NCBI GenBank assembly: GCA_016748015.1 | Contig: JAAOMT010000480.1 | Span: 186,001 to 250,000 of the forward strand | Reading direction: 5' to 3' | DNA: 64,000 bases | Source: Geosiphon pyriformis uo1 | Taxonomy: Eukaryota; Fungi; Glomeromycota | Part shown: piece after piece, positions 1 to 64,000 of the stretch | Layout: each line of letters opens with the position of its first letter | Position numbering within the stretch: position 1 is the first letter of the stretch | Notes under the pieces: generated by a model | The model's database searches: none | Seen by the model: only the letters and a program-made list of their open reading frames with translations | Told to the model about the DNA's origin: nothing | Position numbers and translations under genes: made by a program

Positions 1-1328
1 GAATCTCCTTTGGTTGAACTAGTATTCATTGTACTTCCAATTGTGAAATGTTATTGGTGGATGATGATGTTATTTGGTGATATTGTTTTAGTCGATTACT
101 ATATGCTGCTTTGGTTAAGATTTTGTTGTCCCATCTTAATTTATAAGCTCCATTTCCAAGAATTTTTTCTATGTGAAATGATCTATTTGGGGTTGAATTT
201 TTCACTTCATTGTTTTCCCGCTTTGGTACAATGTAGAAGTATTTTGTCTTCAATCTTAAATTCAACTGGTTTATCTGGTAATTGGTTATCATGTCATTTT
301 TTTTGCTTTTCTTGAGACTTTTGAATATTATCAGCTGCTTTTAGTCATCTGTTTTCTAGTGTTTCTATTAGGTCATATGTTCTTCTCAACAATGTTTCTT
401 GGAAATTAGCTTCTGTTATTGGTTCAGTTGGATATGTATTGACCTCTATCTCAACTGGTAATGTTGCTATTCTACCATATACTAATTTAAATAGTGTTGC
501 TTGTGTAGTATCTTGTCTCATTGTTTGATAAGCACATAATATTAATGGTATAAACAAATCTCATTTGTCTTGGTTTTTTTGACTGATTTTGGCAATTGCT
601 TCACACAATGTTCTATTAAACCTTTTGACTAGTCCATTTGTTTGTGGATAGTATGGTAATGATAATGGTCTTTTAATTCCAAATCTTTGACTTAATTCTG
701 TCAATGTTCTGTTTACAAAGTGGGTTCTTTGATCTGATAATAGTTTTTTTGGACATCCATGTCAACATATCAACTCTTCATAAATGAATTTGGCAATGGA
801 TTCTGCATCTGCTCTTTGAATAGCTTTTGCTTCTGGCCATTTAATGAGATAATTCATGACTACTGCAATATATTTGTTGTCTCTGCTAGTGATTGTTAGT
901 GGTTTAACTAAGTCAATTCCAATTTGATCAAATAGTTGTCCTACTTTGATTGGTCTTAATGGTTCACTTGGTCTTGTTCCTTCTCTTTTCTGACAAGCAT
1001 CACAATTCTGAACATATTGGATGATGTCTAGATACATTGATGGCCAATAGTATCTTTTTCTGGTTTTTTCTATGGTTGTTTCTTTATGAAAATATCCTGC
1101 TGTTGGATCTGAGTGCATGTTGAAATATATTGTTTCTTTTTCTGGTTCTGTAATAACTCTGATTGGTTGGTCTGAATTCCTTCTGTTTTTCTGGTAAAAT
1201 ATATTTTGATAATTGATAAAATATTTTGATTGCTGTTTTATGTTGTTTTGTTCTTTTTGAGATAATTTCTCCTTGAATGATTGAATATTTATATAATATT
1301 GAAGTTGTTGGTATTTTTGTGTGTTCAT
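1..1328 (-). pseudogene. Gypsy integrase (stand-alone ORF, own ATG at 1328)
   Basis: HHCC zinc finger (MHSDPTAGYFH...CDACQ), rve core (IGIDLV...KWPEAKA) and GPF/Y-type C-terminus (FHIEKILGNGAYKL). Confidence 0.9.
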
Positions 1329-1359
1329 CTTTCTGTTATATTTTTGGGTTGAAATGTTT

Positions 1360-2680
1360 TTAAATTTGTCTCATTTGCGACAACTCATTAGCATTTCTAT
1401 TGTCTTTTTTTTTTATAGTGTACTGTATAATTGAATGGTGAAAGTTCTATTTTTCATCTAGTGTGGCAATTGTCTGCAAATTCTTGTTTCTGGATTGAAG
1501 TCAATCTCTTGTGATTAGTGTACACCTCAAACTTTTGACTCAAATATTTTTTCTACTTGATGACAGCCCAATAGATTGCTAAGTGTTCCAGTATTAGAGT
1601 TCCATAGTTTTTTTCAGCTGGACTTAAGCTTCTACTGGCATAAGCTACTGGATGTTCTCTTCCATCTGGTCTTTTCTGTAATAGTACTGTTCTCAATGCT
1701 TGACCTGATGCATTAGTAGTAATAATGAATGGTTTGTTGTAATCTGGATACATTAATACTAGAGCTTGGATAAGCTTTCTTTTCAATGTGTCAAATGCTT
1801 CTTGTTAAGTTTCAGTCCATTCATATTTCATATTCTTGGTTTGTAGATAGTGAAGTGACTGAGCTAGTTTAGAAAAGTCCTTAATAAAGTGGTGATAGTA
1901 ACCTGTGAATCCCAAAAATGCCCTTAGTTCTGGCAAGTTGGCTGGTACTGGAAAGTTCTTAACTACTTCAATCTTGTCTGGATCTGTTTTGATTCCATTT
2001 TTGCTCACCACATGTCCCAAAAATTTGAGTTCAGTTTTTCTAAAAAAACATTTAGTTGCATTTAGTTTCAATCCAGTTCTTCTTAACCTTTTGAATACTT
2101 GTTGAAGATAATGCAGATAATCATTGAATGTTTTTGAGAATACATTGGTGTTATCCAAGTATATGACTACTGATTTCTATAGTAGTCCAGTATAAACAAT
2201 TTTTATAAGCCATTAGAATGTGACTGAAGCATTCATCAAGCCAAATGGCATGACTTCAAACTCAAAATTTCTTTCTCTTGTGGTAAATGCTGTTTTCTTT
2301 TTGTCGGCTGAATTCATGGCTACTTGCCAGTATTCACTATCTAGATCTAATGTCAAGAACCATTTATTTCCACCAAAAACATCGAATAATTCCTGGATCT
2401 TTGGAGTTGGGTAGCTATCACCTTTAGTTACTCCATTCAGTTTCCAGTAATCTACACAAAAACGGATTTTTCCATTCTTCTTACAAACTAGTACTACTGG
2501 TAATGACCATGGACTTATTGATGGCTGAATTAGCCTATTGTCAAACATCTGGTTGATTTCTTGATGAATGATCTCATGGTTAGCTGATGGTACTTTGTTT
2601 AATTGGCATTGTATCTCCAGTCTTGATCTGATGTTGGATAATATTGGTTCAGCCAAATTTATTTTCACTAGCAAAGATGT
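1360..2680 (-). pseudogene. Gypsy reverse transcriptase + RNase H
   Basis: SPWSLPVVLV-KKNGKIRFCVDY, VMPFGL, YLDN (from YLDD), KFLGHVVS, PVAYASRSLSPAEKNY. Ends NANELSQMRQI-stop at 1360-1362. Confidence 0.92.
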
Positions 2681-3169
2681 TATTGAAATTGTTGAATAAT
2701 ATCTTGAGTTGCATCTGTTGAAATGGATCTAGATTCTCTATGTTCATTTGTTCCAATTGTTTTGGTTGGAGCAGATAACATTCACTTCGTCCATAGATGA
2801 TTTGTAATGTAATGTCCACATATTTGCAAAGCTGTAGAAAATCTGGAATGTGATTTGGTGGTTGATCCTTAACTTCAGTGGTCAAATATCCAATAATAGT
2901 TCCCTTTGGTATTTCAATAATACTTCTGGTTGTGTTGTAGATGGGAATTTTGATGTTTTTGGGGCTTTTGGCTGATATGTAGAAATTAGTGAGTCCAATC
3001 TTTCCTGATTCGCAAATGGTGGCTTCTGTTTTAAACAACTGGGCCTGATTCTTTACTTCTCTTTTTATAGATAACATATACTGTTCATATGATGGAATGG
3101 AAATTGATTGACAGATTGAGATAATTTCTCTTTTGTCAATAATCTCTTCCTCTGTCATATTAACTGATA

Positions 3170-3570
3170 TGTCTATTCTATCCGTTAATTCAAATCCCTG
3201 TATCCCTTTAGTAGTAATCCCTAATTCTTCTCTGTTTCTTATTAACACTAATTGAGCTATTTTCACCAAAGATAGGAATATTGCTTGTGCTATCTTTTTG
3301 TTTGGCTCTATGATATAGGCCTTTTTAGAGTTATTTTGTAGCATAGCAATGATATTTCCTACATATCCTGCATCAATTATTTCTCCTCTAATGTTGATTT
3401 CTTTTTTCACTAGGCTATTCCTAGATGCTAATTGAACCATAGTTGTTGTTGAAATTTCCAGAGCTATTTTGAGATTAATACATGTGCACAAATTTGGTTC
3501 CAATTTGATAGCTTTTTTTTCCAGATATTTTAGATCAAACTTTATATCAATATCATACATGCATTCTGGC
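3170..3570 (-). pseudogene. dUTPase domain within the retrotransposon polyprotein
   Basis: Trimeric dUTPase motifs in order: FDLKY, LASRNSL, GEIIDAGYVGNI, KIAQAIF, KGIQGFELT (from RGxxGFGST). Confidence 0.85.
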
Positions 3571-3844
3571 ATGATACCTTCATTATTGTTACTATACTAT
3601 TTAAGTTCTTGCTTCTTAGATAGATCAGGAAGTGCAATATATATTTTGGGGTTTAAATTGAAGTCTGAATCACTGATATTTTTGTTGCCATTTTGAGCAG
3701 AGCTGGAACCATTATTATCATCATTGTTGGAGTTTAAATCAGGATTGAAAATCGATTCTGATTCAGATGCACAGCTGCCAATTGGTTCTTTTTCCTCTGG
3801 GATTGTGTAGATCATGCATGGTGGTGGATTGTAAATGAAGTTAC

Positions 3845-4460
3845 ACTTATTACAATATTGAAAGTCACATGGAATCAAACAGTGGTCACATAGTCAAGTG
3901 TTGATTTCTTCCAAGCATTGCTCCTGCTCTTCTCTCATAGATGCTAGCTCTTGATAATGTTTGTGGAATTCTAAATCTAAAAAATTTATGACTGGTTTTG
4001 GGTCCCAATCAAATTCTATAGGTTCAGGTGGATTATTTTTAATTGTTTTTATCTCTTCTAGTGTTGTTCCTTTGATTTTGGTAAGTGCTATTCACCAGAT
4101 TTTGTCATCATTGTGTGGACATCCATCCAGACATTTGATGGTTTGTCTTCAGACAGCATCTATAAGCATTCCTTTCCTCACCCAGTCGCTTATGAGAATT
4201 GTGTATTGACACAATTCATTGCACATTTTTTCTCACCCAGGAATGTCATTCCACATTTCTTTGTCCAGAAAAGTTTCTCAACAACCCAAGCATGATTTAT
4301 TGTCCTATTTTTCAACCCGTTTTGGCCTTTCAAAGCATTCAATGATGCATGAGTGGCAGTAGAATTTTGTTGCCGAAGTGTACTCCTCATTGTCATCACA
4401 ACAAGCACTCATTGATGACAATTTCTTGCCACAATCGACACATACCAGTTTTGGACAGTG
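3845..4460 (-). pseudogene. Cys-rich domain of unknown function between protease and dUTPase
   Basis: Manual translation gives CVDCGKK...FYCHSC...DNKSCLGC...MCNELC...LCDHCLIPCDFQYCNKC. Homologous to 56510-57130. Confidence 0.7.
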
Positions 4461-4829
4461 ATAAGTAGATTGGTGGGGTGTAGTGTAGGAATTATAAGTG
4501 GAGTTGCTGTCAGTTGTTGGTTTTTCTTTCTTCCCGTTTTTTTTTCTCTTTTTGTTTTCTTTTTATTCCTAATTTATTTGTTCTTCCTGGTTGTTGTCAG
4601 TTTTCCAAGCTTAGTTAGCTTTTCAGATAAGTTTTTTGTGCTGCTTTCTTTTGCTGTTGTCATCTCATGAAGGTACTGGCAGCAGCTTGTTGTGTTTGGT
4701 GTTGGCCCAAGAAACTTGGTAGGCTTCTTAGGTAGGTTTTTTCTCCTCTTTCTCAAATTCAATAAGTGGGGTTGTTGAGTTGGTGGTCTTGAAATGGCCA
4801 CACATGACTGGTATGCATGTGTGTTGGCT

Positions 4830-5200
4830 GTTCTGGCTAATTTGAAGCTCTTACATATTCCAATCAAGCAATACATTGGTTTTGAATAACCAATCATTTC
4901 CAATAAGTGCTTGGTATTGGGTGGCTTTCATGACCAGTACTTTGATTGGGATCATGATATTTTTGACTTTGATGAAGAAGTCATCAATCTCACCATTGGA
5001 AGTTTTTGTTGCTCCATCAGTGGTTATAATCCTGGTGCTGGCAGTGCAATCAATTCAGTAACCTAATTGGTCCATGAGTTGTTTTGTAATGATGCTGTCA
5101 GCTAATCTATTATCTAGAATCAGTTTAATGGAGTGGCCATCAACTTTGGCATCAGTATACATGGCCGTAATAGGTTTTTTTTCCAGAGTGGCTCCACTAA
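4830..5200 (-). pseudogene. Retropepsin aspartic protease
   Basis: AMYTDAKVDGHSIKLILDNRLADSII (decayed LILDSGSAGSII), followed by the ALIGNDW flap/G motif. Confidence 0.8.
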
Positions 5201-5469
5201 ATAATGGTGTGGTCGACAGTTCTTTGAGTTTAAATGGAAAAATGGCGTTCAGTAATTTATTCTCAGTGATGGTAGCTGGCAGAATGTTGCTGGTAAGTGT
5301 TGGTTGTTGGTTGGTCTCCAGATTATTGGATTGGGCATCTTCTGTGGTAATCAGGAGACTTAAATAGTTCTGGGAATTTGGGTTTTGGATGTATCCAGTG
5401 CCTGAATTCCATTGTTGAGATTCTGCTGGTTGTGTAGAAGAACTGGGGATCAGTTGGTAAACTATCATT

Positions 5470-7510
5470 GATAATTTCTAGCTTTGTTGGGTCAATTTCA
5501 GCCTTTGGGTTCTGTTTTGAGGTAAGTTCTGTGGTGGTGTTTGAATTTGTTGGAGCTGATAGATTACCTGAGGCTGCGGCTGATAAATGGGTTGTGACTG
5601 TGGCTGATAAATTGTTGGTATTGTTAGTTGATAAATTGGCACTTGATATACTGGTGGATAATAAAGTAACTACTGTGTCATAGATATGTAATTCTGATGA
5701 TATGGCTCTGAGTTTAGTAGGTTATTCAGAATTTGAAACCAGCAATCAGGGTTTTGATATTGATTTCCCGATTATTGGTTATTTAAGCAATGATGGCAAT
5801 CAATTTGTAAGTGTTCTTGTTTACCACAATAGTGGCAAACACACATTTCTTGTTGTCACTGTTGATTAGTCGATAATGATAGATGCAACTGATTCTGGAA
5901 ATAATTTGCATTTCTGGAATTATTGCATCATTGTGGTGGTTGATAAATTGTGTGATTGTCAGCTAAGTATCTCTTTAATTTCTGATTGATAGAATCACTA
6001 AATTGTTTCAATTTGGAATCCAATTCAGATGATCTATTCATTACTAGATTAATGGCTTGGGCATAGTTAGCTTCGAGTTTAGTAGTTTCAAAATCTTAGG
6101 CATTTGTGACAGCTGCTTGTAGATTGATAGGATGCAATGGACGTATGCATTACAAGATACTACTGCATAATCTGCAAATAAACTGATTTAGGATCTGAGC
6201 CACTGTGAAATAATTAGCATCGATGGCTTGAATCTGGTGCAGATTTCTGTGGAAGCATCCTAAGTAAATAGTGACTGCTTTATTTTCTCCTTGTTTGATA
6301 ATAGTGAATGTGTTTGCTAGTCTGTTAATACTATTATTGTTGCTAAAGTATCATAAGAACTCAATTTTGAATGCATTAAAATCTTGAAGTTTGTTGACCA
6401 GGCTTTGGTATCATGAATTGGCAGTATCCTGAAGAAAATATGGGATAGCTTGCATGGCTTTGACATCATTCCATCCATTAGCTGCAATGGCTTTCTCCAC
6501 ATTATTTAGCCATACTTGGGCGTTATCCTCTTTGCTGGTGAATTTTTTGAGTTTGGCTATTGGTGTGTATGCCATTAGATCTAAGTTGGGTTGTGGTTGC
6601 TGCTGGATTTGTTGTTGAGATAGCAGTTGTGGCTGTTGTTGCTGTTGGGCATTTGGTGGAGCTGGTGGTGGATTGATCACAATTACTGAAGGTAAGTGCT
6701 GATTAATTACATCAAGGTTTTAATTATTCTGATTTTCCAGAGTTTGATTAACCGGAGTTTTAATTTCTGAATGTTTTAAGATCAGGTTTTGCTTATTAAC
6801 TTCTCAATCACTACTCTTTTCTTCCTCAGAGTTGGTTATTTCCCAAGAATTAATGGCTCCAAAATCTGGTTGTGGTGGTGGTGATCAAATTTCTAATGGT
6901 GTTGGAAATTGTGATTTAAATTTCTTGAAATAATTGCCATATGTTCCTAATAACTCTGTCTTTTTTTGTTTATTTTGGAATGAAATTCTGTTTAGTGGCA
7001 TTGTCATGCTTGTTGTAGCTGTGTTTATTATATTGATAGTGCTTCCAGGTGTGTGACAATATAATAGATTAGCAAGTAAATCAAACCTTTGTTTCTTCCA
7101 AGTGGGTAGTTAGATTTGCTTTGGTGTTCCTGCTGGTGTTTGTAGCCTTCCTTTGCCTTTGTCTGCAAAAGTGATAGGAAATCTCTGTTTGGTGTATTTT
7201 TTAATTTTTCTGTTTATTTTTGTAATTAGGGGTGCAAATAGGTAATTTTGTGGAAGAGTGGTGCTTTGGAGTAATTCACTGAAGAAGTTGTTGAAGGCAA
7301 ATTTTGGATCTTCTTGGCCTCCTAAGTGATATACTATTCTTTCATTGACATAATAATTGAAAGCTAATTCAGTTGGCCAACTATTATTTGTTAATTTGAG
7401 ATGAGTGTGATAGTGTTGGAATAAGAATTTTGCAAATCCTAAATGGTTTGTTCCTATTTTTTTGGATTCTGCCACTGTTTGGATAATTATAATTGGTGTT
7501 GTTCTCTGTA
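5470..7510 (-). pseudogene. Gag (N-terminal extension, capsid, CCHC nucleocapsid)
   Basis: PIAKLKKFTSKEDNAQVWLNNVEKAIAANGWND...AIPYFLQDTA retrotransposon-gag signature, plus zinc knuckle. Confidence 0.82.
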
Positions 7511-7518
7511 GAATTATA

Positions 7519-7535
7519 CCTCACAGGGAGCACCA
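7519..7535 (-). promoter_or_regulatory. Primer-binding site (TGGTGCTCCCTGTGAGG)
   Basis: Begins TGG 2 nt inside the LTR end. Complementary to a tRNA 3' end ...CCUCACAGGGAGCACCA, which resembles elongator tRNA-Met. Confidence 0.8.
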
Positions 7536-7537
7536 AA

Positions 7538-8420
7538 TGTTACAGATGATTATTTGGGGTCTCAAATCAAATAACAAATTTATAACTTGGTGCTCAATAT
7601 CTTGACAATACTGGTAATACTGGTATGTTGGTTGTATTTGAAGGTTTTAAAGTTGAGTTCTTTGTATAATGGACAGAGATTCAATAATGATGTAGTTAGT
7701 TAATGAGTTGTGTTCCCAATTTCTGTCTTCAGCTTAGTGGCTGGTTTATTCTGGCAGTTGTGCCTTTCTAATAAGCTATCTGTTAATATATATATAATTT
7801 TACTCTTATTTCTGGGTCTTTTACCAGGCTATCCATGATGTTAATTACTCAGCGCTTTAATCTTTAATTAGTTAGTATACAACAATAAAATCAAAGAAAT
7901 AAATAAATAAAAAAAAATAAGAAAATGAGCCAAGACAATGTGCAAGTTAGTATCTTATCAATAGCCATGATCAAGAGCTATTGTTCCAGTGTGGTTAAGT
8001 ATCAATTACTATCAACACTTTATGTTGATAGTAAAGAGTAAATTTGGATGATGAATGATTTATTTATTTAATATTTGTAAATAGAAGATTTCTAATTAAA
8101 GAATTCTTATCTTTCTACTTTTAACACTACCACTATATATACATAATTAATGTTCTATGAGATCGCTCACATTTCTGAGTGATGTGCTATGATTTCTTGA
8201 GTAATGTTCATATTGCTAAGTAATATGCTCTAATTTTTTAACATTACTCTACATTGCTGAGCAATATGCCATGTTTTCTAATATTGCTCCACATTGCTGA
8301 GCAATGTGTCATGATTTTTATCATTGCTTTATATTGCTAAGCAATATGCTCACATACTACATACTATTCACTTATTAGTCTACTATTCTCCTTATATATT
8401 TTTTCTTTTTATAAATAACA
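7538..8420 (-). repeat. 5' LTR of copy A
   Basis: TGTTAC...TAACA termini, adjacent to PBS. Homologous to LTRs at 24030, 27362, 31067 and 44445. Confidence 0.85.
8201..8350. repeat. ~40-bp tandem array with palindromic core in LTR U3
   Basis: Units start at 8201, 8241, 8281 and 8321. Perfect palindrome CACATTGCT-G-AGCAATGTG at 8290-8308. Confidence 0.8.
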
Positions 8421-8762
8421 TTGTCTAAATCTGTAAATACTTTTTTTACTTTTAATATTACTATTATATATATATAATTCCTGTTATATAAAATTTTACA
8501 TATTTTTATTTTTTCCTATGCTACTTTCTAAAACTATGCTTATTTTTGAGCAATATATTATGATTTTTTGAAAATATGCTCATTCTTTATAAATGTACAT
8601 ATTTCTGAAAATATATTATAATTTCCTAAAAATATGCTTATTTTTTGTAAATATATATATTTTTAAAAATATGCTTACATATTAAATATTATTTTCTTAT
8701 TGGCCTATTTTTATAATCTGTTTTTTGTATTTTTTTTTTGTATTTTTTTTTTATAAGTAACA
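8421..8762 (-). repeat. U3 half of an older related LTR abutting copy A
   Basis: Repeats the 8110-8420 architecture (TATA run, degenerate tandem units, TATTGGC box) and ends ...TAAGTAACA. Confidence 0.65.
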
Positions 8763-10339
8763 ATAATAGTTTATACAAAATCAAATTTTCCTATTTTTTT
8801 TTTGATGAAAACTACTAATGAGCCTCAGAAATTTTTGGATGATTGAATAAAACTATTATTAAATATTTATTGTATTTTTTCTTTAATAAATTAATAACTA
8901 GTTAGTAAAATTTGGTAAACTTGTTGTCATTTTAGTAGAGCATTTCCTATATAAATTTAATATTAGATAATATTAATTTTTCTTAAATTATTGTTGTCTC
9001 TGAGAAATATATCAGCATATTAAGTAATCAGTTGTTTTAATTGTTTTTGTTATTAGAGTTCTAAAGAACTTATGTTAATTTTACTTAGTTTTTTTTTATA
9101 AGATGATAGTTTTTAATGTTTGAAATAATATTTGAATTTAGAAAAAGTGTGTGTTTTACAATTTTAATGAAATTAAAAACAATTTGAAAAGTTTTTTTTT
9201 GAAAAATATTATTATGTATAATTCTAATTTCTAATTTATTTAATAAAATAATAGAGTAATTGTTGAGATTGTAAAATGTAACTTGGAACTTTTTTATTCT
9301 TTTAAGAATATAAATATTTAAAATTGAAATTTTATGCTTTAAACAAATTTGTTTATTTAATTCAAATATTTGTTGTATAATAGTAGATTTTAAACAAGTA
9401 TAAATTTTTTGATATTTTCAAAAGAATAAAATAATAATTGGTTGTAAGAATTAAAAAATCTGGTAAAATTTATTCTGTGCTTTAAGAACTATATTAATTA
9501 AAACTGTAAATTATTTGGTTGAACTGAAATTTTGTAATTTTTTTTTATTTTTGCTTAATTATTTTCTGTTATTAACTAATTACAAACTTGAAATATTGAT
9601 TAAAAATAAATAAATAACTTGAATAATTTTTTTGGCATGCTTAATTTTAAATAATTTATCTGTTTTGTTTTGTAACATAATTGTAATATTTTCTGTATAT
9701 TTTGTATTGATAATTTATTCTTTAATGTTAATTTTTTTGCTAATCAAAGATGATTAAAAAATAATTTAAATTATTGCTCTTAGTAGAATTTCAAAAGCAA
9801 TTTTCAAATTGATTTTTGTTAAGAATTTTGGTTAAAGAACCAAAGTATTTTTGCCAAAATATTATAGATTATATTTTGCATTAATTTTGTAAAATAAAAA
9901 TAAGTACAACAATTAATTTAATTTTAACAATCAAAATATTGTAATTATGTATTTGTGAATTAGATAATTAAATTTTATTAAATTGGTTTAAAAAAATATA
10001 AAATAAAAGTTTAAACTAAGATTAAAATATTAGAAAAAAAGTGATCTTTATCTTTTTTGCTGTCTTTTTTTATTTGTTAAAACTACTTACTTTTATACAT
10101 ATTTTCTAGTTTTATAAAATTGTTTTTAATTGTTTGTTATTACTAATTATTATTTATTATTTTAGTTATTGCTTTATTTTTTTATACTATAAATAATTAT
10201 CTTATATTATTATTGATTATTTTGTGCTATTTTCTATTATTGTGTATTATTTTGTATTATTTTGTGTTATTTTATATTATTATGTTTTTTTTATGTTATT
10301 ATATATTAATTATATTTTTCTAATAGTTTTAAATTGGTT

Positions 10340-10640
10340 TTTTTAGGATAATACTAATCTGTTGTTTATGTTATTAAGTAATATAATTAAACTATTAAAA
10401 ATTAATAAAATTATTAATATTAGTTTTGGTAGATGTAAATTGTGTTTATTTTTTTTGAATATTAAGAATATAATTTTCATGTGTATAAATACATAATATT
10501 GTCTTAATTAGTCTAAATAACTGGTTACATATAGTAAAATATATAATTTATATTTAGTTTAGATTACTTAATTTGATGTATTGTATTAGATAGTATTTAA
10601 ATATTGCTTATTAAATATAAGAAAATAATAAAAAAAATAA
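10340..10640 (+). mobile_element. Heavily mutated LINE 3' end
   Basis: VIKLLKIN...SFGRCKLCLFF aligns with the ORF2 C-terminus at 16000-16122. The 3' UTR (tagtttagattacttaatttgatgtattg...ttgcttattaaat) matches 16180-16240, followed by an A-rich tail. Confidence 0.7.
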
Positions 10641-11155
10641 AATTCTTTTGTTTAAATTATAATTAATAAAAATAATTTTTGAAATTAAATTTCTTTGATA
10701 AAATTTAGTTATTAAAAAATATAATAATTGCAACAAATAAATTAAATATAAATTAATATATACATATATATATATATACAACTATATAATATACAATTAT
10801 AAATAAAATAATTTAAAAATTGTTTCTAAGTGTTATTATTGTTAAAGCTTCAATAACAATGCATTTTAATTAATGTATAACTTAACAAAATTAATCTTGT
10901 ATGAAAATTTCAAGATAAACGTCATCTAATCGCCAAGCCCTCATGTCTAATATTGAAAAAAGAAAAAAATTTGCTTGTAAAGTGGTGCGCAATAAATCCG
11001 GATCCGAGGTCTAAGTCGATCATAATAAAAATTTTCCACAAATAGAAATAAAGCCAAGTTGAATAGCCAAATCTTGTTCGTTTCTTGCTTGGCGATTCAT
11101 TGTGATCAATGACACTAATCCAATGAATTGCTTGGATTTTCTTGGGAGTCACTAA

Positions 11156-11162
11156 TATAAAA
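11156..11162 (+). promoter_or_regulatory. TATA box of actin promoter
   Basis: TATAAAA about 110 nt upstream of the first splice donor, followed by a pyrimidine-rich leader. Confidence 0.6.
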
Positions 11163-11265
11163 GGTCAACGGTCAAATTTCTTTTAAGCCCCTACCCATTT
11201 TTTTCTCTAAAGCAAAACCACTTTAGCAAAAGGTTAATTCGCTCGTCAACATCTTTTCTCACCAA

Positions 11266-11357
11266 GTAAGCATCATTTGTATCGCTTTCATCAATGTACT
11301 CTATCGTAATTCCATTAGTAATCTACAGTGACTGACTCTTTTTTTGCTCTTTTATAG
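11266..11357 (+). other. 5' UTR intron of actin
   Basis: GTAAGC donor, CTGAC branch point (11332-11336), polypyrimidine tract and TAG acceptor 32 nt upstream of the ATG. Confidence 0.72.
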
Positions 11358-11389
11358 GATTACATCATATACTCTTTAAATCTCTAGCT

Positions 11390-13339
<1,950 letters not shown>

Positions 13340-13482
13340 GACTCTTTAATCCCTCTTAAGTTGTATGGTTTTTGGATTAAGAATTCTAGCAATAAGGCCT
13401 CCTCTAGAAATTTTATTATTATTGCCTTTGTTTTTTTGGAAGTGTTAAATCAGTTTAGCAACAATATTTTTCTCAGAATCCA

Positions 13483-13488
13483 AATAAA
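13483..13488 (+). terminator. Candidate polyadenylation signal of actin
   Basis: AATAAA about 145 nt after the stop codon. Confidence 0.4.
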
Positions 13489-14645
13489 AATTGATTATAT
13501 GGTGTGAGCATTAAAATCATAATCAAATTTCATTCGTTGTTTCAAATCTATTTAACTTGAAGAATCAAATATAAAAGGTCCATTTTAAATATTCATCCTG
13601 GCAATGATTATTAAATATTGATCACCACTGATGAAAAGATTTGCCTATCAACATAAATACTAATCAGTTGCTTAATAATACTTATCAGGTTCAAAAATCA
13701 CGAGTTAACTTCACAAAATGCTGACATATGAATCCATTGATCAGATAATTTTATTGCATATATTTTCGGGGATCGCTCATTCTAATATACGATGTCACCT
13801 CTTGCCTTTAAGCTGAAAAAATCCCGAATTGACATTAATCATAATTCATTCTAATTTCGGGATTTGCAATTCCGGACAGGACTACCGGGTTCAAATATAA
13901 GCCTTCCAGGCATGATGCGTATAGCATTGTGAGTTTGACGATGTATTAAACTAGAAGAAAACACCTTCCTACACGCAATTCTTCAAGTCCTCAACTACAG
14001 CCACAAAAAATCTCGGACAAAACAAGTATACAAGGCGCTGATATAACGGCACTTTCGTCAGATGGGAATATCTGGAATCGATGTAAAGATTAAAGGCAGT
14101 AATATCAAAACTAAAAGAGATGTTAGCATTTGTGAAATCAGTTTGTACTAAACAGCTTCATGGTAGTATCATTGGTATGAAGGAATAACTGAGAAACCTT
14201 ATTCGGACTTTTTAACGTTGGGTGCAAAAGTACTTCATAAGTTTGCTAATTCGATTAATTTCCAACTTTTCTAATAGTTAAAACAACGACAAAATCGGAA
14301 TACCAAGATTGGCAAATTATTACATTCTGACAATTTTCAAAAGACATTAATTGATCAATAGATATATCGATTTCAATTTTGACCATTTTTTTTAAATTTT
14401 GCAATCATATTTTAAATATATTTAATTCATTATAATTAAAAATGACCATTTAAAGGCTTCAATTCATGTGATGTTTATTTGTAATTAAAGATAAAATTGT
14501 AAATGTAACAATTAATTGGAAATTTATAATTTAAAATTAAAATATTACAAAATATGAATTTTATTAGTTCATTTTTAATTCAGTTATTTATTTGTTTGAT
14601 GTAATTATCATTAATTAAAATTTTGAACAAAAATATTGTGAAAAG

Positions 14646-14758
<113 letters not shown>

Positions 14759-15580
14759 TAAAAAAGTAAGGTTCTTCTACCACCTACATACATAAAACAA
14801 ACGTGTTTTACAATAGGTGTGAATTATGTGCTTTCTACACATGACCAGCCACCCAAATTCACATTAAGACATCACTAAGCATTATATAATAAACTTATAT
14901 ATCTATACAAATTACATATCATGTGGTTTTATACAGTAAAAACATTAGAAAAAACTTTGGAATTACAACAAACTAATATCAGACAAATGATTCAAAACCA
15001 TACCATCAACACTATTAATATTCATAAAATTATTATTTACTATTTTTAACAAATTTAATTTTTGTATTTAGGTTTTAACTTTAGTATTAGCACTTAAATT
15101 CTTTTTTTGTGCACAATTAAAACAGAACATACAAATTTTACTATTTTAACAACAACATTTTTGGCAGATATATAGAAAATAAAACTTTTAATTAAAGTTA
15201 TATACAAATATTTAGCAATACTTAAATTATTTAAACATCTATATAATAACAAAAATAAAAATTCTGTATAATTTTAAACTTACACAAAAATAAACTTAAT
15301 TATTTAATTTAAATTAATCAAAATTCAATAACAATATGTTTTTTGATATTTGTATTAATAGCATAATTAAACATATAATCTAAAAATCTTATATTTCTAT
15401 ATTTAATACTAATAATACTTAAATATTTAATATTATACTTTTTGTACTATTATTAATAATTTGCTATATAATATTTTTATAATATAAGTATTTAAACTTA
15501 TTAAATTAATACTAATATATTTTAATTTAAAATACAAATTAAAATATTAAGTTAAAGTTATATAATTTTAATTAATATTT

Positions 15581-16253
15581 GTTTGTACTATGATAAAGTA
15601 GAGATTTCTAATCATGTGTTTTCTTGTGTGGTTGATGATTCGGTTTGTCATCAGATTCTGGAATTTGGTATGTTCTCTTGGAAGTCAGTTTCTGGGCTCT
15701 CTCTTCCTTTTTCAGTGGTGTTGCAGTTTATGTTGACCTGTGCTTCAGATTTGCTGGTTTTCTCGGCTCTTTACAAGGGTTTTGTTTTCAATAGATGGCT
15801 TCAAGAGGCTGTTGTTGTCTTCCATGATCCCAAGGTTGCTGGAGTTAAAATTACTGATTTTATGCACTCTTTATGCTCCAATTTTAGGAGTGATATTTGG
15901 TTGGTCTGTACAAAGCATCATGCTTTTATGGAAAAAAATGGCCTGATCCCAGCAGACAGATCAATTCTCATCCCAGTTTTTGGTTCAGTTTCGAGGTTGT
16001 CTTCTGGTGTGGTCAAATTGCTTGGTGTTACTAAAGCTTTTGGCATCCTTTTTGGCTTTCGCAAGTCTTGTTCATTTTTTTCGGGTATTGATGACATGGT
16101 TTCTGTTAATATAATTGTGTAGTGTTGTCCTGACTGGCTCAAGTGGCTGGTCACATGTGGTTAAGCACATGATTTATGCCTAGTTTAGATCATTTCATTG
16201 ATGTATTGTTCTAGGTAGTGTTTGGACCTTGCTTATTAAATGTAATAAAAAAA
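15581..16253 (+). mobile_element. 5'-truncated LINE insertion
   Basis: ORF2 C-terminus (15583-16122), conserved 3' UTR and poly(A). 11-bp TSD AATTAATATTT at 15570-15580 and 16254-16264. Confidence 0.88.
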
Positions 16254-17266
16254 AATTAATATTTTTTAATAATTTTTATTCAAAATTTTTTTAATATATC
16301 TAATTAGTTAAATTGTATAAAATAATATGCATTTTTTAAAATAATTAAACCAAAGTAACTTTGTAAAAAACACTTAAAATTTTTAATATCAAAAATCATT
16401 TATATTAACTAATCTATTAGTTAATTTATTATTAACTATATCAAAATAATTTTTTATTATAATTTAATTTATATATAAATTTTTATTACAAATAATTTTA
16501 TAATTTTATATTATTTTAATCAATATTTATTTTTAAAATTAGATTTGTTTTTTTTAGCTTAAATTTATATATTGTAATAATAATTTAATTATTTATATTA
16601 ATAATATATTTTTTGTTAACAGAAACATATATTAAAGTCAATATAATAACAAAAAGTTTAATAAAAATTAAAAACATAATATTCTAAATTTTAACATTAA
16701 TTTTATAATTTAAATTATTAAAATATGTAATAATACTATTAATTATTAAATTAAAACTCAAAATTTTAATTGATTTTTTTTAAATATTTAACATAAAACC
16801 AAAAAATATAATATTATAATTTTAAATTTTTTAAATATATTAACTACATTAGCCAAAAAACAGTTTATAAAATTAGCAATTAACTTAACAAATAGCTTAA
16901 ATAAGCTATTAAATCTTTAAATTAAAATGTGCCAATTTATAAATTTATAATAAAATAATTTTTTTAAAAATTATTTATATTGAAAAAATTTATTATTATT
17001 ACAATTTTATTTTTTAATTGTACTTAATTAAATATGTTTTTTATTTAATATTTAATAAATACAATCTAATATTAATTTAATATACATAAACAAATTAAAA
17101 TTTTATAATTAAATATAATTTATGCTTATATTTTTATTTTATTTTGGTTTAACGAGTGTAGTCCAATTGCTATCTAGAAAACATGTAATATATACACATT
17201 ACAAAGCCAAATACAATTCATGTACTTATGACATGTGACCAGCCACTCAGGCCAGTCCAAACTATA

Positions 17267-20200
17267 CTACAAATTAGCCACCACTAATATTATACCCTTC
17301 ATATCTGAAAAAATCTGACAACTAGTATGCAGACCAGAATACACTCCTTTGGCCTCATTTATACTAAGCAATCTAACAACTCCAACACTCAACCTATCCC
17401 TAATATTATTCACTAAATACAACATACTACCATTGGCAACTATTTGACCTGTTTTTTCTATAAACAATCAGTGGTTAGATCTTCTGCACCATATCACAGA
17501 TCTGTGTAATGAGACCAGATCCCTGATGAAATCAATCATCATTGCACCAGCTACAACAGAGCAACTAAGAGCATCCAAAGCCTCATAATACCAACCATTC
17601 AGCATAAAGCCTTTAGCCAACATGGAATAAAACCCAATATTATTCACACAAAAAGATAGGTCCTGTATCATCATAAAAAAAGAGACAATGACATTAGGCA
17701 ATGATGACCATCTTGCATAAAACCTGAACAAAATTTTATTGTAAACCAATGTATTAAAGGAGTACACAAAAAAATGTTCAAATGTGTTGACCATATCACA
17801 AAACAGATACTTGACACTAGAGTAAAAATCATAGTACATATGCTTACAGGCTACTATAGACAAATGGCCATGCAATGACTTTATAAAATATGATCTCAAA
17901 GCTGCCAACTGATGGCTCATGTAGCCAGAAGCCATGTGACTATCAGAGTGCCAGACTGCAAAAGTTCTCTTCCAATCCACTGAATTAACATTACAAATAT
18001 TGCTGATTTTGGATTCAAACTCATTCTCCCAATTTGTTTGATATAATGTTCGAAAAAAGTCCCTAACATAATGTCAAATGTTACAAAATAACACCAGATT
18101 ACCCAATTTTAAAAAAGCTTATTGACATAAGTAGGAAATGAAGCATCACACCAACAGACATCTGAGGCGATCTCATCAGCACACTTGTTTCCTAGGATGC
18201 CAGAGTGGCCTTTGACTTTGAGCCATGACACAGCTAGTGACTTCCTCCTAATAAAGTTGACAATCTGCCTATGCTTCATTCATAAATTCTTCCTGAAATC
18301 TGGACAAACCAAAAGCAATTCATCTTCACAAGCAGAAAGAGCAGCATGACTATCAGAGTAAATAAAAACATTGTTACCTGAAGGGATACAAACAAATACA
18401 AGAGCAATGGTTTTGAGTTCTATTAAAATAGATGACATAATACCCTGAACTCTTGCACCAACACCAAGGCCAAACTTTGGGAAGAATGTAGTAGTCTTGG
18501 CAACAACAAAACAAGAACCAAAATGTTTCACAGAACTGTTTATGAACACATCAAACAAAACCAGACCAGAATTCAAAAAAATAGTTTTAGTCTTACTGAT
18601 TGTGTTGGTGACAACAGGATTCACTAGACAGTTAACAGATATATATGGTTTGATATTAGCAGCTAGCAAACAAGCACCCAAAAAGCAAATGGCTGAGTCA
18701 AACCAAGCTGGAACAGGACCATATAGATCCAACTGCTTCCAACACTTAAAGCATTTCCAATTGAAGCACTCATTCTTTTTGTTTATCAGTTGATCTGCAA
18801 AAGTGACTTCATAATGCATCAGCAAACAGGCCACCCCAAAGAATACACTATTACTAAAAACTTCAGAAATCAGCATTTCAATGGAGTGACAAAAAGCTGT
18901 CAGTAGAATAGAAAAAGACAGTCCACAGAATGAAAAAATTCTCACTATTTCAGTTAAAAAATTATCTCTAGGATTGACCTGCAATCTGATAGAACAGCAC
19001 AATAGATGAACAGATAACCAGCTGGCAACTTGCAAATCCAAACTCTAATGAATGAAAAGCCATCCCAAAATACCTGGAGCATTCACAAAATTAATAATAG
19101 AAGACAACTTACTTTCAGACTGTACCTGGGTGAATGTTTTAATGCCATAAAATGAGAGATGTGACAATGTAATTGTAAAAAAATCATGAGGAAGACGCGT
19201 CTTAATTTTTAAGCCCCTTCTAATAATAGCATCTCATCTAGAGCAAACAGCACTAAGAATGAAACTAAACTGAGTCCTATAGCTGATAATAGGTTGCAGG
19301 ACTGACAACACCAAATAGCAAAATTGTTTATCAGATATAGCTTTGCACAAGACTACATTTAAGAAAAAGTGCACATTTGAATGTGCCTTCAGCAAACTCA
19401 GCTTTAAAAGCCCTTCTGTTAATAAAAAAATGCCCAAATATTAATGAGATTTACCTCTTCTGGCCATAGCAATTGGTATGCCACTAATGGTCAAAGAAAC
19501 ATTCTTTACTCTTTGATTAAGAGAAATGGCAACAGTTTTCTCTGTGTTTATAGAAATATCATTGAGAGCAAAAAACTCACTTGCAATGTCCAAAATACAT
19601 TGAGTGGCAGCTTAACTACTGCTCACCCAGATTGTATCATTCACAAAAACCCCAGCAGCAAAGAAAGATATCATCTCAGTCTGTGATTTCACTTTGTCTG
19701 ACTTAGCAATAAATCTTGAGTCAATCCTGTATTCACACAAGTGTTTTTGTTTTTTGATCTCACACAAAAGAGGATCATAAAAGATTTTCCAAAGAAATGG
19801 GAAAAACACTTTACCTTGATCAAGCCCATCTAACATCTTATAACTATCAGAGAGACCAAAATCTGTCATAACTCTGTTGGTTCTGTTCAAATGGATATTT
19901 TCAAAAAACTTAATAAATCTGTTACACATTTTAATATGTCTTAAACTAGATCTCAGATGAAACCATCCCACAGAGTCATAAGCTTTCCACATATCTTGCA
20001 ATACTAGCCAAAGTTCTCTACCCTTTTCCAAGGTGTCTTCTATAATTGACCCAATAACAAACACAGGCAACTGAGTTGAAGTACCTTTTAAAACTGCGAA
20101 ATTGTTACCTCTGAGGACATTAAATACACTGCAAGCCAAAAATATATGGTCAAACAAAATTTTTGACAAAATTTTACAAGCAGTTTCTATTAAAGCAATT

Positions 20201-21952
20201 GGCTGTATATTAGTGAGACATTTTTCCCACTCATATGGTTTAGAGATCATAGAAATCTAAGTGGTATTTTCACAAAGCTGGAATATCTTCATGCATGAAA
20301 CAAGAATTCAGCAAGTCCAGAAAACAACCTAACACCAAATTATCACTATGCTTCCAAAGTTTATTTGAAACACCCAAGAGGCCAGCAGCTTTGCCATCTG
20401 GCAAATTTTTTACAACTGCGTATAATTCACCCAGCCTGATTTTATTCATCACACCAGAAAAAGCATTGTCAACCACATAGTCCAAAACAGCATATTAATA
20501 GAACCACAAATTAGGCACCAATTCAGGTACTTTACATTTCTTAATCCAATTAACCATGATATTATTAACTTTGGTCTTTACTTCAGCCAGTTCCAAAATT
20601 AAGTCTCTATTCAAAACCAAGTGATCAAGAACAACTTTGCAAAAGAAATGCTCTAGAATACTACTGATCATATTATCCTTCCCTAAAACAAAGTCATCTA
20701 TGCATTTACCAATTGTTCTGTTAATAGAAGCACTTTTAGTCAGCTCAGATTCGACATAATTAGCCTTACAATAATGTTTCTTAGCAACTGACAATTGTTT
20801 AAAAACCTCTACAGAATTGCTACATCCTTTAAGTAAACCAGAAATTTTGGAGGATTCCATATCATTCAAAACTGACCAAATTTTAACAAGACAGACAAAT
20901 TTTAAAGAATCACCCACACTCAGAGCTTTAACTATTTTGGCAATTAACAATTCAAGTCTATAGAATCTAAAAGAATGTTTATTCCTGGAATAGTCAAAGG
21001 TACTGTACCAATGTTTAGAAAAAATAGAGTTTGCTGACTTTGTTAATACCTTTTCCAAAATATCTCACATAGAGTTCAAGTCACCAAAATCCTTAGCAGT
21101 GGTAAAGTCATCACTCAAAAGCAACATCTCAGCAGCAGCATAATCATCAAAACATTTCTATTTAGCAGCATTTGAGTCCTTAAAATTAAACTTCCAATGG
21201 TCTGTGTTTGCAAGCTTGCACAATGTATTTAACTGCTTGTCTAAAAGACCATCCAGTCTCACTGAGATTGACACAGCCAAGTAATCAGTATTAAAATGAT
21301 CAGAAACTCCACCAATACATCCACCAAACATAGCTGACAAGAAATAATTACTCACAAAAATAAAGTTGATAGTTTTCTTTACTCTTTTGAAATTGCATCA
21401 TGTAGGAGACTTGAATATGGGACTTGTTGAAAGTACATTGTGCAATCCCAAATCCGAGCATTTTTTGAAACTTGCATTATGTCCAGCCCCATCCTCATTA
21501 AAATTACCACCGAGAAGAACATAAGAGCTAGAGCTAATTGCCAATGCAATAAGAGCATTGACAACAGAAGTCTACTCGAATCTTATACCAGCTGAAGCAC
21601 CAACATACAGACCCAAAATCATAACAGAAGCTTTGCCAGCAAAAAGAAGATGAACAGAAATGAGACGTCTAGAAACCTTTGAAATTTTACATACATGATG
21701 AGCAAGATCATTATTTAAAACAATTGCAACCTCTGACTCACAATGTCTAGAATTTATTCCAGAGCTAAAAACTTTCAAACCAGAAAACCTATTTTTAATC
21801 CATGGTCCAATGTGACTTTTAAGCTTAGTCTTAGTAAAAACAGAAACTGAATTGCAAAAATCTTTATGTCATTTAATAGCATTGTCCTGTTTAGCTAAAT
21901 TGTTCAAACTTCTGATATTATACATAGGAAATTTTCAGACCAAATTACTCAT
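17267..21952 (-). pseudogene. LINE ORF2: AP endonuclease, RT, RNase H, C-terminal Zn-finger region
   Basis: N-terminal NIRSLNN..KQ (APE), QPIALIETACKILSKIL, QDMWKAYDSVGW, GLDQGKVF, FVND (from FVDD), ELKTIALV...YSDSHAAL and WLKVKGHSGILGNKCAD (RNase H). Confidence 0.9.
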
Positions 21953-23830
21953 TAAGAGATAATAAGAGCTAACAAACCCAAACCAAAACACAATTGATCC
22001 AACTTTTCCAAAACTGACTCAATTGACACTTCCAAAGCCACCAACTTAGATTCCAATCCACCCACCTTGATAATTAAAACCTTAGAACTATTCGAGCTAA
22101 GGTTAGCAACTGTGTCCACAACAACTAAAAAAGGAAGGATGGAAGATATCAATGTATTATTTAGAGCCATATTTGAATTCACAACAGAGTCCAAAGGCAC
22201 TGAAACAATCAGAAGTAAGGCAGATGACTTGAATGCTAGAGGCATCAATTCCACAAAACTTAGCTTCTTCATAATGACAGCCATCTGATCTGCCAAAAGC
22301 TCTAAAAACCTTTCTAAGATCACTAAATAATCACTTAAGCCAGAGAAGACTGTAAAAGCAGAAGGAAGGATACCATTCAGACTTAAAAGTCCACAAAGAG
22401 AAAGACTAAGGCCAGACCCAAAGTGAGCACTACCAGAAGAATTAAAGAGAAAGACCACTTGGGCCCAAGATTTGCCACCAAAAGCAGCAGAATGAGAGAT
22501 TGGAACACATTTTTTCTCATACAATTTAGCAAGCTGAAAATGAAATTCCTCTGAAGCATCTTTTTTGTATGATTTCTTAGATAACAGCAGCATGATTGCA
22601 TCTGGTGTATCACATTCAAGAGCTAAATGTCCAAAATACCCACACTTCTTATAATAAACCAAATCTATTCTAGTCCAAGAGAGTTTAATCTCATTGAAGA
22701 TAGGCTCTGTGTGAAAAGCAGATTCTAGATCATCATTAAAGGCAAAACCAACCACTGCACAGTGAATTCTATTACCAGTTTCTATGGATTTGTTTATAAT
22801 GCATGTTTTTCTACCAGCTCTTTTCAAAAGATTGTCCAAATTATGAGCAGTTGTTTTCACAAGTAAAGTAAACAGAAATGCTCTGAACTGATTCTTAGAT
22901 GCCCAAGTCTCACAATCCTCTACTGCTTTGGCTATACACACAGAATCTTTACCAATCAGGAATGACCACTTTGAGGCCAACAAATCAGCTTGGTCTAATT
23001 CAGCAAACTTTACTACAGTCTTTTGCCATATTCCAATTAATTGAATTTTGATTGACTTAATTTCCCCAAATTCAGATATTGTGGTAACAATCATATTTTT
23101 AGGTGTATCTATGAGAATTTTCTTGATTATCACAGCTCAATCTGACCTTATTTCTTGTTTCTTAAGATTGCTGTTTATGTTGATCTCTTTTTCTTTGGCC
23201 AATAACATGGCCATTTTTATACTCTTTTCTGAAATAAAGGTAGATCGAATAATTTCTTCAAATTTTGAGGGGGTAATAGCCCCCTCAAAACCATTGACTA
23301 ATGAAAAAAATTTTCTAATTAACTGAGTTTTTACAGTAGTCGATTTACCTTCCACAGCTAAAAAATTAATATCCAAAGCAAATGATTTTTTAATTGTCAC
23401 TTCCATAGAAGTTTTGATAATTTTTGGATCAATTCACTTCTTGTCAAAAGAAATAGGCAAGCAAAAAGAGAGCACAACTTCATCATTATTCATATAAAAG
23501 TTGGGAAAGCCAAGTAAAAAACCAAAAACAGTACCAATGTTGACTTGCTTTGCCTTGGGTGTGGTAATGGCTGAGCCCAAAAAAGACTCACCATCCATAC
23601 CAGACATGTTAATATTCTCATTCTCACCAGAAAGACTTTCCACATCAGAATAAACACTATCATCAGATTCAGATCTGTTCAAGGATATATCTCTTTTATT
23701 ACCAGAGTGTTTAACATTGCCAAGAACAACTTTCTTCTTCTGAGAAAAAGAACCACCAGCAGGACCATAAAAAGCACTCTTAGGAGCTTTTTTCTTAGAT
23801 GTGGTGCTACTAGCAGTAGTCTTTATATCT
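21952..23830 (-). pseudogene. LINE ORF1 (nucleic-acid-binding protein with CCHC knuckle)
   Basis: ORF fragments 21952-23133, 23137-23406 and 23434-23886 with YKKCGYFGHLALEC knuckle. Homologous to 32055-33881. Confidence 0.8.
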
Positions 23831-24029
23831 ACGAAAAATGAGTTATTATTAGGTAAAGAAATATTGATATAAACTAAAAGAAACAAAAAAACTTCTTTTT
23901 ACAGAAAATGTGCTTTTTGAGAATTTTTGGAGGTGAGAGAGAAAGAAGTTTTATAAAAAATTTTATGCTTATATATAACCAATTATTCAAATTAATTAAA
24001 ATTATACTATGTATTTATATTATTATTAT

Positions 24030-27000
24030 TATTATTATAAGTAGATTTTTTGAATAAGTTTTAAAAAATTTTATAACTTAATATTCAGATTTATTATAAT
24101 ATATTCTACAAGTTTTTTGAAAATTTTAAATTAGAATTTTTTGTTTAATAGACAAAAATTTCTTAATAATAATTAATTATTGATTTAATAAATTTTCAGC
24201 TTAGTAATCAGTTTATTTTAATATTTACACTTTTTTAATAAACAATTATAGTTTTTTAACTATATTATACTCTTTTCTAGTATTTTTTATTAAACAATCT
24301 TTGATATTATAATTTTAGTACTTTTTTTATAATTAATTAATAACTCAAAATAAATACAACTAATAAAATAATAAAATAATAATTAATATTTTATCAATAA
24401 TTATAATTAAAAGCTATTGTTTCAATATTATTAAGTGGCTATTATAAATAATAATAATATTATTATTATTATAATAATATAAGTTTTAATATGATAATCT
24501 TAAATTTATTAATTAATAAATAAAATAAAATTTTTTATTAAATAGTTTGTTTAATTTATAATTGTTAATAAAAATAAAAATAACTAGATTAATCTTAAAG
24601 TAAGTTTGTTTTGTTGTTTTGTTTGAATAACTAATAAATAAATTGATGTTTTTTTGACTTTTACCATTCTATTATATATACATAAATTTTTATGATTTTT
24701 TGAGTTATTATTAAAATTTTTGAGATTTTTGAGATTTTTAACATTTTTATTAATATTTTTAAAATTTCTAATATTTCTAATATTTTTACTGATATTTTTA
24801 AAATTTTTGATATTATGTGTTCTAATAATTTTTTATTTTGCTATTGATTATTTATGCTATTATTATTTTTTATGTTTCTTTTTTAATATTGGGTTTTTGC
24901 AAAATTTCCTAAGTTTTTTTGAATAAATTCACTTTTTTTTTATTATGGTTTTGAAAACTTCTGTTTTTAATTGGTTTATTGTTATATCTTTTATTATTAA
25001 ATATAATAATATTTTATTGTATTTATAGAAAATTATATATAGTTAGTAGATTGCTTTTAAATAAATTATTAAGTTGTTTTTTTTAATAAAATATTCTATT
25101 TGTTGTATTATTTTTTTTATTAAACATTTGTTTAAAACTATTAATATATAGTATTTAAATGTTTAATTATTGTCCTAAATAGTAATAACAATATGTTATT
25201 AAAAACTGTTTTTTTTTTAACTTTTCTGGTTTTTTTTTATTGGTTTTTTTGGTTAAATACTTGTTATTAAATTTTGAAAGTTTTTTTTACTTTTTTGACA
25301 AGTTTTTTTATATAATTATTTTTTTGTTTTTGAGTTTTACTATATAAAGTTTTTTTAGCTGTTTTGTTTTTTTAAGTATTTTTATAACAAATTTTTTGTT
25401 TGTTAATTGTTATTTCTATGTCTAAGTTTTTAGTCTTTAATATTTGAAATAATTGTTGTGTTATTGTGTGTATTTTATCTGTTATTTTTATTTTTTATTT
25501 TGTTTATTACATATTTTAATTATATTTATAACAATTTTTGGTTTTGTAATATATTAGTTTTAATAATAATAATTGGTTTTAAATCTTGTAAAATTTTATC
25601 TGGTTTAATCAATATTTTTTGTGTTTTTAATTGTAATGTATTAAAACTTGCTAATATTTTATTATGATAAAACTTTAATTAATTCTTATATATTATTTTG
25701 GTTAAAATTTTGTTTTCTAAACTTAGTCTATATAATTTATTTCTAATTATTTTTTTAATATAAAATAGTTTATCTTATTTTGGATTAAATTTTTTATTTT
25801 ATTGTTTTTTTGTTTTTATATAATATAAAAATATTTTATTTTTAATTTTAAATTCAACTAATTTGTTTTATAATTAACTATAATATTTTTTTTGTTTTTT
25901 TTGTAATTTTTGAATATGGTTAGCTGTTTTTTTTCTTTTGTTTTTTAAAATTTTTATGTTTATTTTAACAGTATTATTTAAAATATGTTTTTTGTTATTA
26001 ATTTTATTAAATATATCACAATTTTTTTTTTATTAATAATATTGTTATTTTATTATATACTAATTTTAATAATATTGCTTAAACAGTATTTTGCTTTATT
26101 GTTTAATAAACAAATTATATTAATAATATAAATATATCCTATTTTTTTTGGTTTTTTTGATTAATTTTGGCTAATGTTTTACAAATTATTTTATTGGATT
26201 TTTTAATTAAGCCATTTATCAATAGATAATATAATGATAACAATAATTTTTAATTTCAAATAGCTTAATTTTGCTAATGTTTTATTTACAAAATAGATTT
26301 CTTAATTAGATAATAGCTTTTTTAGATATTTATATTAACATATTAAATTTTAATAAACAATTCAATTACTAATTTTTTATTAGTTTTTTATATGGCTCTA
26401 ATTTTGGTTATTTAATAAAATAATTTATAATAACAACAATATATTAATTGCTTTTAATTATTAATAATAATAGTTTTATTAAGTCAATTCTAAGCTTATT
26501 AAATAATTGTCCAACTTTAATTAGTCTTAATAACTTGTTTGGTTTTATTTCTTTTTTTTTGATAAGTATTATAATTTTGTATATATTATCTTATATTTAA
26601 GTATATTGTTAACTAATAATATAATTACTTAGTTTTTTTTAATGTTAATTTCTAATTAAAATATTTTGCTATTAAGTTTAAATATATATTAAATAATATT
26701 GTTTTTTTTTCTTGTTCTTTTATTACTTTTAATAAACTGTTTGGGTTTTGTTAATTTTTTTGATATAATATATTTTGGTAATTAATATAATGTTTAGTTT
26801 GTTGATAAATTTTATTTTGTTTATTTTAAAATAATTTCTTGTTAAATTGTTTAATAATAATATAGTATGTTATTTGTTAATAATTTTTATTATTTATTTT
26901 GTTATTGTTTTTGTTTTTATAGTTGTTTTATTTATAACAAACTATTAATATTTTTATTTTTTATTTTTTTATAATGTATTTTATATTTAAAGAGTAAAAA

Positions 27001-30000
27001 TATAGTTTTTTATTTAGCAGTTCTGTTATTAGCTAGTTTTTTTTTGGCTAATAATATCAATTTTTTATGATTAATATAAACATTAAACTTTTAGGATAAA
27101 TATTTTTTCTATTTAATTACAGTTTAATAGATTGCCAAGTGTTTTAGTATTAAAATTTTATAGTTTTTTTCTGTTGAACTTAAACTTTTATTAATATATA
27201 TTATTAAATAATCTTTTTTATTAGATTTTTTTTGTACTAATACTGCTTTTAGTGCTAATTTAAAGACATTAATGGCAATTATAAACCTTTTATTATGATT
27301 TAAATATATTAGAACTGAAATTTATATAAGTTTTTATCTTACTATCTTAAAAGCTTATTGTTATTATAAGTAATTATTTGGAGTGTTAAAACAAATAACA
27401 AATTCATAATTTGGTGTTTAATAGCTGATTATAATAATAATTTTTGAAGGTTTTAATTGAGTTTTTTGTATAATAGACAAAAATTTAATTAATGGTTTTT
27501 TTTAATTTTTGTCTTTATTATAGTGGCCAGTTATTTTAACAGTTATGTTTTTCTGGTAAGCTATTCTTAAGTTTTTTATTTTTGTTTTACAAGTTTTTTA
27601 TTAGGCTATTCTTGACATTAATTATTCAGTGCTTAATCTTTTTAATCAATTAGTAAACAAAAAAAAAAGCAAAAAAAAATAAAATAAAATAAAATAAAAT
27701 AAAAAATAAAATAAGAAATTAGTATTCTATTAATAGTTATAATTAAAAGCTATTGGTTTAATATAGTTAAGTATTAGATTCTATTAACATAAATTGTTAA
27801 TAGTACAAAATTGAGTAATATTTTTTAATCAAACAATAATAATATAAATTTAGATAATAAAAAATATTTTTATTGATATAGATATGATTTTATTTTAAGT
27901 TATAGAAAACTATCTTTTAAAAGAAAAAATATTAGATAATTACTTATTTTTAATTTTTGCTTTAACTGTTCTGAATTTTTTTTCTGTTTCTAATATTCTT
28001 ATTATATATATATAATTCGTATTATATAAAATTTTTTAAAATTTTTTAATTTCTTTAAAAAAAAATTTGAAATTCTGAAATCCTGCAATTTCTCAAGAAG
28101 AATTCTGGAATTTTTTAAGAGGAATCCTAAAATTTTTTTTTTACTACACTTTTTTTTTATTGGCTATTTTTATAAGTAATACTGTTTATTTATATCAAGT
28201 ATTTTTAGTTTAAAGTTGGTAAAATAGTTGTATAATTGTTGAAAAGTTTTGTATAAATCATTAATAATATTTAGCTAATCTTAAAAAGCTTTTAAATTTC
28301 ATTAAATTTTTTGGTATTAGAAAGTTTTTTACTTTTTTAATTTTATTTAAATCTATTTTAATGTCTTTTTTTTCAACTATATGTTCTAAAAACTTGAGTT
28401 TTGTTTTTTCGAAAAAACATTTATTTGTATTTAATTTTAATTCAATACATTTTAGTTTTTCAAATACTTATTGTAGATAATAAAAATGTTTATTAAATAT
28501 CTTTGAAAATACATTAATATTATTTAAATAAACAACTATTAATTTCTATAATATGTTGAAATAAATAATTTTTATTAAGTATTAGAATATAACAAATGTA
28601 TTAGTTAAGTTAAATAGCATTATTTTAAATTTAAAGTTCTCTTTTTTTGTTGTAAATACCATTTTTTTTTGTTATTTAGATTTATAGTTACTTGTTAATA
28701 ATTATTGTTTAAATTTAATGTAAAAAACTATTTTTTTCTTTGAATAAATTAAACAATTCTTGAATTTGTAAAATTAAATAACTATTACTATAAATAATAC
28801 TGTTGAGTTTTTGATAATTTACATAAAACTGGATTTTGCTATTATTTTTTTGTATTAATATTACTAATAATAATTATAAATTCATAAATAATTAGATTAG
28901 CTTATTGTTTAATATCTAATTAATTTTTTTTGATAATATTATAATTAATTAATAGTATTTTATATGTTTTTTGTTTAATTGGTATTATATTTTTAGTTTT
29001 TATTTTGTGTTAAATTATATTTGTTTTTTCAAACTTATTTTTATTTGTAAATATGTTAATATATTATTTAAGTAATATTTAGAGTTGTATTTTTTGCAAT
29101 TGGTCTAAATTTTTCAAGTTTATTTGTTCTAATTGTTCTGATTAAAGCAAATAATATTTGTTTTTTTGGGCCCAAATTTGTAATATAAAGTCTATATATT
29201 TGTATAATTATTTAAAATTTGGCATATTAATTGGTAATTAGTTCTTAATTTCTGAACTTAAATATTTAATAATAGTGTTTTCTAATATTTTTACATAGTT
29301 TTTAATATTGTTGAAAATCAGAATTCTTATTTTTGTGATTTTTTGTTAATAAATATAAATTAATAATAACAATTGTCTTATTTTAATATTTTTTAAGTTT
29401 TATTTTGAAAACTTGTGGCTAATTCTTGATTTTTTAGAGTATTTTCAATAATTTATAATATGGCAAGATAAAAATATTATGACTTATAAAAATAATTTTT
29501 TTTGGTCTCTGATTTTTTCTGTTATATTGACAAATATGTTAATTTTTTTTATTAATCCAAATTTCTTAATCCTTTTAACAGTTATTCTTAATTTTTTTTT
29601 GTTTTTATTAATATTAGTTTAGTTATTTTAACTAAAAATAAAAATATGGTTTGTGTTATTTTTTTTGGTTCTATTTTATAAATTTTGTCTAAATTATTTT
29701 GTAGTATAATAATAATATTTTTTATATATTTAATATTAATTATTCTTTTTTTTGCAATAATTTTTTTTTAACTAAGTTAAATCTAAATGTTAACTAAATT
29801 ATAATAGTTGTTAAAACTTTTAATCTAAATTTTAAATTTATATTAATAGATAAGTGAAATTTTAAAACTATTAAAATTTGTTCTAAATATTTGAAATTAA
29901 ATTTAATATCTGTTTTATGTATTTTTTTAAATATTATATTTTTATTGTCTTTATTAAACTATTTTAGTTCTTGTTTTTTTTTAATAAGTTAAGGAGCATA

Positions 30001-31066
30001 ATATATTATTTGGTCTTAAAAATAGTGTTTAATTTTATATTAAATTTAAAAGTAATATTTAAATTAGAATTAAGCTTTAATTTTAATTTATTAGTTTTAC
30101 TAATTAGTTTGTTAAACTTTAAAATAAAATAGATAATGCATAATAATAAATTATAAACAAAGTTATATTTGTTATAATATTTAAATTAACATAGAATAAA
30201 ACAGTATTTACATAGTTAGATATTAAATTGGTCAATTATTGTCTTGTTTTTTTTAAGTAAGTATTAGTAATTAGTAATATTTATTAAATTCTGTTGGATT
30301 ATTAAGTATTATAAACAGTAAATCTTATAATAATTTTTTTTTGGTATTTTTAATTATGTAGATTTTTTTTGATAATAATATTATATTTGACAACTGCTAT
30401 TTTTCAGATTTTGTTTTTATTATATAAATAATTGTTTTATTAATTAAAAATATGGTTATAAATGACTTGTAATAATGTTTTTTTTCTTACTTAATTATAA
30501 ATAAAGATTATATATTGACATAACTTATTATATATATTTTTTTTTTTGGAATATTGTTTTATATTTTTTTGTTAAAAAAGTTTTTCCATATGTTAAACAA
30601 AGTTTATTGTTCCATTTTTTTGGTTTTTTTAAGTATTTAAATCATTTAAAAATACATAAATAACAGTAATATTTGATTATTGTTAAGTATTTTTTATTGC
30701 TATTATAACATATATTTATAGATAAAAGTTTTTTTTTATAGTTAACACAAATCAGTTTTAGTTATTAATAGTATAGATTTTTGAGAATACTATACAATTA
30801 TTATAAAATAGTAGTGTTGTTTTTTTTAGTACAATAATATATATAATAATGTTGTAATTTTTGGTTTTTTTTTAAATTAGTATAACAAATAAATTAGTGC
30901 TTAAATTGTTAGCTTATAAAACTTAGTATGTTTTCAAGATAAGTTTTTTTTTTAATTTAATTAATAGTGCTTTATTAGTTGTTTTAAAATACTTATATGT
31001 TGTTAATACTTTGATATAATATTTCTGGTAGCTTATTTGAAGCTTTTAAGTATTTTAGTTAAGTAT
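24030..31066 (-). mobile_element. Gypsy copy C, extremely AT-eroded (3' LTR ~24030-24865, ORF3, IN, RH, RT, dUTPase, Cys-rich domain, protease)
   Basis: Colinear nucleotide similarity to copy A, e.g. 27130-27190 vs 1575-1635 and 31020-31060 vs 4830-4865, differing almost only by C>T/G>A. Confidence 0.75.
27362..28181 (-). repeat. Solo LTR inserted into pol of copy C
   Basis: Homologous to 7538-8420. Flanked by TTGT/CTGT (4-bp TSD with one C>T). Host pol resumes at 28182. Confidence 0.7.
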
Positions 31067-31918
31067 TATTATAGATAATTATTTGAAATATTAGAATAAA
31101 TAACAAATCTATAATTTAATGCTTAATAATTAATTATGTTAATAAATTCTAAAAGATTTTTTGTATTTAAAAATTTTAGTTTAAATTTTTTGTATAATAA
31201 ACAGAAATTTAATTAGTAATTTCTTTTAAATTTTTTTCTTTAACATAAAAACTGGTTTAATTTAACAGTTGTGCTCTTTTAATAAGCTATTTTTAAGTTT
31301 TTGATCTTGTTTTACAGATTTTTTACTAAACTATTTTTAATATTAATAATCTTAGTATTTAATCTTTTAATTAATTAGTATATACAAAATACAACAAATA
31401 ACAAAAAAAAAATAGAATAATAAAGATAAAGAAGAAATCAATATTTTGTTAATAGTTATAATCAAGAATTATTATTTCTGTGTAATTAAGCATTAAAGTT
31501 TATTAGTATAAGTGTTAATAGATAAAAGCAATAAATATATAATTAAATAATCATAATAGCATATATGGTAAAGTATATAATAAGTTTATTAAATAAATAT
31601 AATTTTATTTTAACTATAAAAAACTATTTTTTGAAATAGAATAGTAAATAGAAAAATTAAATTGAAAATTCTTGTTTTTAATTATTTGTCTGTCTTTTTT
31701 TTATTTTAATCTTATTACTATATATACTTAATTTTATAATACAAAATTTTTTAAAAATTTTCAATTTTTTCTATAAGTTTTTTTGAAATTCTAAAATTCT
31801 GCAATTTTTGTTTAGTAAATTTCTGAAATTCTAAAATTCTGAAATTTTTTTTTATTATACCTATTTTCTATTGGCTATTTTATCTAATTATTATTATTTT
31901 TATTTTATATGAAGAATA
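31067..31918 (-). repeat. 3' LTR of a further Gypsy copy, interrupting the protease of copy C
   Basis: LTR homology. Followed by the PPT/pre-PPT motif (ttatttccttttttt aatattaagctctattaaaat) also seen at 45357-45393. Confidence 0.7.
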
Positions 31919-31963
31919 TTATTTCCTTTTTTTAATATTAAGCTCTATTAAAATTTCTTAAAT

Positions 31964-34900
31964 ATTTTAAAAAAAAACTTTTTTTTTTATTCCAAATTCT
32001 TATAAAGAGTCAAAAAGTTTTTTACTATTTAGTATGATAAATTTAAATTATTTTTGCTTGATTACAAGACTACTGTTGGCTCTAATATTGCTGTTATAAA
32101 GAAAACTGTTAAAGATTCTGGCTTAGCTGATGGTTTTAAACCTGTGTTGTTAAGAAAAAAAGGAGAGGTGGTGTTTTAAAAGATAATATTAAGACTAAAA
32201 AAGTTTTTGCTAAGAGATTGGATGGTTGTTTTTGAGATTTAAAAGTTAGTAATACTATTGAATCTGATAGTGTTGACATAGAAAAAGAGTATCTGATTGA
32301 AGAATCTAGTTTTAACTATGGTAGTAAAGCCACTTTTGATGGCAAAAATGCTGACCAGATGCTGAAAGATTTGTGTTTCAAAACCAAAAAAGCTCTAAAG
32401 AAGCTGTTGAAAAAAATAAATTTTTTGAGTGATGGTGATAATAATAATATTCTGTTGGACACTTTACTAACTTTTCTTCTTCCTTTGAAAAATTTGGTTG
32501 TTGTTCCTGTTAGGAAGTTATTCATTTTAAATACTGAATTAGATAAGGTAACTGGAAAGTTTTCTCAAGAAAAGCTTGCAGTAATTAGAAAGTTGTTTTC
32601 AAAAGTTAATGGTTTTAGAGAGGTATCTATTTCCTCAAAATTTGCTGATATTATCAAAGCAATGTTTACTTTCAAATTGAGTTTGATACAAGCTATTGAA
32701 AAGATTAAGAATGCAAAAATTTTGGTTAATACCAATCTCAAAAAATCCACTAAGTGTTCAGATTGGGCTGTGATGATAAAAAAAATACCAATTAGAATAT
32801 TGGTTAAGACTGTATATATTGCACTATTTAAGTTTTAGTTAATTAAATTAATTAAAATATAATTAATAAAACTTTAACAAAAGGTCATAATAGAGTTTGA
32901 CCAATTAGATTAAGCTGATTTGGTCACAGCAAAATAGTTTGTCTTAATTAAAAAAAATATTATGCATGTTGCTAGAACAGATTTAAACAAAATAACATAA
33001 AATACAAAAAATTGTTATAGAATACTTTTTTATATATTGCCAATAGGAATAAATGCTCATGACATTTGGAATTTATTGGTTCTGTAAGTAAAAAAAACAT
33101 GTATTATTGATTAATATCTAATTATGTATGCTTAGGCCAGATGTGCAGTTATTTATTTTAATTCAGCTAAGTCATTAGATGCTATTATGAGAACCATACT
33201 GGTTTTAAGAAGTGCTAATTTGTGCTGGTCTTATTTCAGTTTGGCTAAGTATATTAGGTATAAAAAATTGGGTCATATGTTATTGGGCTGCTCTATAAAT
33301 AAAAAAACTTTTCTTGATAATTCATCTTATAGAGTATTGTTAAAAAAAAATAAAAACAGACTGGCATTTATTTATGCTAAACATTTAGCATTAGTTGTCT
33401 GTCCTGTTTCTTTTGGTAATGTTTTTTAAACCAAAATTGTAGATGGGTCTTCTTTTTCTTTTTTCTTTACACAAAATAGTTCAATTGGTTCTGGTTTTTC
33501 TTTGGAAATAAAACTTATTTTACTAGTGTCTGTGAAATTAGACAGTAGATTTGCCATTCTTGAGTGCAATTTTAACAGCCTTGTAAAGCAAGTTGATAAG
33601 TTGGTTAAGAGATTAGATATACTTGGGCCAATGGTTTCTTAGTTTAGCCTTAAATGTTAGCTATTGATAAATCTTTTCTCACAGAATTAAGGAGTAGATA
33701 TAAAGATGAATAAAAGTTTAGATGTAACTACTAGTGGTGGAACTGTTGTAGAAGTAATAAGTTTTAATTTTTAGTTGTTTTGAAATTAGAAGAGACTTTA
33801 AGCAATTTGTTAAACATAATTATAGACCTGTTGGTCAGAGTAGATAATACTGGTTTGGGTTCTAGTGCTTATTTTTCTTAATGACCAATCTTATTTAGAA
33901 AGTGGCTATGTGTAATATTAAGGGTATAAACAATTCTGTTAAGCAAGCTAATATTGTTTATTGGCACAAAAATATGAACAATTCAATTTCTATTGTTATT
34001 GAGACAAAATTAAAAAAAAAGATTTATCTATGGATTATGAACAAGTTCAATGGTGTTTGGGTGTTTACTTCTGGTTTAGAGTCTAGTTATTTGGGTTCTG
34101 GTGTTGTAATTATCATGAATATTAGCTTGGTGAGACATGTATACAAAGTTTTAGAAGTTGTTAATAGGCTTTTATTTATTAAACTGCTTTTCAAAAATAA
34201 ATTATCCATTTTAATTTTGGGGCTGTATGCTAGTGCCTTTTGGCTGTGTATTTGTTTTAAGCTGATGAGGTCAACTTTTTAATTGCAAAGACTGTGAACA
34301 AATTTTCTTTCATTATCTTGAGTGAAAATTTCAATAAAAATGGTTCTTGTAGATGTACTAGTTTTAAGAAATGCCTCAATTTGGAGTTGATTAATTTTTT
34401 AATTGGTAGTTATAAAAGCCTTAACATAGAAAAATTCCAGAAGTGTTATAAGAACAATTAATTATGTGTTTGTTTCTTTGAGTTTAGTTAATACAATAGT
34501 GAATTGTGATATTATAGACATTGGCAATTACTTTGACACTAATCATCAAACTATTTCTGTTTCTGTGAATTTGGATGGCTTGTTAGATGTGTAGCTAAAC
34601 CTTGTACACAAACAGATGAATAAAAATTGTTGAAAGTTTGATGTTAAAGATACTAATAAAGTAAAATAGAACAATTTTAAAAATTTTATAACATCTAATA
34701 CAGCAATATTTTCTGGTAAGTTTGTCATTTCTAAGAGGTTTTTAGATTTGAATGCTATATAAAATATTGTTTATAAGGTGGTGTGTTTATCAGTTAATAA
34801 GATATTCAAGAAAAAGTGGTTTAAAAATTTTAATAGTGTTTTTACTAAAGACTTTTCAAAGTTTCATAAATTGGAAATTTTGGTTTCAAAAATTGTCAAG

Positions 34901-37900
34901 TTTTTATGTAAAAATACCAATGATAAGTTTGCTTCTTTGATGGGCCATTAGACATCTTTGGACAATGACAAAACTTCTACTATTCAGGTTTTTTTGGATT
35001 TTGGTGCAGATTTTAATTGCATAAGATCTGTTTTTTGTAGCATAAAAAAATTATACCATGTTTACAAACTTGCCAAGTTACTGAGAGCCAAAAAAGTTCA
35101 CATTAGATCTGTTATCAATAAAAGAATGAAAAGCTTTGCAGTTAATAAAAGTCACTCTATTAAAAGTGTTTTAGAGTATCTTTTCTAAAAAGTGGTATTA
35201 GATTATTTGGTTGTTAATAATAAATTGTTTCTGGAGCCTGTTAAAATTAAATTTAAGATTGATGTAATTATGAAGAGTTAAACAAAGAAGAAAGTAGTGT
35301 TAGACCATGTTTCTAATTTGTGGTATTATTAATATCTGCTGTTGACTCATGTTGATAATACTGCTTTTTTCAATGTTATAAATATTATTAATTATGATAA
35401 TATAATACATGTGATTAAGGATCTCTTTAATAAGAAAGCTGCTAGTTTGTTAGATATCATAAATAAATTATGGAAGCATTATGACAATTCTGTGATTAGT
35501 ATGCTTCTGAAACTTTTGAATCTTTGTTTGGTACATGAATTTGTACTTTAATCTTAGAAAGAAGCTTGGATGTCAATGATTCTTAAATCTTATAAGTAAA
35601 AGAACATTTTAATCAATATTAGACTGATTATATTGATTAAAATTGCCTGTAAAATTTTTTTTAAGATACTTTTCAATAGGATTTTCTTGGCCTGTAATAA
35701 GTTTAATGTTTTTTGTAAAGACAATTTTTCCATGTTAAAAAGCACTACTATCTAGTTTTTTATATTTGTTGTTGACTTAGTGGTTAAAGATGCTTTAGAA
35801 AAAGAATTGTAAACTTTGGTTGATTTTGCAAGATATAAAAAAAGCTTATAACTCTGTAAATTAGCATCATTTGAAAAATAATTTGGTTTAAATTAAAATA
35901 TGTGAGCAATTTATCAAATTTTTTGGAAATATTCACAATAATAGAGTCAATTAGATTATGACTGATTATGATTTAATTAATAGATACTGAATACATAATA
36001 GATTGAACCAGGATAAGATTTTTTTTTCTCTGTTCTGGAAGATTTTTTATGATTTTTTTTGTGTAAAATCAAAAGAAAAGAGAATTTGTGTGGTTATCAA
36101 ATTGATATTAAATTTGTTGCCAAGACTAGCAAATTGGAGAATTAAAGTGAACTGATTTTATTTTTAGCAGCTGGTGCTTTTGTTGATAACATGATTTGGA
36201 TTAGAAGTAGTCAGACAACTACTCAATATATTTTAGACATTGTTAGTGACTTTTTTAAGATTAATAATATTTTAATCAATAATAAAAAAACTATTATTAT
36301 TTTTATTAACCAAAGAGTTCAGAATGTTTTACTATTGATAAATAAGTTGCCAATTTTTATTGCACAAAAAAAGGAGTTTTATTATTATCTTGGTATTTTT
36401 TTGTCTTTTAAAGGCTTATCTAAACCTAGTTTAATAAAAACCCACTTGAATATTAGGTTTTTTTTAATAAGATTTTAAAAAAAGTTATTTTAGATAAACA
36501 GTTTTTTTATTTAGTCTTGGTAGTATTGTATTTTATTGTTAGTTACAAAATCCAATTCAGTTGTATTTTTAAGAATGTGTATAATAAATAGAATATATTG
36601 ATTAGAAGAGATTTAAGAATAAAAACTGGTTTATTTAAAGACTTTTTCAATAAAGTTCTTCATTATCTATCTTTGTATAGACTGAAATCTTTTAAGCAAG
36701 TATAGATAGAGAGTAAATCAGCATTGGTTCTGTATTTTTCAAATGCTAACAGTGTTTTTGGTCAGTTGTTTAATCATAGATCTTTAGATTTACAAGTTTT
36801 AAATTAGTTTCTAATACACTTTTTATGGACTTTTGTTAGATTAAGAATCAGTTCAGTCAACAACTTTTTGGCTGACATAGTGAAAATTTTCTTGAATTGT
36901 GATATATCTCTTGACAATATTTTTTTTTTGTATTTCGATTCTTAGAAAGCACTCTAATGTCTATTATTTTGGAAGATTTAGTGTTCTATAATGTTTTTAG
37001 ATTACTTAAAAGGTTTGGTATTGCTTTTGTTAAACAATTGTATGATAAAAAAGAGTTGGTTTTTGACTAAAAAAGTTTTTATTATTGGAAAAAACTTGAT
37101 TCTAAGAGCCTAGTTTCTATATGGTTCAAATTAATATATAAGTATTTAGTCAACTCTCTTTGTTATCTTAGTATACAGCCTATTATTGTTAGCTCTCAGC
37201 TTTTAAGTATTTTTAGTTCTTGTGGTTTTTCTAAGATATGACAGTGTCTTTCTAATGCTAATTTGGATGTTGTCAATGTTTATACAAATAGATTGCTAAG
37301 AAACTTGGATACAAGTAAGATAAGATGTGGTGCAATTGTGTTTTTTGCTGAATTAAATCTGAGTATTGGTGCCAAGATTGGTAGTTTGGTTTCTTTTATA
37401 ATGGTTGAGTTACAGACTATTGCTTTAGCTTTGAAATGTGTCCTAGTTGGTAGTAGTATAATTATACATTCAGACAGTTAGACTGCTCTGGATGCTTGTG
37501 CTGTTGAATCAAAATTGGTTTTGCCAGATTTCTACAATTAATGTTAGATAGAAAGATACAGTATAGTAAACTCTATTAGGGATAAGAGCTTAATGTATCT
37601 TGGTCTAAGATTAAAAATTATTTGGGTGTTCTAGATAATAAATATGCTAATAAGCTGGCTGGCTTGATTTTGCATTCAAATTTTGCAATCTTTGTTCTTG
37701 TCAAAAAAAGTTATATTAAGGCTAATAGAATAGTAATATTGGAAAATATTTATTATTTTACTTGTGGTATTTTTAGAGCTGTTTATTGGGCTTGCTAAGA
37801 AATTGGGTCTAAGTTTAATATAATTGATACTAATATAATTAGTAATGTGAATTAGAGTCAAACTTTATTGGTTTGGCATTTTAACTTACATATGGCATCT

Positions 37901-38700
37901 GATTTTATGAATAAATTTACTGCTGATTTGCACTTATATTTTATGAAGACTTTGTATTGTTATTTGCCAATTACTGTAAGAAAATATCTGTACAATAAAA
38001 CTTATCCCAATGTGTTGTGTTTTTATTGTGGAAAAATAAAACTTCTTGACTACTTGTTTACTTATATAATAAACTTTGTTGCTTATAAAACATTACTTAA
38101 TTTATATGTAATTCAGTGGACTTTTATGTCAAAAATGTGTTTGTTATTGTTTTATATTATGCAGATGCTTTTTACTTGTGTCTTTAACTTTAAGGTATAT
38201 ACAATTTTGTGCAAAGGTTTTGTTTTTAAAGATTGGTTTTTAGTGGTTTTATTCATTTTTGGCTGCACTAAAGTTGCTGGTAAAAAGATCATTAAATTGG
38301 TAAAAAATTTAGAAAAAGCTTATTATAAAGAGATATAAATAATCAAAGCTAAGTTCAGAGTGTTTATGGAATCAAAAAGTTTAATTGCATGTAATAGTTC
38401 AGTACATTCAGAGACCTGTGAGTTTTTTTCATTGCTTTTTAATAGAGTTGCTAGGTTACTTAATATTGTGGAAGTACATAGTATTAGTTTTGGTTTTTAC
38501 AAGCTTTGTAGTTTTTTTCTGGTACTAATAGTGTAGTGTCTGTTAATATAGTTTTGTAGTATTGCTCTGATTGGCTCGAGTGGCTGGTTATGTGTAGAAA
38601 GTACATAATTTGTACCTAATTTAGATTACTTAATTTGATGTATTATGTTAAAGTTATATTTGGGCCTCATTTATTAAATAATAATAAAAATATATATATT
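31964..38700 (+). mobile_element. Full-length LINE, same family as 17131-23961, more eroded
   Basis: ORF1 ~32055-33881, ORF2 33881-38559 (CNIKGINN...ETKL, QDIKKAYNSV, AGAFVDN, ELQTIALAL...HSDS), conserved 3' UTR and AATAATAAAAA tail. Possible TSD TTTCTTAAAT at 31954-31963 and 38710-38719. Confidence 0.88.
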
Positions 38701-38764
38701 TTAATTTTTTTTCTTAAATTAATTTTATTACTTTTTTTTCTAAAATTGTTTTTGTAATTTTGGT

Positions 38765-41016
38765 TTTAGAAATATTAGAAAATAATTATAGAACAGCAGC
38801 TAACAACATTAGTAATGCTCAGGAATAACAAAAAAAAAGACATAATAAATGCTTACTTGAACAACTAATAGAATTCAAAATTAGAGACCAAGTACTATTA
38901 TATCATACAAAAGCTAAGAAACAATAGAATAGAAAGTTTGACCCAAAGTGAGATGGTCTATTTCATGTACACAAAGTTTTAGGCAATAGAGCTTACAAAT
39001 TACAATTAGAAGACAGAATTTTAAAGAAAGTAGCACATGGAAATCAGTTAAAAATTTATCATGCAAAACAAGAATCATCATCATCAATACCTCAACTAGG
39101 AACACAAATTTCATTAATTAGACCAGAAGATATACCACGAGATCTGGAACCAATTATTGTCATCAAAACATAGACAATGTGCAGCAAATTAAATTAAGAA
39201 ATTCAAATATATATAACATCCAAAAAAACAGCAAGAAATGATAGAACTTTTAGCATAGACTTGTCAAATCAAATTTTACAACTCTCAAAACAACTATTTG
39301 ACACAATTCAGCAATCTTCTGCTCAAATAAAAGTAATAATTGATAAAAAAAAATATGATATAAGGATAAAAGCAAAAAAGAAGAGAGCAAGAGTTCAATT
39401 AGAACTAAATAGTCCCACTTCTATCCAATGCCCAAAAGAAGAAATTGGAGAAAAGATTTCTTTTGGGTGGGAGAGAGAATAAAAAAAGTTTATAAAAGAA
39501 GATACTTAATTTCTGAGCTTGAAAAATTTAAAGAAGCTTTAGTTTATGAGACCAAACTTCTCAAAACAGGGGAATAGACACCTAATAATGCCCAGAAATA
39601 AAAAAAAAACTTTTTTCAACATATTGGTTTTACAAAATTGGTAAACAACTAGATTTGAAAACACCATATGGAGACTTCAGCCAGAAAACTTTTAACAAAG
39701 AAGCAATACAACAAGTAGAAAAATTCATAGGAAAAAGCAACTTAACTCTATATTACAAAGCAGCATACCAACTATATGCTGCTTTTCAATATTGTCCAAA
39801 CATACTGTTGTATGGATCTATAAAGACTATAACAGTTAACAATATAGAACAAATAACCAATTAACAATTTGAAAACCTATGAAGAACAATACTTGACACA
39901 ATTATCAAACACTATATAAACAAAACCATAATAACAGATATATATGATTTCACAGAAACTCAATTCTAAAAAGAGAGAAATAATGTTACTTAAGTAAAAA
40001 AATTGATCCAAAGTTATAAAAAAACGTGACCAAAACATGACATAATACAGAATAGTGCACAATAATATTGAATAATACATTATAACTTAGGATAATGTAG
40101 AATAATGCATTATAATATGGAATAATATATAATAACATATAATAACATCAGATAATGTATTATAACATAGAATAACTAGTAATAATATAGAAGAATAAAG
40201 CAATTACAGAAATAGCAAAGCAATAGTTAGCAATAATAGAACAGTCAGAAAGCAATTCTGTAAAACCAAAAAAATGTATAAAAACAAGTAATGGAAGAAG
40301 GTAGAAAAAGACAGACATTTAGATACAAACCACTAAACAAAAATCAAATATCCTTACCCCTTTTATTATTTATTCTATTCTATATTCATCTTCTAAAATA
40401 AATCAATTATTGAGAATCAGAATCATGAATTTATGTTCTTGAACTTTGTGGAATTTACATAAATTAACTATTGTTTCATACTTTCATTCCAGGACAGATG
40501 CTCTTAGCATAACTATCTTGAACTATTAATAATTTGGACCAGTCACTCTTAATTATGGTGATTGATAATACTAATTTATCTTCTTTTATTTTTTTTTCTT
40601 TTATTTTTATTTTTATTTTTATTTTCTCTTGTGAAGTAGCAACATAGTAAAATCAACTATTTAGGAATAGATTTTGTGATAGCCTGGTAAAAGAAGGAAG
40701 CTCCCTCTAAGTTTTGGATATTAACATTATCTTGGTAGCTTACTAAAAGGGCGAAAAAACAATGCCAGACCCTAATAACTGTGCTCATTAGCTTGGAGAA
40801 GATAGCTTATATTTATAAGAAGTTGTAATCAGTAAAAGCCAAACCTCTGTGCCTTATAACCAAAAAACTCAATGAGTAAATTCACAACCAGTAGATAAAA
40901 TTTTTAGAGACTGATAATCAAGACTAAGTCAACAGAATTATGTGAAACATGCATTACCGATAATTAAGAACACTAAATATTACCATTTCTCTATTTTACC
41001 AAGTTTATTTGTAATA
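38765..41016 (+). mobile_element. 3' remnant of a Gypsy element: integrase C-terminus, ORF3, PPT, 3' LTR (39984-~41016)
   Basis: EFKIRDQVLLY...DGLFHVHKVLGNRAYKL, then PPT AAAAAGAGAGAAATAA followed by TGTTAC at 39984. LTR body resembles the reverse complement of the copy A LTR. Confidence 0.8.
39177..39969 (+). pseudogene. Gypsy ORF3, unknown protein
   Basis: ATG 3 nt after the integrase TAG (39171-39173). Contains AIQQVEKFIGKSNLTLYYKAAYQLYAAFQYCPNILLY and is homologous to 51863-52516. Confidence 0.7.
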
Positions 41017-41749
41017 TTATGAAACAATTAATACTTTGCAAGATATTAAATTTTTTGTGTTTTTTATACACTACCATCAATAAAAACCTTCTGGGCAATT
41101 TTCATATTGGCTTAATTTTTCTATATCTATTATTATTTTTTAAAAAGATAAAATATTCAAAAATAGCTTTTTTTTGATTATATTTAAAGACAGTTAACTA
41201 AATATGTTGTTTTTCTAAATGTTTTTTTAATTTTTGCCCTTTTTTTATTTGATTAGCATATAGATCAACTTTACTTTCTAAATTGTTTGAAGATTTATTA
41301 GATTTAAGTCATTATAAGTCTGTAGTTTAAGCATTACTAATATTAAAAAAAAGGGGTAATTTTTTTAGTTTTGGTTGCTGTTTTGGTAAATAAACTATTT
41401 GGTCTATATTTATTATAATAAATTGACTTTGATATTTTTTTTGTTATATAAGAATCTTACTTTTTTTTTCTAGATAATTGTTGTTTTTTTATATTAAACT
41501 AAGTTCTTTTAATTTTGTATTTATTCTTATTGTGGCTTTTATATCTTTTGTATTATTTCATCCACTGTTATCATTATTATCTCACTTTTTATTGCTAACA
41601 TTCAGTCTATTAAATTTATTTACTTCAATATTATGATTATTTATTAAAGTGATATAATGTATTTTTTTATATAATCTTTTTATATTTCTAATTTGATCTT
41701 TAGCTTTTCTTTTTTCTTTAAAATAAAATAGCATTTTTTTATATAATAT

Positions 41750-44400
41750 AATGTTAATTTAGTGTGTAATTAGTGCTTAAATAGAATTAAAGAATTTGAA
41801 CTGTGTAATATTGTACAACAAAATTGTATTACAATGGAAATAACGTTTTTAACTTAGGTATATATTTATTTTTTAAATTTCTTTGGTTCCAATTTAAACT
41901 TTAATTTTTGTTTTGTAGTTTTGGATAAGAAACAATCAAAAAAAGCTTCTTTAGCATTTATCAAAGAAAATTTTCTATTGGAATTAAAAAGATCATCTGA
42001 ATTAAAAATTTAAGTAATATTAATAAAAATAGTTACTACAAAAATCTTTTTGATTTATAACAAAAAATTTGAACAAAAAAGTTTAATATTAACAATTAAA
42101 CAACCAACTTAAAAGAAATCTAATTTTTAAATTGAAGTCAATTTTTCAAAGCTAATAAAAGATTTATTGCAAATAATTGTTAATTAAAAAAATAGTAGAT
42201 AAGAATATTTGAGATAAATTTTAATTTTAGTATTACAGTCTAGTTGTAATCTTTCATTTTTATATTCAGTAGTCGATAATATGCCAAATTATTTATGAAT
42301 TCACTATTTAAAGAAGAATATCTAGAATATTATAATGTAATTGAAGAACCAAGATCCTTAAACATGATTAAAATTGGTATTATGCATTTTTTTCTCATTA
42401 GTTACTTAATATTTAATATATGTTTTTTATATTACATTAGCAGAAAATTCGAAAAAAATACCATCTATTTATGAATTTAATTAAAACTTGCAATTGATTT
42501 CAAAAATGCCATGTATTTTAATAATAATTTATGTATTTTTAAAAATACTAAATTCTTACAAGTGAGAAGTTTATTAGATTTTTACAAAAAAATCTGGGTT
42601 TTATCTACTTAAACTAATATGTTTTATACATTTTTTGCATTAAATAAACTTATTAGAAAATATACAATACTAACAAAAAAGAACTATTTAAAATTATGGG
42701 CTTTAAGACAACTTCAATTTTTTCAATTAAAATAAAGCCAAAAATCTTTCAATTCCAATCTGATTCTTTTAAATTAATACTAACTGATATAAGTTTTTTG
42801 ATTATTGTAATGAGTTATTATATATTATATTCTAATAAGTTGTTGAAATATTCAACAATTGAAATTTTTTTTACAGTCTAGAAAACTAATTCTAAAATTA
42901 GATTATGAATACACAATAGATATTTTATTTGTTGTATTTTTTTTAGTATAATTTATCATTCAAATATTAAATTTTGTATATCTCTTAGATCTAAGCAATT
43001 CTTTAAAATATAATATTATAATTATTAAAAGGTTATTTGTGAATTTAAAATAAGTATCTACATTATAATAAAAATAATACTGGTTAAAATTTTCAAAGTT
43101 GCTTACTGTTTTTTACCTTTCATAGATTGTAAAAATAGTTTGCAGATTTTTTTTTAGATCTGATCAAGTTAATTTTTAATCATAAATACTATTTTTATGT
43201 TTTATATTTTTAAGTTTTTAATTATTTTTCTTATCAAATAAAACACAATCTATTTTTAAAATTTTATAAAAAAAAAGTATTTAAAACATCAGATATTGAA
43301 GAATATATATTGCAAGATATTATAGAAAAATATTATATTATGCACATAAAAATTATGTTTGAGATATAATATTTGTTTTAAAATTATTATATAATTATTA
43401 TAAGTTTAATTTCACAGAATTTATTTATAGAATATTCTAAAAACTTTAATAACAATAATATCTATATATGTAAATCTTTATATGTGGTAGCATTGAAATT
43501 TTTTGCTATTATTAATAATTGGAAAAATACCTCTCTCTATGCCTAAAGTTATATTAGTACACATAATACACTATTTAATACTATGAATTATAAAAAGTTT
43601 TTTAACAGAATCTGTCTTGGTTTCTTTTATATAATATATCCTTAATTAAAAACCAATTAATAATATGTTAAAAACTTGAAATAAACAAAATTTTTATTTA
43701 TTTATATCTTTACTATTATATGTTATTATACAATAACAAAAGCCAATAAATGTCTTTGGAAATCAGCATATGCAGAATAGAACATTTGGGAAAATAAAAT
43801 TAAAAGTTAAAGTTTTAGATAATACAAATATTAACCAGTCATATATTTTGTTTAATTTAATAGTTAAGTTATATGATTAATTATTTTTGACTATAATATT
43901 ATTTCATCTAGTTTCTCTAACCTATTTTGAAAACTTTGTTTCAAGATCTCCAAAAAAATCTTATATTTGCTTGAATTGATATATCTATATAATAAAAACA
44001 AGCACATAAAAGAGAAAACCAACTTTGATAAAACACAAATTATTGATCAAACATCAGATAACAAGACAAACATTGAACTTATTGTACAAAAAAATTTAAA
44101 AATTACATAAAAGTCAACAATTATAGTGTTTACAAAAGCATTTGACAGACTTTTTTAACCATAAATAAAAACAAATTAAAAATATCTACCAAGCTATTAA
44201 ATAGTATTGCTCACTTTGAAATGTATGCTTTAAATATTATAGTATATAATGCTACAAAAAAAGATAAGTTATCTATAATTTATTACAGAGTTTATTCATT
44301 AAAAAATTAATTGCATTAATTTTTTTTATAAATTTTAAGCCACACTCTTGCTTTAAGATATAGAAGTTGAGACAAGTAATTGATCTTTTGTAATGTTTCT
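41750..44400 (+). pseudogene. Eroded, apparently intron-containing coding relic, possibly a Mutator-like DNA transposase
   Basis: Residual coding texture (YAKLFMNSLFKEEYLEYYNVIEEPRSLNMIKI) and a GT...TAG intron-like segment at ~42377-42440. Only weak resemblance to MULE DFS/CxFH motifs. Confidence 0.25.
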
Positions 44401-44444
44401 TAATACCAAACATTTTACCCATAGTATTATTCTTAAACTAACAG

Positions 44445-45889
44445 TATTACAAATAATTATTTAGGATGTTGGTACAAATAATAAATTTGTAACTTGGTAT
44501 TTAATAGCTGAGTGGTGTTGGTAATATCTGAAAGTTTTCATGATCTAAAGATTTTGGTTGAATCTTTTATATAATAAACAGAAATTCAATGGTTGTTTTA
44601 GTAGTTTTCTAGAATAGTTATTCTGTCAAATTTTTTTTTCCAATATAGTGGCTAGTTTATTTTAGCAGTTATGTCTTTTGAGTAAGCTATCTTCAATTTT
44701 CAAGTTCTATACTCTTATTTTTAGATCTTTTATCAGACTATTTTTAATGTCAAATTACTCAATGTTTAATCCCTTTAATTAGTTAATAAATTAACAAAAC
44801 AAACAAAAAAAATGGAAAAAAATTAAAAAATTAGTATTCCATTAATAACTATGATTAAGAGCTATTGGTCTAATATAGTTAAGTATTAAATTCTATTAAC
44901 ATGGAGTGTTAATAAAATAGAAGCAATTTTATTATTCTTTAATTAAATAATGATAACATAAATTTAAGTCATAATTAATATTTTATTAATATGTAATTTG
45001 ATTCTGCTTCAAGTTGTAAAAAACTATTTTTTAAAGGGAGGAGTATGAAATAATTAATGAGTTGTGAGTATTAATTTTGAATTGGATTCTGTTCTTTCTG
45101 TTTTTAACACTCTTACTATATATACATATTTTTTGTTTTATAAGATCTCATATTTTTTTGAGCAATATGTTCTAATTTACTGATATTACTCACATTGCTA
45201 AGTAGTATGTCTTAATTTGCTAGCACTGTACATATTGCTGAATAATATGTTATAGTTTTTAATATTGTGCTCATGTATTAAGTACTATTTTCCTATTGGT
45301 CTATTTTTCTATCTGTTTTTCCAGTTTTTTTTCTTTGTATTTTCTTATGAGTAACATTATTTTCTCTTTTTTAATATTGAGCTCTATTAAAATCTTCACT
45401 TTGAATTAAGTTCATTACTTTTTTTTTTAATATTGTTTGTTCAATTTTGTTCAATTTTGTTCCTTATTTTTTTGCATTGAGAGTTGTTTATTTTTTCTTA
45501 CTGGTTAACAGTTATTGTTTTTATTTCCTAATATAGTAGTATTTCTAGATAGTTTTAAAATATAATGTGCAGTTAGTAAATTGTTTTGATTTATATTCTT
45601 GAATTTGTCTTTTTTTTGATAAACTCTTTAATTTGTTGTATTATTTTTTGATTAAATATTTGTTTAAATTTATTAATATATAATTCTTGAATATTTAGTT
45701 TTTGTTTTAGTTGATAACAATAGTATGTTACTAGAAGTTATTCTATCTATAGCTTCCAGTTTTTTTTGGTTAATTCCTTTGTTGGAATTATTTTTGGTAT
45801 TTTTTTAAAAGTATTTTTTACTTTTTCTATGATTTTATCTAATCAATATTTTGTTTGGTTCTGTAGTTGCTAATATGAGATTGTTTTTG

Positions 45890-45950
<61 letters not shown>

Positions 45951-48900
45951 TGTTTTGATAACAGATTGTTTGGTGGTTAATAACAATTTTTATGTTTAAT
46001 TATTGTTGATTTATGGCTTGGAATAATTGTTAAGTCATTGTGTAAATGTAGTATGGGATTTCCATTTTTTATTGTTGCTATTGTCATATTTACTATGTCT
46101 TTATATACTATTTTGTAGATTGATTAACATGTTTGTATTGATAATTATAATTGGTTCTAGATTTTGTGAAATCTTATCTGGTTAAATTAGTATTTATTGT
46201 ACTTCCAGTTATAGAATATTATTGGTTAATAATAATACTATATTGTGATATGGTTTTAGTCAATTACTATGTACTGTTTTGGTCAAGATTTTGTTGTTTT
46301 ATCTTAATTTATAAGCTCTATTTCCTAGAATTTCTTTAATATAAAATAGTTTATTCTATTTGGGATCAAATTTTTTATTTTATTGTTTTTTTGCTTTGAT
46401 ATGATGTAAGAATACTTTGTTTTTAATTTTAAATTCGACTAGTTTATCTAATAATTAATTATTATATTGTTTTTTCTGTTTTTTTTATGACTTTTAGATA
46501 TTATCACTTTTTGTTTTTTAATGTTTCTATTAAGTCATATGTTTTTTTTAGCAATATTTTTTGAAAATTGGCTTTTATTATTGGTTTTATTGGATATATA
46601 TTGATATTTATTTCAACTGGTAATATTGTTGTTCTACCATAAACAAGTTTAAATAGTGTTGCTTGTATAATATTTTGCTTTATTGTCTAATAAGCAAATA
46701 CTACTAATAGTATAAACAAATCTTATTTGTCTTGGTTTTTTTGGCTAATTTTAGTAATTATATTACATAATGTTCTATTGAATCTTTCAAATAAACCATT
46801 GTTTCATAAATAATATGGTAATAATAATAATCTTTTAATTCCAAATTTTTGACTTAATTCTGTTAATGTTCTATTTACAAAGTGAGTTCTCTGATCTAAT
46901 AATAATTCTTTTGAACATTTATGTCAACAAATTAAATCTTGGTAAACAAATTTAGCTATGGATTCTACATTTGCTCTTTGAATTGTTTTTGCTTTTGGCC
47001 ATTTTATGAGATAGTTCATGGCTATTACTATATATTAATTAGCTTTACTGGTAATAGTTAATGGTTTGACTAAATTAATTTCAATTTGATTAAATGGTTG
47101 TCTCATTTTAATTAATTTTAACAGTTTACTGGATCTTGTTTCTTCTTTTTTCTGACAAGCATTACAATTTTGAACATATTAAATAATATTTGAATATATA
47201 AATAACTAATAGTATCTTTTTCTGGTTTTTTCTATGGTTGCTTCTTTATAAAAATGTTCTGCTATTGGATTTGAATAGATATTGAATAGTATTGTTTCTT
47301 TCTTTGGTTTTGTAATCACTTTAAGTAACTGACCTGGATATTTTCTGTTTTTTCAGTATAATATATCTTGGTAAGTGATAAAATATTTTGCTTGTTGTTT
47401 TATGTTGTTTTGTTTCTTTTGAGATAAATTTTTTTTGAACTGTTAAGTATTAATATAATATTAAAGTTATTAATATTTTTGTATGTTTATCTTTTGTGAT
47501 ATTTTTGAGTTGAAATGTTTTTAGATTTGTTTTATTCGTGACAAACCATTGGCATTTTTATTTTTTTTTCTCTTTTTATAATATACAGTATAATTAAATA
47601 GTAATAGTTTTATTTTCCATTTTGTATGACAATTATTTTAAATTCTTGCTTCTGGATTGATGCCAATTCCTTGTGATTAGTGTATACATTAAACTTTTGG
47701 CTCAAGTATTTTTTCATTTAATAACAGCCCAATAAATAGCCAAGTGTTCTAGTGCTAAAGTTTCATAGTTTTTTTTGGCCAAACTTATACTTCTGCTAAC
47801 ATATATTACTGAATATTTTCATCTATCTGATTTTTTTTAAGACAATATGGCTCCCAATACTTAATCTGATATATTTGTAATAATGATAAATGATTTGTAA
47901 TAATCTGAATAAATTAGTACTAGAGCTTAAATAAGCTTTTTTTTAAGATGTTGAAAGTTTTTTGTTAAGTTTTTATCCATTCATATTTGACATTTTTTGT
48001 TTGGAGCTAGTAAAGTAATTGAGCCAATTTAGAGAAATTCTAAATAAAGCAACAATAATATCTTACAAATTCCAAAAATGTTCTTAGTTCTGTTAAGTTA
48101 GTTGGTATTAGAAAATACTTGATAATTTTAATTTTATTTGAATCTATTTTGATGCTGTTTTTGCTCATAACATGTCCCAAAAACTTGAGTTCAGTTTTTC
48201 CAAAAAAGCACTTGGTTGTGTTTAGTTTTAGTTCTGTTTATCTTAATCTTTTAAATACTTGCTAAAGATAATGAAAATAATTATCAAATGTTTCTGAAAA
48301 GATATTGGTATTATTTAAGTAAACTATTATTGATTTTCATAGTAGTTCTGTGTAAACAATTTCTATTAGCTATTGAAAAGTGGTTAGAGTGTTTGTTAAG
48401 CCAAAAGACATAATGTTAAATTCAAAGTTTTTTTTTTAGTTGTAAATATAGTCTTTTCTTTATCTTTTAGTTTTATGGCTACTTTTTAATAACTATTGTC
48501 TAGATTCAATATTAAAAACCATTTTTTTCTCCAAATGCATTAAATAATTCTTGAATTTATGGAGTTGAATAGTTGTCTTTATGAGTAACATTATTGAGTT
48601 TTCTGTAATCTACACAAAAGTGGATTTTCTTATTTTTTTTATGAACAAGTACTACTGGTAATAACTATGAGGTTATGAATGGTTAAATTAACCTATTGTT
48701 TAACATTCTATTGATTTCTTGTTGGATAATTTTATGGTTTATTAGTAATACTCTGTATGCTCATTGTTTTATTAGTATTATATTTTTAGTCTTAATTTGA
48801 TGTTGGATAATATCAGTTCTGTTAAATTCATTTTTACTGGCAAATATGTTAGTAAAATTGTTAAGTAGTATCTTGAATTGTATATATTAGAGTGAGTTTA

Positions 48901-49304
48901 AGTTTTCCAAGTTTATTTGTTCTAATTATTTTTGTTGGAGTAAATAACATTCTTTTTATTCATATATTGTTTGTGATATAATATCTACATATTCACACAG
49001 CTGTGGAAAATTTGGAATAATGTTTAGTAGTTGGTTCTCCATTTTAGGCTTAAGTATTCAATAGTGGTTCTAGTTGTATTGTAGATAGAAATTTTGATAT
49101 GTTTATAGTTTTTGGCCAATATGTAAAAATTAATAATTTCAATTTTTTTTGATTTATAAATAGTTGGTTCTGCTTTAAAAATCTGAGATTGGTCTTTCAC
49201 TTTTCTCTTTATTACTAACATATGCTGGTTATATAATAAAATAAAAATTGATTAATTGGTGAAAATAATTTTTTTCTTATCAATGATTTTCTTTTTTGTC
49301 ATAT
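44445..49304 (-). mobile_element. Gypsy copy D (3' LTR 44445-45356, PPT, ORF3, IN, RH, RT), cut just before dUTPase by element E
   Basis: 46170-49304 is colinear with 1-3160 of copy A. LTR ends GAGTAACA and is followed by the PPT. Confidence 0.88.
45891..45949. repeat. Poly(T) homopolymer, 59 nt
   Basis: Uninterrupted T run between integrase and the ORF3 core of copy D. Confidence 0.95.
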
Positions 49305-50857
49305 TATTATGGTTGAAACCTACACTTTTTATTAATTATTACATGTATTAGCCACTGATGTTATATAATTAGCCACTCTATTTTTAGATAGTGATTAATA
49401 ATCTGACTGTTAAACTAATCAATAACTTGATCATTAATCTGATTATTAACCTAATTATTGATCTAGTCGTTAATCTAATCATTGACCACTTTTGATAGCT
49501 ATATAAGTAATGAATCTCTTAACTGTAAAAAAACATATAAGAATTAAAGAAAATAAATAAATAAAATAACAACTTTCATTTCAATCATTTTTTTATTACT
49601 AAATTCACTTTTTTTACCTTCAAATATCTGAACATTTTGGGATAAAAGATCATTTGTTGGTTATTTTTTACTCTTTTTCTGACTTGTATAATTGTAGCAT
49701 TTGAAGATTATTGAATAAAATGTGACTAAAGAGTACATCTAATACCTAATATTGAATTCTAAGAGTGCCAATATGAGGCATAGAATTATATCAGTGTGTA
49801 ATCATTTATTAACAGTATGAACTATCCTTCTACTTTCAAATTCTCTGGTTATCTTTTAAAAAATATAACAACTGAGATATTTTATGAGACTAATCTTGCA
49901 CATTGAATCCATACTTATTTAATTTGCTCTTTAAAGTTGAATTCCTTTTGATTCCTTTCATTATTCTATAATTCTGTTTTTCTTTGCTATTTGTTAGCTT
50001 GTTACTTTAACCCATAACATAAAAGTAGTGCTTTTTGTAAAGTTGTTAAAATCTACTTTGTTTCTTATTGTATGAATGATTATTCATACCTGCCACAACA
50101 ATCAGAAGAATACTTTGAAACACACAACAAAAACGATCTAGACTTTATTGAACTCAATTTTTTGTCCTTCTGTTTAATTTGTTTCCCTATTGAAAAACAA
50201 TCCAGTAGACAATTCCAAGATTTTTGGAACTGGTTCCTAAATGAACATTCAGCTGAAACCTACACAACCTATACAACTTACTACTTTGACCAAGCTTATC
50301 TTAAAGACAACTTTAAAGAAAAAAACAACAGCATTAATCAACTTTTATACTTAACAATCTTTGAACAACAGCCCTCTGATTTCGAATATTTAAATCATCA
50401 AATTCACATCTGAATTGCTGCTTATCAATCAGTTAAGACTTCTCTTGAAACAGAAAAAAAAAGCTACTAAACTGCTCCTGTTTTTGATCTCTTTTTAAGT
50501 AAATCAGAACATTTCACACAAACAGTTACTCCTGAACTAATGGCTAATGACTCCATACAACCAAATATCTTAGCTGCCCTCCAAGATATACAAACTGCTT
50601 TGGGATGAAGAAACAACACTCTACTACTCTTATTCAAAGACAATGTACAAGATCCAATTAAATAGTTAGACAATTTTAAAAGAGCAGCTACTGCAAACCA
50701 ATATGACACTGAATACAAGTTCCAAATTGTTGGTGGTTACCTTCAAGGCTCTCCTGCTACTTGGTTCTTACAAGAAACCAATGCTGGTGCTCACCAAAGA
50801 ATTATTAGATAAATACCAACAAATGCTGGAGAAGAAAACACTTCTTTCACAACCCAG

Positions 50858-51828
50858 TATTACTGGAGGTTTTTGGTCTCTTTTTTTGAATGTTGTTACT
50901 GTTTGTCTGTTGTTGATTTCACGTTTTCTGAAAGCAGTTGAACCTCCAATAACTGAATTTATCTTCAAATTATCTCCTATAATTTGAACTGCTGGGCTTA
51001 CAAGTAAAATGGCCAATTCCGTGCCAGTTACTTTGTGTAATTATGTTGTAGTAAACATCAACTCTTTCCCAGGAATTGCTTGTCTGGAAGCTCACTAAAA
51101 TGTGTAGTTACTTTGCTGTGAAAGTCAACTCTTCTACAGGAATCTCGACTGTAGGCTACCCTAATAATTGTAATAAGAAAATAAAAAAAAATAAAAGAAA
51201 TACAAAAGAAATAAGATTTTATCAAGGGAAACGTTTTCTATCCAGGCCTGAAGTTACTAACAGATTATTGAAATTGATAGCTAATCAATTTCAAAACGTT
51301 AATTGTGTTGAGAGAATTTCAAGTGTAATAATTTAAGGATTTGGTTTTCGAATATTTAATTTTTTATTTGAATGTATAAAAGATGATTTGTTTTAATTAA
51401 GATATCTAAAGTAGGATGCTATGGTAAGATACTATGAGAAGATACATTTTCTTGAAGAGAGAAGCTCTTCTTTTATACAACTTGTTGTAATACTAGTCTT
51501 TGAACTTGCACTTTTCTTTTTGCTACAATTTGGGTGAACTAAAGATACATTTCGGCAAATTACAAGTTATTTCACTGAACTATTAATTATTTCGGCCAAT
51601 TTTCATTAATTTCGGCGAATTTTGACTATGTTAAATAGTTCAGGGTATTGTGTAATTTGATCATCTTAATTTCTAGAGTACAAATCGGATTATTGATTGA
51701 GTAAGGATATTTAATAATTTGATTAAATAATAAGTAATAATTGAAATAATAATAATGTATGTTAATTAATAATAGGAATTATGAGGGTAATTTTATGCTA
51801 ATTAATAGTTAAAATTCTACTGGTAACA
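50858..51828 (-). repeat. 3' LTR of element F
   Basis: Direct repeat of 59794-60764, ~95% identical with no indels seen. PPT AGAAGGAGATTA at 51829-51840 (-). Confidence 0.96.
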
Positions 51829-51862
51829 TAATCTCCTTCTCAAGACTGAGCTTTATCAAAGT

Positions 51863-52516
51863 TCAAGCACTATCTGTAATATTAAGATAGTGGTCTAAGA
51901 TAATTAAAGTAATTTGGTCTGAAAATTGTTGAAATTTCAGTTCTGTAAGCTTTTTAATGTATTAAATCTTTATTGAATAAAGTATTAGATTTTGTAGGAT
52001 GTTTCCACAAGTGTTAAATAGATTATAAAGTCTAAATGCTGCTCTAAGTTTGTAGTGAGTGTTTGTTGATCCAGCTGCTGTCTTAAATTTATTGTGAATT
52101 TGTTTTTGTATAGCCTCAAGAGTAATGTTGGTTGCTTTAAGTTCCAGTTTTCGTTCATAAAATGTTTTTCCAATATAAAAACATCTATATATAAGGGTAT
52201 GTTCATTGTTCTGTTCATTGAAATATAGTAGAAATTTTTGTTGCATTGTGGTATTTGGTGGAATGTTAATAGGAACAATTAAAAGATTTTCTTTTAGTGC
52301 TTGCTTCAAAAGTTCTGGTAATTGATTTCCAGAGTAATTTTTTGTTTTTTTTCTATAGGGGTGATAATTCTAAGAATTATTTACTATTGGGGCTGTAGTT
52401 TTTTTTTGAATGTAATTAATTTGACTTCTATTAATTGTTATGGATAAATCAGGAAGTGTTTTCAAAGCTAACATTAATTTTTGGGATATTTGTTGAATAT
52501 TTTGGCAAATAATCAT
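51863..52516 (-). pseudogene. Gypsy ORF3, ~217-codon unknown protein (two internal stops)
   Basis: Single frame from ATG 52516: MIICQNIQQISQKL...CFYIGK...YKLRAAFRLYNLFNTCGNIL...IKKLTELKFQQF...ITDSA-stop. Confidence 0.75.
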
Positions 52517-52675
52517 GATAAAAATAACTAACGAATAAACAAAAAAAATAAAGAAAATTATTTTTTGGGTATAGGGTTTTTATTTGTTTTTGGGTTTGAA
52601 TGTTTTTTTTAATTATTTACTATTTTTAATTTATGTTTTGTGTATTTTAAAAGAGTTTGTGAAAATGTTAAATTA

Positions 52676-54057
52676 AGTGTTCAAGTTTGGTTGTTGTTTT
52701 ATTATAATTATTGGTTCTAAATTTCAGAGAATATCTTCAGGATTAATTAATGGAGAATGTATACCAATTTGTAGAATTAATAGTTCAGGATTGTTTCTAG
52801 AATGATAGTGTTTCAATCAATCTTCATGTACAACTTTTGCTAGTATTCTGTCATCAAGTCTTAACTTGTATAATCTATTGTCTAGAATTTCGTAAATATA
52901 AAATAGTCTATCTCATTTGTTTTCAAATTTTTCACTCTATTGTTTTTTAGTCTTAGTTTTGTATAAGAAAACTTTATTTCCAACTTTAAATTCATTGGTA
53001 ATGGGTGGTAATTTGTTGTCATGTCTTTTTTTTTGTTGAGCTTGAAAATGTTCAATCTGAGTTGCTGCTATCCTTCTTTTTCCTTCCAGTGTACTAAGAA
53101 GAGTATAGGCCCTTCTTTGGAGTGTTTCTTAAAAGTTTTCTTCATTAATTGGTTGCACAGGGTATGTTTCCACTGTGAAATTAATTGGTAATGTTGTTGT
53201 CTTTCTATAAGTAAGATCAAATGGTGTGTGTTTTATAGTATTTTGTTTTAGTGTTCTGTATGCTAGTAACACTAATAGAATAAAGATATCTCATTCCTGC
53301 TCAAAATCTGTTAAGACTTTGGCTAAAGATTCACACAATGTTCTGTTGAACCATTCTACAAGTCCATTTGTTTGCAGATGATAAGATAATGATAGAGGTT
53401 TTTTGACATTGAATTGTTCACAAATTTTTTGTATCAAGTTGTTCACAAAATGTGTTTCTTGATTAGATAAGAATTCAATTGGGCATCCATGTCTACAAAT
53501 AATGTCTTCATAGATGAAATTTGCTACTAATTTTGCATCTGTTTTTTGAATGGCTCTAGTTTCAGGCCATTTAGTAAGATAATCTACTGCAACTGCAATA
53601 TAATAATTTCCTTGGGTTGTAATAGATAATGGTTTGACTAAATCAATTCCAACTCTGTCAAAAAGTTGTCCAACTTTGATTGGATTTAAAGATTCTGTGG
53701 GACGAGTTTCTTCTCTTCTTTGACAACTATCACAAGATTCTATATATTGTTGAATATTTTTTTGCATGTAAGACCAAAAATAATGTTCAAGGGTTTTTTG
53801 AATTGTTTCATTTTTTCCCAAGTGTGCTAAAGAAAGATTTGTGGGCATATTGTATAGAATTGTTTTTTTTTATTCTCTTGTACTAATCTGAGTAGTTGGT
53901 TTGAATTTCTGTAATTTTTGTAATAGATTTTGTTGTAATGTATAAAATATTGTTTGGATTGGTGTTGTAATCAATGTTTTTCACTTGGAAACCAATTTTC
54001 TGGTGTGATAAGAATCTCTAAATAGTTTTTAAGATTGTTGTAATTTCTGGGATCCAT
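52676..54057 (-). pseudogene. Integrase of element F (stand-alone ORF, ATG at 54057)
   Basis: MDPRNYNNLKNYL start, AHLG...CDSCQ, VGIDLV, LSNQETHF, QTNGLVEWFNRTL and GPF/Y-type tail. No chromodomain seen. Confidence 0.9.
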
Positions 54058-54113
54058 TGTTGTTTTGTTATTTGTTGGTAGGTTGGTAAGTTGTAGTGAA
54101 TTTGTTAATATTA

Positions 54114-57100
54114 TTAATCTTGTCTCATTCTTGAGAGACTATTAACATTAGTGTGTAATTTTCTTGGTTTGTAGTGTACAATATATTTGTAATCTGCTAG
54201 GAAATCATTCCATCAAGACTGTTTGGCACTTTGTTCAGTTTTCTTCTTATTGAGCCATTTGAGACCAATATTGTCAGTTATGATGTCAAATTCTTTTCTA
54301 TTCTTCAGATATTGTTAAAAATATTTAAAAGCCCAAATAACTGCAGTGGTTTCCAATTCAATTGAGCCATATTTGAGTTTTGTTGGTTTGAGTGTTTTAC
54401 TGGCATAGGCAATAACTTGTTCCTGGCCATTTTTATCCAATTGTAATAGAATGGCACCAAATGCTATGTGTGAAGCATCAGTGACTAGTTGGAACTGTTT
54501 GTTGAAGTCTGGGTAAGCAAAAACTGGGGCTGTTGTCAATTTTGTTTTAAGAGTTTTAAAAGCTTTTTGTTGTTTTTCCATCCATTTGTATGGCACATTT
54601 TTGTTGGTAAGATAATTAAGTAGTTTGGCAATTTCTGAGAATCCTTTGATGAATTTCTGATAATAGGAGACTAATTCTACAAATTCTCATAGCTCTGTAG
54701 TATTTTTGGTAGTTTGAAAGTTTTTGACAGCACTGATTATTCCAAGATTTGGTTTGACTCTATCTTTGCTAACAATGTGTCCAAGAAAAATTAAACTTGT
54801 TTTTTCAAAGTGACATTTCTTAATGTTCAACTTTAATCTTGCTTTCCATAATCATTAAAAAACTTTTTGCAGGTGGATAAGATAGGCTTCAAAGCTTAGT
54901 AAGTATACATTAGTGTTATCAAGATAGACAACTACTGATTGCCACAAAAGTTTTTCATATACAACATCCATAAGTTGTTGAAATGTTGTTGGTGCATTGC
55001 AGAGTTCAAAAGGCATAACATTGAACTCATAGTTCCCTCCTTGAATAGTGAATGCTGTTTTGGGTCGATCTTTTGGGTCCATTTCGACTTGCTAGTATCT
55101 ACTTTCCAAGTCTAAAATTGAGAAGAACTTGGCTTTTCCTAAGGCATTCAGCATATTATCAATTCTTGGAAGAGGGTAGATATCTCCAATTGTTATGCTG
55201 TTGAGCTGACAATAATCTACACAGAATCTGATTTTTCCATTTTTCTTTTTAACAAGAACTACTGGTAAGATTCAGAGACTTCTTGATGATTGAATTAATC
55301 TGTTATTGAGCATTCTTTGGACCTCTTCTTTGATAAATTGGTGGTTAGCAGATGGAACTTAATAGGTTTGTTGTCATTTTGGTAAAGCATTTCTTATATG
55401 AATTTAGTGTTAAACAATATCAGTTTTTCCAAGATTATTGTTGTTTTTTGCAAATATATCTGCAAATTTAGCTATCAGTTGTTTCAATTGTCTTTGTTGT
55501 TAGAGTTCTAAGAAACCTATGTTAATTCAAGAGAGTTTTTTTTTCATTAGGTAATAGTTTTCAGTAGTAGATGTGATGTTTAAATTTGAAAGTAGAGTAT
55601 GTTTTATAATTTTGATGAAATTAGAGACAATTTGAGAGTTTTCATCTTAGAAGATATTGCTGTATATGATTTCAATGTCTAATTTATTTAATAAGACAAT
55701 AGGGTAATTATTGGGGTTGTAGAATATAACTCAAAATTTTTTTTGTTTTTTTGGGAATATAAATGTTTGGAATTGAGATTTCATGCTTTAAACAAATTTG
55801 TTCATTGGATTCAAAGATTTGTTGGATAGTGGTGGGTTTTGAGCAAGTATAAATTTCGTGATGTTCACCAAAAGATGAAATGATGATTGGTTGGAGAAGT
55901 TGAAGAATTTGGTGAGATTCATTTTGTGCATTAAAAGCTATGTTTACTGGTACTGTAAATTGTCCAGTTGAACCAAAATTTTGAGTTTTTCTTTCACTTT
56001 TTCCCAATTGTTCTCTGTTCTTAACTGATTGTAAATCTGAAATGTTGATTAAGAGTAGGTAAATTGCTTGGGCAATTTTTTAAGCATGTTCAATTCTGAA
56101 TGGTTTGTTTGTTTTATTCTGCAATATGATAGTAATGTCTCCAGTATATCCTGCATCTATAACTCCTCCTCTAATGTTGATTCCTTTGCTTGCCAATGAT
56201 AATCTGGATGCAATTTGAACTATTGCTTTAGGTGAAATTTCAAGAGCAATTTTGAGATTGATTTTTGTTAAGAACTTTGATTAGAAAACCAAAGTGTTTT
56301 TTTCTGAGTATCTTAGATTATATCCAGCATCTATCTCAAGTGTTTTTTTTGGTCTGATTCCTTGGCCATGGTTGTCGAAATATTTAAGTTGTAGGAGTGG
56401 TTGATTTTTAAGAAGATAAATAAAGATGGTTGGTAGTTTTTCTATTAGTTCAAATACTCTAAATTCAATTTTATTTTTGTTATTTTCGTCATTTTCATCT
56501 GACAGAAGAATGCTAAAAGCATAGTATTTTAAACACCATTGGTCATCACAAGGCATAATACATTCTTCACATAATTAAATGTTTATTTGTTCTAATCATT
56601 GAATTTGAGCTTCTTTGGTTGGGTATGTATAACTTGCAATTTGGTAGTAGATTTCTACTTCATTTTTATAATCAAATTCAGCTAATTCTATGGTATACTC
56701 AATATATTTAGCTTCTTTTATTTGGCAGACATCTTCTTGGATGGCTCCATTAATTAATACCATTGCTAAGTCAAAAATTATTTCAGCATCATAAGGGTAG
56801 TGATAAAGTTTGTTAAAAGCACTGTTGTATGCTGCATCAAATGGTGTTCTTCTTCTGACTTTTTCCAAAATTGATAGAGCATATTAACAGGTTTGATCAC
56901 ATACTTCTCCTCTCATTGCAACATCAATCCAGTTACATTCTTCTGGTAGCATATTCCCATATGTGAAGCAAAGTGTGTTGTCCCATTTTCCACTTCTTTT
57001 TGGGAATTCAAATCATTTTCTATGGTATGGTTTGTAGAAGTAGCAGGTGCGAGTTTCATATTCTTTTTTTGGGGAAATACAAGCTCTCATAGATAAAAAC

Positions 57101-59780
57101 TTCTTCTTGCAATCTTTGCATTTTAGTGGAATGTATGATGATTCTTTTTGTGATTTTGGTGTGGAATATTTAACTTTTTTTCATCCTCTTGATTCTTCAA
57201 AAATCTTTTGTTTTGTTTCTTTAGCCCAACTGGATGTTAATCCAAGAGCCATGTAGGTTTCAGTAAGTGGCATTTTTTTTTCTTCCTCAAATTCGAATAC
57301 TGGGGCCTTTTTTGACTGTTTGTTGAAAGTACCACAGATTGCAGGTACTATAGTATATTGTCCTTGATATGAGATTTTGAGTTCCTGAGTTTCCCAGTCT
57401 AAGTTTGTATTGGCCTTGAAAAGCCAATCATTTCCAACAAGAGCTTAGTATTGGGATGCATCCATGACTAGAACTTTGACTGAAATGGTGATTCCATCAA
57501 TGGTAAATGAGAAATTATCAATTTCTTCTACTGGTGTCTTTTTCATACTATCTGCTGTAACAATTACAGTTTGGGCTGGTCTGTTAACATTTCGATTAAG
57601 TTGTTGTATTAATTGGTATGTAATAATACTTTCAGCAGATCTATTGTCTAGTATTAATCAAATGGGTTTTCCTTTTACTATAGCTTCAGTATACATGGCA
57701 GTAATAGTTTTTTGTTTATTAGCTGCTGCATTACTAAGCAAGAATGGTGATTCATTTACTTCAAATTCGAATGGGAATATATCTGAGAGGTTGGCATTTT
57801 GGGCAATTTAAGCTGATGAAATGATATTGTTGGAAGGGTTTGATTTTGGTGCTGTAGTTTCACCTTCAGAAAGTGCAGTTTGTTGAAAATCTGATTTTTC
57901 TTGTATTATTAAATAACTGGATTGAGTGTAAAACTGAATGAATTTTTGTTAAACAGAATTTCGAGGAACTAGTTAATTATTGTGGTTAAATTTGTTGTTG
58001 TTTATTAAAAAACGGTTTTGTGGTGTAAATTGGTTTTGTTGAACCAATCTTCTGACTGGTACTTAATATTGTTGAATAGGTGGTGTCTGATATTGCTGAA
58101 TTGGTAAAGATTGCTGATATTGTTGCTGCATTGGTTGTGGAGCTGGTTGATAGTAACTGTTTTGATTTTGTGGTCTTGGTGGATAATAAATTGGTAGTGG
58201 AGGTTGGTAATAAGATTGTTGTGATGAAGAATAACGTTGATTATTTCTGTTTTGTTGGTCTTTTTGCAATTTCTTGCAATCTCATTTCTAGTGTCCTTGA
58301 ATTCCACAATAATAACAATTTTGAGATTGGTTGTTGGATAATAATCCAAAATTGTTTTGGTTGCATCACTGTGGGGGTTTATATCTTTGTAATTGTTGCT
58401 GTTGTTGTTAATAGTTTGTAAAATAGTTTTCAATCTTTTTTGTGAGTTGGTCTATCTTCTCTTCAGCTGCTAAGCTGGTTTCTCCAATAGCTAGGTTGAC
58501 AAGTTTGGTGTGGTTTGCTTTTTCCATTGCCATTTCATAGTTCTTTGCATGTTTAATGGCAGTTGCTAAGTCTTCTGGAGCATGTAAACAAACTTTCTTA
58601 ATGAGTTTGTCATTTAATCCTGCTATGAACTGATCCAAAATCTGGGTATTGGAATAGTATTCATTGGTTTTCAATTGTTGAATTTGTCGAAAAAGTTTAT
58701 TGAATCTTCCAAGATAAGTCATAACAGTTTTAGATGTTTCTTGTTTGATATTGCAAAAGCAATTGCGGAGAGTAATAGAGGTGTTGTTGTCAGTGAATTG
58801 TTGTAAAAAAGCATCTTTGAATGCTTGCCAGTTTTCAAATGATTCTTCCAAGTTTTCAAATCATTCTCCTGCAGTTTTTTGAAGAAAGTATGGGATTGCT
58901 TTAAGTATTTTTGCTGCATTCCAACCATTTACATCTCCTGCTTTTTGAATTTTGTCAAGCCATTTTTAAGGACTGGTATCATTGTTTTTACCAGTGAATT
59001 CTGGAATCTTTGCAATATAAGCAGTTGTTATTTCTTTTTCGTTTTCTGTAGTTCCTTTTTGTTCTGATTTAGTTTCTTTACTTTCCAAGTTTTCTGAATA
59101 ATTACTTTCGTTTTCCTGTAAGTAATCAATAATATTAGTGCTTGTTGATATGGGCTCCTGCTGTTGAGTAGAATTTCTAGGTAATTGATAATTTTCTGGT
59201 CTGGAAAAATGGTTAAGTGGTAAATTTGGTGTTTGTGATCGAGCAAGTCAAATTGGAAATAGTGTAATAGAAAGTGGTAATTTAACACTGGTTCCTTGTT
59301 CAGATGTTTGCAAGTGTTTGGCAGTTGTTTTTGGTAGTATTGGAGTGTTTAAAGTGATTTTTGAGTGTTGTTTCACTTTTTGTTTGTCTTTGTTGTTTGT
59401 TTTTATTTATGATTCAAAGTCAAAAAAGTATTTGGACTAGACTGGATATTTTTCTTCACAATACTCAATAATGTTAAAATTAAGTTCTTGGAAGTAGATA
59501 GCAAGTGTTTTACTGTTCAGGTTTTTTGTTTCCAATTGTGAATAGTGTACTAAATTATTGTAGAGGTTGTTTTTGACTTCTAAAATGTTGTAGTTTCCAA
59601 AAAGATAGTTGTTAATGCAATTTTTAAAGTATTGGTATACTGATTTCTTGACAACTTCAATTCTGTCTGGGATGTTAAATTTTTGCTTGCAGTGGGTGTA
59701 AATTGACTGATAATACTCTAGAGTTGTTGTGTTTGGTGTGGTCACCACTTTGAAGTTATTTTTGCTGTGTTGTTTCTGTG
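54114..59780 (-). pseudogene. Gag-PR-Cys-rich-dUTPase-RT-RNase H polyprotein of element F
   Basis: gag 57800-59780 (CYYCGIQGH knuckle), protease LILDNRSAESII (~57650), Cys-rich 56510-57130, dUTPase 55965-56350 (DAGYNL, ASRLSL, GGVIDAGYTG, KIAQ, NFGSTG), RT 54600-55450, RNase H 54114-54600. gag and protease read in the same frame. Confidence 0.9.
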
Positions 59781-59791
59781 GGAGAGCACCA
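59776..59791 (-). promoter_or_regulatory. Primer-binding site of element F (TGGTGCTCTCCCACAG)
   Basis: TGG 2 nt downstream of the 5' LTR, complementary to a tRNA CCA end. Confidence 0.8.
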
Positions 59792-59793
59792 AA

Positions 59794-60764
59794 TGTTACT
59801 GGAGGTTTTTGGTCTTTTTTTTTGAATGTTGTCACTGTTTGTCTGTTGTTGATTTCACGTTTTCTGAAAGCAGTTGAACCTCCAATAACTGAATTTATCT
59901 TCAAATTATCTCCTATAATTTGAACTGCTGGGCTTACGAGTAGAATGGCCAATTCCGTGCCAGTTACTTTGTGTAGTTATATTGTAGTAAATGTCAACTC
60001 TTTCCCAGAAATTGCTTGTCTGGAAGCTCACTAAAATGTGTAGTTACTTTGCTGTAAAAGTCAACTCTTCTACAGGAATCTCATCTGTAGGCTACCCTAA
60101 TAATTGTAATAAAAAAATAAAAGAAAATAAAAGAAATACAAAAAAAATAAGATTTTATCAAGAGAAACATTTTCTATCCAGGCCTGAAGTTACTAACAGA
60201 TTATTAAAATTGGTGGCTAATCAATTTCAAAACGTTAGTTGTGTTGAAGGAATTTCAAGTGTAATAATTTAAGGATTTGGTTTTCGAATATTTAATTTTT
60301 TATTTGAATGTGTAAAAGATAATTTGTTTCAATTAAGATATTTAAAGTAGGATGTTATAGTAAGATACTATGAGAAGATACATTTTCTTAAAGAAAGAAG
60401 CTCTTCTTTTATACAACTTGTTGTAATACTAGTCTTTGAACTTGCACTTTTCTTTTTGCTACAATTTGGGTGAACTAAAAATACATTTTGACAAACTACA
60501 AGTTATTTTACTGAACTATTGATTATTTCGGCCAATTTTCATTAATTTCGGCGAATTTTGACTATGTTAAATAGTTCAGGATATTGTGTAATTTGATCAT
60601 CTTAATTTCTAGAGTACAAATCAGATTATTGATTGAGTAAGGATATTTGATAATTTGATTAAATAATAAGTGATAATCGAAATAATAATAATGTATGCTA
60701 ATTAATAATAGGAATTATGAGGGTAATTTTATGCTAATTAATAGCTAAAATTCTACTGGTAACA
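59794..60764 (-). repeat. 5' LTR of element F
   Basis: TGTTAC...GTAACA termini; direct repeat of 50858-51828. Confidence 0.96.
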
Positions 60765-63700
60765 CCAGTTTGAAACTAAATTTAAAACTCCTATCCTGAT
60801 ATCCAAATGGCACATGGAATTAGAAAGAAGAACTCAAGATTCTGGTGAAGTTGTAACTGAGTATGCCAAAGCAATCAGAAAATTAATCAAGTGAATAGAC
60901 TCTAAAAAGAACTGGACAGAAAAGCAAAAGATTCATTTCTTTACAAAAAGATTGAGAACTGATCTTTCCTATGCTCTTTGGCTCCTTCTGGTACTAAAAA
61001 ACAATTCCACAATAGATATGACCATTGAACTTGTCCAGAGAATAGAAAACAATCAAAGAATGCACCTAAGATCTATACTTCTAGTTTTTGCTTTTGCTCC
61101 TGTTATGGCTTCTGCTTCCCAAATGACTGCTATCTTTTTTGCTGTCCAAACTCAAAACCCAAATAAACAGTTAATAGATAGACTTACAGCTAATTTTGCT
61201 CAGTTACTAGAACCCTTAGCACAAGCAGTTAGAAAGAATCAACAACTCCAAAAATCCAGATTTAAACTCTGTTTTAATCAACTTTAGCAACTTCCTTATC
61301 AAAGGCAACAAAATCATGGCCCATTTGTGTATTATTACTGTGGATTAACTAAACATTTCTCCAGAGATTGCAACAATCCTCCTCTGTCTTTTCAAGCTCC
61401 CAGAAACAATAACAATCAAAACAACAGAATCATCAACAACAATGTTTTTAACCAAAGACCCAATTATGTTAACATCAATTTCTTTGGAAAAAATCTCCTA
61501 GTTGAAGCCACTGTTTATCAGTCTTTAAACTAATAAGCATACCTCCAAAGAGTGAAAATGCAAGCCAATCAGAAAACAACCCCTTTTATGTTTTTAACCT
61601 AACTGATAATAACCATGATATAGATGAACTAACAATCAACTCCTCTGACTCAACAAAAAAAGAAAGAAAGCCAAGATTAATTTTATTTTAGATCTCAACA
61701 AAACCTTAACTTCCACTACTAATAACAATGAGCCACCAAAAGCTAAAGTTTTTAAGAATTCTCCAAAGTTGGAATCTCCAGAAATTGTACAAAAATCTGA
61801 ACCCTATTCTGTTGTAAAAGATCTTATGGAAACTCCAGCACATATCACTTTTGGCCAGTTAATAATCCATCCACAATTCAGAAAAGATTTTTACAAATCA
61901 TTAATACCAAAAAAAAAACACCAAAGACCAACAAACACTCTTGTCAAGCTGGACATGCTGACAACAGCAATGTTAGACTTTTAATTTATAAAGCCTAAGT
62001 GGCTGGTTATTTCATTGATCTAATCCTAAATAGTAGATCATCTGTTAGTGTAATTGCCAAACATTTTTTTGAAACAATTGGCAGAAAAATTGATAAGTTT
62101 TCTATTCAACCAATGACTAATGTACATGGTGACAAGAAAAAAGGCCTGGGCATAGTCAAAGCTATTCCTGTTTACATCAATAGTATCAGCATTAAAATTA
62201 ACATGAAAGTATCTGAAGCAAAAGAGTACATCATAATTGTTGACAATGAGTGGCTCAAGAAAGCCAAAGTGCTACTTGATTATAAAATTTGTGAGCTAAT
62301 CATCAGATATAGTGAGAAGTCCATAGTGGTTAAGTATTATTATTGGACAACTCTTCCAGTACCCAAGCAAAACCAAAAAGAAGAACAATTAGATGAATTA
62401 AATAATGATGAGAGTGATGAAAAAAAAATCAAAAAAAAACAAGAAGAAACTATTGAACTCATCTATATTATTTTTACTAGCAATGACAAGTCACTGGACA
62501 ATGTTAAAGTTGACAAAAAAGAAATTATGATAAATGACAAGCTGATTTGCTGGCCCTATTATAATATTCTTAGAAGAATCTTTGATAGAAAACCTAGCAA
62601 GAAAACAAAATACAGTTATTGGTAGCATGGTTTTTGTGCCAGGTGTTAGTGTGATAAACCTTTGTATTCTCCTAGTAATGAATACAAGTCCTGTCTAATC
62701 TATTACAAAGATTGAGAGCCAATTAGTTTGATACTCAGAAAAGAATTAAAAAAAGTACAGAAGTTCTTTAAGAATGAACCACCTAAAATCCAATTATTAG
62801 TTACAGAACAAAGAGAACTTTCCCCTAAAAAAAGAAAAATGGATATTGAAAATCTGTTGGCTAGAAATAGCCTAGTTATTTCAAAAAAAAGTAATACTTT
62901 TGGACAAACTCATATGATACAACACACTATTATCACAAAAAAAACTCATTCCATCTATTTGAAACTTTATCAATTCAATTGACACAATGATGAATTTATT
63001 AAGAAAAAGATACACCAGATAAAAGATCTTGAATTCATACAAGAAATCAAAAGTGAATGGGCTTTCCTAGTTGTAATGATATTTAAGAAAGGTGGAACTC
63101 TATACTTCTGTGTTAACTGCTGCCAATTAAATGTCATTACTATAAAAGACATATACCCACTTTTCAAAATTGATGTAATGCTAGATAAATTCAATGGTGC
63201 TGCTTTTTTCTTAACTATTGACTTAACTGCTAGATTTTGGCAAGTAGAGATGGATCCAAAAAGCAGAAAGAAAACTGCTTTTATTACCAAGTATAGCACC
63301 TATGAATTTACAGTTATGCCTTTTGGTCTTATCAATATCTCTTTCACCTTTCAATGCCTAATAGACAAAGTATTTAAATCAGTAAAAGAAAACTTTGTTT
63401 TGGTTTATTTAGATAACATAATGATCTACTCAAAAATCTGGGATAAATACCTTGAATATTTGCAGAAGATTTTTGACTTGCTCAGAAATGCTGGCCTTAA
63501 AATCAACCTAATCAAATTTTTCTTTGAATACCAATCTACCCAGTTCTTTGGTCATCTTATTACAAAAGATAAAATCTTCTCTAACTCAGCTAAAGTTAAA
63601 AAAGTTCAAAACATTAGACAACCAATGAATGTTTTTGAACTATGCTCTTTCCTTGGTTTGGTTTCTTATTATTGCAAATTTATCAAGGATTTCTCCAAAA

Positions 63701-64000
63701 TTGCCTTTTTTCTCAATCAGCTATTTAAAAAAAATGTCAATTATTATTGGGACACTTATTAACAAAAAACTTTTGAAATTCTGAAGAAAAAACTTGTTAC
63801 TGAACTAATTTTCAAGCAACCTGATTTGGACCAACTTTTCATCCTTCACACTGATGCATTTGGCTATGAACTTGGTGCTGTTCTTTTACAAAAAGATGAA
63901 AATGGCAGAAAACATGTTATAGTATATGCCAGTAGATCTTTCACACCAGTAGAAAAAAACTATTTAGTTACTAAACAAGAATGTTTAGCAGTAGTTTGGA

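Follow-up and report, generated by a model that had tools for sequence, protein, structure and literature searches.

In the lineage of element F, a Ty3/Gypsy-type LTR retrotransposon of Geosiphon pyriformis, the integrase is encoded by a stand-alone gene outside pol, as supported by neighbouring copies and related metagenome loci. The group to which the element belongs is widespread in fungi and soil, and its separate integrase gene is usually followed by a third gene, ORF3. No published description of such an element with a separate integrase was found in a literature search. The stretch analysed here (the window) comprises 64,000 nucleotides of contig JAAOMT010000480.1.

Element F and the other copies in the window

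Element F is confirmed as a complete but decayed Ty3/Gypsy-type LTR retrotransposon, with the following features:

60765..60768 (+), right copy of the 4-bp target-site duplication CCAG; left copy at 50854-50857
59794..60764 (-), 5' LTR, 971 bp, TG...CA
59780..59791 (-), primer-binding-site-like (PBS-like) motif TGGTGC..., directly after the 5' LTR
54114..59779 (-), gag-pol gene, decayed; start codon not placed, stop TAA at 54114-54116
58516..59019 (-), Gag capsid (Pfam Retrotrans_gag E 2e-11, Ty3_capsid E 5e-7)
about 58270-58320 (-), CCHC knuckle of Gag (E 0.057)
57376..57726 (-), aspartic protease (RVP_2 E 4e-5)
56520..57130 (-), Cys-rich insert containing multiple CxxC pairs, no Pfam match
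55963..56352 (-), dUTPase (PF00692 E 5e-19)
54189..55253 (-), reverse transcriptase (RT, 54771-55253) and RNase H (RH, 54189-54509)
54058..54113 (-), pol-integrase spacer, 56 nt; lacks both ATG and AG, and no fold is predicted
52673..54057 (-), stand-alone integrase gene with its own ATG at 54057; H2C2, rve and SH3-like end
52517..52672 (-), integrase-ORF3 spacer, 156 nt, no ATG
51830..52516 (-), ORF3, divergent member of a ~140-aa helical family (weak match: hhalign E 2e-4, hmmsearch iE 0.004)
51832..51841 (-), polypurine tract (PPT), preceding the 3' LTR
50858..51828 (-), 3' LTR, 971 bp

The element shares with Metaviridae (PMC7879559) the two LTRs, the PBS-like motif, the PPT, a gag with nucleocapsid and Ty3-like capsid, and the order PR-RT-RH-IN, and differs from them in that the integrase of its lineage lies outside pol and the third gene is not env. 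Pfam, run on the minus-strand frames with stops read as X, returned in order the Gag capsid, protease, dUTPase, RT, RNase H and then integrase, ORF3 being without match. The pol stop is located two to four codons past the RNase H end motif, and the TGGTGC start of the PBS-like motif is identical in copy A and in loci L002, L008 and L021. The LTRs, target-site duplication, domain order and pol stop bear out the LTR-PBS-polyprotein/integrase/ORF3-PPT-LTR layout proposed in the first-pass annotation. The element was also described there as complete, which is correct in that all parts are present, but it is not intact: premature stops occupy 22 of 1359 codons from gag to dUTPase, 13 of 494 in RT-RH, 6 of 397 in the integrase and 2 of 215 in ORF3, and frameshifts occur near 55720 and, within the integrase, near 53865. 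The two LTRs differ at 45 positions over 971 bp, 44 of which are transitions. The ORF3 stop had been placed ahead of the PPT; ORF3 does adjoin the PPT and LTR, but in its family the frame extends into the purine tract and reaches the edge of the LTR.

Four further copies were found in the window:

1..7540 (-), copy A: PBS, gag-PR-Cys-rich-dUTPase-RT-RH, stop, integrase (ATG 1328); truncated by the window start
24650..31735 (-), copy C: heavily A+T-shifted; layout as F, ORF3 region included
38763..40060 (+), remnant: integrase C-terminal part and ORF3 (profile iE 0.002)
44445..49306 (-), copy D: dUTPase end, RT-RH, stop, integrase, ORF3, LTR

That these copies, including the remnant at 38.8-41 kb, repeat the parts of F holds for the shared layout and the aligned stop, with the exception that copy A is without ORF3, the window beginning inside its integrase end. 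In all four copies that retain the junction (A, C, D and F), pol ends with a TAA at the same aligned position. The spacers from this stop to the integrase measure 31 nt in A, 19 in C, 30 in D (counted from the printed sequence for these three) and 56 in F, so that all three frames are represented.

Separate integrase genes in related elements

Among the 29 closest metagenome loci, all 13 that have RT/RH within 1.5 kb upstream show the same split between pol and integrase, and L020, L057, L083 and L105 are further split loci. A methionine is found at the profile start in 73 of the 120 integrase homologues listed. Of 53 distant loci, 14 were also scored as split, and among seven inspected, L057 was a true split; in the other six the break falls within a domain or shortly after its end, and these were discounted as decayed. 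Viral contigs contained only two distant integrase loci. One close relative, P0164, encodes RT-RH-integrase-ORF3 in one frame, and the split is therefore common but not fixed. The first-pass annotation, which had placed the integrase outside pol and named a continuous RH-integrase frame as the case against it, thus stands for copies A, C, D and F and the 13 close loci, with this single relative on the other side.

Transitions and stops abound in the window copies, and the split could be taken for an artefact of decay by C-to-T changes, or for a Ginger-type DNA transposon inserted behind pol, given that the integrase start resembles Ginger1 transposases (PMC2836005). Both are extremely improbable. 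Open-frame metagenome elements carry the same pol/integrase junction as the window copies, which already refutes decay for the group, and the stop holds one position in copies as distant as A and F, whose RT-RH are only 51% identical. A transposon insertion is contradicted by the lack of inverted repeats of at least 80 nt in the window, by the separate grouping of Ginger-like long integrases and by the agreement of the RT and integrase trees. Like Ginger1/GIN1, the lineage would have a Gypsy-type integrase translated alone, with a start just before a segment that resembles YPYY by eye; unlike them, the integrase gene is not free-standing: it lies inside an LTR element with RT and has neither terminal inverted repeats nor an Ulp1/OTU tail.

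The RT and integrase trees give the same sister pairs (L002+L014, L009+L016, L011+L024 and A+F), and the integrase therefore travels with the RT. Eleven rows, near-duplicates or a long branch, were left out of the RT tree; the integrase tree of 68 rows is a quick tree only, and the rows are unnamed or auto-named, with no named clade reference among them. A supported set of 28 RT rows comprises split elements together with a fused group, including one element with an extra RNase H; the RT of the split locus L028 falls outside the group. A single origin of the split was rejected by the AU test (p=0.025, 15 vs 18 rows, for a group named after the tree had been seen). The extra RNase H is a Tat trait, and a ~40-aa segment before the H2C2 finger appears similar, by eye, to that of the Athila/Tat-related 'YPYY' Gypsy integrases (PMC2836005; Gypsy-1-I_RO, DGLT-A), although the clade name is a lead only and those elements are described with the integrase inside pol, DGLT-A being a single ORF. 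The YPYY-like pattern before the zinc finger is itself visible by eye in the integrase sequences. The nearest solved integrase structure is that of Ty3 (E 3.5e-51).

ORF3 and the accessory modules

The evidence supports ORF3 as a conserved, soluble, basic, all-helical family of ~140 aa, uncharacterised and distinct from env. It counts 471 clusters, occurs only behind close integrases, and has a core net charge of +7 and an all-helical predicted structure (pLDDT 91). The third ORF of errantivirus-type elements encodes an envelope protein bearing transmembrane and surface domains, whereas none of 136 ORF3 proteins contains a membrane-like stretch (hydropathy 1.6 over 19 residues). Across 89 members, neither Pfam nor PHROG gave a consistent family, the best E against PDB sequence profiles was 0.33, and the model had no Foldseek match at E 0.001. 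The best VIA match reached Z 5.0 with an rmsd of 3.3 over 69 residues, a no-match result that does not exclude a known family; Atlas matches of 0.91-0.94 shared fewer than 170 features and had unrelated names. A likeness to the uS13 helix-two-turn-helix (E 0.48) was noted as a lead only.

ORF3 is missing from the split loci L021 and L024, and none was seen in L004, L010, L017, L026 and L028, so that the uncharacterised third module of the first-pass annotation is a real family, but not one present in every split element. Its connection with the integrase is likely, judging from gene position and from one natural fusion, in P0164, where it follows the integrase; two other joins (P0162, P0384) are in all likelihood gene-model artefacts. 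Because the protein is basic, soluble and helical, and was once fused at the integrase C-terminus, where chromoviruses carry a targeting domain, ORF3 would likely be a nucleic-acid-binding helper of the integrase, in targeting or packaging. The chromodomain found at this place in chromoviruses had no Pfam match in the F integrase, was absent from P0164 and was not listed among the best 114 matches of the integrase search.

The Cys-rich insert can be aligned among copies A, C and F, and had no match in the collected proteins or in 82 fetched loci. Since it is seen only in copies from this genome, it is a local add-on rather than a hallmark of the group, likely a zinc-binding one. The two uncharacterised accessory modules noted earlier thus remain uncharacterised, with the Cys-rich one confined to this genome's copies. 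The established role of dUTPase is to keep uracil out of cDNA, and the enzyme would do so here for the cDNA of the element. Its position between protease and RT has already been described in fungal elements (PMC2864245), Postia PosPlaTy3-5 and Tuber Tmt1, the descriptions of which include no separate integrase or ORF3.

Expression and packaging of integrase and ORF3

With pol ending at RNase H, and integrase and usually ORF3 following as separate genes, we give an even chance, more than to any other mechanism, to their production by stop and restart on one genomic RNA: ribosomes would terminate after gag-pol and restart at the next AUG to make the integrase, and then ORF3. Restart is favoured by overlapping stop and start codons, by AUG-poor spacers, by the integrase's own Met, by the occurrence of three frame offsets and by a covarying hairpin in one subgroup. 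Overlaps were seen in L003 (-1), L004 (-11) and L021 (-8) among 12 junctions, and also in L057 (-4), L007, L017 and L019, the last two having extra small ORFs chained to the integrase in this way. Eight pol-integrase spacers (530 nt together) contain one ATG, compared to 6.2 in shuffles (P=0.012). The integrase-ORF3 spacers contain 6 vs 7.5 expected with L005 and are then not AUG-poor, and 0 vs 5.2 without it.

On the other side, the majority of junctions do not overlap and have gaps of 30-110 nt, the spacers of L019 (521 nt, 8 ATGs) and L020 (727 nt, 12 ATGs) are long, and the hairpin is present in few loci. TURBS-type reinitiation, as in caliciviruses, involves a UGGGA core upstream of the stop/start site, and TGGGA was found in none of 13 loci within 150 nt upstream of the stop. 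Restart after a multi-kilobase ORF has been held improbable over long spacers (PMC3894237), and there are precedents in the restart of the non-LTR element SART1 and of the hypovirus CHV1 and the transactivated restart of CaMV. As in these systems, a downstream gene stands behind a long ORF, with some overlapping stop/start codons and, in one subgroup, RNA structure past the stop; they differ in that the present, putative case is in an LTR element, with spacing from -11 to over +100 nt and no TURBS core.

The hairpin spans 41 nt ahead of the integrase AUG in eight loci, whose integrases are 57-68% identical. Two-sided changes occur in 7 of its 13 pairs, and its covariation score is reached by none of 500 shuffles, while most individual copies have no better fold than shuffled sequences. 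It lies 18-27 nt past the upstream stop in the five loci whose contig includes that stop, and its distance to the AUG is 1-35 nt. Rfam gave no match for the six of eight loci scanned, viral contigs contained none, and the hairpin is absent from the window copies and from most split loci, among them L083, the sister of L008.

AUG-poor, T-rich spacers fit equally well with integrase and ORF3 being made from shorter mRNAs of their own, with internal promoters located within the spacers or immediately ahead of them, or else through an internal ribosome entry site, which we hold as possible, if on the unlikely side. The AUG-free, A/T- or pyrimidine-rich spacers resemble short fungal leaders, foamy viruses use an internal promoter, and the long AUG-containing spacers (L019, L020, and ahead of ORF3 in L003) are readily accommodated, as is the favourable start context, with G at +4 in 15 of 19 starts vs 23 of 77 internal Met (following from Asp/Glu at residue 2). 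The overlaps, however, leave no non-coding room for a promoter and would be purposeless except as relics of gene fission, and the hairpin is conserved at a fixed distance from the upstream stop.

Splicing, established for foamy-virus pol and considered here also on the model of Gypsy env, is improbable. The fungal gene models P0162, P0163 and P0384 do join these genes via predicted introns, but the joins excise the RNase H end and the integrase start. Since AG is absent from the pol-integrase spacers of F, L001 and L014 and the genes overlap in others, a splice acceptor would have to sit inside RNase H. It is highly improbable, too, that packaging is canonical, with an RH-integrase fusion still arising through stop-codon readthrough or frameshifting. 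The integrases of L001 and L009 are in frame behind a single TAA, and the fused relatives P0164, P0168 and P0188 fall in the same RT group as the split elements; yet all three offsets (0, +1 and +2) are found, six of eight spacers are out of frame or have an additional stop, and a Met is conserved at the integrase domain start.

Being separate, the integrase of the split elements would have to reach the particle without Gag-Pol fusion, as proposed in the first-pass annotation. Under stop and restart, free integrase would be packaged by binding genomic RNA or RT-RH. Foamy-virus Pol, likewise made apart from Gag, is packaged through RNA; in that virus a spliced RNA supplies the whole of Pol separately, whereas here the integrase alone is separate. 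More speculatively, and in our view unlikely as a whole, the elements might form an undescribed, large and old LTR branch in mycorrhizal-type fungi, with an operon-like RNA on which restart yields free integrase and a new-fold ORF3 as a detachable integrase subunit for targeting or packaging, with a dedicated hairpin linking the making of integrase to its capture by the RNA that encodes it, and with a free integrase gene from which, as a ready precursor, Ginger1-type DNA transposases could arise.

The usual view is that integrase enters retroelement particles within Gag-Pol; its production by stop and restart, if true, would give such elements a novel route to making and packaging the enzyme. 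The separate-integrase lineage raises the questions of how a eukaryotic ribosome reaches a second and a third long gene on one RNA, and of how an unfused integrase gets into the particle or comes together with the cDNA. It also brings with it hundreds of ORF3 clusters without name or fold match and an unlisted structured RNA. The elements are abundant in arbuscular-mycorrhizal genomes, in which gene prediction fuses or breaks them up into spurious genes, and any pipeline demanding an intact pol would score active copies as broken.

Element F and the repeats around it

50858-60764, minus strand: element F, with LTR pair, target duplication, PBS-like motif and purine tract
50018-50857 and 60765-64000, plus strand: Gypsy element interrupted in gag, within which F is nested
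17033-23900, minus strand, and 32000-38790, plus strand: two related decayed non-LTR-type elements, with an RT match in the first
8765-10418, minus strand: A+T-shifted remnant with dUTPase and RT, at 74% identity to F

The layout proposed for F in the first-pass annotation (LTR, PBS, gag-to-RNase H domains, integrase, ORF3, PPT, LTR) agrees with both LTR comparison and Pfam, in an element that is decayed (stops at 1-3% of codons, plus frameshifts). The LTRs, 971 bp each, differ at 45 sites, 44 of them transitions, the target duplication is 4 bp, and a PBS-like motif and purine tract are present. With stops read as X, Pfam matches were obtained for capsid, protease, dUTPase, RT and RNase H, with integrase in a different frame, and none for ORF3, the gene behind integrase. 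Since the frameshifts of the copies lie at different places, gag to RT is a single frame across the copies taken together. The named best matches to the integrase fragments are Geosiphon pyriformis proteins (76-83% identity), the remainder being from Rhizophagus, which makes Geosiphon or a near relative in the Glomeromycota the likely host.

The RT of the Gypsy element around F groups with those of F and copy A, and the start of its Gag has a CxxC...FWxW segment that it shares with the Gag starts of the related loci L002, L008 and L020. CpG is strongly depleted in the window repeats (observed/expected 0.02-0.12, against 0.83 at 11000-14000), and G+C falls to 14% in some copies. The two LTRs differ by transitions whatever the sequence context, which suggests that decay was methylation-driven or RIP-like.

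A separate integrase gene in the window and its relatives

The junction is preserved in four copies in the window. In each of them one and the same aligned codon, just past the RNase H end, is a TAA, and integrase starts 56, 31, 30 and 19 nt after the stop; RT-RNase H identity between A and F is only 51%. With the integrase of A as query, Met was found at the integrase profile start in 73 of the 120 matches listed (144 in total). The DNA context of relatives was taken from the first 82 loci, 29 closest and 53 more distant. Among the former, all 13 with RT/RNase H within 1.5 kb upstream of integrase are split, that is, pol ends after RNase H and integrase is its own gene, as is L020. The more distant loci comprise 26 fused, 13 without RT nearby and 14 scored as split; seven of these 14 were inspected, and six proved to be breaks within or just beyond a domain, the true split being L057, which has overlapping stop/start codons there and the only dUTPase among the first 82 loci. 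Two more split loci, L083 and L105, came from a further 79 that were scanned. The stop-to-ATG distance (12 loci) is -11 to +110 nt, with one of 521, and all three frames are represented. Some members carry an unnamed tail of 270-600 aa between RNase H and the stop (L008:3500-4438, L020:4900-6702 and L083). The fungal-type elements L083, L084, L085 and L105 come from assemblies of bacterial genomes, into which eukaryotic contigs were most likely carried over.

A long-protein search gave 919 matches, with four close ones among the 120 listed. Two of them, P0162 and P0163, come from fungal gene models in which the joins remove the RNase H end, P0165 joins gag to integrase, and P0164, a metagenome protein compared at the protein level, runs from RT through RNase H and integrase to ORF3 in a single frame. 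The stand-alone integrase claimed earlier thus holds for the window copies and close loci, but not for this relative. Of the 15 split rows among the 62 of the RT tree, 14 belong to a supported 28-row set (96/97), which also includes the fused P0164, P0168 and P0188 and eight fused rows; one of these eight carries an additional RNase H like that of Tat elements. The integrase tree (33 rows) places P0164 as sister to the split L003 and L004 (100/99), and the placing of all split elements in one clade is rejected (p=0.025, for a group named after a tree had been seen). The fused rows amid split ones and this rejection indicate that fusion and fission switched more than once. The sister pairs of one tree recur in the other, so integrase belongs to the element itself, and an inserted Ginger transposon is ruled out; YPYY-motif integrases and Ginger1 are described in passages of PMC2836005.

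Proposed translation of integrase and ORF3, and packaging of integrase

Readthrough or frameshifting would yield a fusion, for which the single in-frame stop of L001 and L009 could speak, but it is disfavoured by the mixed frames between pol and integrase; splicing is likewise disfavoured, as the spacers of F, L001 and L014 are without AG. What remains is restart, with roughly even chances, and an internal promoter or entry site, which we consider rather unlikely. Under restart, ribosomes would finish the upstream ORF and begin again at the next AUG, giving integrase and ORF3, with precedents described in parts of PMC10275272 and PMC3894237. Consistent with this are the overlapping stop/start codons before integrase in L003, L004, L021 and L057, the overlapping ORF3 junction of L007, the chained overlapping ORFs of L017 and L019, and the single ATG held by eight spacers (6.2 expected). 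Overlap is confined to a minority of the junctions. Restart at the pol-integrase junction is also favoured by a predicted 41-nt bulged RNA hairpin, found directly before the integrase AUG in seven loci, with a weaker eighth outside training.

Hairpin copies: L008:4462-4502, L007:184-224, L015:174-214, L018:7-47, L022:491-531, L027:18-58, L084:160-200, L006:23-61

Its covariation is strong, with compensatory changes, against a control inflated by the relatedness of the sequences. It lies 18-27 nt from the upstream stop (five loci), the distance to the AUG being 1-35 nt, and a scan of six of the loci against Rfam gave no match. Against restart count the lack of the hairpin in F, as in the window as a whole, the long, AUG-rich spacers of L019 and L020, and the absence of the calicivirus-type TURBS core (0 of 13 loci). 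The separate integrase may be packaged through RNA, by analogy with foamy-virus Pol (passages of PMC7828637).

L017 has an extra 238-aa gene before integrase (L017:521-1237), with an Mrr-like restriction endonuclease domain (PF13156, E 5e-9) and overlapping stop/start codons on both sides; L019 has two small unnamed ORFs at the same place.

ORF3, accessory modules and gene organisation

ORF3 is alignable over eight loci and F (hhalign E 2e-4 for F). Of the first 82 loci, nine match its profile, each of them one of the 29 closest; the 79 loci scanned afterwards gave a single match. F and the 39.7-kb remnant match weakly, and the ORF3 regions of copies C and D are linked to this remnant through translated comparison. 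Seven split or close integrases had no visible ORF3 in the 570-2500 nt of DNA downstream of them. The frame usually ends at a purine tract or LTR edge. The profile search gave 471 clusters at 50% identity, with a length of 85-230 aa in nearly all of the 150 listed and Cetraspora, Diversispora, Gigaspora and Rhizophagus as named carriers. The predicted structure is all-helical and confident (pLDDT 91), with a basic core and conserved Arg, Tyr and Gly, and a membrane segment is present in 0 of 136 proteins, which rules out env. As neither a family nor a fold match was obtained in sequence and structure searches, ORF3 is still the uncharacterised module it was first taken for. The single natural fusion of ORF3 to the integrase C-terminus, in P0164, suggests that it may work with integrase. 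In P0391 and P0492, gene models of Gigaspora and Cetraspora, the domain is part of a longer protein with a low-complexity tail; these may be host-recruited copies or model artefacts.

The second module proposed, the Cys-rich insert between protease and dUTPase, is alignable among A, C and F; it has no Pfam match, and no counterpart in the relative loci and proteins compared. Fungal elements with dUTPase between protease and RT are already described in passages of PMC2864245 and PMC6431247.

In the Metaviridae, according to the ICTV profile (PMC7879559), integrase lies within pol and env is third, whereas in the F family integrase is a separate gene and ORF3 is not env. No description of a Gypsy group whose integrase is a gene of its own was found in the literature searched, although Repbase, GyDB, REXdb and the supplements of PMC2836005 and PMC11952901 could hold such elements; none is given in the passages considered of PMC10508981, PMC4427930, PMC11952901, 10.1101/2021.03.30.436303, PMC12440569, PMC5911963, PMC2774666 and PMC3248453. 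The F lineage represents a real and widespread variation on Ty3/Gypsy gene organisation; its third gene has no name, and we infer the mechanism by which the lineage expresses its genes from sequence.
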